From positions 20,873 through 84,872 of the forward strand of contig JAHFFE010000001.1 in NCBI GenBank assembly GCA_023248155.1: a stretch of 64,000 nucleotides of DNA. Reading direction: 5' to 3'. Position numbers and translations under genes: made by a program. The stretch is from Candidatus Omnitrophota bacterium (GTDB lineage Bacteria > Omnitrophota > Gorgyraeia > 1-14-0-20-64-10). The notes beneath the pieces are model-generated. The model saw only the letters and a program-made list of their open reading frames with translations, made no database searches and was not told the DNA's origin. This document shows, piece after piece, positions 1 to 64,000 of this stretch; position 1 is the stretch's first letter, and the number at the start of each line of letters is the position of its first letter.

Positions 1-1260
1 TTCGGTCAGCGAAAAAGTAAGGAACACATTGATGGAATACATCGTCACCAGCATCGTGATGTTTCCGCGCGTGTACAGCAACGTAAGGATTGAGGCAATC
101 CCCATTAACACAATCCCGTTTTTCATCGTGAGCCGGTCGGACAACTGCGAAAAGCCGTGCGGCAGCCAGGAATCGTGCGCCATGTTCGACATGATGCGCG
201 GCCCGTCGAGAAAACCGGCCTGCGCGGCCACGAACAAAAGCCCCGCTTCGGCGGCCAGCGTCAAAATCACGAACAAATGGCCGGTCGGAATGCCGTGGAA
301 CGACCACCCTCCGGCAAATCGCGTCAATAAAACAGCGTTCATCGTTTTGCCGTTTTCGGGCGTCACCTGGAACAGCAGGTAGCAGAGCAAAATACCGCTG
401 GCCATCAGCGCCAGAGAAACCGACATGTAGAGCATCGTGCGGCGGCCTGTTTGCACTTTCGGCTCACGCATGATCTGCAAACCGTTGGAGACCGCTTCGA
501 TTCCGGTGTAGGTACCGCCGCCCATCGCGTAGGCGTGCATGAACAAGGCAGCCATTCCGAAAACACCCAGCGTGCCCAGCCCCGATTGAAAGCCGGTGTG
601 AACATCGGAGGCGACGCGATGGAAATCGCCCAGGTGTGACCCGACCCCGCCAAAAATCAGGACTAAATGCGTAATGAGAAAGATGCCGAACACCGGCGTT
701 AAAACAGCGACCGATTCTTTGACGCCGCGCAGGTTCAATAGCACCAGCAAAAGAATGGCCACGGCTGCGACCAACAGTTTGTAGGTAATAAAATGAGGCG
801 GCAACACGCTGAAAATTTGGTCGACGCCGCTGGCGATTGAAACAGAGATGGTCAACACATAGTCAACGATCAGCGCGGAACCGGAAACCACGCCGAACCG
901 GGGCCCCAGCAGACGGCTGGCCACGACATAACCGCCGCCGCCGTACGGGAAATGTTCAATGATCCGGCTGTACGCGTAGGAAATAATGAAGACGGTCAGC
1001 GCGGTGGCGAGCGCGAGGCCGACAGCCAGGTAGGTATGCTGCCCCAGCGCACGGAACGCTTCTTCGGGACCGTACGCCGACGACGACAACCCGTCGGCGC
1101 CTAAGCCCACCCAGGCCAGCAGCGCGACTAGCGACACTTTATGGAAAACAGACGGATCGGTAATGTTGCGCGGCGCGCCCAGTAAAACGCGCTTCCATTT
1201 CGCCCAAAAACCGTTTTCCGGATGTTCCGGATGTCCGTTCGATTCAGTCTGTTTGTTCAT
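1..1260 (-). CDS. APC-family amino-acid/polyamine permease; 3' end runs off the window
   Basis: Minus-strand ATG at 1258-1260 opens a frame with no stop before position 1. My translation (MNKQTESNGHPEHPENGFWAKWKRVLLGAPRNITDPSVF..., continuing as polytopic Gly/Ala-rich hydrophobic segments) resembles APC permeases. It is absent from the ORF track because no stop lies in the window. Confidence 0.55.
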   Translation of the reverse strand, partial: MNKQTESNGHPEHPENGFWAKWKRVLLGAPRNITDPSVFHKVSLVALLAWVGLGADGLSSSAYGPEEAFRALGQHTYLAVGLALATALTVFIISYAYSRIIEHFPYGGGGYVVASRLLGPRFGVVSGSALIVDYVLTISVSIASGVDQIFSVLPPHFITYKLLVAAVAILLLVLLNLRGVKESVAVLTPVFGIFLITHLVLIFGGVGSHLGDFHRVASDVHTGFQSGLGTLGVFGMAALFMHAYAMGGGTYTGIEAVSNGLQIMREPKVQTGRRTMLYMSVSLALMASGILLCYLLFQVTPENGKTMNAVLLTRFAGGWSFHGIPTGHLFVILTLAAEAGLLFVAAQAGFLDGPRIMSNMAHDSWLPHGFSQLSDRLTMKNGIVLMGIASILTLLYTRGNITMLVTMYSINVFLTFSLTE

Positions 1261-1269
1261 TTGGTTTAA

Positions 1270-1310
1270 AAGAAAAATCGCCGTATTAACATACGGCGAT
1301 CTATGTTTTT
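1270..1310 (-). terminator. Rho-independent terminator after the DUF1573-rhodanese-MauE operon
   Basis: The stem atcgccgtat/tacggcgat has an A-run on one side and a T-run on the other, and sits directly downstream of the minus-strand stop at 1313. Confidence 0.5.
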
Positions 1311-1312
1311 TA

Positions 1313-1738
1313 TTATACCGCGTTGGCGCGGAAAATCCAGCGGGCGGCGGCCAAACCGGCGGCGGCCCGAACCAGCGCGGCCATCAGCGAATGCTGCCCC
1401 GGTTCGCTGAGCGCTCCAAAACAGCCGCAATGGATGTCCAGCCCGCGAATCAGCGCCTGGAGGAGCGCCAGAAAAAAGAGCGCGAACAAAAAAGCGGCGC
1501 AGAGGGCCGCTCCGGCTCTTACGCGTTTTACAAGCAAGCCGGCACCCGTCATTATTTCAAACCAGGGAAGCGTATAGGCCAGCGCCACGCCTGCGCTATA
1601 AGGAAGCAGGCGGTAGTTGTTGATCGCGGCGGCGAAAAGATCGGGGCGGGCCAATTTGGAAATACCGGCCCATAGAAAAAGAGCGGCAACACCATACCGC
1701 AGAATTGGCTCTATGATTTTTTTTGCCATGCGTCCCAT
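1313..1738 (-). CDS. MauE/DoxX-family redox membrane protein
   Basis: 141 aa with four predicted TM helices and a conserved HCGCFG motif. It overlaps the upstream rhodanese gene. Confidence 0.55.
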   Translation of the reverse strand: MGRMAKKIIEPILRYGVAALFLWAGISKLARPDLFAAAINNYRLLPYSAGVALAYTLPWFEIMTGAGLLVKRVRAGAALCAAFLFALFFLALLQALIRGLDIHCGCFGALSEPGQHSLMAALVRAAAGLAAARWIFRANAV

Positions 1739-2124
1739 CCGCCGTCGAGAACGAAAACCGGCGTTAGCTGGATTGATTTTAACCGGCGCGCTACCGATTC
1801 GCTGGCGCGGCAGCCGCGGTCACTGCAATAAACAATAATCCTCTGCCCCGGCTGCCAAACAGCCAGAAGCGCCGGCAGACAACGATCCCATTCATCCTCG
1901 TTCAATAAAATGGCGCCAGGGATATGCCCGCTCTCATAATCTACGCGTGAACGCGCGTCAACCCAAAGCACCTGCAACTGTTCCGGATGAATGCCCGAGA
2001 ATGTTATCCGAAGAACATCCGAACGGGTCCAGACCGGACGGACCGGATGCAATGCCAGCGAAAGAGCGGCCAAAAAAAGCGACAGACCCCAAAGAAGGAG
2101 CGCCTGCCCCAACGGTTTTTTCAT
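1711..2124 (-). CDS. Rhodanese-like sulfurtransferase domain protein with signal peptide
   Basis: 137 aa with a signal peptide and the active-site loop YCSDRGCRAS, typical of the rhodanese Cys loop. It overlaps the upstream gene by 4 nt. Confidence 0.6.
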   Translation of the reverse strand: MKKPLGQALLLWGLSLFLAALSLALHPVRPVWTRSDVLRITFSGIHPEQLQVLWVDARSRVDYESGHIPGAILLNEDEWDRCLPALLAVWQPGQRIIVYCSDRGCRASESVARRLKSIQLTPVFVLDGGWDAWQKKS

Positions 2125-2792
2125 TCTTTTACCAGCGGATAGGCGTAATAAAAACGCGTTTTCCCATTGGGGAACCGGGCGGTCAAAAGCACTGTGGCAT
2201 TCAACGGCCGCCCGGTCTGACGCGGAATCAGAATTAGTTTATAGAGACGGCCCGGCTCAACCACTTTGAGGATCGGTTTGAATTCGACACGGTTGGATTC
2301 GGCCGCGATCAGCTCAATTGGAAAATCAGTCTGCACGCGGATGATGCTGGTTTTGTGGTAAATCGGCTCGCCGGTTTTCCAAACCTGGACCATCGGTGAA
2401 ATCTCCAGCGTTTCAGGAATAGCGGCTTTCAGCATGAGGCGCGTTTCTGACTGGTTCGGATCGTCGGTACGCACCAGAATCGTGCGGGTCTGCGGACCGA
2501 TCCGCTGGCCGAAATGAAACGTCACCGACAAAAGACCACCCTCCCCCGGCGCGTATTCCCACTTCGCCAACTCCGTCGTGGTACAACCGCAATCGGGCTT
2601 GACCTCTTCGATGAAAATTGGGCGGCGGCCTTTATTTCGAAATGGGAATTCAACTGTGATCTCGGACTCTTCGGCCGTCACATTCGCTTGAATTTCGGTT
2701 CGTTCCCAATTCAGTTGCGCGTGTGCCGGATCGGCGGCGAAAAGAATCCCGAGCATTAAAATGATTGTTTGAATAGAGCGGTGATCTCTCAT
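2121..2792 (-). CDS. DUF1573 domain secreted protein
   Basis: Contains the PDCGCTT motif characteristic of DUF1573. The likely start is the internal Met (MRDHRSIQTIILMLGILFAADPAHAQ, a signal peptide) rather than the track start at 2855, which would overlap hemW. Confidence 0.5.
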   Translation of the reverse strand: MRDHRSIQTIILMLGILFAADPAHAQLNWERTEIQANVTAEESEITVEFPFRNKGRRPIFIEEVKPDCGCTTTELAKWEYAPGEGGLLSVTFHFGQRIGPQTRTILVRTDDPNQSETRLMLKAAIPETLEISPMVQVWKTGEPIYHKTSIIRVQTDFPIELIAAESNRVEFKPILKVVEPGRLYKLILIPRQTGRPLNATVLLTARFPNGKTRFYYAYPLVKE

Positions 2793-2811
2793 GGGCGTAC
2801 AATAGATTATT

Positions 2812-3984
2812 ATGACACGCGGATTGTATATCCACATTCCATTTTGCGCGCGCAAATGTTTCTACTGCGATTTCGTGATTACCGTAAAACATGCGGCCGG
2901 CGACCGCGCCCGTTTTCTTTCAGTGCTGGAAAAAGATCTGGCGCAGGCGGCCCGCCGGTACAGGCATCTCTCATTTGCAACTCTCTACTTCGGCGGAGGA
3001 ACCCCTTCTCTTCTGACACCCGATGAGCTGCGGCGGATCATGGCCGCAATTCGTCACCAGTTTATAATCGTGCCGGACGCCGAAATCACGCTGGAGCTGA
3101 ATCCCGACGACGCTTCCGAAGAAAAATTGCGCGCATTCCGGAAGTACGGCATCAACCGCATCAGCATCGGCGTGCAATCATTCAACGACCGCCTTTTGCA
3201 GCAGATGGGCCGCCTGCACGACGCCGAAGGGGCCCGCCGGGCGCTGCGCTTGATCCGGGAAACCGGTTTCACGAATGTCAGCGCCGATTTGATCCTGCGC
3301 CTGCCGGAACAAACCGCCGGCGATGTTCGCGACTCCGTCGGAGAACTGATTAAAGCCGGCGTATCGCAAGTGGTGCTGTACGATCTGGATGTCCACGAAA
3401 AAACAGTGTACGGCCTGCGGCAACGGCAAGGCCGGCTTCCGCTTCCCGAAGAACCGCTTCACCGGGAAATGTTTTCGGCGGCATTAACGGCGCTGGAAAA
3501 TGCGGGTTTCGCGCAGTACGAGGTTTCCAGTTTCGCGCGGCCCGGTTTTGAATCGAAACATAACCTGATTTATTGGCGCAACCAGGACTATTTAGGGTTG
3601 GGTCCCGGCGCGTTTTCATACCTCGACGGAACACGCTCTCAATTCGCCGGCAATACGACGCGTTATCTTGAGAAATGCGCCGCCGATGACTGGCAGCCCG
3701 ATACCGCTGAAATTATTTCGCCGCACAACCGGCAGGTGGAAACGCTTTTAACGGGATTGCGGCTGGCCGAAGGAATCGATTTGGCTCAGTTACCGGATTT
3801 GCGAAACCGGTTGGCAGAAGCGCTGCCGCCGTTCATGGAAAAAGAATTGGTGCAGTTAAAAGAAAACCGGCTCTCGATGACGCGGGAAGGACGGTTTATC
3901 GCGGAAACAATTCTTTCGGCGCTGGTTACGCCTTGCTTGGATTCCGGACCAGTTTCTGTTTCCCCGCGCGGTCTAACTTCTTAA
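2812..3984 (+). CDS. hemW: Radical-SAM heme chaperone HemW (HemN-like)
   Basis: 390 aa. The N-terminus YIHIPFCARKCFYCDF carries the CxxxCxxC radical-SAM motif with the conserved flanking hemW residues. Confidence 0.85.
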   Translation: MTRGLYIHIPFCARKCFYCDFVITVKHAAGDRARFLSVLEKDLAQAARRYRHLSFATLYFGGGTPSLLTPDELRRIMAAIRHQFIIVPDAEITLELNPDDASEEKLRAFRKYGINRISIGVQSFNDRLLQQMGRLHDAEGARRALRLIRETGFTNVSADLILRLPEQTAGDVRDSVGELIKAGVSQVVLYDLDVHEKTVYGLRQRQGRLPLPEEPLHREMFSAALTALENAGFAQYEVSSFARPGFESKHNLIYWRNQDYLGLGPGAFSYLDGTRSQFAGNTTRYLEKCAADDWQPDTAEIISPHNRQVETLLTGLRLAEGIDLAQLPDLRNRLAEALPPFMEKELVQLKENRLSMTREGRFIAETILSALVTPCLDSGPVSVSPRGLTS

Positions 3985-4189
3985 TCGCGATCTCACGCTT
4001 CAGCGCCGCGGAACGGCTGGCGCATTTCTGCTGATAAACCAACAGGACCGGACGCCGTGAACGGGTATAGGCCGCGGCTGTTTTACCCGTATTATGCTCG
4101 ACGACCCGTCGATTCAGATCCGTGGTAACGCCGGTGTAGAGCGATCGGTCGCTGCAGCGCACAATATAGACGACCCAGATTGATTTCAA
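3926..4189 (-). CDS. GIY-YIG nuclease family protein (UPF0213-like)
   Basis: The C-terminal 88 aa (IWVVYIVRCSDRSLYTGVTTDLNRRVVEHNTGKTAAAYTRSRRP...IKKL) match the GIY-YIG fold. The probable TTG start is at 4187-4189; the ORF-track N-terminus is an unlikely extension. It converges on and overlaps the hemW 3' end. Confidence 0.5.
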   Translation of the reverse strand: MKSIWVVYIVRCSDRSLYTGVTTDLNRRVVEHNTGKTAAAYTRSRRPVLLVYQQKCASRSAALKREIAIKKLDRAGKQKLVRNPSKA

Positions 4190-5124
4190 GAGTGCCCAAT
4201 TGAAACTGCATGAACCAACGGAAACAACCGCTCCACTTCGCGGCGACTGCACAACGTGGTTCCCTCCGTTAGAACGGCAGCAGTACCGGCAGCAACTCCG
4301 TAACAAACCGCCTTCTGAATCGTGGCGCCTTTTTCGAGTGCCAACAAACAACCGGCAATCGTGGAATCACCCGCGCCGACGCGGCTGAGCGGTTTCACCG
4401 GCGGAGCCTTCACGCGGAAAGCTTCTTGCGCCGTGACAGCCACGGCACCGCGCGCGCCCAGCGTCACCAGTACCAGCGTAATCCCTTTTTTAATCAGAGC
4501 CCTGGCCGCCGCGACAATCTGCGAATCGCTGCCGCAGGCCTTTCCAGTCAGCCGTTTAAATTCATGTTCATTCGGCTTGATCATAAACGGCGCCGCTTGC
4601 ACGCCCCGCACAAGTGCCTGATCATCGGAATCGAGAACACAGCGAACGCCTGCTTTTTTCAGACGGACAATTTGCCGCCGGTAAAAATCGGACGGAACTC
4701 CAGGCGGCAATGATCCGGCCAGCACCCAGAAGGACGGCTTTTCCTTGAGTGAGTGCATTTGGGCGCATAATCGCTTGAGTTCTGCCCCTGTTACTTTCGG
4801 GCCGGGCGCGCGCAGATGAGTTTGGGTCCGGTCGCTTAAATCGGTAATCGTCGTATTGATGCGGGTTTCATTCGTAATTTCGGTAAACCGCTGCCGGATG
4901 CCGGCCCGGTCCAGCCAGTGCGTCAGCATGCGGCCGGTCATGCCGCCGGTCAAGCCGAACGCGCAGCTGCGGCCGCCCAGCTCATGAACCACGCGGCTGA
5001 CATTGACCCCTTTTCCGCCGGCAAACCATTGGTCGCCCTGAATGCGGATCGCGTCATCTTTAGTCAGTTTATGGACCCGAAGATAATGGTCCACCGACGG
5101 ATTCATTGTCAGCGTGGCAATCAT
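4186..5124 (-). CDS. PfkB-family sugar kinase (1-phosphofructokinase / tagatose-6-P kinase-like)
   Basis: 312 aa with a GG dipeptide region and the C-terminal GAGDS motif (VGAGDSTIAG) of ribokinase/pfkB kinases. Confidence 0.7.
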   Translation of the reverse strand: MIATLTMNPSVDHYLRVHKLTKDDAIRIQGDQWFAGGKGVNVSRVVHELGGRSCAFGLTGGMTGRMLTHWLDRAGIRQRFTEITNETRINTTITDLSDRTQTHLRAPGPKVTGAELKRLCAQMHSLKEKPSFWVLAGSLPPGVPSDFYRRQIVRLKKAGVRCVLDSDDQALVRGVQAAPFMIKPNEHEFKRLTGKACGSDSQIVAAARALIKKGITLVLVTLGARGAVAVTAQEAFRVKAPPVKPLSRVGAGDSTIAGCLLALEKGATIQKAVCYGVAAGTAAVLTEGTTLCSRREVERLFPLVHAVSIGHS

Positions 5125-5174
5125 CGACGGTTCCGCATTTTTTTCATTGACGAGCCCTCTGTTTCAGAGTTACT

Positions 5175-5618
5175 GTGAATACCGTGCTGAAGAAATTTCT
5201 GTCCCAATTGCTCGGTTCAAAAAAACCGGCGGCGGCGGCCAAGAAAAAACCGGCGGCCGCTAAAAAAACCGTATCCAAAAAGAAAGCCCCCGCAAAAAAA
5301 CCAACCGCAAAAAAGAAACCGGTTAAAAAACCCGCCAAAAGATCTGTTAAGAAAAAAGCGGCGGCCGAAGGCGCACAGGAAATCGGCCGCGTCGTCGCGT
5401 TCTTTCGAATCCCGGTCGTTGCCGTAATCCGCGCCACGAAACAGCCGCTGAAATCCGGCGACCGAATCTGGATCAAAGGCCACACGACGAACATCAAGAT
5501 GACCGCTTCATCGCTGCAGGTGGACCACAAGCCGGTTTCCGAAGTCAAAAAAGGAAAAGAGGCCGGCCTCAAACTCCCCTCACGCGCGCGCCTCGGCGAC
5601 CGCGTTTATCGAATTTAA
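5175..5618 (+). CDS. Histone H1-like Lys/Ala/Pro-rich basic protein with C-terminal beta-barrel-like domain
   Basis: The N-terminal ~60 aa are AKKP/AAKK repeats. The C-terminal ~75 aa (GDRIWIKGHTTNIKMTASSLQVDHKPVSEVKKGKEAGLKL...GDRVYRI) resemble translation-factor domain II barrels. Confidence 0.5.
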   Translation: MNTVLKKFLSQLLGSKKPAAAAKKKPAAAKKTVSKKKAPAKKPTAKKKPVKKPAKRSVKKKAAAEGAQEIGRVVAFFRIPVVAVIRATKQPLKSGDRIWIKGHTTNIKMTASSLQVDHKPVSEVKKGKEAGLKLPSRARLGDRVYRI

Positions 5619-6016
5619 GAAGACCGCCATTGTTGTTTACTGGCTTCCCACTCGCGCTCCATCGTATAAAACCGAACGCGCTGGTCCGGCGCTAAAACGG
5701 CGACAATTTCCTGCTGCATCTCCATTCGGATTGCTTTAAATCGAGGACGGATCTCGGCGCGCAACGCTTCCATTTTTTCTGTTTTCGCATCTAAAATCTT
5801 TTTCACACGGCTGGTCTGCTCGGTATTCAACCGCAGCTCAGCAATAAACCGGGACAGCAGTTTTTCTTTTTTCTGTTCAGCCGTATATTTTGGAATGCAA
5901 AAAAATTGCTGATGAACGCGCGCCGTCCCAAACCCGGCACCCAGAAGAAATGCGATGACCACCGCAAGGGTGACTGGCTTCCATGCGATTGGGGTCATCA
6001 TGAGGGTGTCTCCCAT
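5615..6016 (-). CDS. Spy/CpxP-family (LTXXQ) periplasmic stress protein
   Basis: 133 aa with an N-terminal TM anchor and an LNTEQ motif plus a helical K/E-rich body. It is the last gene of the ECF sigma operon. Confidence 0.45.
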   Translation of the reverse strand: MGDTLMMTPIAWKPVTLAVVIAFLLGAGFGTARVHQQFFCIPKYTAEQKKEKLLSRFIAELRLNTEQTSRVKKILDAKTEKMEALRAEIRPRFKAIRMEMQQEIVAVLAPDQRVRFYTMEREWEASKQQWRSS

Positions 6017-6441
6017 AAAATTTCAGCGGCGCTTTTATTCGGTTCATGCAGCGTATTAATCCATTGGCTTCCGGCCGGCTGAAGGCTGTCGAGCACCGTC
6101 TCGGCGGAAACATGGGCCGACGGAACTCCGAAATATCCTATGACAAAAATAACGGCCGCGGCCGCCGCAATTCCCAATTCTGGATAAAGCCATTCCGGGA
6201 TCCAGCGTTTCGTCCGGACCGGCAGCGACTCCACGCGGGCCATCACGCGGTCAACGAACGGCGATGACGGTTCCTGCGTTACCCAAGTTGCCACGATTTG
6301 CCGCGTCTGCTGCCACTGCTGCAGCGCCTCACGGCATTCCGCGCATGATTCCAGATGATGCAAAACCGTGCGCATCTGTGGATTGGGCAGCTGGCCTTCT
6401 TCGAAGTCAGCCAATCGTTCCTGAACCCGGTTATGTTCCAT
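5998..6441 (-). CDS. Anti-sigma factor with zf-HC2 zinc finger
   Basis: 147 aa with an HHLESCAEC motif (H-x3-C-x2-C) followed by a TM segment. It lies immediately downstream of, and overlapping, the ECF sigma gene. Confidence 0.6.
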   Translation of the reverse strand: MEHNRVQERLADFEEGQLPNPQMRTVLHHLESCAECREALQQWQQTRQIVATWVTQEPSSPFVDRVMARVESLPVRTKRWIPEWLYPELGIAAAAAVIFVIGYFGVPSAHVSAETVLDSLQPAGSQWINTLHEPNKSAAEILWETPS

Positions 6442-7000
6442 CGCGAAACCCTCGTTTAATTAACCGCGCTTCCAATTCCTTGCGAGCCCGCCGAAGCCGG
6501 GCTTTCACGGCATCGAGCGAACATCCCAGCGCGCGAGCCGTTTCCTGATAACTCATCTCCTGAACTTCCCGCAGCACCAGCACCTCGCGCGCCTGGGGCG
6601 TCATGGCCGTCAGCGCCTGCCGAACTTCCAGCATCCGGTCCGTTGGACGATCAACCCGCGGCTGCACGGCTATTTGGCCTTCAAGCCAATCGCCCTGTTG
6701 TTCGCTCAACGCGTCGAGTGATTCAGCGCGCGTACGAATTTTCCGGCGTAAAAGATCGCGGCAGTGGTTCACCGCGATCCGGTAAATCCAGGTTGAAAAA
6801 CCGGACCGGCCGGCGAACCGGTCCAGTGATTGATACGCTTTGATGAATATTTCTTGAGCGGCGTCATCGGCATCGGCCGCGTTGCCCAAAGCTCCAAGGC
6901 AATACCCGCGGACGCGCGTTTCATACTTACGCACCAAAACCGCGTAGGTCTGAACATCGCCGGAACGAATTTGCTCAATCGCCAGATTCTCTTCATCCAT
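6431..7000 (-). CDS. ECF (group IV) sigma-70 factor
   Basis: 189 aa with a sigma-70 region 2 (FSTWIYRIAVNHCRDLLR) and region 4 (MSYQETARALGCSLDAVKARLRRARKEL). Confidence 0.85.
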   Translation of the reverse strand: MDEENLAIEQIRSGDVQTYAVLVRKYETRVRGYCLGALGNAADADDAAQEIFIKAYQSLDRFAGRSGFSTWIYRIAVNHCRDLLRRKIRTRAESLDALSEQQGDWLEGQIAVQPRVDRPTDRMLEVRQALTAMTPQAREVLVLREVQEMSYQETARALGCSLDAVKARLRRARKELEARLIKRGFRDGT

Positions 7001-7007
7001 ATCCCTA

Positions 7008-7415
7008 TCATTTTAATCCATAAACCGCCTTTAATTGCTCTGCTGTTGGCAGAGACAGATACTGCTCGCCGCGCGGCCCAATATAGACGTTGCCTTGCCG
7101 CCGCAATGTGACCGGCGTATAGCTGCCGTTATCGTTCATCACATTAACAACGACGGTATCTACAGAGGCCGCCGGGACAATAACAGTCCGCGGCGATTCA
7201 CGGTAAATTACGACCGGCCGGCGATGCGAACGATGATGATCCCTCCAACCCTGATGCGAATGTCGCGGAAAATGCCCGACCGAGTAGCGAATGCTCCAGC
7301 CCTCGTCGCGCGAATACCGGTCATGATGCCCGAAATCGCACGAATCAGCCCATGCGGTGGTGGAAAGCGCCATAAAACCGGCGACGATCACCGCAACCCA
7401 CATTAACTTTTTCAT
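7008..7415 (-). CDS. Secreted His/Arg-rich protein, paralog of 7433-7888 (shared C-terminal domain)
   Basis: Signal peptide followed by an HHD/HRSHRR-rich segment. The C-terminus VVVNVMNDNGSYTPVTLRRQGNVYIGPRGEQYLSLPTAEQLKAVYG aligns with the C-terminus of the next gene. Confidence 0.45.
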   Translation of the reverse strand: MKKLMWVAVIVAGFMALSTTAWADSCDFGHHDRYSRDEGWSIRYSVGHFPRHSHQGWRDHHRSHRRPVVIYRESPRTVIVPAASVDTVVVNVMNDNGSYTPVTLRRQGNVYIGPRGEQYLSLPTAEQLKAVYGLK

Positions 7416-7432
7416 CGGATTATCCTTCTCCG

Positions 7433-7888
7433 TTAAAACCCGTAGACCGGACGCAGTTGATCTTCACTGGGTATCTGCAAATAGCGTTCGCCTTTAGGAC
7501 CAACCCATTCGTTGCCATCGCGGCGCAATGTGACCGGTGTGATCGATCCATTGCTGTTATGAACATTGATGACCACAGTGTTGGCCGTCTCCAGCGCCTG
7601 CCGTGCCTGCTGGCTGGATTGATCGTTCTCGGCCGCCATCTCTGCTTTATCCTGTTCGTTGCCGATCACATAACCGCCGGCTCCGCCAACCGCCGCGCCA
7701 ATGGCCGCACCCGCACCTGTCTCACCTGATTGATGACCAATAACGGCACCCAAACCGGCACCGACCAAGCTTCCGATCACGGCGCCAGGAACTGCCTTGC
7801 TATCCTTCTTTTGAGTAGCGCATCCTGCCGATAAAACTGAAACAGAAACAACCAGTAAAGCGGCAACAACATGATTTGAAAGTTTCAT
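7433..7888 (-). CDS. Lipoprotein with glycine-zipper region, paralog of 7008-7415
   Basis: LSAGC lipobox and GxxxG glycine-zipper repeats (GSLVGAGLGAVIG...GAAVGGAGGYVIG). The C-terminus is VVINVHNSNGSITPVTLRRDGNEWVGPKGERYLQIPSEDQLRPVYG. Confidence 0.5.
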   Translation of the reverse strand: MKLSNHVVAALLVVSVSVLSAGCATQKKDSKAVPGAVIGSLVGAGLGAVIGHQSGETGAGAAIGAAVGGAGGYVIGNEQDKAEMAAENDQSSQQARQALETANTVVINVHNSNGSITPVTLRRDGNEWVGPKGERYLQIPSEDQLRPVYGF

Positions 7889-8025
7889 TTTTTGTATCCT
7901 CCTGATTGTTTAGACGAACGGAAGGGGCAAAAAGTGTCAAAAATTTTAGAAGCAAAGGAGTCGGTCCGGGCATGGGAGCCGTGGACACGCTCCCGAACTG
8001 ACTCGAAACCGCGACACGGGCTATT

Positions 8026-8727
8026 TTAGGAGGAGGGGTCTTGCGGTTTTTTAGCGAACGGTTGGTCTTTGAGCACAAACCGGACCGGAATTTTTATTTT
8101 CGATTCAACGGTCAGCATTCCGATATGAGCCGGATCAAATTTCCAACGGCGGATTGTTTTTAGCGACGACTCATCGAGCATTGGGAATCCGGAACTTTTC
8201 TCAATCTCCACTTGAGATGGCCGGCCGGACTTATCAACGGTAACGGCCAACAGCACGAGTCCCTCCTCGCCGCGCGCCAAAGAAGCCCAGGGATACGGCG
8301 GGGCCGGGTTTCTCAAATATTTCGATTTTCCCTCTGCAATTGCGCCGCCGGCAGAATAGAAGGTGGTGGGGTCATTGCCCGGCACCGGTGAACTGCCATC
8401 GCCGACCGGACCGCCTTTTTTCGCTTTCTCGACAGAATCGACAGTCGGCGTTTCTTGCGTGCCCCATTCATTATCGGTTTCAGTTTTTTCCGCTTCTTTT
8501 TGTTCCCGGCGATGGGCCACTGAAAGATCGGTCTGTTCCGCGTTCCCTTCGCGCGGTGCAGCAACTAACGAAATTTCAATGCCGCCGGTTCCGGCTTCCA
8601 CACCATACTGCGCCGGCCGAACAAACAGCACCCCGCCTCCTAAAAAAATCACGCCGTGTAAAATCAACGATCCAAAAATACCCAGGCGGTGGTCTTGTGA
8701 CGGGTTCGAAAGCGGCAACTGGAGCAC
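8026..8727 (-). CDS. tonB: Energy transducer TonB
   Basis: N-terminal TM segment, a Pro/Glu-rich spacer and the TonB C-terminal domain (GEEGLVLLAVTVDKSGRPSQVEI). A GTG at 8725-8727 follows the exbD stop by 4 nt and is preferred over the track start at 8850, which overlaps exbD by 119 nt. Confidence 0.6.
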   Translation of the reverse strand: MLQLPLSNPSQDHRLGIFGSLILHGVIFLGGGVLFVRPAQYGVEAGTGGIEISLVAAPREGNAEQTDLSVAHRREQKEAEKTETDNEWGTQETPTVDSVEKAKKGGPVGDGSSPVPGNDPTTFYSAGGAIAEGKSKYLRNPAPPYPWASLARGEEGLVLLAVTVDKSGRPSQVEIEKSSGFPMLDESSLKTIRRWKFDPAHIGMLTVESKIKIPVRFVLKDQPFAKKPQDPSS

Positions 8728-8731
8728 TGGT

Positions 8732-9163
8732 TTATTCGGTAGTTTGCCCGGCTGCCTTGGCGCCAGTGGTCTGAATTGCAAGTTTTTCAATACCCAGCTG
8801 GCGTACCTGATCCAGAATTTTAACCACATCGCCAAAATAAGCGGTTTCATCGGCGTTAATCAATACTTTCAGATCATCATTCTTCCGCTTCAGCGCTTTC
8901 AGACGGGACGGAACTTCATCGGCTTTCATTAATTCCCGGTTTAAATAAACGCGGCCGGCATCAGTCACCGTGATCGTCACAGAGGTGGTCCTTTGCTGAG
9001 ACTGGCCGGTGGAAGCTTTCGGCAAGTGCACTGAAACACCCTGATTTTTAACCATCGACAGCGACACCATCACGAACGTGGCCAGCAAAAAGAACATGAT
9101 GTCGATCAGCGGGATGATTTCGATGCGCGCGCGGCGGCGCCCCTGCTGGGATGGAATCCTCAT
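8732..9163 (-). CDS. exbD: Biopolymer transport protein ExbD/TolR
   Basis: 143 aa. IPLIDIMFFLLATFVMVS is the single TM of ExbD-family proteins. Confidence 0.8.
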   Translation of the reverse strand: MRIPSQQGRRRARIEIIPLIDIMFFLLATFVMVSLSMVKNQGVSVHLPKASTGQSQQRTTSVTITVTDAGRVYLNRELMKADEVPSRLKALKRKNDDLKVLINADETAYFGDVVKILDQVRQLGIEKLAIQTTGAKAAGQTTE

Positions 9164-9768
9164 TCGCGCCTTGCCGGTTCCATCAATAACAGTTCCAAAT
9201 GGGTCGACGCGTCTTCGATTTCACGTCGGGCTTCCTCGACGCGGGCATTCAGATAGTTAAACGGAATCAACGCGATAATTGCGATCGTCAAACCGAACGC
9301 CGTAGCGATCAGCGCTTCGGCGATGCCGCCGGTAATCGCGTCTGGAGCATCCAACTCCTGCGCTCCCAAAAGACCGAATGAACGGATCAATCCGGATACC
9401 GTGCCCAACAACCCCAGCAACGGCGCCAGCGTAATAATCGTATCGAGTATCGGCAATCCGCGGCTAAATCGTTGAAGTTCCCGCTCGGCCGCCTGCAGCA
9501 GCGCGCTCGAAAACGATTTGTTCCGGTGCTGCAATCCGTAAACCAGCGTGCGCGCGACGAAATCTTCAGAGTTTTTTCCGGTTTCAATCGCCTTGACCAT
9601 ATCGGCGTTTTCCGTCTGGCTCAGAATCTGGGCCACCACGGACGGATTGCGCGAATCCAGTTCCCGCAAAATAAAGATCACCCTCTCGATCACCACGGCC
9701 AGTGCCACAATCGATGTCAGCAACAAGGGCCACATGATCGGCCCGCCCTTCAGAAAAAAATCCAGCAT
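9160..9768 (-). CDS. exbB: MotA/TolQ/ExbB proton channel
   Basis: 202 aa. The TM architecture and the LGLLGTVSGLIRSF motif match the ExbB family. It overlaps exbD by 4 nt. Confidence 0.8.
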   Translation of the reverse strand: MLDFFLKGGPIMWPLLLTSIVALAVVIERVIFILRELDSRNPSVVAQILSQTENADMVKAIETGKNSEDFVARTLVYGLQHRNKSFSSALLQAAERELQRFSRGLPILDTIITLAPLLGLLGTVSGLIRSFGLLGAQELDAPDAITGGIAEALIATAFGLTIAIIALIPFNYLNARVEEARREIEDASTHLELLLMEPARRE

Positions 9769-9836
9769 CGTTCGCTCCCTTTATCTGTTTTTCTTTAACC
9801 GCCGCCAGGCCATCGCGCATCCAGTCCAGATCAACA

Positions 9837-10247
9837 TTATAACCCCGGCCGGCGAAATCGCCGCCGCTTGCGCCTAAAAAACAGGTGCCATGCGATCAGG
9901 AGCGGTGAGCCGAGCCCGAGAATGCTGTGCGCGGCGCTGGTCCACGCACGGAGAGTTTCATTTCCACTGTAATAGAGCCCGTATCCGGTCACAGCCAATC
10001 CGACCGTTACGGCAATAAGCGTATGGCCGCTGGCTAGATTCTTTCCGGCAGCCCTTCCTTTTTTAATATGGGTGGGGATCAAAACTCCAAACACCACCAG
10101 AAAAATCATGGCGGCGGCGCCGTGAATTGCCAGCAGCCATGGGATGGACAACCCGGGGCGATGGAAAATCCACCAAGCTCCTCCGGAGATCCATAGAATC
10201 CATCCGGTGTTATAAAACCAGATTTTCTGTCCCGGCGTGAGTTTCAT
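9837..10247 (-). CDS. His-rich polytopic membrane protein (DUF4405-like, putative haem-b binder)
   Basis: 136 aa with four TM helices and conserved His in TM segments (IFHRPG, AIHGAAAM, IPTHIKKG, IAWHLFF). Its stop overlaps the apbE start. Confidence 0.4.
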   Translation of the reverse strand: MKLTPGQKIWFYNTGWILWISGGAWWIFHRPGLSIPWLLAIHGAAAMIFLVVFGVLIPTHIKKGRAAGKNLASGHTLIAVTVGLAVTGYGLYYSGNETLRAWTSAAHSILGLGSPLLIAWHLFFRRKRRRFRRPGL

Positions 10248-11119
10248 AAACGATTCAGCGACAGTACGCCGCCGCTCTGGCTAAGAACAACTGCCGACGC
10301 CTGAAATTGTCGGAGAACCGGCTGAGGGAAGTCCGGATCAAGAATCACGGCTTTAGTCAGCGCGTCGGCAATAAGGCAGTCAGGTGCAAAAAGAGAAACG
10401 CTTCGACGGCCGATCATCGGTTTGCCGGAGGCGGGATGGATCAATGGGGAAACCCGGCGTTTTCGGAATTGCTTGGCGGAAAAATAAGGTGCCGAGGTGG
10501 CGACAGCTGTTTCACGAAATCGTCCGACACACATAAACTTGTGGGGGGCTCCGGGAAGTCGTATTTGCAGCGGATATTCGCGATTACCGAAAAATCTTAG
10601 GTCACCGCCGGCATTCACGCAACCATACGGCACCCCGTCATTCTTAAGACTTTTTACCATCTGATCGACGGAAAAGCCTTTCGCCACTCCTCCCAAATCG
10701 ATGCAAATGGGACGACGGAATCTCACCCGCCGATCGGGTTGCAGCTCGATATCCCCTGAATCGCCTCCATAATTTCCGGCAGCGGAGAGATGGCGCGGCA
10801 GGTAGCCCCACTCCATGAGCGTGGGCGCCACCGTGCAGTCAAACAATCCTCCCGTCGCCGACCATATTCTCTTGGCCATTTTCAAAACCTGATAGGTATA
10901 GGCGTGAACCTGAACGGGGGCTCTCCGCGCCTCACGGTTCAGAGAGTTCGTCTCACTATCGGCATCATGAAAGCTCATGAGCCGCTGAATCAACGCTCCT
11001 GTATCAAACGCCCGGCTCACCGCTTGCAGCAAACGCTCCCGACGGATCCCGCCGACCGAGATTTCGACAAATGTCCCCAACTGGGGTTTCATCCGCCTTA
11101 ATTCAATCACCGGATTCAT
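10244..11119 (-). CDS. apbE: FAD:protein FMN transferase ApbE
   Basis: 291 aa with the GGVAKGFSVDQ motif (ApbE GG[IV]AKG) and the overall ApbE layout. Confidence 0.8.
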   Translation of the reverse strand: MNPVIELRRMKPQLGTFVEISVGGIRRERLLQAVSRAFDTGALIQRLMSFHDADSETNSLNREARRAPVQVHAYTYQVLKMAKRIWSATGGLFDCTVAPTLMEWGYLPRHLSAAGNYGGDSGDIELQPDRRVRFRRPICIDLGGVAKGFSVDQMVKSLKNDGVPYGCVNAGGDLRFFGNREYPLQIRLPGAPHKFMCVGRFRETAVATSAPYFSAKQFRKRRVSPLIHPASGKPMIGRRSVSLFAPDCLIADALTKAVILDPDFPQPVLRQFQASAVVLSQSGGVLSLNRL

Positions 11120-11657
11120 GCGCCAAGATAATTTGATGTAAGGCCAGAAGCCGCTTCACCCCATCCGTAATATTACGGCACGAAAGCGTTGCCCCCGAAA
11201 TGTTTGGAATGTCCACCTCCAGCTTGAACGGGTCGCTGAGCGATTTCCCTTTAAAATGGCCTCTCCACTCGGCGTCCCGAACTTCTCCTCCGTGGGTTTC
11301 GCGATAACTCAAAATTTCAACGCCGATCACTTTTCCGTCGGCGGATAAGGCGGCGGCATAAGTAATAAATTCGTGCTTGCCGATCACCTCATCCACGATG
11401 AACCACCCCAAGAAACCACCCGCCTTCTCGACCCGCCAGACCCGCTGCTGGTCCCAGCGCTGGCTCATTCCCGAGATCGATTTGATTTGCTTCTTTTGGG
11501 AGGCCGTCAAAAGAACGGTGTGTTCTTTGAAAGTTCCCGCGTCGGGAAACAGCAGCTCTTGCGCCTGCGGAATGGATAGGTAATCCGCCGCGTAAACCGG
11601 GGCCACAATGGCCGCCGGCGACAACAGCGCTATCCGGACCCAGCTGCGCTTGTTCAC
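11103..11657 (-). CDS. Periplasmic FMN-binding domain protein (NqrC/RnfG-like flavinylation target)
   Basis: Signal peptide, then an FMN_bind-like domain carrying the flavinylation motif DIPNISGATLS ([S/T]GA[T/S]). Confidence 0.65.
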   Translation of the reverse strand: MNKRSWVRIALLSPAAIVAPVYAADYLSIPQAQELLFPDAGTFKEHTVLLTASQKKQIKSISGMSQRWDQQRVWRVEKAGGFLGWFIVDEVIGKHEFITYAAALSADGKVIGVEILSYRETHGGEVRDAEWRGHFKGKSLSDPFKLEVDIPNISGATLSCRNITDGVKRLLALHQIILAHESGD

Positions 11658-11659
11658 GA

Positions 11660-12562
11660 CTAAAAGTTAAAGCCGACTTTCAAGCGGACTTCTTGCTTGG
11701 TCTTTTCAATGAGGTGCAGATTGGAAATCGACTGATCCGCATATTCCTCGCCGCCTCCCGCGACCTGAGGGAACCAGGTCAGAGTCGCCCACCATTTCGA
11801 CCCGCCGTAATGGAGTGACGGCCCGGCAAACAAGCTCCATCGCTCCTGCCCCACCTCGGTCTCGAATTCCGTTTCATACAGCGTTTCCGCGCCGATAAAC
11901 CAGTTGGGGGCAAAGCGATAACTCAGTCCAGTCCCCAATTTAAATTCGAGTTCTACTTCAGGGTTTGTCGTCCATTCAAAATCCGTGGGCAGATCGTCAA
12001 TCTCACCCCGGACGGCATAAGTCCCCTCGGTGGCCGCATTCCAAACCCAAATCAGCTGCCCTTCCATAAAATATTTCTGAAGCTGGAGCCCCGTTTCGAG
12101 GGAAGCGGTATCTTTTTTTCGGCCCGAATGAGGATCCAGCCAGGCGTAGTCCAATCCAAGAGTGCCGGACAAACCGATATTGTCTTTTGCCGGGGCCAGG
12201 AAATTGTACTTCAGCGCCGCTTCCATCCCGGAAAGTTTAGGCCCATACTCCTTGTCACCAGGCAAATATCCGTCGATGACCAGCCCTTTGGTGTCAATGC
12301 TCTGAAAATTCAAGCCGCCGGTTGCCGATAAACGATGGGTGACGCCGTATTCCGCTTCGGCTTCCAGATTCCAAGCCGTGTAATCACCCCTGCCTTTGCC
12401 CGACCTGAGCGTGGTCACCTCATAGAGTTCCCATGCCCCTTTCGGCAGCGTTTCGGATCCCTTCACATAACCAAACAGGTTTTCGTCGGCAAATGCCGAT
12501 GATGCGAAAACTGCCACGCCCAGACACAACGCGAACCATTTCAAAAACTTCGTTAACTTCAT
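11660..12562 (-). CDS. Outer-membrane beta-barrel protein
   Basis: 300 aa with a signal peptide, alternating amphipathic beta-strand periodicity and a C-terminal ...KVGFNF ending in an aromatic residue. It heads the FMN-binding and ApbE operon. Confidence 0.5.
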   Translation of the reverse strand: MKLTKFLKWFALCLGVAVFASSAFADENLFGYVKGSETLPKGAWELYEVTTLRSGKGRGDYTAWNLEAEAEYGVTHRLSATGGLNFQSIDTKGLVIDGYLPGDKEYGPKLSGMEAALKYNFLAPAKDNIGLSGTLGLDYAWLDPHSGRKKDTASLETGLQLQKYFMEGQLIWVWNAATEGTYAVRGEIDDLPTDFEWTTNPEVELEFKLGTGLSYRFAPNWFIGAETLYETEFETEVGQERWSLFAGPSLHYGGSKWWATLTWFPQVAGGGEEYADQSISNLHLIEKTKQEVRLKVGFNF

Positions 12563-12563
12563 T

Positions 12564-12815
12564 CTAGGGATCTCCTTGTCTTTTTGTTTTCAGCGTGGGG
12601 GCGCTGGACGCAGAGGTCTCCGCCTTTCTATTCTTATAATTGTCGATTTGAATCACCACGACGCGCTTGCAGCGCGAGCACTTCAACTCCAGCGCGAACT
12701 CCGGCAGAAGCTTTGCCAACAAGCGGCCGCAGCCACAGCGCAGTTCAGAGCCGCACAAACTTACTTCGATTGATCCGCTCACGCTCGGCTGCCGGAAGCT
12801 GCCTGAACCATCCAT
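12564..12815 (-). CDS. Mu Com-like zinc-finger small protein
   Basis: LRCGCGRLLAKLLPEFALELKCSRCKRVVVI matches the Com family C-x2-C...C-x2-C zinc ribbon. The true start is probably an internal TTG giving about 63 aa. Confidence 0.35.
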   Translation of the reverse strand: MDGSGSFRQPSVSGSIEVSLCGSELRCGCGRLLAKLLPEFALELKCSRCKRVVVIQIDNYKNRKAETSASSAPTLKTKRQGDP

Positions 12816-12997
12816 CCGCCTATGCCCGGACGCAGCACGATCAATCCTTCCTTATATAAACATCCGAGCGCCATCAGAAGCAGATCGCGTGAACAGGAAC
12901 GCGAATCCGCAAGCGCTTCAGCCGGCAGCTTCCCTCCGCCGCGTTCCAAAGCCAGTAAAATTTCTCCGGATAAAATGCTCACTTCCGTGATGCTCAT
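12779..12997 (-). CDS. Small winged-helix (DUF2582-like) protein
   Basis: 72 aa. DLLLMALGCLYKEGLIVL resembles the conserved LMALGWL.REGKI helix of small wHTH proteins. It overlaps the Com-like ORF. Confidence 0.3.
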   Translation of the reverse strand: MSITEVSILSGEILLALERGGGKLPAEALADSRSCSRDLLLMALGCLYKEGLIVLRPGIGGWMVQAASGSRA

Positions 12998-13140
12998 TGG
13001 ATTCGCCTCAAAAAATGGTCGGCACGCGACGCAGGGTTATTCGGGGTCTCGCCATTCGGTATGATATTGAGACTTAATCTCAATTAGAGCACCGAAAGGC
13101 GCCTCTGTCAAGATTATTTTTTAAGCGGGACTTTCTCTAT

Positions 13141-13308
13141 TTAATCAGCATTAAGAACCGGCCCCTTGTGATGGGCGCAGGTGCAGCCGGTATCTTCGGC
13201 GCAGCCACGGCAGCAATAATTATCTCCGTCGTCCATGTAACCTTTGCCGCCGTCCTCCCAGCTCTTGTCTTGCTGCATTCCGCAATTCGGACAACTTAAC
13301 TTTGGCAT
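13141..13308 (-). CDS. Bacterial metallothionein-like Cys-rich small protein (SmtA/BmtA-like), 55 aa
   Basis: Hand translation of a sub-60-aa ORF gives MPKLSCPNCGMQQDKSWEDGGKGYMDDGDNYCCRGCAEDTGCTCAHHKGPVLNAD. A GAGGG Shine-Dalgarno lies 6 nt upstream. The motif DG.NYCC.GCAE resembles the SmtA core GLYYCSEACADGH. The ORF is not in the supplied track. Confidence 0.5.
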   Translation of the reverse strand: MPKLSCPNCGMQQDKSWEDGGKGYMDDGDNYCCRGCAEDTGCTCAHHKGPVLNAD

Positions 13309-13310
13309 CG

Positions 13311-13742
13311 TCAGACCCTCCTCTTTCTGAAGAACGTGTGGCTTCCTATTTTGACGGTCACTTCCATCTCTTTGGCCCAGCGAGGGAGGCCGAATTGTTC
13401 CACGTTTTCAAAGTGGGTGGCATTGCGCGTCAGATTAGATCCCTCCCGCGCTTTCTGGAGCGCCCGCCTTGCCTGCTGACGGGTCCAGTCCGGCTGTGCC
13501 AGCAAAAACTGATCGAGGTCCTTCCGCTGAATCCCTGAAAATCCGCGCACGCTCCATTCGCGGTTGCGCAGGACCTCCGCCACTCCGACCTTGCCTTCAT
13601 ACGGCTCTCCGGCCGCTTCTGAAATAATGACGGCCTCCAGAGTACTCTCCCGCCGCTGATCCACATGGGCCATCGCACTCCGTGCGATCAGGAGACTGCT
13701 CACCAAGAAACCGATCCCATAGAATACGGTGTTCTGTTTCAT
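13311..13742 (-). CDS. SleB-type cell-wall hydrolase domain protein
   Basis: Signal peptide and the Hydrolase_2 motif AVIISEAAGEPYEGKVGVAEVLRNR. Confidence 0.6.
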   Translation of the reverse strand: MKQNTVFYGIGFLVSSLLIARSAMAHVDQRRESTLEAVIISEAAGEPYEGKVGVAEVLRNREWSVRGFSGIQRKDLDQFLLAQPDWTRQQARRALQKAREGSNLTRNATHFENVEQFGLPRWAKEMEVTVKIGSHTFFRKRRV

Positions 13743-13787
13743 GGCTGTTCACGGCTTTCGCCGCTCGTAGGGCGGAATAGGTCCTCA

Positions 13788-14156
13788 TCAAATTCGCGGC
13801 ATCTCGACGCCGACGAAGATGGACCGCGCGATGAACCTTCCGCCGATGACCTGGTACTGAACTTTCACTTCTTTCCCGACTGACAATTCTTCCGGTTTCA
13901 ATCGGAGGCCATCCGAAGAAATAATGGACGTCTCCTTATCAAATAAGAAACTGATTCTTCCGGCGCTGTTATTCTCGGTGTCGCCGGAAGCCGGGTAACG
14001 CATCGGCGGTTTTTGCACCGTCAATGTTCCGTGGGTCCGGTCAACCAGAGAAACTTTCCCGGTGGCGACCTGCTGCTGAGAGTCCGCCAGCGGCAGCGCA
14101 TAAGCACTGCCAACGCTTAACAAAAAAATAAGCGCGCCCGCAATCAATCTTTTCAT
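13788..14156 (-). CDS. Periplasmic beta-rich protein, paralog of 14186-14608
   Basis: Signal peptide (MKRLIAGALIFLLSVGSAYA). GKVSLVDRTHGTLTVQ...KVQYQVIGGRFIARSI echoes KVHYKVHGDKRVATSV in the neighbouring gene. The start is taken at the internal Met. Confidence 0.45.
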   Translation of the reverse strand: MKRLIAGALIFLLSVGSAYALPLADSQQQVATGKVSLVDRTHGTLTVQKPPMRYPASGDTENNSAGRISFLFDKETSIISSDGLRLKPEELSVGKEVKVQYQVIGGRFIARSIFVGVEMPRI

Positions 14157-14185
14157 GGTTCCACCTCTTTTTTTTAAGCTCTTCT

Positions 14186-14608
14186 TTAAGGCAGCCCCGG
14201 ACTCTTCCAATCGTTCATGGCGGGGGCAAATCGGGCTGCGGGCATCTGAATTGAGACCGATGTCGCCACCCGTTTATCGCCATGAACTTTATAGTGCACC
14301 TTGACGCGCTGGCCGCGCACCAGCTCCTGAAGCGAGGCGACCTGTCCCTCGAGTAAAACAACGGTCTCCGCGGAATCCAGCACCACATCGACAACGGCAC
14401 TTTCCCCCGTATTCAGACGCAGCGTCAGGGAGGAATGATCCGGCTGCAGAGATTCAATGGTGCCCTCGGCGCTCCCTGAATAATAGGCGGTTGATAAACT
14501 GTTGTTGTTGCAAGAAGCTAACTCCAGCGTATTCACAACAACGATCCCCGCCATGATCACCACAGGTATCCATAGAAGCCTTTTTGTCTCGCTTTTTATC
14601 GGTCTCAT
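14186..14608 (-). CDS. Lipoprotein, paralog of 13788-14156
   Basis: LASC lipobox. GTIESLQPDHSSLTLRL...VKVHYKVHGDKRVATSVSI suggests an OB-fold-like periplasmic domain. It lies downstream of the two-component system. Confidence 0.45.
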   Translation of the reverse strand: MRPIKSETKRLLWIPVVIMAGIVVVNTLELASCNNNSLSTAYYSGSAEGTIESLQPDHSSLTLRLNTGESAVVDVVLDSAETVVLLEGQVASLQELVRGQRVKVHYKVHGDKRVATSVSIQMPAARFAPAMNDWKSPGLP

Positions 14609-14719
14609 CGGAGTACCTCCTTCCAATACTTTTCTCGCTATCCAATAGGAGATTACCGCATGAAGATAAAGCGAGGGTGAACTTTGCGTTACAACTTATT
14701 TATCTGAGACCGGTTCTAA

Positions 14720-16228
14720 TCAGCCGACAGGCGGCGGAACAGAGGGAAACCGGACGGTAAAAATGGCGCCCTGCCCGGGAGGACTTGCGGCGGAAATCTG
14801 TCCACTGTGTACTTCGACAATCCAACGGCACAAACCAAGACCCAAGCCTGTGGATGGCATTTCGCTTTTTGAAGATTTTTTTCTGAAAAATCGATCAAAA
14901 ATATGCGGGAGTTCTTCGGAAGAAATTCCATTGCCCGTGTCGCGCACTATAAGGCAGGCTTCTTTTTCCTGCAAACCCACCGTGAGTGTAATGACCCCGT
15001 GGGCAGGCGTATGCTTGATCGCATTATCCAGAAAATTGACTATCAGCCGTTCCAGCAAAAGGCGTTCGGCCTGGATCCAAACCGTTTGACGGTTTTGAAT
15101 TTCGATCTGCACTAATTTTTTGCTGGCGATTTCCTGCCAGACAGTGCTGATTTTTCTTACCATGGCGTTTAAATTCACCAGCTCCCATTTCAGCGCCGTT
15201 TCAACCGCTTCGTTGTGCGCCAGCATCAACAACTCTTCAATGATGGCCGACATGGCTTCGGCTTTCTGCAGATGCATTTGCAGGACCCGCTGATACTCCT
15301 CGGGAGTCCGGGGCCTTCGCAGCGCTACTTCCAATTAGCCGCGAATCACCGTCAGCGGCGTGCGCAATTCGTGGGAAGCCGCGGCGCTGAATTGACGCAG
15401 CCGCCGGAAATCATTTTGGAGCCGCGCCAGCATATCATTGAGCGTCAACGACAGATCTTTTAATTCATCGGATGTTTCCGGAACGAAAATCCGTTCTTCG
15501 AGGCGCTGAGAGCTGATCCGTTTCGCCTGGGCAATCATAACGCCTACCGGTTCCAGCGCGGTAGCCGCCAGAAACAAACCGGCAGACCGGGCCGCGATCA
15601 GAATGGCTGGGATCAGCACCACCAATGAAAAAAGAAGCCGGTCGGCCAGAGAACCGGCCTGCTTCATAGAAACCGCCACCTGAACTAAATAGAGTATTCG
15701 GTCATTTTCAATCACGGGCCGCGTCACGACCCGGATTCGCTGGTCTTTTCTTTTAAAAGTTTCGTAGACTGTGTTTTTCTTCAGGCCTTCTGTTATAGCG
15801 TAGGGCGTCAATGGCAGATCCATCTGCCGAAAATTTTGCGAGGCGGTTAACAGGTGCCCGGCGCCATCCACCACCCGGAACCGCCGTTCTGCCGTTAAGG
15901 TGTCGGTTTGCCGGGCCCAGCGGCGCAATAACCCCGGAAGCTCCCCCTTTCCAACGCCCCCCGGAATGGCCACGGCCGGGGCATACTCCCAATTGCCTCG
16001 GGTTGCGTGGGTTGTTGATTGTTCCGCTTCACGGAAAGCAAAAATGGTGCCGGCGATATAGTCGGCCCTTAACACGAGCGTCTTATCGATATCCCGTGTA
16101 AGCCCCGTCACGACGGTCAGATAGAGAGCTCCGCCAAACAAAATCAGGATGGCCGCGAGGATCCGGATATACCAGAGCGTTAACACTTCCCGGATGGATT
16201 GCGGACCGGCTCTATTATTGATCATCAA
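14720..16228 (-). pseudogene. Sensor histidine kinase (periplasmic sensor, HAMP, HisKA, HATPase_c) interrupted by one in-frame TAA at 15335-15337
   Basis: Track ORFs 15335-16228 and 14720-15334 are in the same frame. Minus-strand reading gives ...SHELRTPLTVIRG-TAA-LEVALRRPRTPEEY..., and the stop sits where Tyr or Glu normally follows the H-box. The downstream part carries the N, G1 and G2 boxes (DTGNGI, GLGLGL). Confidence 0.5.
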
Positions 16229-16260
16229 TCGTTGCCCTTCGGTTTACAGGCAGGCGGGAC

Positions 16261-16941
16261 TCATTTCGTTTCGGGGGTTTTCAGCATATAGCCGCTGTCC
16301 CGAACCGTATGAATCAGTTTTTGATCAAAACCGTCATCCACTTTTTTGCGAAGGCGCGCGATGTGCACATTAATCACATTGGAGAATGTGTCGAAATCGT
16401 GCTCCCACACCTGCTCGGACAGCATGGTTCGCGTGACAACCTGGTTGGCATGGCGCAAAAAATATTCGAGGATGGCGAATTCGCGGCCGGTCAGCTTCAA
16501 TTCGCGCCCGCCGCGCGTAACGCGATGGCGCAGCAGATCCATCTGCAGATCATCGACAGTCAAAACGGTGGAGACGACATCACCCCGCCGGCGGAAGAGC
16601 GCCCTGAGCCGGGCCAGCAGCTCACTGAACTTAAACGGCTTGGTCAGATAATCATCGGCTCCCAAGTTGAGACCGGTGACTTTGTCTTCAAGCCGGTCTT
16701 TCGCGGTAAGAATCAAAACAGGAAGGGTCAGGCGTTTTGCGCGCAGAGTTTTAAGAACTTCAAGACCGCCCACCTTGGGAAGCAGCAGATCCAGAATGAT
16801 TAAATCGTATTTCTCCGTTTCGGCAAGAAAAAGGGCTTTCTCGCCGTCCGGCGCGAGGTCAACCGTGTAATGCTCTTCGCGCAGTCCGCGACGAATAAAA
16901 CTGGAGACCGCCGAATCATCCTCTACCAGAAGAATGCGCAT
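16261..16941 (-). CDS. OmpR-family response regulator
   Basis: 226 aa with a receiver domain (LVEDD...DLIILDLLLP...TAKD) and a winged-helix trans_reg_C domain. Confidence 0.85.
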   Translation of the reverse strand: MRILLVEDDSAVSSFIRRGLREEHYTVDLAPDGEKALFLAETEKYDLIILDLLLPKVGGLEVLKTLRAKRLTLPVLILTAKDRLEDKVTGLNLGADDYLTKPFKFSELLARLRALFRRRGDVVSTVLTVDDLQMDLLRHRVTRGGRELKLTGREFAILEYFLRHANQVVTRTMLSEQVWEHDFDTFSNVINVHIARLRKKVDDGFDQKLIHTVRDSGYMLKTPETK

Positions 16942-17052
16942 AAGAACCTCCTGAGAAATTATAACGCAGATAAATAATCTGTAACCTAAAATTCATCCGG
17001 TTTTTATCTGGCCAGGCTAAATTTATTCTAAGAAAAGGAGGCGCGCACAACC

Positions 17053-17292
17053 ATGAGCCATAGAACCCTTTTAAAAAACAGTCTCTCCAGAACCAATGCG
17101 GCGCACGCGGAAGAAATTTCCGTTTTTTACCGTCCCCGGTGCGGCTGTCATTTTTGCGTGTCGATTCGGCACACGGCGGAATCTGACCAGATTCATCGCC
17201 GCTTGGCCGAGGCAGCAGCCTCTGGGGATGAAATTTGGTACAGCCGGATTCTGAAGGAATTCGGAGCACAGCGCTTAAAAGCGGCCTTTTGA
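17053..17292 (+). CDS. Hypothetical small protein
   Basis: 79-aa ORF preceded by a strong AAGGAGG Shine-Dalgarno. It is divergent from the response regulator and contains a CGCHFC motif. No family recognised. Confidence 0.3.
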   Translation: MSHRTLLKNSLSRTNAAHAEEISVFYRPRCGCHFCVSIRHTAESDQIHRRLAEAAASGDEIWYSRILKEFGAQRLKAAF

Positions 17293-17294
17293 TT

Positions 17295-17750
17295 TCAACG
17301 CGCCAGCGCAATGGCTTCCACAATTTCGGCTAACTCACGCTCAACGGTACGCTCATCCACCGATCCTTGAATCTGCTTGGCATAAAGAGCAATATCCTTA
17401 AGCGACAAAATACCCACCAATTTCTCATCTTCGGCAACCGGCAGCCGATGGATGGCCGCCAATTCCATCAACTCGACCGCCTCTTCCACGCTCAGGTCAG
17501 GAGAAATCGTTTTCACTTCGCGTGTCATGCAGGCACTCACCGGCACCTGAGCCGCCGGAAGCGGTTCTTGCGACAGGCAGAGCGCCAAATCGCGGTCGGT
17601 GATGACCCCTACAATTTTCCGGGTCTGATGGTTCTCTACCACAGGCACGATCCCGCAATTGTGCTGCCGCATGATCTTGCCGGCAACCGCGCAATTATCT
17701 TTCGGCGTGCAGGCGGCCGGGTCAACCGTCATTAGCTCTCGAACTTTCAT
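17295..17750 (-). CDS. CBS domain pair protein
   Basis: Two CBS motifs (...GIVPVVENHQTRKIVGVITDRDL... and ...HRLPVAEDEKLVGILSLKDI...). The start is taken at MKVRELMTVDP rather than the longer track N-terminus. Confidence 0.65.
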   Translation of the reverse strand: MKVRELMTVDPAACTPKDNCAVAGKIMRQHNCGIVPVVENHQTRKIVGVITDRDLALCLSQEPLPAAQVPVSACMTREVKTISPDLSVEEAVELMELAAIHRLPVAEDEKLVGILSLKDIALYAKQIQGSVDERTVERELAEIVEAIALAR

Positions 17751-17781
17751 GGGATATCCCCCTTTGTTGGCGATCATTGAT

Positions 17782-17934
17782 TTATTCCTCGCAGCTGGTG
17801 CAGGAGCAAACACAGCGGGTTCCTTCCGCGCAGCCCTCGCAACAATACAGGTCTTCCCCATCCTGAAACCCTTTCTCCTGCATCCACTGCTCGCAGGTTT
17901 TTCCGCACCCGCAACAAACCCTTTGTTCGCTCAT
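17782..17934 (-). CDS. Bacterial metallothionein-like Cys-rich small protein, 50 aa; paralog of 13141-13308
   Basis: Hand translation gives MSEQRVCCGCGKTCEQWMQEKGFQDGEDLYCCEGCAEGTRCVCSCTSCEE, with an AAGGAGGA Shine-Dalgarno 7 nt upstream. The block DG(D/E).(L)YCC(R/E)GCAE(D/G)T.C.C is shared with the first copy. The ORF is not in the supplied track. Confidence 0.5.
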   Translation of the reverse strand: MSEQRVCCGCGKTCEQWMQEKGFQDGEDLYCCEGCAEGTRCVCSCTSCEE

Positions 17935-17949
17935 GGACGGTTTCCTCCT

Positions 17950-18315
17950 TTATAAATCTTCCACGACAAATTCCGGCTCCATGACCGGCGCGTATCGCGC
18001 GGGAACCGGCACCGGGAATGTGATAATCTCGTAAGCGCCAATCACCGAACGGGCCACCGCGAAACCGATGCCTTTGACAAATCCCCAGGTTAAGCCCGCA
18101 CCCGGTCCATCCGCTTTCCATGAATCGGACATCTGATTTGGAATCTCCAGCCAGCCAGTGGCCGCATTAGCGATTCCGCGAAATAGTTTATGGCCCATGC
18201 CAGATCCGGTTGTTTTTGGCTGAGTAACGACGGTTTCCTCCGCAAAACCAGCCGCTATCCCAACCATCAGAACCGCTATTATTCCCAACGCAACCATTCC
18301 TATGGTTTTACGCAT
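17950..18315 (-). CDS. Small secreted protein, TIGR04073-like (putative exosortase-system-associated family)
   Basis: 121 aa with a signal peptide and KLFRGIANAATGWLEIPNQM...YEIITFPVP, matching my recollection of that family's conserved KL.RG..N...GW.EIP and TFP segments. Confidence 0.4.
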   Translation of the reverse strand: MRKTIGMVALGIIAVLMVGIAAGFAEETVVTQPKTTGSGMGHKLFRGIANAATGWLEIPNQMSDSWKADGPGAGLTWGFVKGIGFAVARSVIGAYEIITFPVPVPARYAPVMEPEFVVEDL

Positions 18316-18523
18316 GAGAAATCCTCCTTTTTTCTATTTCTAATTTTTTATCCAATCTTCTGTTGTCTGGTTGAATTATAGGGAATGAAAATAACGGGTA
18401 AGTGACTTTGACGTGACAGAATTGTAATTGAATGGACTGGAATCCTAAGATTTTTACACATTTTTCGGCAGAGATCAGGTAGACTTCATCTGCAAACCCA
18501 AATTCCACGCTTGGGGGAGGTGT

Positions 18524-20968
18524 TTGATGGGGTTTTTTGCACTGCCGGAATTTCAAATGGCTCCGTACGCCGCTCCACCTGTTTTTGTTGGAATGGCCGG
18601 TTTCTTTTTAGCTGTTTTTGTCCTCTTGCGTGAACGCTTTTCCCGCGCCAGCCTTCTGTTTGCCGCCTCCTGTTTTAGCGTCATGCTCTGGCTGGTTTCC
18701 TATGCCGGAATCTACGGCAGCGCCAATGCCGCCGACGCGCTGGCCTGGGTACGCCTGGAGCATGTCGGCGTTTCATTCATTCCTGCGGCGCTGACGCTTC
18801 TGAGTTTCAGCATCACCGGGCAGTTCCACCGGTTTCGGATCTGGTGCGCAGCGATAGTATTCTTATCCGTCGGATTTTGCATGCTTGCGCTTTTTAGCGA
18901 CCTCTTTATCGACGGCTTAATCCGATACCCCTGGGGTTATTACAAACATTACGGCCCGATGGGGTTTCCGTTTCTTGTTTTTTTCTTCGGATCGCTGGTT
19001 TTATCGTTCGTCAATTACTGGACCGAACTTCACCGCACCGAATCAAAGCAGCGTAAAAAACGGCTGCGCTGGCTGCTGATCAGCCTCTCCATCGCCTATC
19101 TAGGCTCAATCGATTACCTGCCGGCCTACGGAATTCCGGTTTATCCTATTGGTTTTCTTCCGGCATTTATTTCAATGATCCTGCTGGCTCGGACCATCTG
19201 GCGCTATCGCCTGGTGGATATGGCTTCCGCGCTGGCCGCAGGACCGATCTTGCGAATGATGCCCTCGGCCTGCCTGGTCGTCGATGCGGAAGGGATCATT
19301 CAGATTGCCAACCCGTCGGCGCTGGCGATGTTCGGCTTTTCCGAAGAGGAGCTGATTGGGATGCCGCTGCGAAAATTGACAGAACTTCCCAAAGAAGCCC
19401 TTTCGCTGCCGGCAGCCGGGTCGCCGCCGCTGAGTTACGCTTCCGAATGGCAGCGGAAGCGGGGCGCGCCGATTGCCGTCAGCGTATCGGCCTGCAAGTT
19501 AACAATGGGCCGACAGAAATCGGTCGGCTCGATTTACATCGCGCTTGATATGACCGAACAGAAAAAAGCCCAGCAAGAATTGCGGGAAGCCCACGATCAG
19601 CTGGAAATCCGCGTGCAGGAACGGACAGCCGATCTGATGTCCGCCAACGAACGATTGAAGTCGGTGACGCGCGCGCTGCGCGACACCAGCGTCCGGTTAA
19701 AAACAATGGCGCTGCTGGATCCGCTGACCGAACTGCTCAATCGCCGGGGCCTTGAAGAAATTCTGGTCCGCGAAGCGGCCCGCGCGCGGCGAGAAGGCAC
19801 CCCGATGCTGGCAATCCTTGTCGATCTGGATGACTTCAAGAAAATCAACGACACGCTGGGCCACGCGGTGGGCGATCTGGTGCTGAAAGAAACGGCGCGC
19901 TGCCTGAAAACATCGCTGCGCGGAACCGATCAGGCCGGCCGGATCGGCGGCGATGAATTCATGGTGTTGCTTCCGCAGACACGCGCCGCGGAAGGCGTTC
20001 AGGTGGCCGAAAAACTGCGTCTGGCCATCGCGCAAACGGCCATTGTTCTTTCGGAAAAAGAAACGGTGCGGGTCACCGGCAGCTTGGGCTTGATTAACGT
20101 GGGAACCCAGATGGCCTCCATTGATAAACTGCTGGCCGATGCGCATCGGGCTCTTTACCAAAGCAAATTCTCAGGAAAAAATCAGGTCACTTTCGATGAA
20201 GATCCCGGGTCGCCGGAACGGCCCCGGCCCGACCGTCTGGATGAGACGCTGCGCGAACTGTGCCGCGACGACCGTTACGTTGCGCTTGCGCAGCCGATCC
20301 TGCGCTTAAGCGACCGGCGTGAAATAGGCGTGGAGATGCTCTGCCGCTCTACAGTCGCTTCGTTCGAAATGCCTGATGATTTTTTCCGGCTCTGCATGGA
20401 AGCCAAGGCATTGACGCTCGTGGACCATATTTGTCTGAAAAAATGTTTGGAGGCAGCCCATCAACTGCGGCCGGAGCTGTGGTGCCATATCAACCTGTTT
20501 CCGTCGACGATCGCCAACACGCCGCTGACGCAGCTGCTGGACCTGTTTCATCAGATTCGCCCAGACAACCGGTTCTGCGTGGAAATCAGCGAGCAACAGA
20601 TTATCGGAGATCCTTCGTATTTAAAAAAACCGGTGGAAGCCTTGCGGCGGGCCGGAATCCGCGTGGCGATGGATGATGTCGGGTTTGGCCGCAGCTGTTT
20701 GGAAAGCCTGATCTTGCTGGAGCCTGACATCATTAAAATCGACAAACGGTGCGTTCAAGGAATCGATAAGGACGGTTGGATGGAGCGGTCCATCAAACGG
20801 ATGGGCAGCATCGCGCAGAGTCTGGGAACAGAGGTAATCGCCGAAGGGATTGAATCATCGGAGGAATTAGCCTGCATCAAAGCGGCCGGACTCCATTACG
20901 GACAAGGGTTCCTGCTGGGCAAGCCGGTCCCGCTCAAAAAAGCGGCGGTTCTATCCTCCCTCAAGTAA
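18524..20968 (+). CDS. Membrane sensor diguanylate cyclase/phosphodiesterase (7TM, PAS, GGDEF, EAL)
   Basis: 814 aa with about seven N-terminal TM helices, a PAS domain, a coiled-coil linker and a GGDEF domain (RIGGDEF). The EAL domain carries variant motifs (EML for EAL, DDVGFG for DDFGTG; KIDK and EGIE retained). Confidence 0.85.
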   Translation: MMGFFALPEFQMAPYAAPPVFVGMAGFFLAVFVLLRERFSRASLLFAASCFSVMLWLVSYAGIYGSANAADALAWVRLEHVGVSFIPAALTLLSFSITGQFHRFRIWCAAIVFLSVGFCMLALFSDLFIDGLIRYPWGYYKHYGPMGFPFLVFFFGSLVLSFVNYWTELHRTESKQRKKRLRWLLISLSIAYLGSIDYLPAYGIPVYPIGFLPAFISMILLARTIWRYRLVDMASALAAGPILRMMPSACLVVDAEGIIQIANPSALAMFGFSEEELIGMPLRKLTELPKEALSLPAAGSPPLSYASEWQRKRGAPIAVSVSACKLTMGRQKSVGSIYIALDMTEQKKAQQELREAHDQLEIRVQERTADLMSANERLKSVTRALRDTSVRLKTMALLDPLTELLNRRGLEEILVREAARARREGTPMLAILVDLDDFKKINDTLGHAVGDLVLKETARCLKTSLRGTDQAGRIGGDEFMVLLPQTRAAEGVQVAEKLRLAIAQTAIVLSEKETVRVTGSLGLINVGTQMASIDKLLADAHRALYQSKFSGKNQVTFDEDPGSPERPRPDRLDETLRELCRDDRYVALAQPILRLSDRREIGVEMLCRSTVASFEMPDDFFRLCMEAKALTLVDHICLKKCLEAAHQLRPELWCHINLFPSTIANTPLTQLLDLFHQIRPDNRFCVEISEQQIIGDPSYLKKPVEALRRAGIRVAMDDVGFGRSCLESLILLEPDIIKIDKRCVQGIDKDGWMERSIKRMGSIAQSLGTEVIAEGIESSEELACIKAAGLHYGQGFLLGKPVPLKKAAVLSSLK

Positions 20969-21643
20969 GCGCAGCAGCAGCATCACCACCATTCCAATAA
21001 TCACCAGCGCGACCACCTTCCAATTGAAAGTCCGGTGCGCCTCCGGCAGCAGGTCCGCCGCCCCGATATAAATAAAATCTCCGGCGATAAATGCCAGCAT
21101 TTTTTGCTGGAATCCATCCGGAATCGCTCCGGCCGCCAGCGCGCCGATTGGATACAACAGGCTGGCAGCGGCCAACACCCAAAGCATCGTCGACTGTTTC
21201 CACCCGGCCTCTTTCATGATCAGCGCTGAAGTGATCCCCTGTGGAATTTCATGCAGCACCACGGCAATCGCAATCGACGCGCCCAGCCAGGGATTGACCT
21301 GGTAGCCAACGACGATTCCCGCCCCATCCACGACATTATCCATCGCCATGCCGAGCACGGCCACCGGCCCAATCCGATGCGTGTGGCATTCGTCCTCACC
21401 GCAAGCGTGGATCATCATGAATTTCTCCAGCAGATAGAAGACCATGAACCCCAGCGTCACATACAGCGAGTTGGATTTCACATCGGCCTCGGGGAGCACA
21501 TGGAAAAATGCAGCTGCCAGCAGCATGCCGGCCGCCAGCGCGATGATGTAGCGCGGCTGTATTTTGGTGGTCCAGCCCCGCAACGCCAGCCATCCGGCAA
21601 TCAGGTCGAATGACCCGGCGATCAACGCGTAAAGATGCCCCAT
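20951..21643 (-). CDS. ZIP-family divalent metal (zinc) transporter
   Basis: 230 aa with the HEIPQG motif and a His-rich loop (HACGEDECHTHRIG). Confidence 0.8.
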   Translation of the reverse strand: MGHLYALIAGSFDLIAGWLALRGWTTKIQPRYIIALAAGMLLAAAFFHVLPEADVKSNSLYVTLGFMVFYLLEKFMMIHACGEDECHTHRIGPVAVLGMAMDNVVDGAGIVVGYQVNPWLGASIAIAVVLHEIPQGITSALIMKEAGWKQSTMLWVLAAASLLYPIGALAAGAIPDGFQQKMLAFIAGDFIYIGAADLLPEAHRTFNWKVVALVIIGMVVMLLLRLLEGG

Positions 21644-21644
21644 G

Positions 21645-22172
21645 TTAGTGCGGTTTTTCGCCGTAAAGTTTCAGCGCGACAGAGTTGATGCAGTACCGTT
21701 TCCCGGTCGGCGGCGGGCCGTCGTCAAAGACATGGCCCAGATGCGCGCCGCAGCGGGCGCAGAGCACTTCGACGCGGCGCATGCCGAAACTGGAATCGTC
21801 CTTGCTTTTCACGTTCAGCGGCGAGACCGGGTCCCAAAAACTGGGCCAGCCGGTGCCCGACTCAAATTTCTCGCCGACGGCGAAAAGGTCGGTGCCGCAG
21901 CCGACGCATTGATAAATTCCCTTGCCGGAAGCCGGAATCGCGCAAACATTGGAAAACGGCTGTTCGGTTCCTTTGCGGCGGGTCACTTCGTACTGTTCAG
22001 GCGTCAGCTGTTTTTTCCATTCGGCGTCCGATTTGATCACCGGCGCCATCTGTTCCGTTTTGCCGGTCCGCGCGTTGTAAATTTCAATCGTTTCCGTCAT
22101 TTTTGTTTTCGCACCCAGAAAGATTCCGGTGGCTCCCAGTAATATGAGGGTTGCAATCGTCTGTTTTTTCAT
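21645..22172 (-). CDS. msrB: Secreted peptide-methionine (R)-S-oxide reductase MsrB
   Basis: Signal peptide, then two CxxC zinc pairs ([21 protein letters not shown]) and GWPSF. Confidence 0.85.
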
Positions 22173-22228
22173 TCCAGCCTTTCCATTGCTATTGCCATTA
22201 GTGTACCAAAGCGCGGTAAAATAATCTT

Positions 22229-23668
22229 ATGCGAAAAACACGAATTGTCGCCACGGTCGGACCGGCCTGCGCAAAAGAATCCTCACTGAAAAACCTGCTG
22301 ATTGCGGGCGCCGATATTCTGCGAATCAACGCATCGCACACGACACCGGCCCGTCTGGCCGAATGGATTCATTTCATCCGCCGCGTTTCGGCATCTCTGA
22401 ACAAAACCGTTGGTATCTTAGTCGATCTGCAGGGCCCGCGCGTCCGGACCGGCGCGCTGCGCGGCGCAGACCGGATTTTGCTGAAAAAAGGGGATGAGCT
22501 CTCGATCATCGCCGGCGCCAAAGAAAATTCCGGCACAGCGATTGCCACGCCCTGCCGCGAATTTGCCGGCATGGTCAAAAAAGGCGACCCGATCCTGATC
22601 GACAACGGGCTGCTGGAACTTCAGGTGCTTTCCGTCGAGAAACAGCGCGTCCGCTGCCGTGTTCTGCGCGGCGGAACACTGGGCGCCAATAAAGGGATCA
22701 ACCTGCCGCATGCGCCGGTCACGCTGCCGCCGATGACGGCCAAGGACCTGGCCGATCTGGAAGTGGCCGCCCGGCTGGAGGTTGATTTTATCGCGCTCTC
22801 GTTCGTGCGCAGCGAAGCGGACCTGGAAGCGCTTAAAAAATGGCTGGCGCGCCGCGGCAAAGAAATCCCGGTCATCGCTAAAATCGAAAAGCCTTCGGCC
22901 GTCAAACGGATCAAGCAGATTTTGGCCGTCGCCGACGGGATCATGGTGGCACGCGGCGATTTGGGCATCGAAATGGGCGTGGAGAAAATTCCGGCCGTGC
23001 AGAAACAATTAATCGCGCGGGCGCATCGGGCGCAGCTGCCGGTCATTACGGCCACGCAGATGCTGGAAACAATGATGGAAAGCTCCCGCCCCACGCGCGC
23101 CGAGGTATCCGATGTGGCCAATGCCGTCTTCGACGGAACGGATGCCGTGATGCTCTCCGGGGAAACATCGATCGGTAAATACCCGATTCCGGCTGTACGA
23201 ACGATGGCCACGATCATCCGTGAAGCGGAACGGCACAGCCGGCGGCCTTCGCACGAACACGCGGCCGAACTCGCATCGAAAAAAGATCTGTCGCCGGTTT
23301 ACGCCATCACGCAGGCCGCGCTGGAAGCGGCCGAACATTCCAAGGCGCGCGCCATTGTTGTCTTTACGCGTTCCGGAAAAACCGCACGGCTCATTTCAAT
23401 TCTCAGCCCCGCCTGCCCGATCATCATCATGACGGCGTCGGAACGAATCAACCGGCAGCTGACGCTGCTCAAAGGGGTGATTCCTCTGCGGATGAAGCAG
23501 TCGGCTAACACCGACGAAATGATCCGCACCGCCGACGCAACGATTCTGAAAGCGGGTCTGCTCAAGAAAGGGGATGGGGTGGTTGTCGTTTCAGGAAAAC
23601 AGGCGCTTCCGGCCGCCCGCTACATGGCAAAGATCCACTCGATCGGCGAGCGGTTCCTGGGGCGGTAA
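22229..23668 (+). CDS. pyk: Pyruvate kinase
   Basis: 479 aa with an N-terminus TKIVATVGPA and MVARGDLGIE, plus a C-terminal allosteric domain. Confidence 0.9.
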   Translation: MRKTRIVATVGPACAKESSLKNLLIAGADILRINASHTTPARLAEWIHFIRRVSASLNKTVGILVDLQGPRVRTGALRGADRILLKKGDELSIIAGAKENSGTAIATPCREFAGMVKKGDPILIDNGLLELQVLSVEKQRVRCRVLRGGTLGANKGINLPHAPVTLPPMTAKDLADLEVAARLEVDFIALSFVRSEADLEALKKWLARRGKEIPVIAKIEKPSAVKRIKQILAVADGIMVARGDLGIEMGVEKIPAVQKQLIARAHRAQLPVITATQMLETMMESSRPTRAEVSDVANAVFDGTDAVMLSGETSIGKYPIPAVRTMATIIREAERHSRRPSHEHAAELASKKDLSPVYAITQAALEAAEHSKARAIVVFTRSGKTARLISILSPACPIIIMTASERINRQLTLLKGVIPLRMKQSANTDEMIRTADATILKAGLLKKGDGVVVVSGKQALPAARYMAKIHSIGERFLGR

Positions 23669-23685
23669 ACGGCAGGTTTTGTTTC

Positions 23686-24675
23686 TTAAACTGCGCGGTT
23701 AAAAATCCAGCTGAACGGCTTTTTCTTCGCCTGGGCCATTAACTGCGCTTCACTCCGTTCGGCCAGTCCTCGGTAACGCTGCGCCAATCCGCCAAGATAA
23801 TCCTGGGCTTTCGCCGCATCACCGGTCAATCCGGAAAGTTCGGTGATTTTCCAATAGCCGACCAGGTGATCAATGATATCGGCGTAATCGCGGACCGTGT
23901 AAACGCCGATCCGCTGTGCCACGACGGCAAACTGTTGATACAAATCTTCCGGTCCGCCGTCACTCATTAAACGGGCCGGCATCGTCACGGTATTTTTCAT
24001 CATCTGCGCGAATGCGAGTACACCATCGGCAGGATCTAACTCAATGATTTTTCCGGCAAACCGTTTGTAGGCCTCTTCGTGCCGCGATTCATCGCCGGTA
24101 ACCAGTGCGCAGATTTTTCCCAGCGTCGGATCACCGATCTGATTGGCCAGCCGCGCCGTATTGCCGTGCGAAATCTTGGTGGCCCGCTCCTGGAAAGAGG
24201 TGTAGATCATTCCGTAATAAGGATCATTGCCGGTTTTTGGGTCGAAACCATTGGCAAGCAAATAGTGTGTCGTGGTTTCGAACGCCCGCATATCGATCCG
24301 TCCGGACAAATAAAGATACTTATTCAAAATCTCGCCGTGCCGGTTTTCTTCAGCGGTCCAGCCGCGGCTCCAGCGCGCCCAGGGGCTGTCGGAAGCGCCG
24401 GTCATATCTTCAATGCCGGGATGCCGGTTCAGCATCGTCTGATAGCTGGGAAGCGCTTCTTCGGTGACCGTATTGCCTACCAGCACGATCAACAGATCAT
24501 CGGGAACGGCCCGCGCCTGCTCGCGCAAAGCTTGAATTTGCTCGTTCCAGCCATCCGAGGTCATGTCGGGCAAGATATCGGATGGCTGCCAGCTGTCAGA
24601 AACGGTTTTCAATAGTGACAGGTTTTCTTCAACGAACCCTTCCATGTTTTTAACGACCTCTGCATGCGATGACAT
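23686..24675 (-). CDS. Soluble acyl-ACP desaturase (di-iron, stearoyl-ACP desaturase family)
   Basis: 329 aa with the di-iron motifs WTAEENRHG and GDESRHEEAY. Confidence 0.8.
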   Translation of the reverse strand: MSSHAEVVKNMEGFVEENLSLLKTVSDSWQPSDILPDMTSDGWNEQIQALREQARAVPDDLLIVLVGNTVTEEALPSYQTMLNRHPGIEDMTGASDSPWARWSRGWTAEENRHGEILNKYLYLSGRIDMRAFETTTHYLLANGFDPKTGNDPYYGMIYTSFQERATKISHGNTARLANQIGDPTLGKICALVTGDESRHEEAYKRFAGKIIELDPADGVLAFAQMMKNTVTMPARLMSDGGPEDLYQQFAVVAQRIGVYTVRDYADIIDHLVGYWKITELSGLTGDAAKAQDYLGGLAQRYRGLAERSEAQLMAQAKKKPFSWIFNRAV

Positions 24676-24840
24676 GGCTATTATTATAGGGGAAAGATTG
24701 CCGCACGGAGGGGTTATTTGGAGGTATACTTATTACGGCGGGGTTAAACAACGGTTCAATAATCCCCGCCTAATGAGGTGAACGATGAAGTACGGCAGTA
24801 ACTAGACGGGCGGGTGCTTACTCCGGAATACCCCGCCCGT

Positions 24841-26145
24841 TTAGTATTTTTGGATCCCCGCGGGCAGCTCCGGAATAATTCCCATCTTCGCGTAAATCGG
24901 CCGAATGATCTGGCGCAGCGTCGGCAGCTGCCGCACAAAAACCAGCGCGCCCAGAACGCAGCCGCTGCCGGCTAATAAAAGCGCCGTTGAGATGCCGGCG
25001 TGATCGGCGACAAACCCGGTCAGTAAACTTCCCCACGGCATCATGCCCATGAACGCCATGGTGTACAGGCTCATCACGCGGCCGCGCTTGTCGTCATCCA
25101 CCAATGTTTGCAATACGGTATTCGCGGCAGCCAGCTGAACGATCATTGAAAATCCGGCCGCGGCCAGCAGCACCAGCGCCAGCCAGAACGGGCGCGCCAC
25201 CGCGAACCCGATCAACGCCGCTCCAAATAAAACCGAGGCCGCGGCAATCAGCCGGACCAATCCGCGCACGTTCCGGCGCGACGCCAGAAAAATCGCGCCG
25301 GCCAGCGAACCAACGCCCGACGCGCTCATTAAAAACCCCAGCGTGTGCGGGCCGCCGTGAAAAACATCGCGCGCGGCCATCGGCATTAAAACCGCGTACG
25401 GCAAACCCACTAAGCTGACGAACGCCACCAGAAGCAAGATCGACCGGATCGGCACGAATTTAACGGCATACGAAACGCCTTCCATCATTCCTTTGATCAA
25501 TCCGGTTTTGGAAGCAGCCGTTTTGGGACCCAGATTCCGCATCGCCAGCAGCGTCCAGATGACAGCGATGTAACTGACGCCGTCGATCAGAAAACAGGTC
25601 CCCTCGCCGCCGGCAGCGATCACAAATCCGGCGATGGCCGGACCGATCAGCCGCGCGCCGTTGAACATTGATGAATTCAACGCGATCGCGTTGCTTAAAT
25701 CGTTCCGGTGGTCAATCATCTGCACCACGAACGCCTGCCGCGCCGGAACATCAAATGCATTAACCAATCCCTGCAGAACGCTCAAGCAGGCTATCTGCGT
25801 GACGGTAATCCGGCCGGAGATCGCCAAAAAGGCCAGCGTCAGCGACTGCACCATTGAAATGATCTGCGTGGTAATTAAAATACGGCGGCAATCGTTGCGG
25901 TCGCTCCAAAGCCCGCCCAGCGGAGCCAGAAGAAACGTGGCAATCTGTCCGGTAAACCCCACGATTCCCAGCCAAAGCGCGGAACCGGTTAAGCGGTAGA
26001 CCAGCCAGCCGGTCGCCACCTGCGTCATCCAGGTACCGGTCAACGAAATGCTCTGCCCGAAAAAAAAGAGCCGGTAGTTGCGGTATTTGAGCGCGCGCCC
26101 AATCACGCCCAGTTTTATCAAATTAAGAAAACCGGGCTTTCTCAA
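24841..26145 (-). CDS. MFS transporter
   Basis: 434 aa with 12 predicted TM helices and the MFS signature LGGLWSDRNDCRR after TM2. Confidence 0.75.
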   Translation of the reverse strand: MRKPGFLNLIKLGVIGRALKYRNYRLFFFGQSISLTGTWMTQVATGWLVYRLTGSALWLGIVGFTGQIATFLLAPLGGLWSDRNDCRRILITTQIISMVQSLTLAFLAISGRITVTQIACLSVLQGLVNAFDVPARQAFVVQMIDHRNDLSNAIALNSSMFNGARLIGPAIAGFVIAAGGEGTCFLIDGVSYIAVIWTLLAMRNLGPKTAASKTGLIKGMMEGVSYAVKFVPIRSILLLVAFVSLVGLPYAVLMPMAARDVFHGGPHTLGFLMSASGVGSLAGAIFLASRRNVRGLVRLIAAASVLFGAALIGFAVARPFWLALVLLAAAGFSMIVQLAAANTVLQTLVDDDKRGRVMSLYTMAFMGMMPWGSLLTGFVADHAGISTALLLAGSGCVLGALVFVRQLPTLRQIIRPIYAKMGIIPELPAGIQKY

Positions 26146-26797
26146 TCCGGTTCAAGCTTTCTTGTTTATGGATTCGTTCGTCCAGTCCGATGCGGCGAAA
26201 CAAATCGGCCAGCGATGGATAACAACCGTACTCCTGCTCAAAATCGCTGATGAACGGTTCCTTTTCAAACGCCGGATTTTCCTCGACCAGCAGCATATAT
26301 TCGTGTTCGGCATGGTCTTCAAAATCCGCGTTAAGCCCATAGCTCCAAGACGGCCGGATCACATAAAGCAGCCAGCTGATCTGATAATAAACGAACGCGA
26401 TGATTTGCGGAACAACGCGGTAGAGCAGAAAATTTTCGGAAATCTCCCTGCGCTGGACCAGTTCTTCCAGAATGAGCAGGTGCCATTGTTCATTGTCCTG
26501 CTGGGCGCGCGCTTCTTTGATGAATTCGAAGATGCGGCGGGCAAAATTGGGCATGCTGTAGGTGTGCGTCATCGCAATGTAAGCGACATGTTCCCAAGAC
26601 TGGTAAGGAACGCGGGCGATCAGCTCCAGAACCTTGAATTTCGAGAGTGTGCGCTCGCGGCCGTAAAAAAGATCCATCGTGATGAACAACAGGCGGGCCG
26701 GCAGTCCGTAATTGCGGCGCGGCGCCGCCAGCGTGGCGCGCTGTTCGGCTCTTAGAAGTGCGGGGTCTCTTACGAAAAATGCGTCGGGCGGTTCCAT
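26123..26797 (-). CDS. Alternative oxidase (AOX/PTOX-like di-iron carboxylate protein)
   Basis: Four candidate iron-binding motifs: LELIARVPY, NEQWHLLILEEL (compare NERMHL), ADFEDHAEHEY (compare LEEEAxH) and LDERIHK (compare RADEAHH). The start is taken at the internal MEPPDAFF to avoid overlapping the upstream gene. Confidence 0.5.
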   Translation of the reverse strand: MEPPDAFFVRDPALLRAEQRATLAAPRRNYGLPARLLFITMDLFYGRERTLSKFKVLELIARVPYQSWEHVAYIAMTHTYSMPNFARRIFEFIKEARAQQDNEQWHLLILEELVQRREISENFLLYRVVPQIIAFVYYQISWLLYVIRPSWSYGLNADFEDHAEHEYMLLVEENPAFEKEPFISDFEQEYGCYPSLADLFRRIGLDERIHKQESLNRIEKARFS

Positions 26798-26807
26798 CTG
26801 TTTTTGT

Positions 26808-27347
26808 CTACCGGATACGCGAGCGTCCCAGGCCGAATAGATCGTTCGATTCCTGGTCACGCGGCAATTCGACGGAAAGTTCAAGCGCCTGTCCGCGCTT
26901 TGATACCGAGGCGCGCGTCGCCACCGGCAGATAAACCACGGCGATCACCTTGCCGCGGAGCCAAACCGCGTGCGGCGCCAAATGAAGCCGGCGCAGTTCC
27001 GGCCAATAGGGGTTCAATTCGGAAATCGGCAGCGGCCGCGGTCCGCCGACAATAAATTCAAGGCGGTGATCCCCGTTTTTACGTCGGATCGGGTTGAGCG
27101 TCCAGCCGATATCGGCCGCCGCTTTCGGAACGACCACCACCGCGTCAATCCAGCTGCTGGTTCGGGGCGAGACTGACCGGCGCAACAGCAAGCGCGCGGT
27201 ATCTTCACCGCGCTGAATTCGATACTGCAATGACGGTTCAGTGCTGGAGCGCTGAATCCAGGCGCCCTCCGATTCATAAGCAAAAACCGGCTGCGCCATT
27301 CCAAAAACAGACAGCATGAAAAATAGTATCGGCCACCGCTTTGCCAT
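26808..27347 (-). CDS. Secreted hypothetical protein
   Basis: 179 aa with a signal peptide (MAKRWPILFFMLSVFGMAQPVFA). No recognisable family. Confidence 0.4.
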   Translation of the reverse strand: MAKRWPILFFMLSVFGMAQPVFAYESEGAWIQRSSTEPSLQYRIQRGEDTARLLLRRSVSPRTSSWIDAVVVVPKAAADIGWTLNPIRRKNGDHRLEFIVGGPRPLPISELNPYWPELRRLHLAPHAVWLRGKVIAVVYLPVATRASVSKRGQALELSVELPRDQESNDLFGLGRSRIR

Positions 27348-27501
27348 CAGAAACCCTCCACTGTCTTTTATTGTACCACCCGCAAATTAAGGCCAAAAAC
27401 AGACTTTGTGCTTTTGTGCAAACGGACAATCCCTCTTCCCTTTTTGCCTATGCAAAAGCGATACTTCTATTAGGCAGACAAAGAAACAACCGGAGGACGC
27501 T

Positions 27502-27879
27502 ATGAATATGAAGAAGATTCTGATCATAGACGATGATGCGGAAGTCGGCCAGGTCACCGGTGAGAGCCTGGTAGCCACCGGCCATTATTATGTGCGCGTG
27601 GCCACGCGCGGCGACCAGGGATTACAGCTTTCCCGCCAGTATCATCCGGACTTAATTCTGCTCGACATCGCCATGCCCGGCATGGACGGGTTGTTGGTTC
27701 TGAAAAAATTAAAAGAACGGCTGGACACCATGTCGATTCCGGTCCTAATGCTCAGCGGGAAAACAGACAACGATTCGAAACAGCAGGCCGCCCAGCTTTA
27801 TGATGACGGCTATATTGAAAAACCGGTATTGGTCCAGGATTTAATCGCACGAATCGATAAAGCGATGGCCGGCCGATAA
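27502..27879 (+). CDS. Stand-alone response-regulator receiver (CheY-like)
   Basis: The start is MNMKKILIIDDD at 27502. Conserved receiver residues are present: the acidic pair DD, phospho-acceptor D in LLDIAMPGMDG, and T/S in LMLSGK...K. Confidence 0.7.
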   Translation: MNMKKILIIDDDAEVGQVTGESLVATGHYYVRVATRGDQGLQLSRQYHPDLILLDIAMPGMDGLLVLKKLKERLDTMSIPVLMLSGKTDNDSKQQAAQLYDDGYIEKPVLVQDLIARIDKAMAGR

Positions 27880-27982
27880 AATCAGCGACTCCACTGCAAC
27901 TAATTATTTTCCCGCGGATAAAATCTTTTCCACATAAAAAGAAAATCTGTCTTATACTGAATGACAAAGGAGGGCATTGTCC

Positions 27983-28051
27983 ATGGTAAAGAAAAAAGCT
28001 GCTAAGAAGAAGACGGTTGCCAAGAAAAAGAAGGCTGGCAAGAAGCGTTAG
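27983..28051 (+). CDS. 22-aa poly-Lys micropeptide (MVKKKAAKKKTVAKKKKAGKKR)
   Basis: A Shine-Dalgarno AAGGAGGG lies 7 nt upstream and a perfect intrinsic terminator immediately downstream. The sequence is too short for a family assignment. Confidence 0.3.
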   Translation: MVKKKAAKKKTVAKKKKAGKKR

Positions 28052-28067
28052 TTCTTTAGGGCAAAAA

Positions 28068-28100
28068 GGCGGAAGGAAAATTCCTTCCGCCTTTTTTATT
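28068..28100. terminator. Bidirectional intrinsic terminator
   Basis: Perfect 9-bp stem GGCGGAAGG/CCTTCCGCC with a 6-nt loop, flanked by an A-run and a TTTTTTATT run. It serves the plus-strand micro-ORF and the minus-strand ABC-F gene, whose stop lies at 28096-28098. Confidence 0.7.
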
Positions 28101-29607
28101 GAGGGTTCGCCAGCTCTTTGCGGACCTGCTGCTCGAGACGATAAACATAATCGGAATACGTTCCCGGATAGTGCGCCACGGCCCCGTTACGAACTTCTAG
28201 AATTTGCGTCGCCACCATATTGACGAATGTGCGGTCGTGGCTGATGAAAAATAATGTCCCCTGAAATTTATGCAGTGCAGACCCCAATGCTTCAACCGTT
28301 TCGAAATCGAGATGGTTGGTCGGTTCGTCGAGCAACAGGATGGATCGCTTCATTAACAGCAAACCGGCCAGACACAACCGCGCGCATTCGCCTCCGCTGA
28401 GTACCGCGATTGATTTGCGGACATCATTTCCTTTAAACAAAAACGATCCGGCCATGGCCAGCAATTCCTGACGTGAAACGGAGGGAGCCGCGCACTTTTC
28501 CAAATGCGTGAAAACATCCTGCGTTTTATCAAGCGCCGCCACCACATGCTGCGCGTAATAAGCCACCTCGCAATGGAACCCCCACCGCATCGTTCCGCCG
28601 CGCGCCGGCAAATCACCGGCAATCGTCCGCATGAAAGTGGTTTTGCCCTGCCCGTTTTCTCCGAGAATCGCGATGCGCGCGCCATGATCGGCATCGACGC
28701 GGATTCCTTTCGCCACCAATTTCTCCGGATAACCGATTTCCAGATCTTTGCAGCGGAACGCGACGCCCTGCCGTTTCGGCAGTTCCGGAATCCGGATATG
28801 CACATTGCTTTGCGCTTCGGCGATTTCGATCGTTTCAAGTTTCTCGATCTGTTTCATTTTAGAGCGGGCCTGACTGGCTTTGGAAGCGGTCGCGCCGAAA
28901 CGGTCGACGAACCGCTGCAGCTGTTTGCGCTTTTCCTCAACACCGCGGTTGTAATTGACGGCTTGTTGCTCCTGTTCCTGCTTGAACGTTAAATATTCAG
29001 CCACCGTTCCGGGGTAAAGCGTCAGCTGGCCGTTTTCGGCTTCCAGTGTATGATCGCAGGTTTTCTTCAAAAATTCGCGGTCGTGCGAAACAATGATGAA
29101 TCCGCCGTTGAAATCCTGCAGAAACTCTTCGAGCAAGATGAGTGTTTTTAAGTCGAGGTAGTTGGACGGTTCATCGAGAATTAAAAAATTGGGGTCGCTC
29201 AAAAACATCGCGGTCAGCTTCATGCGCGTTTGATAACCGCCCGAAAGGCTTTTTACTTTCATGCCCAGCTGATCGTTGCTGATTTGGAACCGCGCGGCCA
29301 GTTCGCCGCAGCGCCAGGCCTCTTCGCCGGTATAACGCGTCAGGAACTCCAGAACCGTTTCAGCGTGGGTAAATGGATCGTGCTGTTCCAAATAACTTAA
29401 CCGCAGGTTATTGCTTTGGATCACCTGTCCGTCATCGGCGGCTTCCTGTCCGATAATAATTTTGCACAGCGTTGATTTGCCGGCGCCGTTGCGCCCGATA
29501 AATCCGGCTTTTTGTTCGCTGTTGAGCGTGACGGTGGCGTTGTCAAAAATAACGCGCGCGCCGTAGCTTTTGTGGATTTCTTTGAGTTGCAAAATGGCAG
29601 GCTGCAT
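28096..29607 (-). CDS. ABC-F family ATPase (two tandem ABC domains, no TM domain)
   Basis: 503 aa with two Walker A motifs (GRNGAGKST, GENGQGKTT), two LSGG signatures and an inter-domain linker. Confidence 0.85.
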   Translation of the reverse strand: MQPAILQLKEIHKSYGARVIFDNATVTLNSEQKAGFIGRNGAGKSTLCKIIIGQEAADDGQVIQSNNLRLSYLEQHDPFTHAETVLEFLTRYTGEEAWRCGELAARFQISNDQLGMKVKSLSGGYQTRMKLTAMFLSDPNFLILDEPSNYLDLKTLILLEEFLQDFNGGFIIVSHDREFLKKTCDHTLEAENGQLTLYPGTVAEYLTFKQEQEQQAVNYNRGVEEKRKQLQRFVDRFGATASKASQARSKMKQIEKLETIEIAEAQSNVHIRIPELPKRQGVAFRCKDLEIGYPEKLVAKGIRVDADHGARIAILGENGQGKTTFMRTIAGDLPARGGTMRWGFHCEVAYYAQHVVAALDKTQDVFTHLEKCAAPSVSRQELLAMAGSFLFKGNDVRKSIAVLSGGECARLCLAGLLLMKRSILLLDEPTNHLDFETVEALGSALHKFQGTLFFISHDRTFVNMVATQILEVRNGAVAHYPGTYSDYVYRLEQQVRKELANPQ

Positions 29608-29622
29608 GTCAGTGACGGCGAA

Positions 29623-30678
29623 CTATGATGAAATCGCGACACCCTTCCTGACCAACAGGTCCCGCACTCCGCGAATCACAGGGAATATTTCCTGGTTCCA
29701 GTCGGCGCCCTGGTTATCGTGCGCTTTCTGTTCCAGCTCCATAATCCAGCGGTCCTCGGCAAAAATACCGTCGGTAAACCAGACGATCGCCGGCCAGAGC
29801 AGATGGATCAGTCCGGGAATCGATGGTTTGCGGATCATCATCAATCCAAAGCTGTGGTTTGCTTTTTGCGCACGGTCGGTCGGCACATAGGCCAGCCAAA
29901 GATCGAGCGACGGTTTCTCCTGCTCGGCGCTGGTAAACTGCAGCGTCTGATACGGGTATTGCGTGCGGATCGTCATTAAATCATGCTCGCGCAGCTTGGC
30001 CGCTCCCTCTTTCTTGCCGATCATGAACCGCTCGCCCAGCGACTGCTTTCCGCTCACGCGCTTGAAGGTGTACGAAGCTTCAAACCAGTCGTCACCTGAT
30101 TTGGAACCCAGCAGCGTGGGCCGAATCCCTCCCATCAACTTGCGGTGCAGAAACTGGTGATTCATATCGAGCAGATTTTCATGCATGAAGGAGTAGTGGC
30201 ACTTTACGTCGCGGTCAAGAATTCGCGTTTTATAATGGGGATCCTTCTGTGAGGGAACCTCGGGAAACCGTCCCTCAGCCTTGGCCGGGTCGCCCGGAAA
30301 AATAAACAGAAGCCCGTACGCTTCGCGGCACGGATAACTTCGGACGCCATTGGGAAGCGCCTCCCGTTTGTCGAGATAAGGAACGCCGATGCATTTGCCG
30401 GACTTATCGTAGGTCCATCCATGATACCCGCAGCGGATCTGTTCTCCGGCTACGACGCCGACGCTGAGCGGAACCTGCCGATGCGCGCAGCGGTCTTCCA
30501 GCGCAAAAAGAGCGCCGGTTTTGGCGCGAACAATGACAATCGGCTCGCCGGCAAATACGGCGGCGATCGCCTTGCCGGGCTTGAGCTTATGCGAGCGGGC
30601 TACAGGATACCAGTAATCGCGGTCAATGCCGGCTTTTCGCAGGTCGATAATATCAGTCGGACGCATGGTTGTTTCCAC
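29623..30678 (-). CDS. Rieske [2Fe-2S] non-haem iron oxygenase (PaO/Tic55-like)
   Basis: Rieske motif CAHRQVPLS...CGYHGW (CxH-x16-CxxH) and a mononuclear iron motif ENLLDMNHQFLHRK (E/D-x3-D-x2-H-x4-H). Confidence 0.7.
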   Translation of the reverse strand: METTMRPTDIIDLRKAGIDRDYWYPVARSHKLKPGKAIAAVFAGEPIVIVRAKTGALFALEDRCAHRQVPLSVGVVAGEQIRCGYHGWTYDKSGKCIGVPYLDKREALPNGVRSYPCREAYGLLFIFPGDPAKAEGRFPEVPSQKDPHYKTRILDRDVKCHYSFMHENLLDMNHQFLHRKLMGGIRPTLLGSKSGDDWFEASYTFKRVSGKQSLGERFMIGKKEGAAKLREHDLMTIRTQYPYQTLQFTSAEQEKPSLDLWLAYVPTDRAQKANHSFGLMMIRKPSIPGLIHLLWPAIVWFTDGIFAEDRWIMELEQKAHDNQGADWNQEIFPVIRGVRDLLVRKGVAISS

Positions 30679-30681
30679 GCT

Positions 30682-31359
30682 TTATTGTACCATTTCAATT
30701 TGCAGATGCATTAGGTTGCCGCTTCCCTGCTTCTCATAGCCATTCATCTGAATGGGGTTATTAAAACCCGGCCCGTCCAGAACCAGCGTATGGTATTCGC
30801 CGTTCTCTCCGCAAAGGTCCAGTCCGGTTTCCGCGGCAATAACCCGCAGTTGTTGCAGCGTTTCGAGCGTGATTTCTTTTCCCAGCCAGTCGTTTGTAAA
30901 CCACGGTTTTTTTACGCACGAAAAAATGATTTGGAATTTTTTTTCTATGAGCCGGCTCATTAACTCACTTCTATCGCGGCCCCAGAGCGGCGTTACTACC
31001 TCAACACCGGAACCTTGACTGCACTGCCGAATCCAGTTCGGGTGACCCTCTACTTCGGCGATATCACCCGTCACCAGAACTTCAATGCCATACTGTTCGT
31101 TTAAAGAACGGATCGCTCGTTCATACCCATCGCGAAACGGTTCGTGGATAATCATCGTCTGGTGCGGAAGGTTCATCGCTGCGGCCTGAGCTTTCATGAA
31201 ACCAACGGGGTGCGCTAAAAATTCAGCCCGCTCCGGAACAAATGTGACCAGCCGGTCGATCACATATCCGGCCTGACGCGCCTCGTAAAGCGCCAGCCCG
31301 CAATCTTTTCCGCCGGTCCAGGCCACTGCTGTTTTCAAGCTACAGCTGGGCAAGCGCAT
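30682..31359 (-). CDS. PP-loop ATP pyrophosphatase of the diphthine-ammonia ligase (Dph6/MJ0570) family
   Basis: 225 aa with an N-terminal AVAWTGGKDCG (variant SGGKDS PP-loop). The fold pattern resembles the ATP-binding domain 4 family. Confidence 0.55.
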   Translation of the reverse strand: MRLPSCSLKTAVAWTGGKDCGLALYEARQAGYVIDRLVTFVPERAEFLAHPVGFMKAQAAAMNLPHQTMIIHEPFRDGYERAIRSLNEQYGIEVLVTGDIAEVEGHPNWIRQCSQGSGVEVVTPLWGRDRSELMSRLIEKKFQIIFSCVKKPWFTNDWLGKEITLETLQQLRVIAAETGLDLCGENGEYHTLVLDGPGFNNPIQMNGYEKQGSGNLMHLQIEMVQ

Positions 31360-31420
31360 CGTGGGCTTCGGCCACGATCAAAAGTAGGGCAATGACTATT
31401 TCTTTCATCTTCCCCACCCG

Positions 31421-31906
31421 CTAACTAAGCCAAAACATACCAAAGCAGGTTGCGCACAGCAAGAGAGCGATCCCCGCAAGGATGGCCAGCCCAACGAAAA
31501 ACCCGGTAACAACACGGCCATATCCTTTTTGTTTCAACCACACGAAAAGAATGATCGTTCCTAGCAAATAAAAAATCCACAGCCAATTAAACGATAGGCT
31601 TCCAAAAAACAAGGGCAAAATAAAATAACTGATAGGCAAGATAGACCATAACGCAAAAAGAGCCATTCCCCGCAATATTTGTTTTCGTTCATCAGGCATT
31701 AATTTTTCATCCTTCTTCCAAGCCATCACGATAAATCCGATTGTAATAAAAAGGAAAATAAGGGAAACATAGAAAGAATTCAATCGCCAGCTCGCCATCA
31801 ATAAATAGAATATATAGAAAAAACCTATTATGATGCTCTTCCATATTAAACCTAGTACCATTCTTGGCGTTTTTTCTTTGTTTTTGTTCTGTGGTTCATC
31901 CGACAT
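31421..31906 (-). CDS. Hypothetical polytopic membrane protein in an AT-rich segment
   Basis: 161 aa with about five TM helices. GC content is visibly lower than its surroundings across ~31560-31900. It overlaps the radical-SAM gene start by 11 nt. Confidence 0.45.
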   Translation of the reverse strand: MSDEPQNKNKEKTPRMVLGLIWKSIIIGFFYIFYLLMASWRLNSFYVSLIFLFITIGFIVMAWKKDEKLMPDERKQILRGMALFALWSILPISYFILPLFFGSLSFNWLWIFYLLGTIILFVWLKQKGYGRVVTGFFVGLAILAGIALLLCATCFGMFWLS

Positions 31907-33323
31907 TGGTTTTCTCCTCCTGTAGGCGGCGGAGCGGGGCTAACCGCGTTTGCTCCAGATCATCCCGATAAAACAGGTTGTAGGTATCAAACGGAATAAG
32001 CCGTCCATCCGGATGCGCAATATGAACACAGGTTTTTTTGACGGATCGGACATCAAATGAATGCGCGTCGATAAACTGCACGATTAAAATGCGAAACAGG
32101 TTTTGATAGGTAATCCCTTGCGGCAGCGCCACTTTCGGCAAACAGCAGAGCAGCTCCTTCAAACGGGAAAGACCCGCTTGGGGGGAGTTGGCTGTTGAGA
32201 ATAATTTGAAAACGCCCTGCCGGACCACATCATCTTTCTCGTAAACAATCGTATTGCGGCCGCCTTCGATAAGGACTTTTGGATCAATCAGTCCGGTCAG
32301 AGGAATCACGCGTCCATTAAGCTTCAATGCGTAGGCCATCGCCAAACTATCCGGATGGCACGGAACCGGTATCAAATCCTCCGGTTTGAAGATCGAACTC
32401 TGTTCCAGAATTTTCCGACGGACTTCAGTGAGTGTAAGCCTGTCGCGCGCTGGATCATACCCTTCCAACCGCCCAGCCGCTTGAATCGGTTGAAATGTAA
32501 CGCCGCGAACGCACGGCTGTTGAACAGCATATTCTATAATTTGACCCAGCTCGCCGTCGTTAAGGCCTTTTTTCAAAGTGACCACCAGCGTGGTGGAAAT
32601 ACCCAGCCGGTTCAACCGCTCCAACGCTTTTTCACGGATGGAACGCAAGTCCGCGCCACGCAATTCTGCAAGCGCCTCTTTGCGAAAAGAATCAAACTGT
32701 AGATAGACTTCAAACCCGGGCATATAGCTGGACAAACGCTTGGCGAATTCCTCGTCCTGCGCGATCCGAATTCCATTGGTGTTAACCATCAAATGCTTGA
32801 TCGGCCGGGTCTTGGCCATATCCAGAATTTTGAAAAAATCGGGGTGCAGTGTCGGTTCCCCGCCAGAGATTTGCACGATGTCCGGTTCTTTCTCGTTGCG
32901 CACGATGGCGTCCAGCATCTTTTCGACCAGCGCAAGGTCCCGGTGTTGAGGGCGCCCCGGCCCGCTGCCTGCATAGCAGATGGGGCATTCCAGGTTGCAG
33001 TGGTCGTTGATTTCCAGCAGCGTGAGGCAGGAATGCTGCTCGTGGTCTGCGCACAATCCGCAATCGTACGGGCAGCCCCATTTAACCGGCGTGTTGAACT
33101 GCATCGGCATTTCGGCCGGCTTAATGAACACCTCGCGGCAGCGGCGGTAATAGTCAATGTCATCGGCAATCAACACTTTTTCGGAGCCATGCTGCGGGCA
33201 GCGTTTCACCATAAAAACATTGCCGTCCTCAAACAGAATTTTGCCCTCAACCTTCTGAAAGCAGGTGGAGCAGATCGAAACTGCTACATCGTAAAAAAGG
33301 TAAGGTCGTACACGTTCGCTCAC
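31896..33323 (-). CDS. Radical-SAM enzyme with N-terminal Cys-rich zinc-ribbon-like extension
   Basis: 475 aa. CNLECPICYA is the CxxxCxxC radical-SAM motif and GGEPTLHP the SAM-binding motif. N-terminal to the core are SICSTCFQ...(19)...CPQHG (a C-x2-C...C-x2-H knuckle pair) and WGCPYDCGLCADHEQHSC. No SPASM or twitch Cys cluster follows. Confidence 0.7.
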   Translation of the reverse strand: MSERVRPYLFYDVAVSICSTCFQKVEGKILFEDGNVFMVKRCPQHGSEKVLIADDIDYYRRCREVFIKPAEMPMQFNTPVKWGCPYDCGLCADHEQHSCLTLLEINDHCNLECPICYAGSGPGRPQHRDLALVEKMLDAIVRNEKEPDIVQISGGEPTLHPDFFKILDMAKTRPIKHLMVNTNGIRIAQDEEFAKRLSSYMPGFEVYLQFDSFRKEALAELRGADLRSIREKALERLNRLGISTTLVVTLKKGLNDGELGQIIEYAVQQPCVRGVTFQPIQAAGRLEGYDPARDRLTLTEVRRKILEQSSIFKPEDLIPVPCHPDSLAMAYALKLNGRVIPLTGLIDPKVLIEGGRNTIVYEKDDVVRQGVFKLFSTANSPQAGLSRLKELLCCLPKVALPQGITYQNLFRILIVQFIDAHSFDVRSVKKTCVHIAHPDGRLIPFDTYNLFYRDDLEQTRLAPLRRLQEEKTNVG

Positions 33324-34072
33324 GATCGGTTGGCCTCCTGCCCATAGAACAACTGTGGAATATCACGGCGATAATAGACCAACACAGCAACACAAACCCA
33401 CTGGATAGCGGTAAGTCCGAGAAATGGAACCGCCGGCTTGAGAAAATCAACAACCAGCCGAAAACCCATGTAGGCCACCATAAACGCCTTGAATAACTCC
33501 CCTTCTCGGTGCGGCTTACGGCCAAGCCGCCAAAGCCAAATCGTCAGTGCAATCATAAAGAGAATCTCGTAGATCTGTACCGGATGACGCAAAATCCCAT
33601 CTCCAAAATCAACCCCCAAGGGAAGTTGGGTTGGTAAGCCAAAAGTGTGATCGCTTAGGCCCGTCAGAAAACAACCGATCCTCCCAATGGCGATTCCTGC
33701 CGCCAAAGGAATCGCGAACAGATCTCCTGTCGGACGAGTCACGCCTATTCGCCGCTTCATCCATTCCACAGCCAGCAATCCTCCGGCCAGCGCTCCAACA
33801 ATCGTTTTCCCGCTAATCAAATAGGCCGGATGATGCCAATTCTTCAGTGTCAGGCCAGGATCTACAAACCAGAAAAGGATTTTGCTTCCGGCCGCCGCCC
33901 CGAGAATTGCCGCGGCAATAATGGTCATCCGCTGGGCATAACCGAGAGTGTCACCGGTGCGGGCGCGCTGCCAGAAATAAATTCGCGCCGCAATAAAATA
34001 GGAGAGCGTCTCAAAAAACAGATGCGGGTGAACTCGCCAAGGACCGATACTCAGATAAACCGGAAATGTCAT
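33320..34072 (-). CDS. Prolipoprotein diacylglyceryl transferase (Lgt) family protein
   Basis: 250 aa with seven predicted TM helices and an Lgt-like RIGCFLTGLSDHTFG (compare G.R.GNF.NGE) and GKTIVGALAGG. Its start overlaps the radical-SAM stop by 4 nt. Confidence 0.65.
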   Translation of the reverse strand: MTFPVYLSIGPWRVHPHLFFETLSYFIAARIYFWQRARTGDTLGYAQRMTIIAAAILGAAAGSKILFWFVDPGLTLKNWHHPAYLISGKTIVGALAGGLLAVEWMKRRIGVTRPTGDLFAIPLAAGIAIGRIGCFLTGLSDHTFGLPTQLPLGVDFGDGILRHPVQIYEILFMIALTIWLWRLGRKPHREGELFKAFMVAYMGFRLVVDFLKPAVPFLGLTAIQWVCVAVLVYYRRDIPQLFYGQEANRS

Positions 34073-34584
34073 TATTTGCCCCGCATAAACAGTATTGTTT
34101 CAAATAGAAAAAGCCCAATCGTGATCAAGATGACCTGCAGGCCAAATCCCGCGGCAGGACGAGGAAGCGTAAGAAGTTCCACGCTCCATTCCGGTTTTAA
34201 TGAAATTACTTTGAGCGTTTCGCGGACAGCGAGCGCAATGATCGCCCCGCTGACGAGCATTGTCAGCATGTGGATCAAATATTCAAGCGGAGGAATCCCG
34301 CCCAAAGAAGAACGGCTCTTCGGTTCCAGAAGAACATCTGTCAACGAATTGATTAGATCGGCTAGCAACAACAGCGGCAGGACAAGGGCATAAACCCCTT
34401 GTGCGTGGACAAACATCACCCACAAAAGAATAGTGAGAAACAAAATTTCGCGAAAGAGATGGGTAATCTGCTCTCCCCGGCTGGAGACTTGCTTATATAA
34501 CCGGAAGCGGTAAATATGAAAATAACCAACATCCAGAACACCTAAAAGCGAAAATCCGCACATCAGATAAAACAAATTCTGCAT
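34072..34584 (-). CDS. Hypothetical polytopic membrane protein
   Basis: 170 aa with about five TM helices. Its stop overlaps the Lgt-like start. No family recognised. Confidence 0.4.
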   Translation of the reverse strand: MQNLFYLMCGFSLLGVLDVGYFHIYRFRLYKQVSSRGEQITHLFREILFLTILLWVMFVHAQGVYALVLPLLLLADLINSLTDVLLEPKSRSSLGGIPPLEYLIHMLTMLVSGAIIALAVRETLKVISLKPEWSVELLTLPRPAAGFGLQVILITIGLFLFETILFMRGK

Positions 34585-34609
34585 TGCGCCTCCAAATTCT
34601 TATCTTTTA

Positions 34610-36055
34610 TTATAACCGGGAAAGCGCATCCACAGCTTCGGCATGGCCCGGATCAAGCGCGATCGCTTTTTGAAACGCCTGTTTGGCTGCGGAGCGATTC
34701 CCCAGGCCCAAATAACACTTGCCGAGCGTTGTAAAAGTTCCGGCATCGTTGCCGCGCACGGCCTGTTTCAGCAGAGGCGCCGCTTCTTTATACCGTTCCT
34801 GTTGGACATACAATTTTCCCAGGCCGGCGTAAGCGGCCCAAATACCCAGGTCCATTTTGATCGCATCCTGATATTCCTGCTCAGCCTGCATATACCGCCC
34901 CCACTGCACATGCACATCGGCCAGTGCCGTGAGCGCTTCGGCATATTCAGGAAAAACTTCCAGCGCCCGCTTAAACTGTTCCTCCGCGGCCAGCCAGTCC
35001 TGCTGCGCGTAATACTTCCGGCCCTCTTCCAAGAAAACAACGGCCCCTTTCCGGTTGTCGAACCGGTTGAGCACCGTCAGTACTTTTTTGACGGTGGGCG
35101 CCTCGGCCACATCATCAATCGCGCGCTGCCCCCGCAAATATTCGGTTACCGTCGTTACCACGCGGATCCGCTCATCATCCACGGGATGCGTGCTGAACAT
35201 CGGCATTCGCAGCAGCGTAAAGGTATCGTATTCTTCCTTGGCTTTTTTGTATTTCTGGGCGGCGGCCCGGCAGCGGTCGTCGCCGCTGCCTTCCGGAATC
35301 GTGGTCGATCCGCAGGCCGATTCCATTTCGTATTTGGCTTCCTGCAGTTTGCTTTCCAGTTTTTGTTTTTGTTCCTCGTCCTTTTTCATCGACCGCTTGA
35401 AGAACCGGATCAACCCCTCCGGATCGTACCCGGCATGGTACGCATCAATCGTGCCGAGAATATCGGCTTCGCGCTCATGCTCGCGCGAATAGGCCGTGAT
35501 CATCATCACAGCGCCGACAGCGGCCATATTGCCGGCATCTTTGTTTTTAGAAAACGCGCCAATCGCCAAAGCCCCCACCTGTCCAAGCAGTTGCGGCAAT
35601 GCCGACCGGCTCTGGTGCCCCGCGTCGACATGACCCAGCTCGTGCGCGAGAATACCAGCCAGTTCGTCGTCGTTCTCCACTTCTTTCAAAAGCTGCGAAA
35701 ACACATACACATACTCGCCGCCGGCGACAAACGCGTTGACCTGTTCCGACTGCAAAATGCGGACGGTTGGATGCAGCTGTTTCTTGTGAACGAACGGGAG
35801 CAGCCGCGCGACGATTGCTTCGGTGCGCGCTTTGGCCGCCGGATCATCGGCCTCCTTAAACTCTTTCATTACTTCCTTGTCAAATTCCTGGACGTTCTTT
35901 CTCTGGGCCTCGGTCAGCTCCTTGCCCAACTCTCGCTCGAGTGCCAGCGGATGAAGATCCATCGCCACCATCATTTCGCGGCGGGCATAGGCCGTGCATC
36001 CTGACGACAACGGTAAAATGGCAAGCAAAACAGCCCAGACAATTTTTTTATGCAC
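34610..36055 (-). CDS. M48-family Zn-metallopeptidase lipoprotein with C-terminal TPR repeats (BepA-like)
   Basis: LSSGC lipobox, HELGHV zincin motif and C-terminal TPR-like repeats (YAEALTALADVHVQWGRYMQAEQEYQDAIKMD...). Confidence 0.75.
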   Translation of the reverse strand: MHKKIVWAVLLAILPLSSGCTAYARREMMVAMDLHPLALERELGKELTEAQRKNVQEFDKEVMKEFKEADDPAAKARTEAIVARLLPFVHKKQLHPTVRILQSEQVNAFVAGGEYVYVFSQLLKEVENDDELAGILAHELGHVDAGHQSRSALPQLLGQVGALAIGAFSKNKDAGNMAAVGAVMMITAYSREHEREADILGTIDAYHAGYDPEGLIRFFKRSMKKDEEQKQKLESKLQEAKYEMESACGSTTIPEGSGDDRCRAAAQKYKKAKEEYDTFTLLRMPMFSTHPVDDERIRVVTTVTEYLRGQRAIDDVAEAPTVKKVLTVLNRFDNRKGAVVFLEEGRKYYAQQDWLAAEEQFKRALEVFPEYAEALTALADVHVQWGRYMQAEQEYQDAIKMDLGIWAAYAGLGKLYVQQERYKEAAPLLKQAVRGNDAGTFTTLGKCYLGLGNRSAAKQAFQKAIALDPGHAEAVDALSRL

Positions 36056-36635
36056 GCGCCTTATCCTTTCGTTTCTGTTGATAGCGGAAACAATCGATCA
36101 GGTGATCATCCACCATGCCGGCAGCCTGCATGAACGCATAACAGATCGTCGAGCCGACGAATCGGAAACCGCGTTGTTTCAATTCCTTGCTCATCCGGTC
36201 GGAAACTCCGGTGCGGGCCGGAATCTGTTTCATCGTTTTCCAGCGGTTGCGCTGAGTTTTTCCGCCGGCCAAGTCCCAGATATACCGGTCGAATGAACCG
36301 AATTCATTCTGCATTTTCAGAAATACATGCGCATTCGAAACGGTTGATTCTATTTTAAGCCGGTTGCGGATAATTTCAGTGTTTTTCAGAAGCGTCTGGA
36401 TCTTTTTGCGGTCGTAGCGGGCGATTTTGCGGGCATCAAAATGGTCGAACGCTTGGTGGAACGCGGCGCGCTTCTTCAGCACAATCCACCAGCTTAAGCC
36501 CGCCTGCATCGCGTCGAGCACCAGAAATTCAAACAGCTTACGGTCATCATGCAGAGGAACGCCCCACTCGGTATCGTGGTATTGCTGCATCAGTTCAGGT
36601 TGGCGCGCCCAATCACACCGCAGTTTCGTTTTCAC
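36048..36635 (-). CDS. tag: DNA-3-methyladenine glycosylase I
   Basis: RCDWARQPELMQQYHDTEWGVP...LVLDAMQAGLSWWIVLKKR matches the Tag family, including Cys/His zinc ligands. Confidence 0.8.
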   Translation of the reverse strand: MKTKLRCDWARQPELMQQYHDTEWGVPLHDDRKLFEFLVLDAMQAGLSWWIVLKKRAAFHQAFDHFDARKIARYDRKKIQTLLKNTEIIRNRLKIESTVSNAHVFLKMQNEFGSFDRYIWDLAGGKTQRNRWKTMKQIPARTGVSDRMSKELKQRGFRFVGSTICYAFMQAAGMVDDHLIDCFRYQQKRKDKARA

Positions 36636-36822
36636 AAATGACTATTTTACTGCGCGCAGCCCCTCAGCGATAGAGACCGCTATGAACGCCCCTTGCGGGC
36701 CGGTGCCCGCTGCATGCGAGGAATTCGTGCTTTGCGGACATTTTCACTGGGTGCGCGTTTTTGCTGCAACTTATGTTTTTGCATTTTTTTATCCCCCGAT
36801 GAAATTGCCTTATAATGGTTCT

Positions 36823-37332
36823 ATGGGTGCGCTCAAGCAATCACTGCGTGATCTTCACGGCCACCGGAAAGAAATTCCATTCCTGCTGTTTTTGGCAACG
36901 GGCGTTTTGCTGGCCGGGCTTTCGCTGCCGATTCTGACCGTTGAAAAAACTGTTTTCTGGCGGCATTGGGAAAACCATTATTCGGTTTTCATCGGCATCA
37001 TCGAGCTGGCCAAGGGCGGCGACTGGCTTCTGGCATCCATCCTGTTCTTTTTCTCGATGGTTTTTCCGTTCGCGAAGCTGTTCATGTTGGCCGTCCTCTG
37101 GTATTCGGAGTGGACAAAACAACAACGAGAAAAAGCGCTTCATTGGCTGGGCCTTCTCGGAAAATGGTCGATGCTCGATGTCTTTGTGGTGGCCATCTTC
37201 ATCGTGGCCGCCAAATTAAGAGGCTTAACCGAGGTCCAGCCAAGAATCGGCATCTACATCTTCTGCCTGGCCATCATCCTGTCCATGCTGACGACGATGG
37301 CTATAGAAAAACTGGCCCAGCAGAAAACCTGA
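36823..37332 (+). CDS. PqiA-like (paraquat-inducible protein A family) membrane protein, single domain
   Basis: The start is MGALKQS at 36823. The upstream part of the track ORF overlaps tag and is rejected. Hydrophobic helices and the SMLDVFVVAIF segment resemble PqiA. Confidence 0.5.
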   Translation: MGALKQSLRDLHGHRKEIPFLLFLATGVLLAGLSLPILTVEKTVFWRHWENHYSVFIGIIELAKGGDWLLASILFFFSMVFPFAKLFMLAVLWYSEWTKQQREKALHWLGLLGKWSMLDVFVVAIFIVAAKLRGLTEVQPRIGIYIFCLAIILSMLTTMAIEKLAQQKT

Positions 37333-37344
37333 ACCGTTCGGTTT

Positions 37345-37473
37345 TTATCCGAACAGACCGATGATTCCCACCAGAATCAGATAAATCGCCACGATGTAAT
37401 TCAGCAGATGCGGCATGACCAGAATCAACATGCCCGCAATCAGCGAAGCAACGGGTTGCAGTGTGATATGCAT
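37345..37473 (-). CDS. 42-aa small membrane protein (DUF3096-like)
   Basis: Hand translation MHITLQPVASLIAGMLILVMPHLLNYIVAIYLILVGIIGLFG, with an AAGGAGGA Shine-Dalgarno 8 nt upstream. A GTTCGG/CCGAAC hairpin with a T-run follows. Not in the ORF track. Confidence 0.4.
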   Translation of the reverse strand: MHITLQPVASLIAGMLILVMPHLLNYIVAIYLILVGIIGLFG

Positions 37474-37490
37474 TTTGTGTTCCTCCTTTT

Positions 37491-38057
37491 TTAGCCGGCC
37501 TTGGTCGGATCCAGCGTTGTTAATATCTTTGCCAGATCGTCGGCATGTTCTTCTTCAGACGCCAAAATTCCTTCCAGCATCCGCCGCGTCGTCGGATCAT
37601 TTTCTCCAAGATAACGGATCATTTCCGAGTACGATTCAATGGCGATTCGCTCGGCAACCAAATCTTCCTCGACCATGCTGATCAATGAGTCGCCTTCTTT
37701 GTACTCCGAATGACTCCGGGTCGTCAGCCCTTCCGGATTAAAATTGGGCTCCCCCTGCAATTGCGTGATGCGCGCAGCGATCTGATCGGCATGGGCTTGT
37801 TCTTCATTGGTATGCTCAAGAAATTCCTGCGCAACCGGCTCGGCATGAATTCCTTGCGCCATATAATAATGACGTTTGTAGCGGAGCACGCAGACAATCT
37901 CCGTGGCCAGCGCTTCATTCAGCAGTCGGAGCACTACATCGCGCTGGGCTTTGTACCCTTCCGTGACGGAACCCTGCTTAATATGCTTGCGCGCGCGAAG
38001 CCTTAACTCTTTGATGTCAGAGAGGAAACCGTTCGTTGTTGGTGTTGTTTTAGACAT
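37491..38057 (-). CDS. bfr: Bacterioferritin / ferritin-like di-iron protein
   Basis: VVLRLLNEALATEIVCVLRYKRHYYMAQG...EEQAHADQIAARI gives the Bfr ferroxidase ligand pattern (E...ExxH...E...ExxH). Confidence 0.7.
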   Translation of the reverse strand: MSKTTPTTNGFLSDIKELRLRARKHIKQGSVTEGYKAQRDVVLRLLNEALATEIVCVLRYKRHYYMAQGIHAEPVAQEFLEHTNEEQAHADQIAARITQLQGEPNFNPEGLTTRSHSEYKEGDSLISMVEEDLVAERIAIESYSEMIRYLGENDPTTRRMLEGILASEEEHADDLAKILTTLDPTKAG

Positions 38058-38068
38058 GACCGGTTCTC

Positions 38069-38311
38069 CTATTTACCCTTTGCCTGAGAACTCTCCGGTA
38101 CCAGCGTCTCTCCGCTGGGGTGAGCCTCTTTCTTGCTGATTAGCCAAGCCTGCGTATCCCACGACCCGCTGGGCCTCAACCCGGCGAGCCGGAGGGAATG
38201 GCCGGACCGTCCCACGTCCTGATATCGGAAGGTGACAAACCCTTCCTTGCCGCGTGTGACGATCCGGTAATATTTTCCCGTTCCCTTTGTTCCCGGCTTC
38301 GCTCGAGGCAT
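38069..38311 (-). CDS. Hypothetical small protein
   Basis: 80 aa and basic (KYYRIVTRGKEGFVTFRYQD). No family recognised. Confidence 0.3.
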   Translation of the reverse strand: MPRAKPGTKGTGKYYRIVTRGKEGFVTFRYQDVGRSGHSLRLAGLRPSGSWDTQAWLISKKEAHPSGETLVPESSQAKGK

Positions 38312-38323
38312 CTGCGTTCCTCC

Positions 38324-38587
38324 TCAGGCCCGCTTGACAACCCCGATGAGGGCCAGCAGCGACACCGCTCCAAACAGCGCCATCAAGAACGCGCCGATCG
38401 AGCTGTAGGTGTAAAGTCCCAATACCCCGAACAACCATCCGCCAAAGACGGCGCCCAGGATACCCACGATAATATCTCCCAGGACTCCAAACCCCCGGCC
38501 CTTCATCAATAGCCCAGCGACCCATCCTGCAAACAACCCAATCAACAGAAACCAGAGCCAGTGCTCAAACCGTTCGGTGTATACCAT
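38324..38587 (-). CDS. GlsB/YeaQ/YmgE-family transglycosylase-associated stress membrane protein
   Basis: WLWFLLIGLFAGWVAGLLMKGRGFGVLGDIIVGILGAVFGGWLFG is the hallmark of this family. The start is taken at MVYTERFEHW. Confidence 0.6.
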   Translation of the reverse strand: MVYTERFEHWLWFLLIGLFAGWVAGLLMKGRGFGVLGDIIVGILGAVFGGWLFGVLGLYTYSSIGAFLMALFGAVSLLALIGVVKRA

Positions 38588-38691
38588 TTTATTTTCCTCC
38601 TTGGTTAAATCTTCTCCATTCCACACAGGATTCTACCCGTCCAAAATGAAGCATTCATTACTTCTGAATTACAGATTCTTTACCTGGACCG

Positions 38692-39264
38692 TTAACGCTT
38701 ATAAGAAACACCTGCCAACCAGGTATCGCTGTCTATTCCGCTGTTGCGCTCATTCGTGCCGCCATTGGAAATATGCGTGCGGCGGTATTCCAGAATCAGC
38801 GCTGTATTTTCCGACATCTGGTAGCGGGTTCCGATTCCGCTCTGAATCAGGAAGTTATAGTCGGATCCGGTCTCCGGCCGGTCAATGTGGCCCCTTACTC
38901 CGCCGAACGCCCCGGTAATATACGGCTGCAAGCGCGAATCGGGATAAAGCGCGTAATTGAATTTTAAAAGGCTGATGCCGTACAGGGGCCGGTTGTAGGG
39001 GGTGTAAATTTCGGCAAAAAACAGTTCCGGATTCCATTCAAATCGCCCGCGGCACCAGGCCGGGCCCGTAGGTTTAGTTAGCGGAACTACTAGGGACGGT
39101 AAAACCGGAATCATCTCGAAACCGGTTGGTTGAGCACTATTTTGCTGAGAGCGGGCATACCCGGCACGCAGCTCCAGCCGCTCGGCGCGTATCGGCCCTT
39201 CCCAGCCGGGAATTAACGATCCCATCAGCAATCCAATCGTCAGCACGATCGAGAAGAAAACCAT
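38692..39264 (-). CDS. Outer-membrane lipid A deacylase PagL-like / acyloxyacyl hydrolase family protein
   Basis: 190 aa with a signal peptide, beta-strand periodicity and a C-terminal HISNGG (HxSN[GA] catalytic His/Ser signature). Confidence 0.45.
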   Translation of the reverse strand: MVFFSIVLTIGLLMGSLIPGWEGPIRAERLELRAGYARSQQNSAQPTGFEMIPVLPSLVVPLTKPTGPAWCRGRFEWNPELFFAEIYTPYNRPLYGISLLKFNYALYPDSRLQPYITGAFGGVRGHIDRPETGSDYNFLIQSGIGTRYQMSENTALILEYRRTHISNGGTNERNSGIDSDTWLAGVSYKR

Positions 39265-39384
39265 GCTTCAACCATACCGGGCGGGGATAACGGAAAAGTG
39301 AATTTGTGATTAAGAATCGTTCATTGAAAATTCATTCAGTTGTAATTTTCATATAGTAGAGTTCAGCGCAGGAGGACTACGACA

Positions 39385-39513
39385 ATGAAACTTTTATATC
39401 GATTGTTTGTTTTAGGGCTGGTGGCGGGAACGCTCGCGGGTTGCTGTGGAAAGACAGTAGTCAAAGAAAGTCCGCAGCCGGTAGTGGTAGAAGAGCATCA
39501 CCACCATTATTAA
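39385..39513 (+). CDS. 42-aa lipoprotein with C-terminal poly-His tail (MKLLYRLFVLGLVAGTLAGCCGKTVVKESPQPVVVEEHHHHY)
   Basis: GCAGGAGGA Shine-Dalgarno upstream, an LAGC lipobox and an HHHHY C-terminus. Not in the ORF track. Confidence 0.4.
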   Translation: MKLLYRLFVLGLVAGTLAGCCGKTVVKESPQPVVVEEHHHHY

Positions 39514-39551
39514 TCGGTAATTGCAAAGAAAAACAAAGGGGGTGATACACC

Positions 39552-39671
39552 ATGGCAAAGAAAAGTCGCGGGGGACGAATGACAGCGGCAAAGAATCGAG
39601 CCGCTAAAAGTCCGGGCGGACATGGACCGGTAAGAAAACGTGCAGCCGGCCGGAACATCATGTCCACCTAA
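39552..39671 (+). CDS. 39-aa basic Arg/Lys-rich small protein (MAKKSRGGRMTAAKNRAAKSPGGHGPVRKRAAGRNIMST)
   Basis: AAAGGGGGTG Shine-Dalgarno upstream. It lies directly after the His-tail lipoprotein ORF and before an intrinsic terminator. Confidence 0.3.
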   Translation: MAKKSRGGRMTAAKNRAAKSPGGHGPVRKRAAGRNIMST

Positions 39672-39704
39672 AACCGATAGAATATTTTTACTGTTTTCAG
39701 CGGT

Positions 39705-39747
39705 GCCGGGTTTGCTGCTAATCAACCAACCCGGCATCTGTTTTTTT
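39705..39747 (+). terminator. Intrinsic terminator after the two plus-strand micro-ORFs
   Basis: Stem GCCGGGTT/AACCCGGC followed by ATCTGTTTTTTT. Confidence 0.5.
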
Positions 39748-39765
39748 AATCAAATTGTGTTCCGT

Positions 39766-40410
39766 TTAGTGGGGCGCCACATACAAGCGGATGGCCAGAT
39801 AATGGCAGATGCTGCCGGCCAACACGAACAAATGCCAAACCGTGTGCGCGAACGGCGTTCTTTTCAGAAAAAATAACGGAACGCCTGCGCTGTAAAGCAG
39901 GCCGCCTGCCACCAGCCAATGGATTCCCGCCATCGGCAGATTTTCCAATAAGGGACGGCCGCCGAGCACAATCAGCCAGCCCATAACCAGATACGACACA
40001 CTCGAAAATATCTGCAGCTTCTCCGCCGGAAAGCACCACAATACAGCGATACCCGCCGCCGCCAAACCCCAAATGACGCCGAACAAAGCCCAGCCCAGCG
40101 GACTACGGATAGAAACCAGCATGAACGGTGTGTAGGTTCCGGCGATCAGCAGATAAATGGCAGACTGGTCGATAATTTCAAATACGCGCTTAACCCGGCC
40201 CCAGACCGCGTGATAAATCAGCGAGGCGGTAAATAGTGTGATCAAGCATGCTCCATAGACGCTGAAGCTGACCACCTGCCAGGCATTACCATGAAGCGCG
40301 GCCGGCACCACCAGCGCAACCAGTCCCACGATGCTTAAAAAAATCCCCACGCCACAAATAGAAACATTCGTGATTTCTTCAGCCGGTGATGGGAAGTTTT
40401 TATTATTCAT
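39766..40410 (-). CDS. Hemolysin III / PAQR-family membrane protein
   Basis: 214 aa with seven TM helices and conserved His positions (LIYHAV, HTVWH, CHY) of the HlyIII family. Confidence 0.8.
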   Translation of the reverse strand: MNNKNFPSPAEEITNVSICGVGIFLSIVGLVALVVPAALHGNAWQVVSFSVYGACLITLFTASLIYHAVWGRVKRVFEIIDQSAIYLLIAGTYTPFMLVSIRSPLGWALFGVIWGLAAAGIAVLWCFPAEKLQIFSSVSYLVMGWLIVLGGRPLLENLPMAGIHWLVAGGLLYSAGVPLFFLKRTPFAHTVWHLFVLAGSICHYLAIRLYVAPH

Positions 40411-40433
40411 GGTTGGTTCAATCCTTGGATTAA

Positions 40434-40507
40434 TGGTTGCCCCGCCTGGATTCGAACCAGGACAAGCAGATCCAGAATCTGCTGTGCTACCGTTACACCA
40501 CAGGGCA
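40434..40507 (-). tRNA. tRNA-Gln (anticodon CUG)
   Basis: Hand-folded cloverleaf: 7-bp acceptor stem (one G-U pair), D-arm, anticodon stem GCAGA/TCTGC with loop TTCTGGA (anticodon CTG), perfect T-stem CCTGG/CCAGG with TTCGAAT loop, and an encoded CCA. Confidence 0.8.
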
Positions 40508-40533
40508 ATAAAGGGGGAGGAAAGGTTATTTTA

Positions 40534-41847
40534 TCATAAAGCGCAGAGGGTCGAGGCGGCGCTTTTAAGGCGGGGAATGGTCCGGTCCCGCCCGGCTACT
40601 TCTAAAATATGGAACAAGCTGGGGCCTACGGAACGGCCGGTGACCGCCACGCGCGTCGGGTGAATTAAATCGGCCGCTTTAAGGCCCAGCTCGGTGGCCA
40701 GCGCGCGGCAGGCCGCTTCAATTCCAGCGGTATCCCATTTTGGCAGCGCTTCCAGCTTGGCGGCATATTTCGTGAGCCGCTCGGCCACGCCCGGCTGTTT
40801 TAACCGCAGCGCGACGGCCTCGGGATCGAATGGAATTTCATCGGTGAACAGTCCGCGTGTCTGTTTGCAAAAATCTTCAACCGTTTCAATGCGCGTTTTG
40901 TACAGCTCGACCACCTGCGCAACCCAGGCCGGATCCAGCGTGCCATTTAACCAGCCATGCGCATTCAGCGCTTCTTTGGCCAGCGGCAGCAGCTGCTCAA
41001 TCGGCATCTTCTGCAAATACTGGCTGTTCATCCAGGACAGTTTGGTCAAATCAAACATGGCGCCGGTCTTGCCGATCCGTTTTAAATCAAACTCTTTGAT
41101 AATTTCTTCGATTGGCAGAATTTCGCGGTCCCCGCCGGGCGACCAGCCGAGCAGCGACAAAAAGTTGACCATCGCGTCGGGCAGATAGCCGGCATTTTTG
41201 TATTCCTGAATGCTGGTGGCGCCATGCCGCTTAGAGAGGCGTGACCGGTCGGTACCCAAAATCAGCGGGATATGGACGAATTTCGGAATCGGCAGATTCA
41301 TCGTCTGATACAGCAAAATCTGCTTGGGTGTGTTCGAGATATGGTCGTCGCCGCGGATCACATGGGTAATGCCGAAATCGGAATCATCAATGACACAGGC
41401 GAAATTGTAGGTCGGCATGCCGTCGGATTTAATCAACACCTGGTCTTTAATATCCAGCGTGTTGAACTGCACCGGGCCATGCACCACATCGTCGAACGAA
41501 ATGATCTGGCCGGGGGTTACCTTGAAAATGATCGCTTCCCCGTCTTTATAGGCCACGCCGCGCTGTAAAAGCTCCTCGGCTTTGGCCCGGTATTTTTCGA
41601 GGCGTTTGCTCTGATACTCGAGCGTGGTATTGTCCCAGTTCAAGCCGAGCCATTTCAGCGAAGCAATGATCTCTTCTAAAAACTCCGGTTTGGAGCGGAT
41701 CAGGTCGGTATCTTCGACGCGCAGAAAAAACTGCCCACCCTCGTGGCGCGCGAATAGCCAGTTGAACAACGCGGTGCGGGCCGAGCCGACATGCAAATAG
41801 CCGGTCGGACTGGGAGCAAAACGGACTTTAACCATCCGCATAATCAC
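40534..41847 (-). CDS. gltX: Glutamate--tRNA ligase
   Basis: N-terminus VRFAPSPTGYLHVGSARTALFNW (HIGH-class motif) and KLSKR as the KMSKS motif. Confidence 0.9.
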   Translation of the reverse strand: MIMRMVKVRFAPSPTGYLHVGSARTALFNWLFARHEGGQFFLRVEDTDLIRSKPEFLEEIIASLKWLGLNWDNTTLEYQSKRLEKYRAKAEELLQRGVAYKDGEAIIFKVTPGQIISFDDVVHGPVQFNTLDIKDQVLIKSDGMPTYNFACVIDDSDFGITHVIRGDDHISNTPKQILLYQTMNLPIPKFVHIPLILGTDRSRLSKRHGATSIQEYKNAGYLPDAMVNFLSLLGWSPGGDREILPIEEIIKEFDLKRIGKTGAMFDLTKLSWMNSQYLQKMPIEQLLPLAKEALNAHGWLNGTLDPAWVAQVVELYKTRIETVEDFCKQTRGLFTDEIPFDPEAVALRLKQPGVAERLTKYAAKLEALPKWDTAGIEAACRALATELGLKAADLIHPTRVAVTGRSVGPSLFHILEVAGRDRTIPRLKSAASTLCAL

Positions 41848-42109
41848 CCGACGAAGTTTCGCGTAATCGCTCGCGCACTTCGTCGAACAAACGCGCGTCG
41901 GCTTTGGCGCCCGATGATTTCACGAGCACTTCCACCTTTTTGGCGGCCGTGTCGAGCTGTTTGCGGCACTCGCGCACCAGCGCGACGCCTTCCTCAAAAT
42001 GTTTGAGGCGGGCTTCCAATGAAAGATCGGTTTCCTGCAATTTGCCGACGATCTCTTCGAGCCGTTCGAGCGCTCCTTCAAATGATCCTGATTTATTTTT
42101 GGATGCCAT
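41828..42109 (-). CDS. xseB: Exodeoxyribonuclease VII small subunit
   Basis: 93 aa. FEGALERLEEIVGKLQETDLSLEARLKHFEEGVALVRECRKQL matches XseB. Confidence 0.8.
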   Translation of the reverse strand: MASKNKSGSFEGALERLEEIVGKLQETDLSLEARLKHFEEGVALVRECRKQLDTAAKKVEVLVKSSGAKADARLFDEVRERLRETSSGDYADG

Positions 42110-42122
42110 GGGATTTAGTTCC

Positions 42123-43493
42123 TTACTCCGGTTCTATTGATTCTACACGACTGATCAGCTGCCCGCGATGAAGTTTTGTCCGGATCGATTCACCGGCGCT
42201 CAGCTGCTTGGCTTCGCGCACGATCTTGCCGTTCTCGTCGAAGGTGATCGAATAGCCGCGATTCAAAACGGCCAGCGGACTGAGCGCATGCAGGCGGCCG
42301 GCGAAACCCTGAACGCTGTCGATGTCATTGACCAGCGACCGGACGATCCCCTGCGTTAAATAGACCTGTGCCACGTTCAGCCGTTCCTGCTCCTGCGCGA
42401 TCCAGGCCTGCGGCGAACAGAGCTTGAGTTGTTCTTCCAGGCCTTCCAGCTGGCTGACTGCTTCCAATAACGGCGCGCGCAGTTCCCGGATTAAATCTTC
42501 TTCGATCTGATCGAGCGGTTCTTTTTGTTCGAGCAGCCACTCATCGAACCGTCCAAACACGGGATCTTCGAGAACAACGCGCAAACGGTCGAGACAAATG
42601 CGGCGCTGCGCCAGCACCATTTCGGCGGCGCGCGTCGGCGTGGGTGCGCGCAAATCAGCTACCAGGTCGGAAATCGAAACATCTTTCTCGTGGCCGACCG
42701 CAGAAATAACCGGAAGCTTGGAGGCGGCTACGGCCCGCGCGACGATCTCTTCATTGAACGCCCATAAATCTTCCAAAGAACCGCCGCCCCGGCCGACGAT
42801 AATCAGATCCAGATTGCCCAGCGCGTTGAGCTGCTCGATGCCGCGCACGATCGCTTCGGCAGCACCCTGCCCCTGCACGCGCGCCGGGCAAAGTGTCACG
42901 CTCACCTGTCCGCGCAGAACTTTCAGCATGTCGTCGATCGCAGCACCGGTCGGCGAGGTCACGATACCGATCCGTTCCGGGAAAAGCGGCAGCGGCCGTT
43001 TCCGTTCTTCGGCGAACAGGCCGTCCTGCTGTAATTTTTCTTTCAGCTGTTCAAACGCCAGCTGCAGCGCGCCGATCCCCTTGGGTTCCATCGCCCAGAC
43101 GATAAATTTTACATCGCCGCGCGGCGGATAAAATTCCGGCTTGCCGCAACAGATCACTTTCATTCCCTGCTCGGGCCGAAACGGCAGCTTCTGAAAATTT
43201 TCGCGCCAGATCACCGACTTCAACGAAGCGCCGGCATCTTTTAGATCAAACCAGCAGTGGCCGCTCGGATAAATTTTCGGGTCGGACAGTTCACCCTCAA
43301 CCCAGACCGACTGCGGAAAGGTATCCTCGAAAATTCCTTTGATCCGGTTGGACAGCTGGGAAACCGTGTAGATTTTTCGGGCTGAGGAAGAATCGGTGTT
43401 CTGAAACGGATCATTCGCTGCGGGATCGGCCGGTTTTTCCGGAGGGCGATCGCCCCGGCCAAAATTTTGCAGCGAGTACGGACGGATCCGCAC
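42123..43493 (-). CDS. xseA: Exodeoxyribonuclease VII large subunit
   Basis: 456 aa with an OB-fold N-terminus, the catalytic core (GRGGGSLEDLWAFN) and a coiled-coil C-terminus. Confidence 0.85.
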   Translation of the reverse strand: MRIRPYSLQNFGRGDRPPEKPADPAANDPFQNTDSSSARKIYTVSQLSNRIKGIFEDTFPQSVWVEGELSDPKIYPSGHCWFDLKDAGASLKSVIWRENFQKLPFRPEQGMKVICCGKPEFYPPRGDVKFIVWAMEPKGIGALQLAFEQLKEKLQQDGLFAEERKRPLPLFPERIGIVTSPTGAAIDDMLKVLRGQVSVTLCPARVQGQGAAEAIVRGIEQLNALGNLDLIIVGRGGGSLEDLWAFNEEIVARAVAASKLPVISAVGHEKDVSISDLVADLRAPTPTRAAEMVLAQRRICLDRLRVVLEDPVFGRFDEWLLEQKEPLDQIEEDLIRELRAPLLEAVSQLEGLEEQLKLCSPQAWIAQEQERLNVAQVYLTQGIVRSLVNDIDSVQGFAGRLHALSPLAVLNRGYSITFDENGKIVREAKQLSAGESIRTKLHRGQLISRVESIEPE

Positions 43494-44330
43494 CTACTCC
43501 TCCAGAAACCCCATCGCGCGCAGGCTCAATGCTTGCCGGCCTGCGATAATCAGATGGTCCAGTACCGGAATCCCGATCAACTGACCGGCTTCCATGAGGC
43601 GGCGGGTTAGCGCGATATCTTCGGAGCTGGGATCCGGATCGCCCGACGGATGGTTGTGCGCCACGATGATCGCGGCCGCGCCCTCGGTAATCGCCTCGCG
43701 AAACGTTTCACGCGGATGGACCACGCTCATATCGAGCGTGCCGATTGAAACAGACGATGCGCGCAAAACGCGGTGGCGCGAATCAAGCAGGATCACGACG
43801 AATTGTTCTTTTTTCTTTCCGGAGAGTACTTTGCGCGCCGCAGCAATGGCAGTCTCCACCGTTTCAATCGCCTTGCTCGACGGATAGCTGGCCGCCAGTT
43901 CCAGCCGGCGGCCGATTTCAAATGCCGCTTTCAGCTGCACCGCTTTGGCCTGGCCGATCCCGGACACGCGGGCCAGTTCACCGACGGAGGCCTGCGCCAG
44001 TTTATCGAGCGAGCCGTATTTCTGAAGCAGTTTTTGTGAAAGCGCGATCACCGATTCGCCCGCCGAGCCGCGGCCCAGCAAACAGGCCAGCAGTTCCTGC
44101 AATGAAAGCGCTTCAGGGCCAAGCGCATGCATCCGTTCGCGCGGCCGTTCGGACGACGGCAGGTCTCTGACAGTAAACGCCGCTTTCGGACGACGGGACG
44201 CCTGAGCGCTCTTGCCCGATTTAAGCGCTTTTTCGCGCAGTTCCGATTTCCAAAGATTCAGCGCGAGTGCGGCCACATTCGGTGCGTCCAGAAAAACAGC
44301 GGGTTGCGGGTTCGGTGGATTGTCGTTCAT
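43494..44330 (-). CDS. radC: RadC-family JAB/MPN domain protein
   Basis: IIVAHNHPSGDPDPSSEDIALTRRL gives the JAMM-like HxHPSG..S..D motif, with an N-terminal HhH region. Confidence 0.8.
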   Translation of the reverse strand: MNDNPPNPQPAVFLDAPNVAALALNLWKSELREKALKSGKSAQASRRPKAAFTVRDLPSSERPRERMHALGPEALSLQELLACLLGRGSAGESVIALSQKLLQKYGSLDKLAQASVGELARVSGIGQAKAVQLKAAFEIGRRLELAASYPSSKAIETVETAIAAARKVLSGKKKEQFVVILLDSRHRVLRASSVSIGTLDMSVVHPRETFREAITEGAAAIIVAHNHPSGDPDPSSEDIALTRRLMEAGQLIGIPVLDHLIIAGRQALSLRAMGFLEE

Positions 44331-44333
44331 CCG

Positions 44334-45128
44334 TTAGTCTCCAAATTGTTCCTGCACGCGCTCAATCGAGAGCGCCTTGCCGGTTTGCGGATCGATATCA
44401 ATAATCGCGCCGCACAATTTCACATTCCCCTTGGCTACATCAAATTTATTCGGCATGCCGGTTAAAAAGCGGTCGAGCACCGGCTCTACTTCGCGGCCGA
44501 TCACTGAATCGTACGGGCCGGTCATTCCCAAATCGGTCAGATAGGCGGTCCCTTTCGGAAGGATTCGCTCGTCGGCAGTCTGAATATGTGTGTGCGTGCC
44601 GACCACGGCGCTGACTTTTCCGTCGAGGTACCAACCCATCACGATTTTTTCCGAAGTCGCTTCGGCATGCATATCGACTAAAATGATCGGTGTCTGCTTG
44701 CGGATCTCTTCAATCTGCGCCATTCCCAAGCGGAACGGATCATCGAGCGCGTCAATGCCCATGAAAACACGCCCCAGCAAATTCACTACGCCGACTTTTA
44801 CGCCGTTGCGCGCCGTATAAACATAAGCGCCAAAACCGGGCGTTTGTTTGGGGTAATTCAACGGTTTGAGCAGGCGCGGTTCGGCATCCATGTACGGGCC
44901 GATCTCGCGGTAGCGCCAGATATGCTGGCCGCTGGTCAGCATGTCGACGCCCGATACGGCGAGCAGTTCCTCGGCCGCTTTCGGCGTAACACCGGCGCCG
45001 CCGGAAACATTTTCACAGTTGACGGCCGTAAAATCGATTTTGTGCTTGGCGCGTAAAACCGGCACCAGCGCCTTTACGGCATCGCGCCCCGGAGAACCCA
45101 CCACATCGCCTACCATCAAAATTTTCAA
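44334..45128 (-). CDS. YmdB-like metallophosphoesterase (TIGR00282 family)
   Basis: MKILMVGDVVGSPGRDAV...NCENVSGGAG...GQHIW matches this family's conserved N-terminus. Confidence 0.8.
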   Translation of the reverse strand: MKILMVGDVVGSPGRDAVKALVPVLRAKHKIDFTAVNCENVSGGAGVTPKAAEELLAVSGVDMLTSGQHIWRYREIGPYMDAEPRLLKPLNYPKQTPGFGAYVYTARNGVKVGVVNLLGRVFMGIDALDDPFRLGMAQIEEIRKQTPIILVDMHAEATSEKIVMGWYLDGKVSAVVGTHTHIQTADERILPKGTAYLTDLGMTGPYDSVIGREVEPVLDRFLTGMPNKFDVAKGNVKLCGAIIDIDPQTGKALSIERVQEQFGD

Positions 45129-45694
45129 CGAAGCACCCTTTTTTCGGTCACTACGCGGCAGACCTTCTGATCGTGCGGTTCGTGCGGAACCTGCGCGACA
45201 ATCTGCGTCTCAAACGCCAGCGCCACACGCCAGACATCGCCCGGCAATTTTTCCAGATAACGGTCAAAATAACCTTTGCCGCGTCCCAGCCGGTACCCTT
45301 CGGCGTCAAACGCCACGCCGGGCAGAATCACCAGATCCAGATCGGCCGGTTTCACCTGCCGTCTGCGCGCAACCGACGGGTGAGGAATGCCGAACAGGCC
45401 AATCGTTTTAAGATCTTTTTCCAGGTTGCGCACGCGGCAGGCAATCAATTTTCCATCGGGAAGCGCCACCGGAACGCTTAAGCGCCGGCCGGACCGCAAA
45501 ATGCGGCGCAGCAGCGAGCGGGTATCCACCTCTTCACGGACGGAGACATAACAAAGAACATCTTTCGCCTGCCGATAGGCGGCTAACCGGGTCAATTTCT
45601 GCGTGATAACGCGGCTTTTTCGAACCCGAAGCGCAGCGGATTGTCGGTGAAGATCTTTGAGGATTGTCTGACGCAAACGACGCTTATCGATCAT
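45125..45694 (-). CDS. 5-formyltetrahydrofolate cyclo-ligase
   Basis: 189 aa. PGVAFDAEGYRLGRGKGYFDRYL is the MTHFS signature. Confidence 0.75.
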   Translation of the reverse strand: MIDKRRLRQTILKDLHRQSAALRVRKSRVITQKLTRLAAYRQAKDVLCYVSVREEVDTRSLLRRILRSGRRLSVPVALPDGKLIACRVRNLEKDLKTIGLFGIPHPSVARRRQVKPADLDLVILPGVAFDAEGYRLGRGKGYFDRYLEKLPGDVWRVALAFETQIVAQVPHEPHDQKVCRVVTEKRVLR

Positions 45695-45731
45695 CCGGAA
45701 TTCAGAATAACACAGGCGGGCTTAAAATGCC

Positions 45732-45768
45732 AACGCCTCTGTTTCCCAGGTGAAACAGAGGCGTTTTT
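45732..45768. terminator. Palindromic intrinsic terminator in the cymR/MTHFS intergenic region
   Basis: 14-bp stem AACGCCTCTGTTTC/GAAACAGAGGCGTT with a 6-nt loop and a TTTTT run. Confidence 0.55.
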
Positions 45769-46067
45769 ACTCAATGACCGGCAGCTGGCTGTCCTGCAAA
45801 ATAGTCCGGTGAATTCTTATCCGGAACATCATCGGCATATCATGCCGGACCCTTTAGCTTTGCGTCCCTATCTTTCGATCTGCGCCCTTTTTTCATGTAA
45901 GCGCATTCATCCGGCGCTGTGCCGTATGAAGGTTTGCCGAAAACACGGCCTGAGTTGGCAACCACTTACTACGGGTATTATCCAGGCAAACGAAATATAC
46001 CTGATACTTTTATACAATGGCAAGAGTGCAAAAATATTTTAGTGGAATAAAACTTTATCTAGGGAGG

Positions 46068-46499
46068 CTAGATATGGAACGTGTAGCGATGGGAAATCGG
46101 CGCGGCGGCCTGCTCGCGCGCCTGCGCAGCCAGCGCTTCCAGCGTGGTCGCTTCCAGCGAGCGGGCAACCGCCTTCTCGACTTGCTGCCAGACGGCGCGG
46201 GCCGGATCCGCAGCAGACCCGGCTTTCTTAAGCGAAAGGCCTTTGGGTTCAACGATTTCAAAAATCAGCTGGATTGGAATTTGTTTGGCCGGTTTTTTGA
46301 GGCGGTATCCTCCGCGCGGACCGCGCGCCGCCTCGACTAACCCCTTGCGGCGAAGCTGGTTAAACAGCTGCTCCAGCGAGCGGACTGGAATCGACTGCCG
46401 CTTGGCAATTGCCGCGACGGTAACAGGGCCGCTGCCCTGGTGGACCGTCAGGTCGACCAGCGCCTTGACTGCATAGCTGAACCGGTTGGAGGGGCGCAT
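46068..46499 (-). CDS. Rrf2-family transcriptional regulator lacking Fe-S Cys ligands (CymR-like)
   Basis: 143 aa with an N-terminal wHTH (YAVKALVDLTVHQGSGPVTVAAIAKRQSIPVRSLEQLFNQLRRKGLV...GPRGGYRL). No Cys triad is present. It lies immediately downstream of cysK. Confidence 0.75.
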   Translation of the reverse strand: MRPSNRFSYAVKALVDLTVHQGSGPVTVAAIAKRQSIPVRSLEQLFNQLRRKGLVEAARGPRGGYRLKKPAKQIPIQLIFEIVEPKGLSLKKAGSAADPARAVWQQVEKAVARSLEATTLEALAAQAREQAAAPISHRYTFHI

Positions 46500-47431
46500 T
46501 AAAATTCCTCAAAATACGGATCGAGACTCAAGTACCGCTCGCCGGTATCCGGCAAAATCACCACGACTGTTTTACCGGGACCCAGTTTCTCGGCGACCTT
46601 CAGCGCCGCGCAAACAGCAGCCCCTGCTGAAATACCGACCAAAAGTCCTTCTTCCTTGGCCAGCCGGCGCGCCATGGTGTAGGCATCCATATCGTCAATT
46701 GGAATAATCTCATCAATGATTTCACGATTCAAAACTTCCGGAATAAATCCGGCTCCGATTCCCTGAATCCGGTGATGGCCGGCCGGTTTTCCGGAAAGAA
46801 CAGCCGAGCTGACCGGCTCAACGGCGATGATTTTTGTAGTGGGATCTTTTTTCTTCAGCGCTTCACCGACGCCGGTGATAGTGCCGCCGGTGCCGACACC
46901 GGCCACAAACGCATGGATGTCGCCCTCGATAGTGTGCAAAATTTCCTGCGCCGTAGTTTGCCGGTGAATGCGCGGATTGGCTGGATTTGAAAACTGCAGC
47001 GGCATGAATGCGCCAGGGATCGTTGCCGTTAATTCCTGCGCTTTTTTAATGGAGCCGGCCATTCCTTCGGGCGCCGGCGTGATCACCACCTCGGCGCCGA
47101 ACCGCTCCAATAAACTGACGCGCTCGGTGCTCATCCCTTCGGGCAGCGTGAGAATCAGCCGGTAGCCGCGCACGGCCGCGATCATCGCCAGCCCGATGCC
47201 GGTGTTGCCGCTGGTCGGCTCGACAATCGTGCCGCCGGCTTTAAGCAAATCCCGCTTCTCGGCGTCGTCGATCATCGCCAGCGCGATCCGGTCTTTCACG
47301 GACCCGCCCGGATTGAACGATTCAATCTTCGCGACAATGGTGGCCATCTTCGAGTTGACGACTTTGGTTAACTCGACCATCGGCGTATCGCCGATTAATT
47401 CCACGACGGATTTTGCAACTTTTCGGCTCAT
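46499..47431 (-). CDS. cysK: Cysteine synthase A (O-acetylserine sulfhydrylase)
   Basis: 310 aa with a PLP lysine region (NPGGSVKDR) and GTGGT and SSG motifs. Confidence 0.9.
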   Translation of the reverse strand: MSRKVAKSVVELIGDTPMVELTKVVNSKMATIVAKIESFNPGGSVKDRIALAMIDDAEKRDLLKAGGTIVEPTSGNTGIGLAMIAAVRGYRLILTLPEGMSTERVSLLERFGAEVVITPAPEGMAGSIKKAQELTATIPGAFMPLQFSNPANPRIHRQTTAQEILHTIEGDIHAFVAGVGTGGTITGVGEALKKKDPTTKIIAVEPVSSAVLSGKPAGHHRIQGIGAGFIPEVLNREIIDEIIPIDDMDAYTMARRLAKEEGLLVGISAGAAVCAALKVAEKLGPGKTVVVILPDTGERYLSLDPYFEEF

Positions 47432-48711
47432 CGAATCCCCTGCAATGCTTTCTTGTGTGCGTTTAATGTCATCTCAATTTCTTTTTTTCCATGCGCCGCC
47501 GATACAAACCAGGCCTCGTACGCCGAGGGCGGCAGATAAATACCCTGCGTGAGCATCGCCTGAAAATAGCGGGCATATTTTTTCGCGTCGGCACGGCGCG
47601 CGCCGGCGGCATCACGAACAGAACCCTTTATAAAAAAGAGTGTCAGTAAACTGCCGGCCCGGCAAACCGTCACAGCAACACCGGCTTCGCGTGAAATTTT
47701 TTCCAGACCTTTTTTCAGCGTCTGCGCATTTTTTTCCAGCTGCGCGTAAAGACCCGGCTTTCGAAGCGCCTTCAGTGTCGCCAGCCCGGCGGCCATTGCC
47801 ACCGGATGCCCCGACAAAGTGCCGGCCTGATAAACCGGACCCAGCGGCGCAACCTGTTTCATGAATTTGCGCGGCCCGCCGTAGGCTGCGGCTGGAAATC
47901 CACCGCCGATAATTTTTCCGAGCGTCGTTAAATCAGGCTTAACGCCGTAGAGCCGTTGCGCGCCGCCGTAGCTTAACCGGAAACCGGTGATCACCTCGTC
48001 GAAAATCAACAGCGCGCCGTACTTTCGCGTAATCGCGCGCAATCCTTTCAAAAACCCGGGCTCCGGCGATAACACGCCGATATTGGCGCCGGCCGGTTCC
48101 ACCAGCAAGCAGGCAATTTTCCGACCCTCGCGCGCGAACAATTTTCGCACGGCAGAAAGATCGTTGTAGCCGACAGTCAGCGTATCGCGCGCCACCGCTT
48201 TTGGAACGCCGGCCGATGCCGGAAGTCCCAGCGTGGCCAGACCCGACCCCGCTTTACTGAGCAGCGCGTCGGAATGACCGTGGTAACCGCCGTCGAATTT
48301 CACGATTTTCGTGCGGCCGGTCACGGCGCGCGCCAGACGAACCGCGCTCATCACCGCTTCGGTGCCGGAAGAAACAAACCGGACCTGCTCGATCGACGGA
48401 ATTGCGCACGAAATTTCTTTCGCCAGTTCAGTCTCATCGGGCGTCGGCGTGCCGAAAATAGTGCCGCGCTGCAGCGCTTTTTGCGCGGCGGCAATCACCG
48501 ACGGCGGGCGGTGCCCCAAAATCAGAGCGCCCCACGATCCGACATAATCGACGTACCGTTTCCCCTCGACATCCCAGAGATACGGTCCCTGTCCGCGGCG
48601 CACGAAAAACGGACGGCCGCCCACGCCCCGGAACGATCGGACAGGGGAATTAACGCCGCCGACCAGATATTTCTGCGCTTCGCTCCAACAGCGCGCGTTG
48701 GTTTGTTTCAT
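47428..48711 (-). CDS. hemL: Glutamate-1-semialdehyde 2,1-aminomutase
   Basis: 427 aa, class-III aminotransferase with a PLP Lys in FDEVITGFR. Confidence 0.9.
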   Translation of the reverse strand: MKQTNARCWSEAQKYLVGGVNSPVRSFRGVGGRPFFVRRGQGPYLWDVEGKRYVDYVGSWGALILGHRPPSVIAAAQKALQRGTIFGTPTPDETELAKEISCAIPSIEQVRFVSSGTEAVMSAVRLARAVTGRTKIVKFDGGYHGHSDALLSKAGSGLATLGLPASAGVPKAVARDTLTVGYNDLSAVRKLFAREGRKIACLLVEPAGANIGVLSPEPGFLKGLRAITRKYGALLIFDEVITGFRLSYGGAQRLYGVKPDLTTLGKIIGGGFPAAAYGGPRKFMKQVAPLGPVYQAGTLSGHPVAMAAGLATLKALRKPGLYAQLEKNAQTLKKGLEKISREAGVAVTVCRAGSLLTLFFIKGSVRDAAGARRADAKKYARYFQAMLTQGIYLPPSAYEAWFVSAAHGKKEIEMTLNAHKKALQGIR

Positions 48712-48714
48712 CGA

Positions 48715-50499
48715 TTACGCCGCGCACTCTCCCTTGCCGACTTCCAGCTTGAACACGCCGGTCGCACCGAGATCTTCGTACAGTTCCGGTTTTTCCGAGA
48801 ACGCCGGCAGAACACGGAACGGATCCATTTCCTTCTTCAACCGCTCAACGCCCAACCGCTCGACCCAGGCGCGGAACTGTTCCGTCCCCTGCTTTTCGGT
48901 CTTGTACAGATCCAGCAGTTTCTTGATCGCTTCGGAGACGCGCTTGGCCGGAATCATTCCGAGCCGGTAACCGAACTGCGCGACCCCTTCCGCGGTGCGC
49001 CCGCCGACGAGCACCTGATAATGCGGAACCATATGCCCGTTGAGTTCGCTCGATGCGCCGTGGAATCCAAGATCGGCGATATGATGCTGTCCGCACGAAT
49101 TGGGACAGCCGCTGATCTTGATCGTGAGATTCTTGAGAACCGGATCGGTCACGAACGGCGCGCCGCCGTTGGTGAAAATATCTCCGACGGCCTGCGCGAG
49201 ACCACGCGAACGGGTGATCGCGATCTGGCAGGTGTCAGCACCCGGGCAGCGCGTCACATCGGCGACGGAGCCGGCATCGGACTGCGCCAGATTCAACTGC
49301 GCCAGTTCGTTATAAACCGCCTGCAGCGCTGCTTCCGGAACCCACGGAATCAGCAGGTTCTGCGAAATCACGGTGCGCAGATGCCCGCCGCTGTAAGCGC
49401 GCGCGATTTTCGCGACGCCATGCATTTGCGGAACCGTGATGTCTCCCAGCAAACAGCGAACCTGGACCGAAAAATATCCGGCCTGTTTCTGCTTCAAAAC
49501 ATTCGTGTCCTTCCAGCGCTGAAAATGCTCGGTCTGAACGGGCAGCGCCGACGGGATCGACTTCGGTTTCGGGGGAGCTGCCTGTTCGTAAACCGGCATA
49601 TCCCATTCCAAGCTGCCGGGCCGCGTCATGATCGTGGCGTTGCGTTCGTCCTCGAACTGCTTTCGGAATTCGTCGATGCCCCATTTCTTGATCAGAAATT
49701 TGATGCGCGCCGTGTTCTTGTTTTTGCGATCACCGAACCGGTCGAACAAACGGATTACCGCTTCAATCGTCGGAATCAGTTTATCGGCCGGCGTAAATTC
49801 CTCGAGAACATGCGCCTGAAACGGCACGGTGCCCAATCCGCCGCCGACGAATGTTTTAAATCCGCGAACCTCTTTTCCGTCGACCATCTGAATCCGCGCC
49901 ACGGCGCCGAAATCGTGAATGCCGACGCGCGCATGATCGGTCGGGCAGCCTTCGAACGCGATTTTGAATTTTCGCGGAAGGTTCTGGCAGACTGGATGCC
50001 GCAGGAAATAACGGCTGACCGCATCGGCGTACGGAACGACATCGAACAACTCTTCGGCCGAAAGTCCGGCGTACGGGCAGGCGCTCACATTGCGGACCGT
50101 GTTGCCGCAGGCTTCGCGCGTGGTCAGGCCCGATTTCGTTAACCGCTTCAAAATGGCCGGGACTTGCGGCCGCTTGAGCCGGTGCATCTGGATCGCCTGG
50201 CGCGTGGTGATGTGCGCCACTTTCGGCGTGGCATACTGATCGGCCACGTCGGCGATCGCGTCGAGCTGGTCGGCTGTCATCAATCCGAAGCGGATTTTCA
50301 CGCGGACCATATGCTCGTCCATCGTGCCGCGGATGCCGTAGATTCCGTTCTCGAGACGGAACCGGCGGAAATTATCCATATCCAGTTTCTGCGCCTCGAG
50401 CTGGCGGATCTCCTCCTCGAAACGGGAGATTTCGCGCGCCTGCGCTTCCGGATTAATCAACGCGTCAATGCGGTGCTGCGGATCGTCTATCGTTGCCAT
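48715..50499 (-). CDS. Ferredoxin-type sulfite/nitrite reductase (sirohaem and [4Fe-4S])
   Basis: 594 aa with two NIR_SIR repeats and cluster/sirohaem Cys motifs (TRCPGADTCQ, SGCPNSCGQHH). Confidence 0.8.
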   Translation of the reverse strand: MATIDDPQHRIDALINPEAQAREISRFEEEIRQLEAQKLDMDNFRRFRLENGIYGIRGTMDEHMVRVKIRFGLMTADQLDAIADVADQYATPKVAHITTRQAIQMHRLKRPQVPAILKRLTKSGLTTREACGNTVRNVSACPYAGLSAEELFDVVPYADAVSRYFLRHPVCQNLPRKFKIAFEGCPTDHARVGIHDFGAVARIQMVDGKEVRGFKTFVGGGLGTVPFQAHVLEEFTPADKLIPTIEAVIRLFDRFGDRKNKNTARIKFLIKKWGIDEFRKQFEDERNATIMTRPGSLEWDMPVYEQAAPPKPKSIPSALPVQTEHFQRWKDTNVLKQKQAGYFSVQVRCLLGDITVPQMHGVAKIARAYSGGHLRTVISQNLLIPWVPEAALQAVYNELAQLNLAQSDAGSVADVTRCPGADTCQIAITRSRGLAQAVGDIFTNGGAPFVTDPVLKNLTIKISGCPNSCGQHHIADLGFHGASSELNGHMVPHYQVLVGGRTAEGVAQFGYRLGMIPAKRVSEAIKKLLDLYKTEKQGTEQFRAWVERLGVERLKKEMDPFRVLPAFSEKPELYEDLGATGVFKLEVGKGECAA

Positions 50500-50501
50500 C
50501 G

Positions 50502-51602
50502 TTATGCCCCTCGCTTGTTGGACAGCCAGTGTGCCAGTTCTTTTGCGTAATAAGTGATGAAAAAATCCCCGCCGGCGCGCCGCATCGCGGTGGCCAGTTC
50601 CAAAACAGTTCGTTTCTCGTCGAGCCAGCCGCGCGCCACAGCCGCTTTTACCATCGCGTATTCGCCGCTGACCTGATAAACCGCCGTAGGCCAGTTGAAT
50701 TCTTTTTTAACGGCGCGCACCACATCGAGGTACGCCATTGCCGGCTTGACCATCACGCAGTCGGCGCCTTCTTCAATATCGAGCGCTGTTTCACGCAGCG
50801 CTTCTTCCAGATTGGCCGGGTCGATCTGATAACCGCGCCGGTCGCCCAATCGCGGCGCCGAAGCCGCCGCGTCGCGGAACGGTCCGTAAAATGCCGACGC
50901 ATATTTGACCGAGTAACTTAAAATCGGCAGTGATGAGAATCCGTCCTGGTCCAGCGCCTTTCGAATCGAGGCCACCTGCCCGTCCATCATCGCCGACGGA
51001 GCGACCATATCGGCGCCGGCGCGCGCATGCGCGACAGCCGCGGCCGCCAGCAATGGAAGCGTTGCCGCGTTATCGACGCTGCCATGGGGCGACGGACGCC
51101 AGAGCCGCACCTTAAACGGTTTGCGCATGATGACGCCGGAAATACCCGGCTGGCTTAATACGCCGCAATGGCCATGGTCGGTATATTCGCATAAACAAAC
51201 ATCGGCGATCACGGCCAGATTGGGTGCCGCTTTTTTAATGGCGCGGATCGCCTGCGGAACAATGCCGTGCTCATCGTAGGCGCCCGACCCCTGCGCATCT
51301 TTAATTTTCGGGATGCCGAATAACAAGACGGCGCCGACTCCCAACTTCGAAAGTTCTTTGGCCTCAGCCGCGACGCTGGAAACGGAATGGCGCACCACGC
51401 CCGGCATTGACGCCACGGGCTGCGGCTTGCGCTGCGATTTCTCGGTGACAAACAACGGCGCAACCAGTTTTCCGGCGCTGAGTCCGCTCTCGCGCGTCAA
51501 ACCGCGCAGCAGCGGATTCTGCCGTATCCGGCGCGGCTGTTGTTTCGGATAACCGCTCAGTTTCACTGGCTGATCGCTTTCATTAATCCGTCCAATGTCC
51601 AT
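50502..51602 (-). CDS. hemB: Porphobilinogen synthase (delta-aminolevulinate dehydratase)
   Basis: QQPRRIRQNPLLRGL (compare RPRRLR) and the active-site region VSGEYAMVKAA. The start is taken at the internal MDIGRINES (51600-51602); the longer track N-terminus overlaps cobA/hemD. Confidence 0.8.
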   Translation of the reverse strand: MDIGRINESDQPVKLSGYPKQQPRRIRQNPLLRGLTRESGLSAGKLVAPLFVTEKSQRKPQPVASMPGVVRHSVSSVAAEAKELSKLGVGAVLLFGIPKIKDAQGSGAYDEHGIVPQAIRAIKKAAPNLAVIADVCLCEYTDHGHCGVLSQPGISGVIMRKPFKVRLWRPSPHGSVDNAATLPLLAAAAVAHARAGADMVAPSAMMDGQVASIRKALDQDGFSSLPILSYSVKYASAFYGPFRDAAASAPRLGDRRGYQIDPANLEEALRETALDIEEGADCVMVKPAMAYLDVVRAVKKEFNWPTAVYQVSGEYAMVKAAVARGWLDEKRTVLELATAMRRAGGDFFITYYAKELAHWLSNKRGA

Positions 51603-53071
51603 TCCCTTTTTTTCGGGAGCCTCACTTTTTTGATGCCGCCCCGCCTTAACGCATCGGCTGTCGCCGGACCGATGGCAATCATCGCGATGCCGTCCGTCGC
51701 TTGGGCCGGCGAAAGTTTCGCTGCTTTCAGCGCACGGACAAATCCGCGCGCCGTCGATGCCGAAGTAAATGTGGCCGCATCCAGTCCGTTCAGCGCTTTC
51801 TTCAGCGCCGCCGGCGCCACGGCCGTTTCGATCGTTTCGTAAACAATCCATTCGGTCAGCCGGGCTTCCTGCCTGCGCAGCCATTTTGCGAACGAATCGC
51901 CGGCGCCCAAATTCGAGCGCGGAATCAAGATCCGTTTCCCTTTCAACGAAAATTTTTTCAGCGCGTTTTGTAAACCGGCCGTCGACGATTCCGACGGAAC
52001 CAGGTTCGCTTTCAAACCGGCCGCTTTCACCGATGCCAGCGTGCGCGGACCGATCGCCGCCACTTTTCCGCGAACCAATCGCGGCAGCCGTTTGCCCGCG
52101 CGGCGCATCAACCGGTCGAGCGTTTCAACACCGTAATGGCTGTTGAATAAAATCCAATCGTAGTCCGGCAACGTCTGCGCGAATTCTAAAATTTCGGTCC
52201 GGCTTTTACGGAGCGGACGAATCATCACGGTCGGAAGAAGCACCGGTTCCATTCCGGCGGCGATCAACCGCTCTTTCAAGCCGTGCTGATCGCCGGAATC
52301 GCGCGTGATCAAAACTTTTTTCTTTTTTCTGCCGAACCGCCCGGCCAGCGAAACCACTTCGCCGATAATCGCAATCACCGGAGAACTGAATTCCGGCCTG
52401 TTTTTCAATTCGGCTTCAATCGTTCCAAGCGTGCTGATCAAAATTTCCTGTTCCGGCATCGACGCCCAGCGAATCAGCGCGATCGGCGTTTTGGCCGGCC
52501 GTCCTGCGCGAATCAGCCGCCGCACAATGTCCGAGAGCACCGCCCGTCCCATTAATACCACGACGGTGTCGGCCCCCTTCGCCAGCGCATTCCATTGAAC
52601 CGACGGTCTTTTCCAGGCCGCCTGATGCCCCGTCACGAATGCCACGCTGGAACTGGTCTGGCGGTCGGTTAACGGAATCCCGACAGCCGCGGCCGCCGCC
52701 CACGGAGAACTGACGCCCGGAATAATTTCATAAGGGACACCGGCTTCGCGCAGCGCTTCCATCTCTTCGGTAATCCGCCCGAACAGCGTCGGATCGCCGC
52801 CCTTGAGCCGGACCACGCAGCGGACCTGTCCCGCTTTCTTGATCAACAGCCGGTTGATCCGCGCCTGACCTGCGCCCTGCGCCGCCGGCCCCTTGCCGGC
52901 ATAAATGGTTTCACAACTTTTTTTTACCAGCTTCAACAGCGCGCGATTCAACAGCCGGTCATAAATCACGCAGTCGGCCCGGCGCAGTAACGCAGCCCCC
53001 TTGCGCGTAATCAACTCCGGATCGCCCGGCCCCGCGCCGACTAAATAAACGGTGCCGCGCGTTTGCTTCAC
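51563..53071 (-). CDS. Fused uroporphyrinogen-III C-methyltransferase (CobA/SUMT) and uroporphyrinogen-III synthase (HemD)
   Basis: 502 aa. The N-terminus VYLVGAGPGDPELIT carries the SUMT GxGxG SAM motif; the C-terminal ~250 aa form a HemD-like fold. Confidence 0.75.
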   Translation of the reverse strand: MKQTRGTVYLVGAGPGDPELITRKGAALLRRADCVIYDRLLNRALLKLVKKSCETIYAGKGPAAQGAGQARINRLLIKKAGQVRCVVRLKGGDPTLFGRITEEMEALREAGVPYEIIPGVSSPWAAAAAVGIPLTDRQTSSSVAFVTGHQAAWKRPSVQWNALAKGADTVVVLMGRAVLSDIVRRLIRAGRPAKTPIALIRWASMPEQEILISTLGTIEAELKNRPEFSSPVIAIIGEVVSLAGRFGRKKKKVLITRDSGDQHGLKERLIAAGMEPVLLPTVMIRPLRKSRTEILEFAQTLPDYDWILFNSHYGVETLDRLMRRAGKRLPRLVRGKVAAIGPRTLASVKAAGLKANLVPSESSTAGLQNALKKFSLKGKRILIPRSNLGAGDSFAKWLRRQEARLTEWIVYETIETAVAPAALKKALNGLDAATFTSASTARGFVRALKAAKLSPAQATDGIAMIAIGPATADALRRGGIKKVRLPKKREWTLDGLMKAISQ

Positions 53072-54006
53072 TGCTTTGTAGCCCAGGCTCCGTACAACAA
53101 CCGGTCCGCGCCGACCGCGCGCAGGTGGCTGGCCAGCTCGATGCCCAATTTCTTCGCCGTGCGCACCGATCCGGAAACCGATTTCCGAAACGCGCGCTGT
53201 CCGTCGGGTGAAAGCACAACCGCTTCCAGCGTCAAATGATCTTCCTGCACACGGCCCAGCGCTCCAATCGGAACGCGGCAGCTGCCGCCCATCGCTTTCA
53301 AAAAAGCCCGTTCGGCCTCAACTTCACAGCGCGTCGGCAGATCTTCAAGTCCAATTAACATTTTTTGCAGTTCGGTGGAATCAGAACGGGTCTCGATCGC
53401 CAGCGCGCCCTGCGCGGGCGACGGCATCATATGAATCGGATCTAGATATTCGGAAATCCGTGTTTCCATGCCCAACCGTTTCAAGCCGCAAGCCGCCAAT
53501 ACGATCGCGCCATACTCACCGGCGTCCAGCTTGCGCATCCGCGTATCGACATTGCCCTGAATCGGCACATATTCCAGATCACGCCGCAGCCGCTTCAACT
53601 GCGAAATCCGGCGTATTGAACTGACTCCTATTTTCGTTTCAGGCGGGAGTGTCTTCAAAGTTTGCCCGGACACAGCCGCGACCAATGCATCGCGCGGATC
53701 TTCCCGCTTTAAAACCGCCGCGATCTTCAAACCGCGCGGCAGATCGCTCTCCAGATCTTTGGCCGAATGAATCGCCAGATCAACCCGTCCGCTCAACAGC
53801 GCTTCTTCGATTTCTTTGACGAACAGTCCCTTGATCGCCGTTTGCGCGCGCGTTTCAGCCGGCATGGTATCGCCGCTGGTTTTAATCTGCACCAGCTCGA
53901 CCGATAACCCCGGCTGCGCCGCTTCAATCAGCGCTTTGACCTGGCCGGCCTGCGCCAATGCCAGAGCTGATCCGCGCGTTCCGATTTTAAGAACCGTCGT
54001 TTCCAT
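53068..54006 (-). CDS. hemC: Hydroxymethylbilane synthase (porphobilinogen deaminase)
   Basis: 312 aa with KIGTRGSALALAQA and a cofactor-binding Cys near the C-terminus. Confidence 0.9.
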   Translation of the reverse strand: METTVLKIGTRGSALALAQAGQVKALIEAAQPGLSVELVQIKTSGDTMPAETRAQTAIKGLFVKEIEEALLSGRVDLAIHSAKDLESDLPRGLKIAAVLKREDPRDALVAAVSGQTLKTLPPETKIGVSSIRRISQLKRLRRDLEYVPIQGNVDTRMRKLDAGEYGAIVLAACGLKRLGMETRISEYLDPIHMMPSPAQGALAIETRSDSTELQKMLIGLEDLPTRCEVEAERAFLKAMGGSCRVPIGALGRVQEDHLTLEAVVLSPDGQRAFRKSVSGSVRTAKKLGIELASHLRAVGADRLLYGAWATKQ

Positions 54007-54009
54007 TGA

Positions 54010-54420
54010 CTAAACCTCTTCCAAATGTTGCTCAGTCACATTTCCATCGCGGATCGTGAACGCCCGCGCACGCGGCCGCCCCTGATCTTTCAGCGTAACC
54101 AGCAGATAATAACCGCCGTAAAAATCCTGGATCGCCGTGGCGCGTTCGATGTCGCGCGGCGACGGATAGGCCTCGGTCGCGACATGCGAATGATACACGG
54201 CCAGATGTTCCAGTTTTTCCTGGCGGATCTGTTTCTGCGTTTTTAATTGCTCGCCCGGATCCATTTCATACCAGGTCGGGCTGGCCGCCGCGTTGGCAAC
54301 CGGAAATGCCTGCGTAATCGTATCGCCGGTGCCGGCCAGATATCCGCACGCTTCATTCGGATAGTCGCGCTCCGCATGTTCTGTCATTACGCGCATTGCC
54401 GCCGCCGTAATTTTCAGCAT
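54010..54420 (-). CDS. Mov34/MPN/JAMM-family metalloprotease
   Basis: EACGYLAG...YHSHVATEAYPSPRD gives the JAMM motif (E...HxH-x7-S-x2-D). The start is taken at MLKITAAAM. Confidence 0.6.
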   Translation of the reverse strand: MLKITAAAMRVMTEHAERDYPNEACGYLAGTGDTITQAFPVANAAASPTWYEMDPGEQLKTQKQIRQEKLEHLAVYHSHVATEAYPSPRDIERATAIQDFYGGYYLLVTLKDQGRPRARAFTIRDGNVTEQHLEEV

Positions 54421-54424
54421 CGGA

Positions 54425-55177
54425 TCAGGCGGTGCCCCATTTTGATTTGACCATCTTCTCCACTCGCTTGAAAATAAGCGTGTCAATGGCAACGCTGATG
54501 GTCGCGATGATCACCATGAACGCCAGCAGCTGGGGCATCTGCCGCTGCTTGGCAACATCATTAAGCAGCCGACCCATTCCCTGAATAGAACCCACCATCA
54601 GTTCTCCGGCCATCAACGCTCTCCAGCCAAACGCCCACGCCAGACGAAGCCCGTCGACAATGCGCGGAATCGCCGCGGGAACAATCACATGCCAGAACAG
54701 CGTTGCTCCCCGCGCGCCCATGGTTTTGGCCGCCCGCAACACCAGCGGAGGCACTTCTTTCACGCCGGAGCTGGTATTGACCATGACAATTCCGGCCGCG
54801 CCCAGCAACACGGTAAAAATCACGGCCGACTCATTCAGCCCAAACAGAACGATCGCCAGCGGAACCCAGGCCGCGCCCGGCATCGCGTGCAATGCAATGG
54901 CCAATGTTCCCAATACATCGTCGAGGAAACGGAACCGGCCCAGCAATAAGCCGGTTCCAATCCCGATAATAACGACACCGGTAAAACCGATCATCATTCG
55001 GCGCAGCGAACTGGCCACAGCAAACAGAAACGCGGCGTCCGTCATGTTCGTCACGACCAATCGCCCGATCATCAGCGGCGATGGCATGTGAGGAACAATC
55101 CTAGCGAGCGCCTCCAGACCCATCAGCACCAACAGCCACAGGGCCGGTTTTTTTAACCAGGTAATCCAAGCCTTCAT
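54425..55177 (-). CDS. ABC transporter permease (NitT/TauT family)
   Basis: 250 aa with six TM helices and an EAA-like loop (ALMAGELMVGSIQGMG). Confidence 0.7.
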   Translation of the reverse strand: MKAWITWLKKPALWLLVLMGLEALARIVPHMPSPLMIGRLVVTNMTDAAFLFAVASSLRRMMIGFTGVVIIGIGTGLLLGRFRFLDDVLGTLAIALHAMPGAAWVPLAIVLFGLNESAVIFTVLLGAAGIVMVNTSSGVKEVPPLVLRAAKTMGARGATLFWHVIVPAAIPRIVDGLRLAWAFGWRALMAGELMVGSIQGMGRLLNDVAKQRQMPQLLAFMVIIATISVAIDTLIFKRVEKMVKSKWGTA

Positions 55178-55934
55178 CTTTCACCACTTTCGCGATTTCT
55201 TCCTGTAAACCAAGTAAAATTCGTTGCTGAACCACCACCAGGTGCGGGTCGCTTTCGCGGCGCGGGCGCTGTAAATGGATGGCATATCCTTTTTTAAGCC
55301 GGCCGGGGCGCGCCGTCATCGTAAAAACCCTGTCAGCCAATACAGTCGCTTCGCGCACATTGTGCGTTACAAACAAAATTGTTTTTTTTGTTTCGCGCCA
55401 TATTTCAATCAATTCTTCGTGCAGCAAATGGCGCGTCTGGGCGTCCAGTGCGGCGAACGGTTCGTCCATCAGTAGAATTTTCGGATCCATCGCCAGCGCG
55501 CGCGCGATCGCCACGCGCTGTTTCATGCCACCCGAAAGCTGGTACGGGTAGGCACCGGAAAAACGCGACAAATGCACCATCCTCAAATAGTGGCCGGCTT
55601 TTTTGGTTTGCTCTGCCTTAGGCGCCCCCGCCATCTTCAGGCCAAATTCCACATTCTGCTGAACCGTGAGCCATGGGAAAAGCGCGGATTCCTGAAAAAC
55701 CACCACGCGGTCCCGCCCGGGTCCCGTAATCGGAGTACCATCAATCAAAATGCGGCCGGCACTCGGTTTTTCCAATCCGGCAATTAAATAAATCAGCGTG
55801 CTTTTTCCGCAGCCGGACGGCCCCACCAAACAGACGAATTCGCCTTCGGCGATCGTCAAGTCGATATCGGAAACGACATCCGTCTTGTTGCCGTTATGCG
55901 AAAACTGTTTGGTAACCCGCTCTAAAACAACCAC
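55101..55934 (-). CDS. ABC transporter ATP-binding protein (NitT/TauT family)
   Basis: Walker A GPSGCGKST, signature LSGGMKQR and Walker B LLMDEPF. It overlaps the permease gene start. Confidence 0.8.
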   Translation of the reverse strand: MVVLERVTKQFSHNGNKTDVVSDIDLTIAEGEFVCLVGPSGCGKSTLIYLIAGLEKPSAGRILIDGTPITGPGRDRVVVFQESALFPWLTVQQNVEFGLKMAGAPKAEQTKKAGHYLRMVHLSRFSGAYPYQLSGGMKQRVAIARALAMDPKILLMDEPFAALDAQTRHLLHEELIEIWRETKKTILFVTHNVREATVLADRVFTMTARPGRLKKGYAIHLQRPRRESDPHLVVVQQRILLGLQEEIAKVVKDEGLDYLVKKTGPVAVGADGSGGAR

Positions 55935-56030
55935 GCTGTGTCTCCCCCCTGTGAAATTTCAGGCCGGCAGCGGATTCATGCCGCCACCGGCCCGTTTTGG
56001 AAACAATCGGGATGAACGTTTCCTAAACGA

Positions 56031-56453
56031 TTACTCCAGATACTTCGAGAGCGCTTCGGAAGTAGCCGCACCCACCACGCCATCAGCCTTCAGGCCGTTG
56101 GCCTGCTGAAACGCTTTGATCGCTTTCTTGGTCTGCGGACCTTCCTTGCCATCGACATTACCCTGGTAATATCCGGCAGCCGCCAGCGCCTTCTGAACCT
56201 GGCGCGTGCTTAGCTTCGACTTGCTCGACGACGATCTGCGGCTGTCGGAGCCGGAATTAAAGAGCGCCGACGAACCGGACGAGGCCGGCTGCCCCATTTC
56301 ATCCACGCGCTGATTCAGCGTGTTAACCTGGCCCTCCAGCATGTCAATGCGCGATTTCAAAAGATCGGTTTCCTTCGGTCCGCCGGAAGTGGCGCAACCG
56401 GCCAATAAAACGCCTGCCATTACCATCGATCCAACCATTGCTGTCTTGTTCAT
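56031..56453 (-). CDS. Lipoprotein with C-terminal peptidoglycan-binding (PG_binding_1-like) domain
   Basis: LAGC lipobox, a Ser-rich linker and a C-terminal LAAAGYYQGNVDGKEGPQTKKAIKAFQQANGLKADGVVGAATSEAL. Confidence 0.55.
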   Translation of the reverse strand: MNKTAMVGSMVMAGVLLAGCATSGGPKETDLLKSRIDMLEGQVNTLNQRVDEMGQPASSGSSALFNSGSDSRRSSSSKSKLSTRQVQKALAAAGYYQGNVDGKEGPQTKKAIKAFQQANGLKADGVVGAATSEALSKYLE

Positions 56454-56478
56454 CCCTTGATTTGTCTCCTTTATTGGA

Positions 56479-57183
56479 CTACTGTTTATGAAGCCCGCAT
56501 TCTTTATGCTCCGGATTTTCCCACCACCACCGCCCGGCACGGATATCCTCGCCCGGCTTCACCGCGCGCGTGCAGGGCGCGCAGCCGATCGACGGATAGT
56601 TCTGGTCGTGTAATCGATTATACGGCACATTTTGCTTCTTAATATGCTCCCACACCTGCTGCGTGGTCCAGTCGGCCAGCGGATTGACCTTCGCGATATT
56701 GCCATGTGCCGCATCCTGTTCTAATTTTGGCAGAACCGTGCGCGTTACCGCCTGCTCGCGCCGCAGCCCGGTCACCCAGGCATCCAGACCGGCCAGCGCC
56801 CGATTAAGCGGTTCTACTTTTCGGATGCTGCAGCATTCTTTCCGGTTCTCGATCGACTCACGGAACGAATAAAACCCTTTTTCGCGCTCCAGCTTTTCCA
56901 CGGCTGCTCTTTCCGGGAAATAACTGGTGATCGAAATTCCGTAACGAGACCGGATTTTATCCATCACTTCGTAAGTCTCTTCGTTCAACCGGCCGGTGTC
57001 GAGCGTAAAAACCGGTATATTGAGCTTCAATCGGGCAATAATCTCGATCACCACGACATCTTCAGCGCCAAAACTGGATGCAAACGCAATCTTCGGAAAC
57101 CGTTCCGCGCTCCAGCGCAGAACCTCTTCCGCAGACTTTTTTTCCAGATCAGCTGCCGCTTGTGTTATTTCTTGTATATTCAT
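56479..57183 (-). CDS. cysH: Assimilatory adenylyl-/phosphoadenylyl-sulfate reductase (CysH, Fe-S type)
   Basis: PAPS_reduct fold, SIGCAPCT and a C-terminal KECGLH (Cys cluster of APS reductases). The ATG at 57181-57183 is preferred over the TTG at 57231. Confidence 0.75.
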   Translation of the reverse strand: MNIQEITQAAADLEKKSAEEVLRWSAERFPKIAFASSFGAEDVVVIEIIARLKLNIPVFTLDTGRLNEETYEVMDKIRSRYGISITSYFPERAAVEKLEREKGFYSFRESIENRKECCSIRKVEPLNRALAGLDAWVTGLRREQAVTRTVLPKLEQDAAHGNIAKVNPLADWTTQQVWEHIKKQNVPYNRLHDQNYPSIGCAPCTRAVKPGEDIRAGRWWWENPEHKECGLHKQ

Positions 57184-57275
57184 GTAGTTTAATTCTTTAA
57201 ATAAGTTACTATTCTTGATATTTTTTGTCAAGAATTAATGAGCTTATGATATGTAATATCCGCAATCGGATCAAG

Positions 57276-58625
57276 CTATTTTTTGCGTAATTGATCGAGC
57301 CGGATCTGATGCTGGCGCTCCTGTCCCTGATCGGACGGCTGATAATAACGGCGCTGTTCGGGCAAATAGTCCTGTTTGACATGATGCCCTTCATAATCAT
57401 GCGCATATTTGTATCCTTCGCCATGCCCCAATTTCTTGGCGCCGGAATAATGGGCGTCTTTTAAATGTGTCGGCACTTCCAGCGTTTTACCGGCTTTTAA
57501 ATCGGCCATCGCCTGGTCAATCGCCATAATAGCGGCATTGGATTTGGGCGCCATCGCCACATAGATCGTCGCCTGCGAAAGCGGGATCCGGCACTCGGGC
57601 ATCCCGAGAAATTCCACCGCCTGCTGCGCGGCCATGGCAATCAACAGCGCCTGCGGATCGGCGTTGCCGACATCTTCCGACGCGCAGATGACCAGCCGCC
57701 GCGCAACGAACCGCGGATCTTCTCCGGCGTAAAGCATCTTGGCCAGCCAGTAAACAGCCGCGTCGGGATCGGATCCGCGCATGCTTTTAATGTAGGCCGA
57801 GATCGTATTGTAGTGGGCGTCTTCGTCGCGGTCATAGACGACCGCTTTTTTCTGGATCGATTCCTGCGCGTCGTTTAATCCGATCGAAACGGTCCCGTCG
57901 GCGCCGACCGGCGTCGTGGTCACGGCCACTTCCAGTGCGTTGAGCGCGCGGCGGGCATCGCCATCACAACAGGCGGCCAGAAATTTCAGCGCGGCTGCGT
58001 CGGCTTTCACTTTTAGCTTGCCCAGGCCGCGTTCGGAATCGACCAACGCGCGGCGCATCAATTCCAACAAATCATTTTCGGAAAGGGGTTTGAGTTCCGC
58101 GACGATTGAGCGCGACAACAGCGGCGCGATCAGCGAAAAAAACGGGTTGTGCGTCGTAGCGCCGACCAGCAGAATGGTGCCGTCTTCCACCTCGGGCATC
58201 AGAACATCCTGCTGCGCCTTGTTAAACCGGTGAATCTCGTCGATAAACAACACCGTGCGGGCGCCGGCTTGCGCGCGGCGGAACCGCGCCTGTTCAATGA
58301 TGCGGCGTAAATCGTCGACGCCGGCAGCCACCGCGTTGATCCGCTCGACTGGACTTTTCGTGCGCGCGGCGACTAAAAAGGCCAGCGCGGTTTTTCCGCA
58401 GCCGGGCGGACCGTATAAAATCACGCTGGTCAAACGATCGGCTTCAATCGCGCGGCGCAGTAATTTTCCGGGACCCAGCAGATGCGGCTGGCCGACATAT
58501 TCGTCGAGCGTGCGCGGGCGCATCCGGGCCGCCAGCGGCGCATGGGCAAACGGAACGGCGTCCGCAGAATCGGAACTGCGAAACAGGTCGGAGCCGGTGG
58601 ATGTCGTTGATTTTTTAGGTGCCAT
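57276..58625 (-). CDS. rarA: Replication-associated recombination protein A (AAA+ ATPase)
   Basis: 449 aa with Walker A GPPGCGKT, Walker B LFIDEIHR and a MgsA C-terminal domain. Confidence 0.9.
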   Translation of the reverse strand: MAPKKSTTSTGSDLFRSSDSADAVPFAHAPLAARMRPRTLDEYVGQPHLLGPGKLLRRAIEADRLTSVILYGPPGCGKTALAFLVAARTKSPVERINAVAAGVDDLRRIIEQARFRRAQAGARTVLFIDEIHRFNKAQQDVLMPEVEDGTILLVGATTHNPFFSLIAPLLSRSIVAELKPLSENDLLELMRRALVDSERGLGKLKVKADAAALKFLAACCDGDARRALNALEVAVTTTPVGADGTVSIGLNDAQESIQKKAVVYDRDEDAHYNTISAYIKSMRGSDPDAAVYWLAKMLYAGEDPRFVARRLVICASEDVGNADPQALLIAMAAQQAVEFLGMPECRIPLSQATIYVAMAPKSNAAIMAIDQAMADLKAGKTLEVPTHLKDAHYSGAKKLGHGEGYKYAHDYEGHHVKQDYLPEQRRYYQPSDQGQERQHQIRLDQLRKK

Positions 58626-58783
58626 TCGTTGCCATCAATTCAGGAGAAGGATAAGCCCCGCCTGCGCCGTGTGCGGATGAATCATGAACCTGGTTTGACC
58701 AAGTTGGGAACCCGCTCACCTGTTTCTTGCTTCCCTCCCTCGACGGGTGGGCCTGCACTCCGCAGATGAAGACAAGCTCCCTT

Positions 58784-58811
58784 TTGATTCTGACTGTTGG
58801 TTCAGAATCAA
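58784..58811. promoter_or_regulatory. Perfect 10-bp inverted repeat TTGATTCTGA-N8-TCAGAATCAA in the rarA/HemJ-like divergent intergenic region
   Basis: Read directly from the sequence. It lies about 100 nt upstream of the plus-strand start at 58908. Confidence 0.3.
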
Positions 58812-58907
58812 TCCGCCAAACACGCACGCCACAGGGCCACTTCCCTTATACCACGCCTTTTGCTACAGTAAAAGCGAACTTCGACCCACTAAAAAGGAGG
58901 TTGCGCA

Positions 58908-59528
58908 ATGCCGGATCTTTACAGCAATGTTCATCTGATCTTACGCTGGCTGCATGTGCTGGCGGGAATTACCTGGATTGGTCATCTCTATTTCTTCAAT
59001 CTCGTGAATGTGCCGCTGCAGGGTTCTCTCGACGATGCCGGCAAAAAAATAGTAAACCCGCAATTGATGCCGCGCGCGCTCTGGTGGTTCCGCTGGGGAG
59101 CGATGATCACCTGGGTGGTCGGCATCGCGCTGTTCACGCTGATTTATATGTATACGCCGGGTGTTGGCTTCGGACCGTCGGCTTTGTTTATGGACGGCGG
59201 CAAATTAACCGACCGCGCGATGTGGATTTTATTCGGCGGACTGTTGGGCACCATCATGTGGTTCAATGTCTGGATGATCATCTGGCCGATCCAGAAGCGG
59301 CTGCTGACCGGCAAGGTTCCTGCCGCGGAAATCGCGCAGCAGCGGCGCAAGGCTTATCTGGCTTCGCGCACCAACACCTTCCTCTCCGGCCCGATGTTAT
59401 TCGCGATGCTGGCGCCGTCTCATTATGGGGCGATGTCACTGCAGGCGTTCTTAATGGCGGTTGGAGTCGGCGTCGTGGCGGTATTCTGGGCGATTAAAGC
59501 CTCGCCGAAGGTCGGCAAGCTCTCGTAA
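58908..59528 (+). CDS. HemJ/CopD-superfamily membrane protein (possible protoporphyrinogen oxidase HemJ-like)
   Basis: 206 aa with five TM helices. TM1 (HLILRWLHVLAGITWIGHLYFF) resembles the His-containing first helix of HemJ/UPF0093. Haem-synthesis genes are nearby. Confidence 0.4.
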   Translation: MPDLYSNVHLILRWLHVLAGITWIGHLYFFNLVNVPLQGSLDDAGKKIVNPQLMPRALWWFRWGAMITWVVGIALFTLIYMYTPGVGFGPSALFMDGGKLTDRAMWILFGGLLGTIMWFNVWMIIWPIQKRLLTGKVPAAEIAQQRRKAYLASRTNTFLSGPMLFAMLAPSHYGAMSLQAFLMAVGVGVVAVFWAIKASPKVGKLS

Positions 59529-59591
59529 GCGTACTAAAACAAAAAGCCGTTCGTCCTGTCATGGGATGAACGGCTTTTTTGTTGGGCTTAT

Positions 59592-61676
59592 TTAGCGCAG
59601 AACGGCCTGAAACTTTTCGGAGAGGGCCTGCACTATTTTTTGATGCGCGGCCTGGACTTCTTCTTCGGTCAGCGTCTTGTCGCCGGTGGAATAAACCAGC
59701 CGGAACGCAGCGCTTTTCTTTCCGGCGGGAACCTGCTTTCCTTTATACAGATCAAACAGCTCCGCGTTTTCCAGCAGCGGCTTGCCGGATAAAAGAATCG
59801 TTTCCATCAACTGCGCGTAAGAAACGTCTTCGGAAATTAAAACGGCCAGGTCGCGCAGCACCGGCGCCACTTTCGGAAGCGGTACCAGCGTATGCTCCCG
59901 TGCTTTCATGCGGCAGATTTTTTCCAGATCCAGTTCCGCATAATAAAGCGCAACCTCTGCCGGGATTTCATAGGCGGCGGCCACGGCCGGATCAATCTTT
60001 CCGGCAACGCCGAGCGAAACGGTTTCCGCCTCAAACGAAATCACGGGGCCGGAATAATAACTGTTTCCATTTTCACGAACCGATTCGGAAACCGAAATAC
60101 CGGCAAATGAAAAAAGCTGCCGAATAACCCCCTTCAAGTGCAAAAGCTCCAGCGGCTTGGACGGTTCTCCCCAGGCCTGCGCCGGCGTGCCGGCCACCAA
60201 CAGCGCCAGCCGTTTCGGTTGATCAGGTGTAAATTCTTTCTGCGTTTCCGAACGGCGGTAGATCGATCCGATTTCAAAAAGCTGGAACGCGCTAGCCGCT
60301 TTGCGGTTTAAATTGCGCGACACCGTTTGCAGCGCGCCAATCAGCAGCGTGCTGCGCATCACGCTGTATTCACGGCTGAGCGGATTCCATAATTCGAGCA
60401 GTTGTTCCGGCGGAATCCGGACTTTTCCATGGTCGTCGGGATGAACCAGGCTGTACGACAAAATTTCCTGATAACCGGATGAGGCCAGCTGAGCGCGGAC
60501 CGCTTCTTCGCGGACAAACGCCGGATCTTCATTCACGGTCCAGTCATCGCGCAGTTCTTCGCGCGGCAGCGGCGGCAGTGTTGCCGGACAGCGGTCATAT
60601 CCCCATAACCGCGCGATCTCTTCATTCAAATCTTCCGGAATTTTCAGATCAGCGCGCCAGGAAGGAACTTCGGCTTTTAATCCGCGGCCCGTCGGAACGA
60701 CGCGGCATCCGATCCGTTCCAGAAATTTTTTCTGCTGCGCCGATGTGGCGCGGATGCCCAAAATTTCGCGCGCCTTCTTCGGTTTGAAAACAATGGCGCG
60801 GGATTCCAGCCCGCTTTCGCCGGCATCGGTTATCGCCGTGATTTTCCCGCCGCCCAGCGCGACGATCATCCGCGCCGCGCGGATCGCCGCAGCAGCGGTC
60901 CGTTCCAAATCAACACCCCTCTCAAACCGGTACGACGATTCAGAACTGATTTTCGTTTCGCGCACAGTGCGCCGGACTGAGGACGGTGAAAACCAGGCCG
61001 CCTCTAAAAAGAGACGGCGTGTTTGTCCGGAAATCTCGGTTTCTTTTCCACCCATCACGCCGGCCAATGCCACGGGATGTTCCGCATCGGCAATCACCAG
61101 CGTTCCGGCCGACAACGTCCGTTTATCTCCGTCGAGCGTGACCAGTGTTTCACCGGCGCGCGCCGCGCGGATATGAACCGGTCCCCCGCCGAGCCGGTCT
61201 AAATCAAACGCGTGCATCGGCTGGCCGAATTCCATCATGCAGTAGTTGGTCACATCGACAAGGTTATTGATCGAACGGATCCCCAGCCGTTCCAGCCGCT
61301 GGGTCATTTCTGCGGGCGAGGGTTTTACCTCAACCCCTTCAATCACAATGCCGACATAGCGCCGGCACCCGATCGGATCATCGATCGAAACCGGAATGCT
61401 TTTCCCGTCGGGCAGCCGCGGCAGACGGCACTCTTTATCGAGCCAGCGCGGAAAACGGAACTGCCTTCCCAAAACGGCTGCGGTTTCGCGCGCGATTCCC
61501 AAATGCGAAAGCAGGTCGGGACGGTTGGGCGTTACCTCCGCCTCAAAGCGCCAGTCACCGTCGATTTCCTGCAGCGAATTAACCTCGAGTCCGGCCAATG
61601 TCAGCCGGTCGGCCAGCGCCTGCGCCGGAAGCGACAACTCCAGATAATCGCGCACCCAGGAAAGAAGAAATTTCAC
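59592..61676 (-). CDS. pheT: Phenylalanine--tRNA ligase beta subunit
   Basis: 694 aa with an N-terminal MKFLLSWVRDYLEL, B3/4, B5, catalytic-like and FDX-ACB domains. The N-terminal OB-fold tRNA-binding domain appears to be absent. Confidence 0.9.
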   Translation of the reverse strand: MKFLLSWVRDYLELSLPAQALADRLTLAGLEVNSLQEIDGDWRFEAEVTPNRPDLLSHLGIARETAAVLGRQFRFPRWLDKECRLPRLPDGKSIPVSIDDPIGCRRYVGIVIEGVEVKPSPAEMTQRLERLGIRSINNLVDVTNYCMMEFGQPMHAFDLDRLGGGPVHIRAARAGETLVTLDGDKRTLSAGTLVIADAEHPVALAGVMGGKETEISGQTRRLFLEAAWFSPSSVRRTVRETKISSESSYRFERGVDLERTAAAAIRAARMIVALGGGKITAITDAGESGLESRAIVFKPKKAREILGIRATSAQQKKFLERIGCRVVPTGRGLKAEVPSWRADLKIPEDLNEEIARLWGYDRCPATLPPLPREELRDDWTVNEDPAFVREEAVRAQLASSGYQEILSYSLVHPDDHGKVRIPPEQLLELWNPLSREYSVMRSTLLIGALQTVSRNLNRKAASAFQLFEIGSIYRRSETQKEFTPDQPKRLALLVAGTPAQAWGEPSKPLELLHLKGVIRQLFSFAGISVSESVRENGNSYYSGPVISFEAETVSLGVAGKIDPAVAAAYEIPAEVALYYAELDLEKICRMKAREHTLVPLPKVAPVLRDLAVLISEDVSYAQLMETILLSGKPLLENAELFDLYKGKQVPAGKKSAAFRLVYSTGDKTLTEEEVQAAHQKIVQALSEKFQAVLR

Positions 61677-62725
61677 CGTATCCCTCCCGGGAACTGCTCC
61701 AAAAAGCGGGCGTCATTCTCATAGAAATAGCGGATGTCTTCAATGCCGTGCAATAACATCGCGATTCGTTCCACGCCCATGCCGAATGCAAACCCCGTCG
61801 TGCCGGGCAAATAATTAACGGCCTTGAAAACTTCCGGATGGACCATGCCGCACCCTAAAATTTCAAGCCATCCTTTTTGTCCGCAGACGCGGCAGCCTTT
61901 TCCGTCGCAGAAAATACAGCTTAAATCGGCCTCGGCGCTCGGTTCGGTGAATGGAAAGTAGTGCGGCCGGAATCGCAGGCGGGCTTTTTCGCCGAACATG
62001 CCGCGGGCCCATGCGATCAGCGTCCCTTTCAGGTCGCCGAACGTCAGCCCTGGACAAACGGCCAATCCTTCCACCTGATGAAATTGAAAACAATGCGTCG
62101 CGTCGACAGCATCGGGACGGTAAACGCGGCCGGGCACGACGATTCTCAGCGGCGGCTTGTGGGTATCCATAAACCGGATCTGAACCGGAGAGGTATGCGA
62201 CCGCAATAAATAGCCGGTCCGTTTTCCGTGATCCGCCATATAAAAAGTGTCGAACCCTTCGCGCGACGGATGATCGGGCGGAATATTCAGCGCATCAAAA
62301 TTATTCCGCTCCACTTCGATCTCGGGACCCTGCACGACGGAGAATCCCTGCGCGCGGAAATTATTTAAAATACGGTCGATCACCTGCGAGATCGGGTGAC
62401 TGCGGCCAATGGAAGGAGGATAACCGGGTAAAGTGGCATCGATGCCGGATGATTTTGCGGGAGCGGAACCGGAAAGATTCGTGCGCCGTGCGGCCAGCGC
62501 TTCTTCAAGCCGCTGTTTGGCCGCGTTGAGTTGCTTGCCCAGCTTCCCTTTTTCTTCGGAAGCAAGACCCGGGTCTTTCATCGCGGAAAACTGCTCTGTT
62601 AATTTTCCCTGACGGCCAAGGTACAGGACGCGCACCGCCTCGACGGCGGCGGCGTCCTTAGCCTGTTCCAGCGCGGCAAGCGCTTCTGCCGTGATGGACT
62701 CCAGCTGAACTTCGCGCTGGCTCAT
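61673..62725 (-). CDS. pheS: Phenylalanine--tRNA ligase alpha subunit
   Basis: 350 aa with class-II motifs (FRPHYFPFTEPS, GMVHPEV, GFAFGMGVERIAM). Confidence 0.9.
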   Translation of the reverse strand: MSQREVQLESITAEALAALEQAKDAAAVEAVRVLYLGRQGKLTEQFSAMKDPGLASEEKGKLGKQLNAAKQRLEEALAARRTNLSGSAPAKSSGIDATLPGYPPSIGRSHPISQVIDRILNNFRAQGFSVVQGPEIEVERNNFDALNIPPDHPSREGFDTFYMADHGKRTGYLLRSHTSPVQIRFMDTHKPPLRIVVPGRVYRPDAVDATHCFQFHQVEGLAVCPGLTFGDLKGTLIAWARGMFGEKARLRFRPHYFPFTEPSAEADLSCIFCDGKGCRVCGQKGWLEILGCGMVHPEVFKAVNYLPGTTGFAFGMGVERIAMLLHGIEDIRYFYENDARFLEQFPGGIR

Positions 62726-62742
62726 CGTCAGACCGCTTGGGT

Positions 62743-63108
62743 TTACGCGGCCTTCGGCAGCGCGTTCTTGGCGATGCTGACCAACTGAACGAACGCCCCC
62801 TCATCGGTGGCGGCCAATTCAGCCAGGATCTTGCGGTCCAGTGAAACATTCGCGGCCTTCAGGCCGGCGATAAACTGGCTGTAGCGGATTCCCTGCTCTT
62901 CGCAGCCGGCTTTAATCCGGACAATCCACAATGAACGAAAATCACGCTTGCGAACTTTCCGGTCGCGGGTGGCATAGGCCATCGCGCGGTAGACCGTTTC
63001 TTTCGCTCGGCGGTAAATCTTGGATCGCTTGCCCCATGCGCCCTTGGCGCGTCCAATCATCCGCTTGTGGCGCTTCTTGCTCGATACAGAATGTGTTACG
63101 CGTGCCAT
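62743..63108 (-). CDS. rplT: 50S ribosomal protein L20
   Basis: 121 aa. RVTHSVSSKKRHKR...YRRAKETVYRAMAYATRDRKVRKRDFRSLWIVRI matches L20. Confidence 0.9.
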   Translation of the reverse strand: MARVTHSVSSKKRHKRMIGRAKGAWGKRSKIYRRAKETVYRAMAYATRDRKVRKRDFRSLWIVRIKAGCEEQGIRYSQFIAGLKAANVSLDRKILAELAATDEGAFVQLVSIAKNALPKAA

Positions 63109-63126
63109 TTCAATTCCTCCTAAAAA

Positions 63127-63324
63127 TTACCGGCCGGGCAGAAGCCGCTCAATGCGCTTCTGATCCGCGGCGCTTAAATAAGCGGTTCCACGGAGATTCC
63201 GTTTGCGCTTGCTGGTGCGATGGCTCAGTAAATGTCCGCGGTTGGATCGCTTGTGCTTGATCTTGCCCGAAGCGGTGAAACTGAACCGCTTCGCGGTTGC
63301 CTTGCGTGTCTTTAACTTCGGCAT
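63127..63324 (-). CDS. rpmI: 50S ribosomal protein L35
   Basis: 65 aa. MPKLKTRKATAKRF...GKIKHKRSNRGH matches L35. Confidence 0.9.
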   Translation of the reverse strand: MPKLKTRKATAKRFSFTASGKIKHKRSNRGHLLSHRTSKRKRNLRGTAYLSAADQKRIERLLPGR

Positions 63325-63336
63325 GAAAAACCTCCC

Positions 63337-63834
63337 TTATGCTTTCGGAGCCAGTGTCATATAAATGAACCGGCCTTCTTGCATCGGCGCCCGTTCGACC
63401 TGGGCGACTTCCGCAATTTCCTGTTGTAATCGATTCATCAGGCGCATCCCGAACTCCTGGTGCGCCATTTCCCGTCCGCGAAACATCAGCGTGACTTTCA
63501 CTTTGTTTCCCTGCTTCAAAAACCGGCCGAGCGACCGGAACTTGGTTTGATAATCATGCTCGTCGATGCGCGGACGAAACCGCAATTCCTTTAACTGGGA
63601 TTGCCGCTGATGATGCCGGTTCTCGCGCTCCTGCTTCGCGCGGGTATACATGAATTTCGAAAAATCCATGATGCGGCACACCGGCGGATTGGCCTGCGGG
63701 GCCACTTCCACCAAATCCAAACCTGCCTCCTGCGCCTGTTTGAGCGCGTCAGCAATCTGCACTACTCCAAGCTGTGCTCCTTCTGCGCCAACCAGACGTA
63801 CTTCCCGAACGCGAATCCGTTCGTTTGTGCGCAC
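63337..63834 (-). CDS. infC: Translation initiation factor IF-3
   Basis: IRVREVRLVGAEGAQLGVV, N- and C-terminal IF3 domains, and an apparent GTG (non-ATG) start as is usual for infC. Confidence 0.85.
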   Translation of the reverse strand: MRTNERIRVREVRLVGAEGAQLGVVQIADALKQAQEAGLDLVEVAPQANPPVCRIMDFSKFMYTRAKQERENRHHQRQSQLKELRFRPRIDEHDYQTKFRSLGRFLKQGNKVKVTLMFRGREMAHQEFGMRLMNRLQQEIAEVAQVERAPMQEGRFIYMTLAPKA

Positions 63835-63895
63835 ATCGCTTTCACGCGATGCGCTGCCCGCAGTATATTTTCCCAGCGTATTGTTCCTCCCTAAT

Positions 63896-64000
63896 TTATT
63901 GTTTGTTCTCGATCTCTCGCGTCAGCCGTTCGATGAATTCCTCAACGGTTACTGCGCCCAGATCGCCTTCCTTGCGCGCGCGTACAGCCACTTTTCCGGC
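63896..64000 (-). CDS. thrS: Threonine--tRNA ligase, C-terminal end; 5' part off the window
   Basis: Minus-strand frame reads ...AGKVAVRARKEGDLGAVTVEEFIERLTREIENKQ, ending at a stop at 63896-63898. It sits in the conserved position before infC-rpmI-rplT-pheST. Confidence 0.5.
   Translation of the reverse strand, partial: AGKVAVRARKEGDLGAVTVEEFIERLTREIENKQ

Follow-up and report, generated by a model that had tools for sequence, protein, structure and literature searches.

A widespread gene cassette linking a DUF6662 outer-membrane barrel to a secreted flavoprotein, ApbE and a predicted membrane cytochrome, with a possible role in iron assimilation

Introduction

What is the role of a gene set in which an outer-membrane barrel precedes a secreted FMN_bind protein, an ApbE flavin transferase and a small histidine-rich membrane protein? 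The question is raised by a locus in a 64,000-nucleotide stretch of contig JAHFFE010000001.1 from a Candidatus Omnitrophota bacterium; the whole stretch is referred to here as the window. A first-pass annotation read the locus as an extracytoplasmic flavinylation and electron-transfer module with a DUF4405-like membrane protein, and suggested that electrons might cross the outer membrane. The published proposal on DUF4405 proteins and ApbE to which it appealed is real (PMC11334425).

Assimilatory iron reduction has been proposed for flavinylation clusters that include membrane cytochromes, and the clusters of the PepSY type are Fur-repressed (PMC8238504, PMC3751524, PMC11334425). There is also precedent for flavin-based EET and for outer-membrane barrels that are flavinylated (DUF3570) (PMC8238504, PMC11334425). 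A literature search found no description of the cassette, which is also absent from the supplements of PMC11334425, and no paper that mentions DUF6662, the family of its barrel.

Results

Locus layout and transcription unit

The ORF list of the window confirmed the four minus-strand genes between positions 9837 and 12562, as first described. They encode a 300-aa barrel (11660 to 12562), a 184-aa FMN_bind protein with a GTG start (11103 to 11657), a 291-aa ApbE (10244 to 11119) and a 136-aa four-helix membrane protein (9837 to 10247), and Pfam bore out the domain identities given to the first three. The junctions had been reported as overlapping. This is correct for two of the three, with a 17-nt overlap between the FMN_bind and ApbE genes and a 4-nt overlap between the ApbE and membrane protein genes, but the barrel and FMN_bind genes are separated by a 2-nt gap.

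Three further minus-strand genes, absent from the first-pass annotation, lie downstream. ExbB (9160 to 9768; MotA/TolQ/ExbB family, Pfam MotA_ExbB E 1.4e-30, NCBIfam tolQ/exbB matches below their equivalog cut-offs) begins 68 nt after the membrane protein gene, with an RBS-like AGGGAG ahead of its ATG and no terminator-like site in the 68-nt gap. The ExbD/TolR family gene (8732 to 9163; Pfam ExbD E 7.2e-29) follows, with a 4-nt overlap between its start and the stop of ExbB. The third gene (8026 to 8850) encodes a TonB-family protein (Pfam TonB_C E 3.4e-20; TIGR01352 tonB_Cterm 68.3 bits against a cut-off of 27.1) with an SxxxH motif (SLILH) in its transmembrane segment and the TonB domain at its C-terminus. 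At its longest this ORF would share 119 nt with ExbD, so translation probably begins downstream of 8850. A promoter and terminator scan of positions 7800 to 13800 gave nothing exceeding shuffled expectation. The transcription unit very probably runs past the four genes to take in ExbB, ExbD and TonB.

On the upstream side, a small Com-like Zn-ribbon ORF (12564 to 12815, minus strand; Zn_ribbon_Com E 0.013, sub-threshold) abuts the barrel start. Its homologue in the closest relative, L008 (E 6.5e-11), is directly upstream of the barrel gene and overlaps it, and no homologue was present at loci other than these two. It is a lineage-specific fifth gene.

The four-gene order is conserved across phyla

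To the first-pass annotation, a barrel in such an operon was an unusual architecture. It is instead part of a strongly conserved cassette: the order barrel-FMN_bind-ApbE-cytochrome recurs in 64 of 67 informative loci, that is, genome loci with enough downstream sequence. These 64 cassettes are from Gamma-, Beta- and Alphaproteobacteria, Bdellovibrionota, Acidobacteriota and Omnitrophota. Hosts of the cassette include Shewanella (S. baltica and ANA-3), Acinetobacter, Cellvibrio, Microbulbifer, Caulobacter and the predatory Bdellovibrio. Approached from homologues of the cytochrome, FMN_bind-ApbE stood behind an outer-membrane barrel in all eight contexts examined.

An outer-membrane barrel is invariably the first gene of the cassette. 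A variant in Omnitrophota carries a Porin_O_P barrel at the DUF6662 position, and this swap suggests that an outer-membrane channel belongs to the function of the cassette. DUF6662 itself counts 1590 protein clusters and, by a single pattern scan, at least 247 species matches.

The barrel is a 12-stranded DUF6662 protein

The outer-membrane identity of the leading gene was borne out. The barrel matches Pfam DUF6662 (PF20367) with 379.5 bits (E 1.9e-113; gathering cut-off 27 bits), its residues 13-300 aligning to profile positions 5-308 of 308, and has a second match to OMP_b-brl (E 4.5e-09). The protein begins with a signal peptide (…SSAFA|DENLF) and ends in Phe. The AF2 model has 12 strands (pLDDT 82.6), with the N-terminal segment extended rather than helical. 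Among DUF6662 orthologues mean column identity is 63% across phyla; many Glu, Asp and His are invariant, and the conserved residues are strongly acidic.

The best Foldseek matches were FapF (E 1e-9, TM 0.62) and the COG4313 channel 4rl8. FapF and the COG4313 channels (Pput2725; Phenol_MetA_deg) are likewise 12-stranded and of similar size, with TM of about 0.6, but sequence identity to DUF6662 is only about 10%. They transport an amyloid subunit and hydrophobic molecules, respectively, in which DUF6662 differs. Conservation is also far higher in DUF6662, which is the more acidic family. In both FapF and COG4313 channels the lumen is plugged by an N-terminal segment.

Three other identities for the barrel were rejected. 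It is not a TonB-dependent transporter of the 22-strand type, since it has 12 strands, 300 aa and no Plug (PF07715); PF00593 is also lacking, and DUF6662 and OMP_b-brl are its only matches. It is not a lipoprotein, a label that UniRef gives to one orthologue, as no canonical or conserved lipobox was found and the cleavage site is of the A-x-A type. Finally, a porin-cytochrome (MtrAB-type) conduit does not fit a 12-strand barrel in a cassette that lacks a c-type multihaem protein; as modelled, the DUF6662 barrel is too small for a conduit of this style.

Another barrel-type outer-membrane protein within ApbE clusters is DUF3570, found with DsbD (PMC8238504, PMC11334425), and its clusters, like the DUF6662 cassette, at times have iron-transporter neighbours. 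DUF3570, however, is itself flavinylated at two sites while DUF6662 has no [S/T]GA[S/T] motif, and electrons enter that system via DsbD/thioredoxin and not via a cytochrome b. On inspection of the sequences, neither the barrel nor the cytochrome of the cassette contains the motif, and flavinylation of these two proteins was discarded.

The FMN_bind protein is secreted and carries the flavinylation motif

The second protein matches Pfam FMN_bind (PF04205) with 43.7 bits (E 4.4e-11; cut-off 22). It contains EVDIPNISGATLSCRN, and the predicted flavinylation site is Thr157 in NISGATLS. The canonical motif noted at first reading is thus present, and it is kept in at least 95% of 80 FMN_bind orthologues. 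Read by eye and from hydropathy, the signal peptide is of the Sec type with an A-x-A end (…APVYA|ADYL), and the N-terminal signal is conserved. Domain, [S/T]GA[S/T] motif and predicted export signal are together those of an ApbE substrate.

The nearest solved structure is RnfG (E 7e-4). RnfG and NqrC share with the cassette protein the FMN_bind fold and an SGAT-type phosphoester flavinylation site, but they are membrane-anchored within a complex whereas the cassette protein is soluble and secreted. An Rnf/Nqr subunit or paralogue was ruled out by the NCBIfam scores (rnfG 30.5 against 102; nqrC 16.1 against 144). No other Rnf/Nqr subunits adjoin the cassette in the window or in the cassette loci with annotated neighbours, and neither FMN_bind nor ApbE occurs a second time in the window.

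ApbE lacks an export signal

The third protein is a clear ApbE (PF02424, 138.5 bits, E 4e-40; cut-off 25.6), with TM1553 and the V. cholerae and E. coli enzymes as PDB relatives (E 1e-15 to 1e-12). It has no signal peptide, lipobox or transmembrane segment (maximum N-terminal hydropathy 0.99). In every cassette the protein begins about 10 aa ahead of the LGTFVE motif, and no export signal of the extracytosolic type was found in about 64 orthologous cassettes. This casts doubt on the label of extracytoplasmic flavinylation: a signal-less ApbE with a secreted substrate does not fit the standard periplasmic scheme. Tat export of the flavoprotein would account for a cytoplasmic ApbE; however, the signal peptides have no conserved twin-arginine.

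One alternative is that another, periplasmic ApbE flavinylates the FMN_bind protein and that the cassette enzyme does something else, for example handle flavins in the cytoplasm, hydrolyse FAD or modify a cytoplasmic target, so that the cassette would not be a self-contained flavinylation module. Besides the missing signal, two lineages (Fontimonas, L040, and Sinimarinibacterium, L049) point this way: barrel, FMN_bind and cytochrome genes and the SGAT motif are retained there, while ApbE is missing from the cassette. There are ApbEs that work in the cytosol on substrates of that compartment, and the family also includes FAD pyrophosphatases (PMC12052999, PMC4767422). On the other hand, 64 of 67 cassettes keep ApbE, with translational coupling to FMN_bind, as is usual for a cognate enzyme-substrate pair, and neither cytochrome nor barrel offers an alternative candidate motif. 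We regard a division of labour between two ApbEs as unlikely, though it deserves serious consideration.

The membrane protein is a predicted four-histidine cytochrome

The AF2 model of the 136-aa protein consists of four helices (pLDDT 88.2). Four of its histidines, H42, H60, H107 and H121, never vary among 41 metagenomic and 64 genomic homologues; TM2 and TM4 each carry two of them. Positive-inside counts place both termini inside, with H42 and H107 near the periplasmic face and H60 and H121 near the cytoplasmic face. This arrangement of one invariant pair near each face agrees with the suggestion that the protein carries haem b. From sequence and model, we infer that it is a di-haem b inner-membrane cytochrome of its own family.

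Assignment to DUF4405, in contrast, did not hold. The protein gave no match to PF14358 (DUF4405) at E<=0.1; its sole Pfam match was Ni_hydr_CYTB (cytochrome b561, PF01292), with 16.8 bits and E 0.006 against a cut-off of 30.1. Among 16 relatives, PF14358 matched 12, all below threshold (best E 2.4e-5), with a best score among cassette orthologues of 23 bits against a gathering cut-off of 26.7, and PF01292 matched 13 (best E 7.8e-8), one orthologue reaching 30.8 bits and all others remaining below 30.1. The similarity to b561/HyaC and DUF4405 is thus weak, and the family matches fall below curated thresholds in all but one orthologue. UniProt labels the Shewanella orthologue ‘DUF4405 domain-containing’.

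Structure and profile searches gave a similar picture. The best Foldseek match was HyaC, the cytochrome b of hydrogenase-1 (6g94_A; probability 0.98, TM 0.53, E only 0.099), and a profile search of PDB sequences with the cytochrome family returned nothing meaningful. In a representative library the family has 1882 representatives of 130-220 aa at E<=1e-3; the best 150 of the 1882 are all short family members, and none of these links the family to genuine DUF4405 or b561 proteins. Cytochrome b561/HyaC proteins (PF01292), four-helix bundles with bis-His haem ligation, remain the closest by both Pfam and Foldseek, but the cassette cytochromes are shorter (135-175 aa) and have their own His pattern.

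DUF4405/FezC-type proteins too are small membrane proteins encoded in apbE clusters, with four central, highly conserved His placed for two b haems across the membrane and a proposed role in delivering electrons to a flavinylated extracytosolic protein (PMC11334425), as we propose here. DUF4405 proteins, however, have six transmembrane segments and the cassette cytochrome four (PMC11334425), and their partners are Flavodoxin_4 and an ECF flavin transporter rather than FMN_bind and an outer-membrane barrel.

Fur boxes and neighboring genes point to iron

Of 80 loci, 24 have a Fur-box match of at least 14/19 at a distance of 20-75 nt ahead of the barrel gene, whereas for other intergenic regions the count is 8 of 250 (Fisher p 2e-10). 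Several of the matches ahead of barrel genes are near-perfect, for example GTTAATGATAATGATTATC. The best matches in the window itself were 11-13/19 and none was convincing, although the consensus may not be that of the window lineage.

TonB/ExbB/ExbD genes adjoin the cassette in 8 of 80 loci, in at least three arrangements, in addition to the window. Other recurrent neighbors are TonB-dependent receptors, an FTR1 permease, ferritin-like proteins and an ABC ATPase; Nramp and a DtxR-family regulator adjoin the cassette in L090, and L008 has a neighboring ORF that we take to be ZIP-like from HN(F/A)xEG motifs read by eye only. Nramp and ZIP-like neighbors are compatible with Mn or Zn as well as Fe. 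Most cassettes have no adjoining iron gene, and the iron neighbors represent few independent events, because they are clustered in few lineages.

A known parallel is with the PepSY-like (FoxB/VciB)-DUF2271-DUF4198-ApbE clusters (PMC8238504; Caulobacter CC_3059-3063, PMC3751524). These are also Gram-negative and Fur-regulated, pair a flavinylated periplasmic protein with a membrane cytochrome, are proposed assimilatory ferric reductases and at times adjoin TonB components. Only the ApbE family is common to both, however: the cassette has no PepSY, DUF2271 or DUF4198, and unlike those clusters it has its own outer-membrane barrel and an ApbE without an export signal.

Discussion

The reading we prefer, which we think could as readily prove right as wrong, is that the cassette encodes a periplasmic reductase for iron assimilation. 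The small inner-membrane protein would hold two b haems between TM2 and TM4 and carry electrons to the periplasmic face. The electrons would come from the membrane or cytoplasmic side, with quinol as the presumed donor since there is no NAD(P)H domain. At the periplasmic face the cytochrome would reduce the secreted FMN_bind protein at its covalent FMN (Thr157), and this flavoprotein would in turn reduce free or chelated Fe(III) to Fe(II) for uptake by an inner-membrane divalent-metal transporter. The DUF6662 barrel, with its 12 strands and very acidic conserved residues, may be a dedicated outer-membrane passage or binding site for iron. In the window, the cassette would be joined in one operon with its own ExbB-ExbD-TonB set.

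It could be speculated that the same periplasmic relay serves an acceptor other than iron, such as Mn(III/IV), Cu(II), an organic oxidant or reactive oxygen species (cytochrome b561-type superoxide/quinone chemistry), and that the barrel imports that substrate. Neither the Nramp/DtxR-family nor the ZIP-like neighbors are specific to iron, multicopper-oxidase-like, hemerythrin and CzcCBA genes are found close to the Omnitrophota variant, the window has no convincing Fur box and the cytochrome is weakly similar to the PF01292 b561 family. Nevertheless, the Fur-box enrichment is strong and correctly placed, the FTR1, ferritin-like, TonB-dependent receptor and TonB-system neighbors are typical of iron, and no other substrate has specific support. 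We consider a non-iron acceptor rather improbable.

A more radical form of the iron reading, which we hold to be quite improbable, is that DUF6662 is a TonB-energised, plug-less 12-strand channel importing an iron species, and that the signal-less ApbE flavinylates its Sec substrate in the cytoplasm before export. Gating would proceed via the invariant, strand-like mature N-terminus DENLFGYVKGAETLP, which lies at the position of a TonB box, and the imported iron species would then be reduced by the flavoprotein. If this were true, both features would be without precedent.

Least likely of all is a trans-outer-membrane conduit, in which electrons would reach extracellular acceptors (EET or respiration) by way of a flavoprotein lodged in, or docked to, the barrel. 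In MtrB-type conduits a 26-strand barrel surrounds a decahaem protein, whereas this barrel has only 12 strands, is FapF/COG4313-like and carries no [S/T]GA[S/T] site; the cassette offers a single FMN and neither a multihaem cytochrome nor a multi-flavinylated protein; and the hosts include predatory Bdellovibrio as well as Acinetobacter, Cellvibrio, Microbulbifer and Caulobacter, which we take to be strict aerobes. The Fur boxes speak for assimilation and not respiration, and in this Fur-controlled iron-assimilation context the earlier idea of electron transfer across the outer membrane loses its footing, in spite of a barrel that always comes first in the cassette, its replacement by an unrelated porin in one lineage and the precedent of flavinylated DUF3570 barrels and flavin-based EET (PMC8238504, PMC11334425).

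The cassette is widespread and has never been studied, and it most likely adds to the flavinylation-linked iron reductase systems, whose catalogue gains a fourth type of membrane cytochrome with four transmembrane segments and a pair of His on each of TM2 and TM4. Its secreted substrate and cytoplasmic-looking ApbE form a biochemical puzzle, the answer to which would inform where and when ApbE can act. Several carriers (Shewanella baltica and Shewanella ANA-3, Acinetobacter, Bdellovibrio and Microbulbifer) are cultivable and genetically tractable. For the uncharacterised family DUF6662, assimilatory reduction of iron by the cassette supplies a testable predicted function: Fur-controlled reductive iron uptake with its own outer-membrane channel.

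A four-gene operon conserved across phyla

The four minus-strand genes lie at the positions given in the first-pass annotation. They encode a 300-aa outer-membrane barrel (11660-12562; Pfam DUF6662 E 1.9e-113 and OMP_b-brl E 4.5e-09), a 184-aa FMN_bind protein (11103-11657; Pfam FMN_bind E 4.4e-11), a 291-aa ApbE (10244-11119; Pfam ApbE E 4e-40) and a 136-aa membrane protein (9837-10247) with a sub-threshold match to Ni_hydr_CYTB, prokaryotic cytochrome b561 (E 0.006). The junctions had been described as overlapping; two of the three do overlap (by 17 nt and 4 nt), and the barrel and FMN_bind genes are separated by 2 nt. Within the 64-kb window each of these components occurs in a single copy.

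The transcription unit is very probably larger than the coordinates first assigned to it. Downstream on the same strand are ExbB (9160-9768), ExbD (8732-9163) and a TonB-family gene (8026-8850). The 68-nt gap between the cassette and ExbB has a ribosome-binding site, and no terminator-like site was found in it. At the other end, an 83-aa Zn-ribbon ORF (12564-12815, minus strand; CxC…CxxC, weak Mu Com-like match) abuts the start of the barrel gene. It keeps this position in the closest relative (locus L008, 1487-1711), with a 4-nt overlap into the start of the barrel gene. Its conservation is limited to this Omnitrophota relative. The product may be a lineage-specific regulator.

Several other ORFs flank the unit. 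Upstream of the Zn-ribbon ORF, on the minus strand, are two possible small genes, perhaps metal-related: a 72-aa winged-helix-like ORF (12779-12997; weak Rrf2/GntR matches), and further upstream a 55-aa Cys-rich ORF (13141-13308; CPNCG…CCRGC…CTCAHH); neither had homologues in the fetched loci. Beyond these, also on the minus strand, are two small, weakly related secreted proteins (13788-14210 and 14186-14626; E 4e-06, no Pfam matches). Adjacent to this pair are two ORFs interpreted here as a split sensor kinase (14720-16228), and an OmpR-type response regulator (16261-16941) with Response_reg and Trans_reg_C matches. Directly downstream of the TonB gene, on the minus strand, is a paralogous secreted pair (7433-7888 and 7008-7415): one member resembles a glycine-zipper lipoprotein and the other is His-rich. 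They share a C-terminal domain of 51 aa (59% identity, E 2e-21) that has no Pfam match. Next come genes for an ECF sigma factor (6431-7000) and a zf-HC2 anti-sigma factor (5998-6441).

The DUF6662 family comprises 1590 clusters at E<=1e-3, and its members are 56-74% identical to the window protein across phyla (mean column identity 63%). When one genome per species was scanned with a sequence pattern, a relative was encoded in at least 247 species, and 80 loci were fetched. In 67 of these the downstream sequence reached 2.1 kb or more, and gene order was scored there by single-sequence and then profile searches of the locus ORFs. The order barrel, FMN_bind, ApbE, small membrane protein was exact in 64 of the 67, Omnitrophota included; the architecture, first described as unusual, is conserved. 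ApbE alone was missing in two loci, and one (L086) had a barrel without the other cassette genes. Hosts include Shewanella, Alteromonadaceae, Cellvibrionaceae, Microbulbifer, Alcanivorax, Acinetobacter, Lysobacter, Methylotenera, Aquabacterium, Thiobacillus, Caulobacter, Kordiimonas, Bdellovibrio, Thermoanaerobaculia/Acidobacteriota and Omnitrophota; the window's closest relative (74%) is a Candidatus Omnitrophota MAG.

Searches from homologues of the 136-aa protein led to the same cassette in every context examined, with one exception. In an Omnitrophota genome (L004/L005, 5211-8450), a 455-aa Porin_O_P barrel takes the place of DUF6662 ahead of FMN_bind, ApbE and the cytochrome. Such an exchange of barrels suggests that the presence of an outer-membrane channel, of whichever type, belongs to the cassette function. 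Neighbors of the variant include OprB, multicopper-oxidase-like, hemerythrin, Rrf2 and CzcCBA genes.

In one soil lineage (L088, L089, L092 and L093, about 3650-6600), the cassette stands amid housekeeping genes, with rpoC/cob(I)alamin adenosyltransferase on one side and rpsB-tsf on the other, which suggests that it was inserted as a mobile unit.

A distinct family of predicted four-helix cytochromes

When 41 metagenomic and 64 genomic homologues of the 136-aa protein were aligned, exactly four histidines never varied: two on TM2 (H42, H60) and two on TM4 (H107, H121). This is in line with the earlier suggestion of a haem-b carrier. A few glycines and Y93 are likewise invariant. Lys and Arg are abundant at the N-terminus, in the TM2-TM3 loop and at the C-terminus, while loops 1 and 3 are acidic. 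This distribution predicts an N-in/C-in topology, which would put H42 and H107 on the periplasmic side and H60 and H121 on the cytoplasmic side, the geometry expected of a putative two-haem transmembrane wire. The AF2 model is a four-helix bundle (pLDDT 88.2). The top-ranked PDB structure is HyaC, the hydrogenase-1 cytochrome b of E. coli (probability 0.98, E 0.099, TM 0.53), ahead of de novo di-haem bundles.

The label "DUF4405-like", initially given to this protein, was not upheld. The window protein has no Pfam match to DUF4405 at E<=0.1. Among 16 relatives, 13 matched PF01292 (best E 7.8e-8) and 12 matched PF14358/DUF4405 (best E 2.4e-5); cassette orthologues fall under both gathering scores, the single exception being 30.8 bits for PF01292. 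UniProt names the Shewanella orthologue "DUF4405 domain-containing". The protein would work like the DUF4405, PepSY and MsrQ cytochromes associated with flavinylation (PMC11334425). It has four TM helices rather than the six described for DUF4405. At E<=1e-3 the family numbers 1882 representatives, of which the best 150 are all short. We conclude that it is a distinct 4-TM family outside DUF4405.

A predicted secreted flavoprotein and an ApbE without a signal

The FMN_bind protein contains EVDIPNISGATLSCRN, and the NI(S/T)GATLS motif is at least 95% conserved in its orthologues. In all cassettes the N-terminus has a basic n-region, about 15 hydrophobic residues and an A-x-A site, and no twin arginine was present in any. 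The earlier reading of a secreted protein with a flavinylation motif agrees with the conserved motif and predicted signal peptide. GKHEFITY and YRETHGGE (residues 93-100 and 118-123 of the window protein) are likewise at least 95% conserved and nearly invariant among 80 orthologues; they might provide a binding site for a metal or a substrate beside the flavin. The nearest solved relative is RnfG, and the flavinylation sites align. NCBIfam scores far under the cut-offs (rnfG 30.5 vs 102; nqrC 16 vs 144) rule out a canonical Rnf or Nqr subunit, and the modification motif is present.

The cassette ApbE is a genuine member of its family. It starts about 10 residues ahead of the LGTFVE core, and no hydrophobic segment was found in the window protein or in any orthologue. 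Characterised ApbEs with secreted substrates are periplasmic lipoproteins, and those that lack a signal have been described only with cytosolic substrates (PMC12052999). The pairing of a signal-less ApbE with a secreted substrate departs from this pattern, and three options could account for it. One option is that flavinylation precedes Sec export; a second is that another, periplasmic ApbE flavinylates the FMN_bind protein. Two loci, Fontimonas thermophila (L040, 7950-10109) and a Sinimarinibacterium MAG (L049, 8001-9902), have only barrel, FMN_bind and cytochrome, and in both the FMN_bind protein retains the SGAT/TGAT motif, which is compatible with a separate periplasmic ApbE. The signal-less enzyme of the cassette possibly has a different role. 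A third option is an unrecognised export route for ApbE.

The DUF6662 barrel

The barrel has a signal peptide and a C-terminal Phe. Its AF2 model has 12 strands (pLDDT 82.6), and the best structural matches are FapF (E 1e-9, TM 0.62) and the COG4313 channel 4rl8; one family member has a Phenol_MetA_deg match. The invariant residues are mostly Glu, Asp and His (ETEFETEVGQERW, HSGQDKDT, GGGEQY, LHLIEKT), and alternate positions are conserved in the mature N-terminus, DENLFGYVKGAETLP. The [S/T]GA[S/T] motif is absent from the barrel sequence. A less likely reading is that DUF6662 forms a channel with no plug, for which TonB would supply the energy and the conserved N-terminus would act as the gate.

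Genomic context points to iron

Fur boxes, TonB systems and other recurrent neighbors are three independent lines of context that favor iron. Fur boxes, defined as at least 14/19 matches to GATAATGATAATCATTATC, were present in 24 of the 80 loci, at a distance of 20-75 nt upstream of the barrel. Among other intergenic regions of these loci, comparable in GC content and length, 8 of 250 had one (odds ratio 13, Fisher p 2e-10). Several boxes were near-perfect; the window had no convincing one. TonB-ExbB-ExbD sets adjoin the cassette in 8/80 loci. Their placement takes three or more forms, among them same-strand upstream, convergent downstream and further off; in the window the set is directly downstream.

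Other recurrent neighbors are TonB-dependent receptors, an ABC ATPase, ferritin-like proteins and the FTR1 permease. Directly upstream of the cassette are, in L090 (876-6453), a DtxR-family regulator fragment and an Nramp gene split into two ORFs and, in L008 (194-1408), a 404-aa ORF with HN(F/A)xEG motifs and an extra C-terminal domain, which we read from these motifs as probably ZIP-like. Nramp and ZIP-like neighbors would fit Mn or Zn as well. Many cassettes are without iron neighbors, which are concentrated in a few lineages.

Proposed function

Each cassette protein belongs to, or resembles, a known kind, and the general logic has been proposed before for other flavinylation clusters. Our literature search found no paper on the cassette or on DUF6662. 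New here are the cassette as a whole, the barrel dedicated to it with its extraordinary conservation, the family of 4-TM cytochromes with four His, and the export-less ApbE.

Flavinylated periplasmic proteins fed by membrane cytochromes have been proposed as assimilatory ferric reductases, and PepSY-type flavinylation clusters are Fur-repressed (PMC8238504, PMC3751524). Because of this precedent and the iron context, iron reduction is the best explanation for the cassette. It is possible that the electrons go to an acceptor other than iron. Electron transfer across the outer membrane, as the first-pass annotation had suggested, is unlikely: a 12-stranded barrel and one flavin are present without a multihaem partner, many cassette hosts are strict aerobes, and regulation resembles Fur control. 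Under iron reduction, electrons would pass from quinol, the probable donor, to the di-haem cytochrome, from there to FMN on Thr157 of the flavoprotein, and finally to Fe(III). DUF6662 would be dedicated to letting the iron species through the outer membrane or to binding it there, and Fe(II) would be taken up via whichever inner-membrane permease the host has.

Follow-up and report, generated by a model that had tools for sequence, protein, structure and literature searches.

Two small cysteine-rich genes and their setting

The stretch of DNA analysed here, 64,000 nucleotides long and referred to below as the window, carries two copies of a very small cysteine-rich gene, ORF1 and ORF2, and a motif scan of the window found these two only. 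ORF1 had been singled out in an earlier note as a 55-residue Cys-rich reading frame preceded by a Shine-Dalgarno sequence, with a second copy at 17782-17934. The peptide quoted there is exact, and the strand, which the note left unstated, is the minus strand for both copies; the plus-strand frames at the same coordinates, when read, are not ORFs. Translated from the minus strand, ORF1 gives MPKLSCPNCGMQQDKSWEDGGKGYMDDGDNYCCRGCAEDTGCTCAHHKGPVLNAD and ORF2 gives MSEQRVCCGCGKTCEQWMQEKGFQDGEDLYCCEGCAEGTRCVCSCTSCEE. The two are paralogs as proposed, 14 of 24 core residues being identical in a pairwise BLASTP comparison (E=2e-8). The genes and features of the locus, in ascending coordinates, are as follows.

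13141-13308, minus strand: ORF1, 55 aa, with seven Cys and an HH pair; C-x2-C...YCCxGCAEGTGCTC family
13317-13322, minus strand: Shine-Dalgarno sequence AGGAGG of ORF1, 8 nt before its ATG and within the 3' end of the SleB-like gene
13311-13742, minus strand: SleB-like cell-wall hydrolase (Hydrolase_2, Pfam PF07486, 41 bits), directly upstream of ORF1
13788-14626, minus strand: two weakly paralogous proteins of 140 and 146 aa between kinase and hydrolase (mutual BLASTP E=4e-6)
14720-16228, minus strand: sensor histidine kinase, best match TIGR01386 (CztS/SilS/CopS heavy-metal), its halves scoring 85 and 165 bits against a cutoff of 292.6
16261-16941, minus strand: OmpR-type response regulator, best match TIGR01387 (CzcR/SilR/CopR heavy-metal), 260.4 bits, below the cutoff of 279.2
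16985-16958, minus strand: promoter-like site, 5' of the response regulator
17295-17777, minus strand: CBS-pair protein (Pfam CBS, 95 bits), with one candidate ATG 4 nt past the ORF2 stop
17782-17934, minus strand: ORF2, 50 aa, paralog of ORF1, with 11 Cys (22%)
17950-18315, minus strand: TIGR04073 exosortase-system-associated protein (NCBIfam, 98.8 bits against a cutoff of 50)
20951-21643: ZIP transporter, 3-4 kb from the window copies
21645-22172: MsrB, 3-4 kb from the window copies
37491-38057: ferritin-like gene, the only one found, ~20-24 kb away

From 18315 down to 13141 everything is read from the minus strand, in the order TIGR04073 gene, ORF2, CBS-pair gene, promoter-like site, response regulator, kinase, the two proteins of 140 and 146 aa (which match nothing in Pfam or NCBIfam), SleB-like gene and ORF1, and the gene order around ORF1 is the same in three independent assemblies. 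The Shine-Dalgarno sequence claimed for ORF1 is a strong one, and its ATG follows the stop codon of the SleB-like gene by only 2 nt, so that translational coupling is probable. ORF2, preceded by AAGGAGG, starts 15 nt past the stop codon of the TIGR04073 gene, and the position of the candidate ATG just past its own stop makes it probable that the CBS-pair gene is co-transcribed with it.

Judged by their profile matches, the regulator and the kinase form a CopRS/CusRS-like two-component system which ORF1 and ORF2 bracket on one strand, both matches falling under the curated cutoffs. In the window the kinase gene is interrupted by a TAA codon at 15335-15337; in the sibling assembly L001 the codon reads GAA, the sole difference in 4,509 nt. 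The local link of ORF1 and ORF2 to metals consists of this two-component system together with ZIP and MsrB, and of nothing else. The earlier note had placed a ZIP transporter, MsrB and a bacterioferritin nearby, which is correct for the first two genes but not for the third, the ferritin-like gene lying at the distance given above. A search for riboswitches and other RNA elements near ORF1 and ORF2 found none. Inspection of the promoter regions showed possible repeats upstream of the regulator gene and of the ORF2 unit; these were judged too weak, and a CopR/CusR box is not claimed for them.

A conserved family in uncultured bacteria

Short ORFs are abundant by chance in this part of the window, with 117 of at least 40 aa overlapping positions 9000-22000, and ORF1, having 55 codons only, might be one of these or a gene-caller artefact that is never translated. 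Conservation is thus the decisive test of whether it is a gene. The description of ORF1 as unannotated holds for the first-stage ORF track, but gene calls in assemblies of NCBI, ENA and Logan already include both exact proteins, without a name. A family profile built from ORF1, ORF2 and two relatives was scored against 1.84 billion representative proteins and matched 425 of them at E<=1e-3, of which 42 reached E<=1e-10, with ORF1 as the top match and ORF2 as the second best; these representative homologues bear out the expected conservation in relatives.

The arrangement of cysteines is kept with little variation. Of the 151 best representatives, 145 show the pattern C-x2-C-x19-25-CC-x2-C-x5-C-x-C, and the number of Cys is exactly seven in 136; ORF2 with its eleven is the most Cys-rich of those examined. 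Nearly all members share the signature C-x2-C-x19-25-(Y/F)CC-x-GCAEGTGC-T-C within a family consensus of CPxCGMxxxxWxxxxGxGYxxxGxxYCCxGCAEGTGCTC, in which W16, Y24 and Y31 are conserved. Over 944 pairs drawn from 72 genomic copies, dN/dS of the core has a median of 0.066. An untranslated chance ORF is difficult to reconcile with 425 homologous clusters across phyla, a near-invariant Cys pattern, a dN/dS this low, strong Shine-Dalgarno sites and a confident AF2 core, and is effectively excluded; on the evidence of sequence conservation, the ORF1/ORF2 family consists of genuine genes under strong purifying selection.

When a single genome of each species was scanned with a trimmed core alignment, 76 loci came up, all of them, by their record titles, in metagenome-assembled or uncultured genomes. 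The loci are dominated by Verrucomicrobiota (Udaeobacter, Chthoniobacterales), and further hosts belong to the Chloroflexota, Dormibacterota, Acidobacteriota, Gemmatimonadota, Planctomycetota, Elusimicrobiota, Binatia and Armatimonadota, the relatives spanning at least nine phyla of uncultured bacteria. Every named match in the large protein collection is termed a 'hypothetical protein', and no match there carries a precomputed Pfam domain. ORF1 and ORF2 give nothing significant against Pfam and NCBIfam (best DUF7836, E=0.19), the NCBIfam matches of 150 relatives are weak, of a generic zinc-ribbon sort (Lar, PP0621) and taken as noise, and the family is one for which neither Pfam nor NCBIfam has a model. 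Sequence searches of the PDB with a single protein and with two profiles returned no significant match, and the family motif was not found in print in the literature searched. Domain fusions are absent among the relatives, the longer of which add low-complexity tails only, and in many relatives these tails are long, disordered and hydrophilic.

Comparison with BmtA and SmtA

Metallothioneins are considered rare among bacteria, with a patchy taxonomic distribution: BmtA occurs in cyanobacteria and pseudomonads and MymT in mycobacteria. The earlier note described ORF1 as SmtA/BmtA-like, and the SmtA sequence that it quoted for comparison is identical to that of PDB 1JJD. Both window proteins have the traits by which metallothioneins are operationally recognised: low molecular weight, several CxC or CxxC motifs and a high content of Cys and His, which in ORF1 amounts to seven Cys and two His in 55 residues (16%). 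A published screening rule for metallothioneins asks for a Cys/His content of 10% or more and for two or more metal-binding motifs (PMC11705764).

The note had suggested the Pfam bacterial metallothionein model, PF02069 (Metallothio_Pro), and this search came back empty for ORF1 and ORF2 even at E<=10. Among 150 relatives, PF02069 is the commonest Pfam family, matched by 39 at E<=1 (best 3.6e-4), with DUF7836 second (8 relatives); scanned individually, the best scores of the relatives are 13.7-17.3 bits and stay below the gathering threshold of 33.

For a comparison between profiles, a BmtA reference set of 73 authentic sequences was used, made up of SmtA, PflQ2 MT and 71 sequences from metagenomic loci. 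With hhalign the family core aligns to this set at a local probability of 61.7% (P=7.7e-5, score 25.2), a value near 62% that is suggestive but short of proof. In 200 controls with column-shuffled BmtA the score averaged 10.4 (sd 2.3, maximum 18.8) and none reached 25.2, so that richness in Cys does not by itself account for the likeness to BmtA. When the family cores were scored with an HMM of BmtA, 99 of 266 reached 8 bits or more, as did 3 of 2,660 shuffled decoys; the scores of the two window proteins were only 2.4 bits (ORF1) and 3.1 bits (ORF2). The designation as SmtA/BmtA-like thus stands for the core architecture, through the PF02069 matches of 39 of 150 relatives, hhalign and the structure search described below, but not for ORF1 or ORF2 by curated model, both remaining below every such threshold.

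The hhalign alignment pairs K-G-Y-M-D-D-G-D-N-Y-C-C-R-G-C-A-E-D with SmtA K-A-I-D-R-N-G-L-Y-Y-C-S-E-A-C-A-D-G, and the T-G-C-T-C of the family with SmtA T-G-C-N-C. It sets YCCxGCAEG against YYCSEACADG and TGCTC against TGCNC, in line with the match to the SmtA core that the earlier note had pointed out, and it beats 200 of 200 shuffled alignments. SmtA C32 and C36 align exactly with family Cys. The N-terminal Cys pair is invariant in the family and is paired by hhalign with SmtA C11 and C14, though it is CxxC-spaced, unlike that of SmtA. The ligands of site A in SmtA we take to be two N-terminal Cys together with C32 and C36. Of the additional SmtA ligands C16, H40, C47, H49, C52 and C54, the family retains only C52 and C54, as C42 and C44; a nine-residue BmtA segment that includes H40, C47 and H49 is missing, the gap in the hhalign alignment falling exactly between CAEG and TGCTC.

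Hallmarks of BmtA proteins are a fully conserved zinc-finger site A and a CH-pi contact between Y31 and A37, from hairpin to helix (PMC3323870). The pair of residues recurs in the family, where Y31 is invariant in family alignment A1 and present at ~90% or more in A3, with Y or F in the wider family, and A37 does not vary in A1 or A3, with conservation of at least 90% in A2. Like BmtA and SmtA, the family proteins are small, Cys-rich and cytosolic, of ~50 residues. Both kinds have a Cys knuckle near the N-terminus and TGC-x-C at the C-terminus; between these lie a beta-hairpin closed by the aromatic Y31 and a helix bearing C32-x3-C36-A37, which in the family are predicted, and past the helix an acidic residue and then Gly. 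Unlike BmtA and SmtA, the family proteins have a knuckle of the form CPxCG (CxxC) in place of C-x-C-x2-C-x-C, a doublet CC owing to an extra Cys33, and seven ligands against eleven; a Trp is conserved in them, and the loop that leads to the hairpin is longer. They also differ in their hosts, which are uncultured and mostly Verrucomicrobiota, whereas the characterised BmtAs are cyanobacterial or pseudomonad. Cluster size varies within BmtA, SmtA holding Zn4 and PflQ2 MT, which is without site C, holding Zn3 (PMC10612145). Since the H40/C47/H49 segment is absent and seven ligands stand against eleven, the predicted cluster of the family would be smaller, with about two metals against three to four. 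By every measure run, the closest known family is BmtA/SmtA, and the unnamed seven-Cys family would be either related to the BmtA core or convergent with it.

Predicted fold and the zinc-finger alternative

AF2 models made with the family alignment have a pLDDT of 78.9 overall for ORF1, with 84-91 in the core, and of 78.8 for ORF2, and in both models a beta-hairpin at residues 24-31 is followed by a short helix at 34-37. When the ORF1 model was compared by Foldseek with 350,542 PDB chains, PflQ2 MT (6GV6/6GV7/6GRV) ranked first and SmtA (1JJD) fifth, with MYND and eL24/Rlp24 structures interleaved; with the ORF2 model, eL24, the ClpX ZBD, MYND and the ZMYM5 TRASH domain came up together with PflQ2 MT, which stood at ranks 6 and 13. 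LIM fingers too are among the matches that score about equally with the metallothioneins, and all E-values are at least 0.5, as expected for a 40-residue domain. Because MYND, eL24/TRASH, ClpX-ZBD and LIM structures score about as well as metallothioneins, the fold evidence amounts to 'treble clef' and not specifically to metallothionein: the models support a TRASH/MYND/BmtA-like treble clef, a class within which the structure search cannot discriminate.

The same matches accommodate another explanation, which we regard as on the unlikely side. In this case the family would be a structural zinc finger of TRASH/MYND type with one or two Zn sites, serving as a micro-protein adaptor or regulator and not as a metal store; its seven Cys, complemented by a conserved Glu or a ligand from a partner, would build these sites, and the folded protein would bind another protein, such as the CBS-pair protein, or nucleic acid. 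The TRASH motif is reportedly C-x2-C-x19-22-C-x3-C, and ORF1 fits this consensus with x22, its spacing C6-x2-C9-x22-C32-x3-C36 being just as the earlier note had pointed out; counted to the leading Cys of the doublet, most members of the family have x19-x22 and a few reach x25. The predicted topology of knuckle, hairpin and helix is shared with TRASH domains (YHS, Arc_trans_TRASH, MYM/zf-FCS, eL24) and MYND domains, and eL24/Rlp24, ZMYM5-TRASH and MYND structures have Foldseek scores similar to those of the metallothioneins. A near-invariant number and spacing of Cys, together with the conservation of W16, Y24 and Y31, fits a two-site structural zinc finger. The long disordered hydrophilic tails of many relatives, the tight linkage of ORF2 to the CBS-pair gene and a metal-homeostasis neighbourhood that is not conserved likewise favour this explanation.

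Profile searches argue in the other direction. The TRASH-clan profiles (YHS, TRASH), which the note had also suggested, do not match ORF1 or ORF2 even at E<=10, and YHS, Arc_trans_TRASH, zf-FCS and L24e are all absent from the 25 Pfam families commonest among 150 relatives, against the 39 relatives matched by Metallothio_Pro. Unlike TRASH domains, in which four ligands form one metal site, the family has three further invariant Cys, which calls for a second metal site, and it carries the BmtA-like YCC-GCAEG...TGCTC signature. As the thresholds tested are not reached on either side, the family lies outside both Pfam Metallothio_Pro and the TRASH-clan families as currently defined.

Neighbourhoods of the relatives

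Among 72 loci no partner gene is conserved across phyla, and the neighbours seen in the window (CBS, two-component system, SleB-like and TIGR04073 genes) are not conserved elsewhere. A CBS neighbour occurs in one of the 72 loci only, which speaks against an adaptor working through the CBS-pair protein. Only one neighbour recurs, a 2-oxoacid:ferredoxin oxidoreductase gene in convergent orientation (23 of 72 loci), and its recurrence is taken to reflect gene order handed down within a single clade. A Pfam analysis of 127 neighbours at 40 loci assigned them to 92 families, none with more than four members, and showed no enrichment of metal-homeostasis genes beside the relatives; ArsR/SmtB, P-type ATPase and CDF families are absent from the 25 commonest neighbour families listed. 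A conserved 'metal operon' was rejected as evidence on these grounds, there being neither a shared partner nor a metal-homeostasis enrichment. A few relatives adjoin ferritin/rubrerythrin-like, DUF1328, DUF3185, small hydrophilic, trehalose or glycogen genes, a faint hint of a general-stress setting.

Neighbours of this sort would suit a protein of thiol redox or general stress metabolism, or a small carrier of Fe-S or another cofactor, acting under oxidative or desiccation stress. MsrB near the window copies would suit it too, as would the pyridine-nucleotide-disulphide oxidoreductases among the commonest neighbours, though these make up 4 of 127. Yet the neighbourhood signal is weak and heterogeneous, no likeness to known Fe-S or redox families appears in Pfam, NCBIfam or the PDB, and the hairpin-helix model is that of a zinc-finger fold, so we consider such a role improbable.

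Proposed function

That ORF1 and ORF2 are minimal BmtA-like treble-clef domains holding a small metal-thiolate cluster is a reading for which we see about an even chance; the members of the family, as putative metal-binding proteins, probably bind metal ions. The domain of ~40 residues with seven invariant Cys would fold as a treble-clef zinc finger of the SmtA/BmtA-core type, composed of the CxxC knuckle, the beta-hairpin ending in Y31 and the short helix with C32, C36 and A37. From the conserved ligands we infer a first, structural metal site at C6, C9, C32 and C36 and a second at C33, C42 and C44, completed by a conserved Glu or a bridging thiolate, so that the cluster would probably comprise two divalent ions per domain. 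In very small domains of the wheat Ec-1 gamma-domain type, the expected cluster is one of two divalent ions bridged by the thiolates of six or seven Cys; these and other minimal Zn2Cys6 metallothionein domains offer an analogy of mechanism only. The role of the BmtA-like domain would be that of a metal buffer, or of sequestration, for Zn and Cd and possibly Cu.

In the window, ORF1 stands at the 3' end of its gene string and is probably coupled in translation to the gene that precedes it. As the two copies bracket a system of the CopRS/CusRS type and ORF1 is probably coupled in the string, metal-stress-responsive expression is the most likely setting, and the adjacent two-component system may exert the control. 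The stop codon within the kinase gene and the sub-cutoff matches of both two-component proteins weigh against this picture.

More tentatively, and as a possibility that we would not put higher, the whole family may consist of overlooked, widespread minimal bacterial metallothioneins with a BmtA-derived core and a two-metal Cys7 cluster. They would then be the main metallothionein-type buffer of uncultured phyla, here the Verrucomicrobiota, Chloroflexota, Dormibacterota, Acidobacteriota and Gemmatimonadota, and ORF2 would be a natural 11-Cys expansion. If this is the case, bacterial metallothioneins extend far beyond cyanobacteria, pseudomonads and mycobacteria. A seven-Cys family that binds metal clusters would mean that the uncultured bacterial majority commonly uses a stripped-down version of the SmtA finger/cluster design; metallomics would gain a natural minimal scaffold of ~40 residues in which to study the transition from zinc finger to cluster, and metagenomics a marker gene for metal buffering. 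Should the proteins be structural fingers instead, they would still make up an uncharacterised micro-protein family of hundreds of clusters for which the databases hold no model, and on either reading the family merits formal definition.

Within the proposed cluster-binding family, ORF2 with its four extra Cys could hold a larger cluster, eleven being the number of ligands of the SmtA Zn4 cluster, and the four occupy positions non-homologous to the additional ligands of SmtA.

The sensor kinase genes and their flanks

Within the gene run between the two Cys-rich paralogues, the frame of the heavy-metal-type sensor kinase is broken by a TAA at window positions 15335-15337 on the minus strand. 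The same organism is independently assembled in L001, where this codon reads GAA (Glu), the sole difference between the two across 4,509 aligned bases. Either an assembly error or a strain polymorphism inactivating the kinase could account for the stop codon. The interval from the kinase to the SleB-like hydrolase holds two proteins with hydrophobic N-termini, and a longer string of genes follows downstream:

13788-14626, minus strand: two weakly paralogous proteins of 140 and 146 aa (BLASTP E=4e-6)
8026-12562, minus strand: in order, DUF6662 outer-membrane barrel, FMN_bind protein, ApbE, 136-aa membrane protein, and ExbB-, ExbD- and TonB-like ORFs

No family match was found for the 140-aa and 146-aa proteins, which are possibly periplasmic parts of the kinase/hydrolase operon. 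In the downstream string, the first three assignments (DUF6662, FMN_bind and ApbE) have a Pfam basis, while the last ORFs look like ExbB, ExbD and TonB when their sequences are judged by eye; as a whole the string resembles an energised module for outer-membrane uptake or redox functions.

The 55-aa Cys-rich ORF1 is separated from the next gene, a 72-aa ORF at 12779-12997, by a gap of 143 nt containing a TTGACA hexamer (13106-13111) and, just downstream of it, a perfect 7-bp inverted repeat, ATTGAGA-N5-TCTCAAT (13066-13084), which may serve as an operator.

Extended relatives and their neighbours

Among the relatives of the two paralogues is a subfamily of about 118 aa (P0014, P0166, P0177, P0200, P0219 and others, from loci L008-L079), with P0200 carrying the name Verrucomicrobiae. 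Its C-terminal extension is conserved and hydrophilic, GFSRxGQKLTRAEPRPGEQRSGAPAPxGELSGERDxxGTEEAxDQ, and has no Pfam match. An N-terminal NPNETxG motif is common to several other family members. The metagenomic relative P0007 (142 aa) begins with MRVREVMAADVEVV..., similar to the opening residues of the CBS-pair protein encoded after ORF2, the second paralogue (MKVRELMTVDPAAC...); Pfam detected no CBS domain in P0007, whose N-terminus could be what is left of a CBS-finger fusion.

Two unrelated relatives have the family gene beside a ferritin-like gene:

L160, 2915-3478 and 3793-4518: ferritin-like neighbourhood
L021, 3134-3667: ferritin-like neighbourhood

The neighbour in L160 has a Ferritin/Rubrerythrin Pfam match, and the family gene there is also adjacent to DUF1328 and to a hydrophilic protein of 56 aa rich in Lys and His. 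These neighbours hint weakly at a stress or iron-storage setting.

RNA elements and a GGDEF-EAL gene

Elsewhere, the window contains three RNAs matched at Rfam gathering level and one GGDEF-EAL gene:

18524-20968: GGDEF-EAL-PAS-7TM protein
40437-40507, minus strand: tRNA
45777-45896, minus strand: c-di-GMP-I riboswitch (37.8 bits)
58651-58840, minus strand: 6S RNA (85 bits)

Follow-up and report, generated by a model that had tools for sequence, protein, structure and literature searches.

The window, by which we denote the entire 64-kb stretch of DNA analysed, contains four overlapping open reading frames (ORFs) on its minus strand, and an ORF check recovered, at the positions listed below, the tightly joined four-gene cluster that a first-pass annotation had described. 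The junction overlaps amount to 1 nt (TAATG), 4 nt (GTGA) and 11 nt, and a GGAGG Shine-Dalgarno sequence lies 5' of the first cluster gene. Read in the direction of transcription, the genes are:

34072..34584, minus strand: lineage-restricted accessory membrane protein of 170 aa with ~5 transmembrane (TM) segments, which matches no known family
33320..34072, minus strand: Lgt paralogue of 250 aa (PF01790, Lgt fold)
31896..33323, minus strand: Tes-superfamily radical SAM enzyme of 475 aa with a GTG start (PF23545 and PF04055, 7TOL match)
31421..31906, minus strand: memB161, an AT-rich gene for a small membrane protein of 161 aa with a Cys motif ('downstream type'), recognised by a profile from other loci

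Pfam searches reproduced both domain calls of the first-pass annotation, the radical SAM protein matching PF04055 (Radical_SAM, 84 bits) as well as PF23545 (Zn_ribbon_HMPTM, 57 bits), and the Lgt-like protein matching PF01790 (LGT, 82 bits against a cut-off of 24.9). No SPASM, twitch or RRE peptide-recognition domain was detected in the radical SAM protein in the domain search, in agreement with the earlier statement that a SPASM domain is lacking. Its top match by a wide margin, in sequence as well as in fold comparison, was PDB 7TOL (E = 1.5e-67 by sequence, E = 6e-30 by fold, identity ~30%), which is the nearest structural relative by 19 orders of magnitude. The rubredoxin-like Fe site (C18, C21, C42, H45) is invariant in 53 sequences, and its ligands were found in 60-66 of 67 superfamily representatives; the rubredoxin-like mononuclear Fe site of Tes consists of three Cys and one His (PMC13459092). 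Likewise invariant are the [4Fe-4S]N site (C84/C88/C91 with H94/H97) and the radical SAM cluster (C109/C113/C116, CxxxCxxC), the auxiliary and radical SAM Cys motifs aligning to the 7TOL motifs GCPYDCGLCPNH and RCNLNCPIC. The Cys motifs quoted previously thus exist and are invariant in the family, but the Cys-rich N-terminal extension that had been called unusual is the standard Tes rubredoxin-like domain together with the [4Fe-4S]N site. Based on the 7TOL match and the retained metal-site ligands, we conclude that the protein belongs to the Tes/GDGT-MAS superfamily and is not a housekeeping maturase, which supports the link to lipid-modifying radical SAM enzymes that had been hypothesised. 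The family comprises thousands of members at 70-80% identity from all Acidobacteriota classes.

The NCBIfam models of Tes (NF045702, 265.4 bits, equivalog cut-off 450) and TrsS (NF045646, 312.9 bits, cut-off 490) both scored the protein below threshold, and the Tes cut-off was reached by none of 10 representatives of neighbouring clades. The Tes alignment covers residues 15-324 only, suggesting that the lipid-pocket and C-terminal domain differ from those of Tes, in which this domain holds a catalytic [4Fe-4S]C cluster (3 Cys and Met) and hydrophobic pockets for two lipids; TrsS is the best full-length NCBIfam match and spans residues 15-452, which places the C-terminal domain nearer to TrsS than to Tes. 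This divergent domain, in which C322, C393/C394 and C432 are conserved, has a mean pLDDT of 63 in the AlphaFold model; the last ~60 residues of the protein align to 7TOL, whereas residues ~324-404, a low-confidence region of the model, do not. From the full-length TrsS match, and from distant relatives that adjoin DsbD-like, methyltransferase, ArsP and ICMT/PEMT genes, one might argue that the enzyme performs TrsS-like or other non-lipid chemistry, for example on metalloids or selenium, with the Lgt-like protein acting as a generic membrane partner. We regard this as very unlikely, since 313 bits fall short of the cut-off of 490, selenium or metalloid genes were found in none of 80 acidobacterial loci, and the conserved partner is a predicted phospholipid-binding enzyme.

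The AlphaFold model of the Lgt-like protein (pLDDT 90.9) shows the 7-TM Lgt fold, with 5AZB as the sole significant PDB match (E = 8.6e-9, TM 0.62), and the scores of the protein against the lgt equivalogs were 38.7 bits for TIGR00544 (cut-off 118.9), and 58.8 bits (cut-off 334) and 27.4 bits (cut-off 428) for other NCBIfam models. Mapping of 169 family members onto E. coli numbering revealed that R131/R205 (E. coli R143/R239), Y201 (E. coli Y235) and the H163-P-x-Q-x-Y-E motif are 100% conserved, and that G142 and G145 are kept too. Y26 of E. coli is replaced by His (H17) in 97%, H103 by Val (V92) in 95% and N146 by Cys (C134) in 100% of the family, and the periplasmic head segment is missing (nothing corresponds to E. 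coli residues ~151-171, and the protein has 250 aa where E. coli Lgt has 291 aa), with G154 falling in the deleted segment (E151-G154/head). Six residues are absolutely required in E. coli Lgt, namely Y26, H103, R143, N146, G154 and R239 (PMC13251419), of which two are kept (R143, R239) and four are changed or deleted. Together, the Y26H, N146C and H103V replacements and the loss of the head segment argue, at the level of sequence, for a divergent paralogue rather than canonical Lgt, as the first-pass annotation had proposed. Variants with N146C can keep partial function, e.g. in Leptospira, and the second Lgt copy of M. smegmatis (MSMEG_5408), which carries Y26H and N146C, is presumed to have low activity (PMC13251419).

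The pairing of the lgt-like and radical SAM genes, to which significance had been attached from the single locus, proved meaningful: among 79 species-level loci that could be assessed, spanning Terriglobia, Blastocatellia, Vicinamibacteria, Thermoanaerobaculia and Bryobacterales, 73 have the former immediately upstream of the latter in the same orientation, and a natural fusion (Lgt-like/linker/radical SAM) occurs on three contigs. The pairing is kept at 45% identity (L085, L088) and, in reversed gene order, at 39% identity (L089), and at distant loci the same kind of small Cys-bearing protein adjoins the pair; a 44%-identical relative (L087) has no lgt-like neighbour. A published description of this pairing was not found in the literature searched. 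These observations bear on the reading that the lgt-like gene is simply the canonical lgt, adjoining an unrelated radical SAM gene by chance. Its PF01790 score lies above the Pfam threshold, several databases name such proteins prolipoprotein diacylglyceryl transferase, and no second PF01790-like ORF was found within the window, which covers 64 kb of a 382-kb contig. Nevertheless, such a coincidence appears highly improbable given the adjacency, the fusions, the survival of a change in gene order, the scores far under all lgt equivalog cut-offs and the altered essential residues, and NCBI itself labels some members 'family protein' only.

The downstream gene product memB161 had been described as an anonymous polytopic protein, but a profile from other loci matched it with E = 2.5e-22 (earlier profiles: 6e-11 and 2e-4), which makes it one of a conserved group of small membrane proteins with a Cys motif. 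Its residues 61-159 (nt 31430-31726) constitute a conserved 3-TM module ending in ...KQKGYGRVVTG-[TM]-LLLC151ATC154FG, and the first ~60 aa of the protein resemble an additional, incomplete copy. Two profile families were distinguished, termed 'between' and 'downstream', which gave 37 hits each, all in the operon and none among ~9300 other ORFs; those of the 'downstream' type, obtained among 9334 ORFs, all follow the radical SAM gene immediately. We infer that memB161 represents, in rapidly evolving form, a third conserved component, the small Cys-bearing membrane proteins. They share an invariant, lipobox-like Cys where an in-to-out helix ends on the outside. This Cys is preceded by a segment of net charge +2/+3 and then by ~17-18 uncharged residues, those at positions -1 and -2 being small, which is the geometry that an Lgt-type enzyme recognises. 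The share that fits a PROSITE-like lipobox core was 72% among 'between' proteins, 32% among 'downstream' proteins and 1.5% among control Cys residues, while memB161 itself fails the strict core because its -1 residue is L or T. By the criteria used, a small Cys protein was not detectable in 18 to 28 of 81 loci.

The genes for these small proteins often occur in 2-3 tandem copies adjoining the radical SAM gene, and only ~10 residues follow the Cys in the 'downstream' type. Both features recall a dedicated protein-lipidation or maturation system, the precursor-like tandem genes being reminiscent of RiPP loci; here, the Lgt paralogue would lipidate the small proteins and the radical SAM enzyme would then modify the lipoprotein or its lipid, e.g. 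by a thioether or another cross-link, so that a specialised lipopeptide or anchor would result and no bulk lipid. This seems unlikely to us, as the radical SAM protein lacks SPASM, twitch and RRE domains and has a lipid-tail coupling enzyme as its closest structural relative, and the Cys is periplasmic and hence beyond the reach of a cytoplasmic Fe-S enzyme. Moreover, a peptide-specific maturase would not typically keep 70-80% identity from class to class, as the radical SAM protein does, next to small proteins that diverge.

For the 170-aa protein, no Pfam or NCBIfam match was obtained, and 10 homologues were found in 5.8 billion proteins. Among the nearest relatives its position varies, a homologue being encoded upstream in L084 (58% identity) and downstream in L083 (41% identity), and it is absent from 80 other loci. 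It is a rare accessory restricted to the lineage of the window. The cluster, which the first-pass annotation had read as one operon, is accordingly not conserved elsewhere as a set of four genes; conserved together are the lgt-like gene, the radical SAM gene and the small Cys-bearing membrane protein.

The AT-rich patch reported over memB161 is real, with a GC content of 0.385 against 0.551 for the window. The GC content expected from its amino-acid composition is 0.462, which explains about half of the deficit, and the remainder is due to a low GC3 (0.451 against 0.631 +/- 0.051 for 32 reference ORFs). The low GC and GC3 were hence confirmed, but horizontal acquisition, which had been suggested on the strength of the AT-richness, is only weakly indicated, and amino-acid bias with fast evolution fits at least as well.

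Given how strongly the two genes are kept together, up to outright fusion, the best-supported direction for the conserved part of the cluster is the one hypothesised at first from their pairing, a system for membrane-spanning lipids or for lipoprotein tailoring. We tentatively propose, as a possibility to be taken seriously, that the three components form a predicted machine in which lipid tails are joined to build a membrane-spanning lipid, perhaps on diacylglycerol anchored to a protein. The Lgt paralogue, an integral membrane protein, would bind a phosphatidylglycerol-type lipid through its two conserved arginines, and the Tes-like enzyme would dock on its cytoplasmic face, being covalently joined in some organisms to the cytoplasmic C-terminus of the paralogue. 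The small membrane protein or proteins would present the invariant Cys in the geometry that Lgt recognises, and the paralogue would move diacylglyceryl from phosphatidylglycerol onto this Cys, or at least hold the lipid. Using two SAM-derived radicals and a C-terminal [4Fe-4S] cluster, as Tes does, the Tes-like enzyme would link an iso-branched acyl chain and a chain in the opposite leaflet via their terminal methyls, giving an iso-diabolic-acid-type membrane-spanning chain. On this reading, the module is the leading candidate for the membrane-spanning-lipid synthase of Acidobacteria.

Several points count against this proposal. The topology is awkward, as the Fe-S enzyme is cytoplasmic while Lgt has its active site, and the small proteins their conserved Cys, on the periplasmic side; the M. 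smegmatis Y26H/N146C copy is presumed to have low activity. S. usitatus, the best-correlated brGDGT producer, encodes a far closer Tes homologue (40% identity) as well, and this protein may do the coupling instead. The Tes score under the cut-off with its divergent C-terminal part, the departure of memB161 from the strict lipobox core, the loci in which a small Cys protein was not detectable and the relative without an lgt-like neighbour (L087) weigh against the proposal too. In addition, the module is present in Thermoanaerobaculia MAGs, a class whose cultured member is reported not to make iso-diabolic acid (iso-DA).

In a stricter form of the model, the iso-DA lipid would be built on protein, the small-protein Cys being S-diacylglycerylated in the outer leaflet and one tail welded to that of an inner-leaflet phospholipid by the Tes-like enzyme, which would sit on the cytoplasmic side as a docked or fused partner. 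We consider this form rather doubtful in itself, although acidobacterial iso-DA is freed only when cells or the Bligh-Dyer residue are hydrolysed (PMC13274423), and a protein-bound diacylglyceryl would explain such release. Alternatively, the same module might make a free membrane-spanning lipid, with the Lgt paralogue as an inactive dock or phospholipid presenter and the small Cys proteins in structural or regulatory roles. Three or four essential residues of E. coli Lgt are changed in the paralogue, which also lacks the head domain responsible for handling the protein substrate, and a sizeable minority of loci have no recognisable small Cys protein; fusion and tight adjacency, for their part, show a physical complex and not catalysis. 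Yet the Cys of the small proteins is invariant in a geometry that specifically mimics an Lgt substrate, the invariance of C134 and H17 suggests a maintained active site rather than decay, and the non-extractability of acidobacterial iso-DA would be left unexplained. On balance, we hold a free-lipid product to be improbable, if well within reason.

Branched GDGTs and their iso-diabolic acid building block are among the most used terrestrial proxies for palaeotemperature and pH. To our knowledge, Acidobacteria are the only cultured producers, and some twenty years after the discovery of these lipids the enzymes put forward for joining their chains in Acidobacteria are still candidates. The conserved, sometimes fused three-gene module provides a concrete genetic target for lipid coupling in Acidobacteria and a better marker of producers in metagenomes than 'any Tes homologue'; it also offers a mechanistic idea for the odd non-extractability of acidobacterial lipids and suggests what the widespread second-copy Lgt variants with Y26H and N146C might do. 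Protein-tethered assembly, if true, would represent a new kind of lipoprotein and a new bacterial route to monolayer-type membranes.

Among known systems, Tes/GDGT-MAS (M. jannaschii, PDB 7TOL, NF045702) shares with the window protein the domain order, the ligand motifs of the rubredoxin-like, [4Fe-4S]N and radical SAM sites, and conserved C-terminal Cys residues. It joins the terminal carbons of isopropyl-ended chains via a cluster-sulfur adduct (PMC13459092), and coupling of isopropyl-terminated chains is the proposed chemistry also needed for iso-diabolic acid. In contrast to Tes, for which no pairing with an Lgt paralogue or small Cys protein is known, the window family has a bacterial host with ester-linked acyl lipids, and residues ~324-404 of its protein are unaligned in a region that is shorter. 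Bacterial Tes homologues (Zeng 2022; Chen 2022; Halamka 2022), with the same hypothesised role in membrane-spanning lipids, have been proposed as brGDGT or iso-DA enzymes, as yet unproven (PMC8941075). The window family almost certainly corresponds to the weaker acidobacterial Tes homologues recorded in that work (E. aggregans, 32% identity, 4e-61; the second S. usitatus homologue). However, those papers consider the enzyme on its own and deal mainly with the S. usitatus and K. versatilis proteins, which are closer (40% identity), and the ones searched mention neither an Lgt partner nor a fusion nor small Cys proteins. TrsS (NF045646) is a radical SAM (seleno)protein, whereas the window gene has no Sec codon; a published function for TrsS was not found in the literature searched. 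Mss of Thermotoga and Thermoanaerobacter (Sahonero-Canavesi 2022) is functionally analogous, as a radical SAM enzyme that forms tail-to-tail C-C bonds between acyl chains, but it belongs to another radical SAM family with no Lgt partner reported. Its products are solvent-extractable PG lipids (PMC13274423), and Mss is reported to be confined to anaerobes and absent from acidobacterial genomes, for which an alternative pathway has been postulated (PMC13159169). Finally, Lgt of E. coli (PDB 5AZB/5AZC) has the same fold as the paralogue, in which its R143, R239, Y235, G142, G145 and HPxQxYE are kept; the lipid donor is probably the same, whereas the acceptors are likely small helical-hairpin or 3-TM proteins instead of secreted prolipoproteins.

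The four minus-strand open reading frames of the cluster (31421-34584) were all found where the first-pass annotation had placed them:

34072-34584, minus strand, upstream membrane protein of 170 aa (memA170)
33320-34072, minus strand, Lgt-like protein of 250 aa
31896-33323, minus strand, radical SAM enzyme of 475 aa, related to tetraether lipid synthase (Tes, GDGT-MAS)
31421-31906, minus strand, downstream membrane protein of 161 aa (memB161)

They are joined as tightly as described, through overlaps of 1 nt (TAATG), 4 nt (GTGA) and 11 nt, and a GGAGG ribosome-binding site stands ahead of the first gene, while promoter and terminator scans yielded no signal above background. The set of four did not hold up as a conserved unit, as tblastn searches (1e-5) recovered memA170 and memB161 from identical contigs only; the flanking genes were likewise restricted to identical contigs at this threshold.

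The proposed pairing of the Lgt-like and radical SAM genes was borne out. The former lies directly upstream of the latter, on the same strand, in 73 of 79 assessable species-level loci, and the pair is kept in two distant loci with 45% identity (L085 and L088). A third distant locus, L089 (39% identity), shows the reversed order of radical SAM followed by LGT, and adjacency has therefore outlived rearrangement; no partner was present beside the radical SAM gene in L087 (44%) and L086 (40%; DsbD/methyltransferase context). An exhaustive representative search furthermore revealed a 733-aa fusion of an Lgt-like domain (H17, GRVGC), a Pro/Ala linker of approximately 40 residues and a complete Tes-like enzyme. 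A gene-calling artefact was considered for this protein (P0246) and ruled out, as the fusion is present in three non-identical versions on three contigs, each with the ~40-aa linker. Since the C-terminus of Lgt is cytoplasmic, the fusion puts the Fe-S enzyme at the cytoplasmic face of the paralogue.

Pfam analysis of the 475-aa protein identified the domains Radical_SAM and Zn_ribbon_HMPTM, and the NCBIfam models for TrsS (313 bits, cut-off 490) and Tes (265 bits, cut-off 450) both remained below their cut-offs; in the literature searched, TrsS appeared as a table entry only. The sole strong PDB relative is GDGT-MAS/Tes of M. jannaschii (7TOL, E=1.5e-67), with residues 14-323 and 404-466 covered. 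In contrast, the stretch of residues ~324-404 has no alignment to Tes. The AlphaFold model, which is of moderate quality with a confident core, a low-confidence C-terminal part and an underlying alignment shallow in diversity, was used for fold matching only and matched 7TOL with E=6e-30, the next radical SAM structure reaching 3e-11. Some homologues carry the JGI name '7,8-dihydro-6-hydroxymethylpterin dimethyltransferase', to our knowledge the older annotation given to this M. jannaschii protein. Tes possesses four metal sites, namely a rubredoxin-like Fe (3 Cys + His), [4Fe-4S]N (3 Cys + His), the radical SAM cluster and the catalytic C-terminal [4Fe-4S]C, on whose sulfur the first lipid radical is captured (PMC13459092). 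Within the present family, C18/C21/C42/H45, C84/C88/C91 with H94/H97, and C109/C113/C116 are invariant, and C322, C393/C394 and C432 in the C-terminal half are conserved both here and in most of 67 superfamily representatives. Because the ligands of the rubredoxin-like, [4Fe-4S]N and radical SAM sites are invariant, the Cys-rich N-terminal extension, previously considered unusual, is standard Tes architecture. Two superfamily members, P0376 (688 aa, with a DUF5714 domain fused C-terminally to the Tes-like enzyme) and P0324 (716 aa), carry C-terminal fusions that hint at further partner systems.

More than 8000 homologues of the radical SAM enzyme were scored, and the best 120 were all 73-81% identical, with the named ones among them being acidobacterial. 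A distribution scan using one genome per species gave at least 546 loci, the best 80 of which derive from Terriglobia (including Bryobacterales), Blastocatellia, Vicinamibacteria and Thermoanaerobaculia with 68-78% identity, an unusually strong conservation across classes for a non-housekeeping enzyme. Copies with 73-76% identity were also observed in MAGs labelled Halobacteriales archaeon, Elusimicrobiota, Baltobacteraceae and Planctomycetota (L008, L012, L019, L020, L046, L048); mis-binning of acidobacterial contigs is the probable cause, the alternative being recent transfer.

The 250-aa protein matched Pfam LGT with 82 bits, scored far under the cut-off of all NCBIfam lgt equivalog models, and its AlphaFold model (pLDDT 90.9) gave one significant PDB match, E. 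coli Lgt (5AZB, E=8.6e-9). No second lgt-like ORF was found within the 64-kb window. For a residue-level comparison, 169 family members were aligned with E. coli Lgt, the sequence of which was verified against the 5AZB segments of the PDB match. In E. coli numbering, R143, R239, Y235, G142, G145 and the H196-P-x-Q-x-Y-E motif are ~100% conserved, whereas Y26 is replaced by His (97%), H103 by Val (95%) and N146 by Cys (100%), and the E151-G154/head segment is deleted. Y26, H103, R143, N146, G154 and R239 are absolutely required in E. coli Lgt; Y26H+N146C, shared with the present family, marks the second Lgt copy of M. smegmatis, presumed to be of low activity, and the Leptospira Lgt carries N146C yet is partly functional (PMC13251419). 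Judging from these conserved and altered required residues and from the scores under the equivalog cut-offs, the protein is, as had been proposed, a distinct Lgt paralogue other than the canonical enzyme, and very likely still binds phosphoglycerolipid.

Neither memA170 nor memB161 had a tblastn match in other loci. Positional analysis revealed small hydrophobic ORFs at the same positions, from which iterated profiles defined two families named by their place relative to the pair. The 'downstream' type (~90-130 aa, three TM helices) ends in ...KG-x-x-I-x-A-x-I-x-F-L-L-N-A-x-C-x-G; its 37 matches in 24 loci all follow the radical SAM gene immediately; overlap with the stop codon of that gene is frequent, as are arrays of 2-3 tandem copies. 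The 'between' type (~70-130 aa) features a basic N-terminus, a TM helix ending in ...L-x-G-G-S-C-F-G-F and a second TM, and its 37 matches in 29 loci all lie between the pair or just upstream of it; the same motif recurs as the N-terminus of 7-TM proteins of ~270 aa. Among ~9300 other ORFs of the loci, neither profile had a match, and the two types do not co-occur at any locus. Pfam and NCBIfam searches assigned no family to the small Cys proteins or the 7-TM 'between' proteins.

In both types the Cys is invariant; a segment of net charge +2/+3 precedes it, separated from it by 17-18 uncharged residues (median), and small residues occupy -1 and -2, a context that by sequence is the signal-peptide-plus-lipobox geometry recognised by Lgt. 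A PROSITE-like lipobox core was fitted by 72% of 'between', 32% of 'downstream' and 1.5% of control Cys, and generic lipobox-like ORFs were 11.5-fold enriched in the operon zone (Fisher p~1e-28). Further variants were found in loci lacking a profile match, namely Vicinamibacteria proteins with a C-terminal ...GxC... helix and 7-TM proteins with ...LLSMCAAQGG, and the three distant loci each encode a small 3-TM protein with small-small-Cys at its end. At the 'between' position, L011, L020, L022 and L044 (c7) as well as L039, L045, L059, L075, L077 and L078 (c19) encode 7-8-TM proteins of ~270-330 aa, two families with no Pfam match. Their N-terminus bears a Cys motif (...SSCVGFL... or ...LLSMCAAQGG...), which gives the impression of a small Cys protein joined to a larger membrane domain.

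That memB161 is a lineage-specific orphan was overturned by the profile searches: residues 61-159 match the 'downstream' profile (E=2.5e-22) with Cys154 at the conserved position, and the Cys context fails the strict lipobox core. Of the two membrane proteins assigned to the cluster, memB161 is hence a member of a conserved class. memA170, in contrast, is a rare accessory confined to one lineage: it has only 10 homologues in the protein database, and their place in the cluster varies among the nearest relatives of the window. Pfam gave nothing significant for either protein. Residues 1-60 of memB161 (31727-31906, minus strand) resemble the acidic N-terminus and first two helices of its own module, which points to an in-frame fusion after partial tandem duplication; translation might alternatively start at Met61 or Met70, and a typical protein of ~92-101 aa would result.

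The AT-rich patch over 31421-31906 is genuine, with an observed GC of 0.385. Composition alone was ruled out as its cause, accounting for only half: given the expected GC of 0.462 (own protein composition, window's codon usage) and a GC3 of 0.451 against 0.631 +/- 0.051 in 32 reference ORFs, the skew is partly due to a Phe/Ile/Leu/Tyr/Lys-rich composition and partly a true codon-level deviation. Such a skew is compatible with a fast-evolving small gene and is only weak evidence for the horizontal acquisition suggested for at least part of the cluster.

Flanking genes (M48/TPR protease, Tag, Dph6-like, Rieske oxygenase, ABC-F) were considered as part of the system and ruled out, as they are not kept beside the pair. 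Immediately upstream of the cluster, the M48/TPR protease (34610-36055, minus strand) starts with MHKKIVWAVLLAILPLSSGC, which is a canonical lipobox. A lipobox protein is likewise encoded just ahead of lgt-like in the two nearest relatives (L084, 2232-2858, 208-aa unknown, ...LLSSAC; L083, 4618-5241, Peptidase_C92, ...YVSGC); as lipoproteins are common, the recurrence may be fortuitous. On the other side, a Rieske/VanA_C oxygenase with a sub-threshold match to SdmA, the bacterial sterol 4beta-methyl monooxygenase (189 bits, cut-off 600), lies beside a Dph6-like ATP pyrophosphatase (29623-30678 and 30682-31359, both minus strand), and neither gene is conserved beside the module elsewhere. A gene at ~26123-26797 (minus strand), mapped from 11602-12276 of the identical contig L001 and with a response regulator nearby, encodes an alternative oxidase domain (PF01786, AOX), which is uncommon in bacteria. 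Lipid-related neighbours were observed near the module in L083 (1836-4607, ceramidase and alpha/beta hydrolases), L088 (7543-9937, PLD-type (PLDc_2) enzyme and hydrolase) and L089 (3001-5408, ArsP-type permease and ICMT/PEMT methyltransferase-domain protein). Rfam searches identified the following RNA features:

58651-58840, minus strand, 6S RNA (85 bits)
45777-45896, minus strand, borderline c-di-GMP-I riboswitch (37.8 bits, gathering score 35)
40434-40507, minus strand, tRNA-Gln(CTG)

Overall, the sequence analysis shows a conserved three-part module with a predicted phospholipid-binding Lgt paralogue, an attached, predicted Tes-type enzyme for C-C coupling of lipid tails, and a small membrane protein with an Lgt-substrate-like Cys; the product of the module we infer from the literature frame. 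In iso-diabolic acid (iso-DA), two iso-C15:0 chains are linked omega to omega. Tes joins the terminal methyls of isopropyl-ended chains (PMC13459092). That bacterial Tes homologues are the enzymes responsible has been proposed but never proven (PMC8941075; PMC11868695). Acidobacteria lack Mss, and a 'Tes homologue' was found in only 3/14 iso-DA producers under strict criteria, so that another route was postulated (PMC13159169). To free acidobacterial iso-DA, the cells or the Bligh-Dyer residue must be hydrolysed; the iso-DA lipids that Mss makes in Bacillota are PG lipids and can be extracted (PMC13274423). A thioether-linked diacylglyceryl on a membrane protein, with ester-bound chains, would match hydrolysis-only release, and this match leads us to favour a model in which the Lgt paralogue would load, or at least position, diacylglycerol on the Cys of the small protein and the Tes-like enzyme would then couple acyl tails across the bilayer. 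The main weaknesses of this model are the divergent, poorly modelled C-terminal domain of the radical SAM enzyme, the periplasm-versus-cytoplasm topology, the detection of small Cys proteins in only part of the loci, and the closer Tes homologue of the best brGDGT producer.

The literature searched contained no link of Lgt or a diacylglyceryl transferase to tetraether synthase, brGDGT, iso-diabolic acid or radical SAM. We regard interest in the module as high, since it lets a long-standing question of lipid biogeochemistry be addressed by a three-gene experiment. With regard to known systems, E. aggregans encodes a weak Tes homologue (32% identity, 4e-61) and S. usitatus two homologues (PMC8941075), and the present family fits the weak class. 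The component families are known, and the radical SAM clade was noticed earlier as 'Tes homologue'; as far as we can tell, earlier work describes neither the obligate association with an Lgt paralogue of the Y26H/N146C kind, nor the fusion that occurs in nature, nor the Cys-motif proteins confined to the operon.
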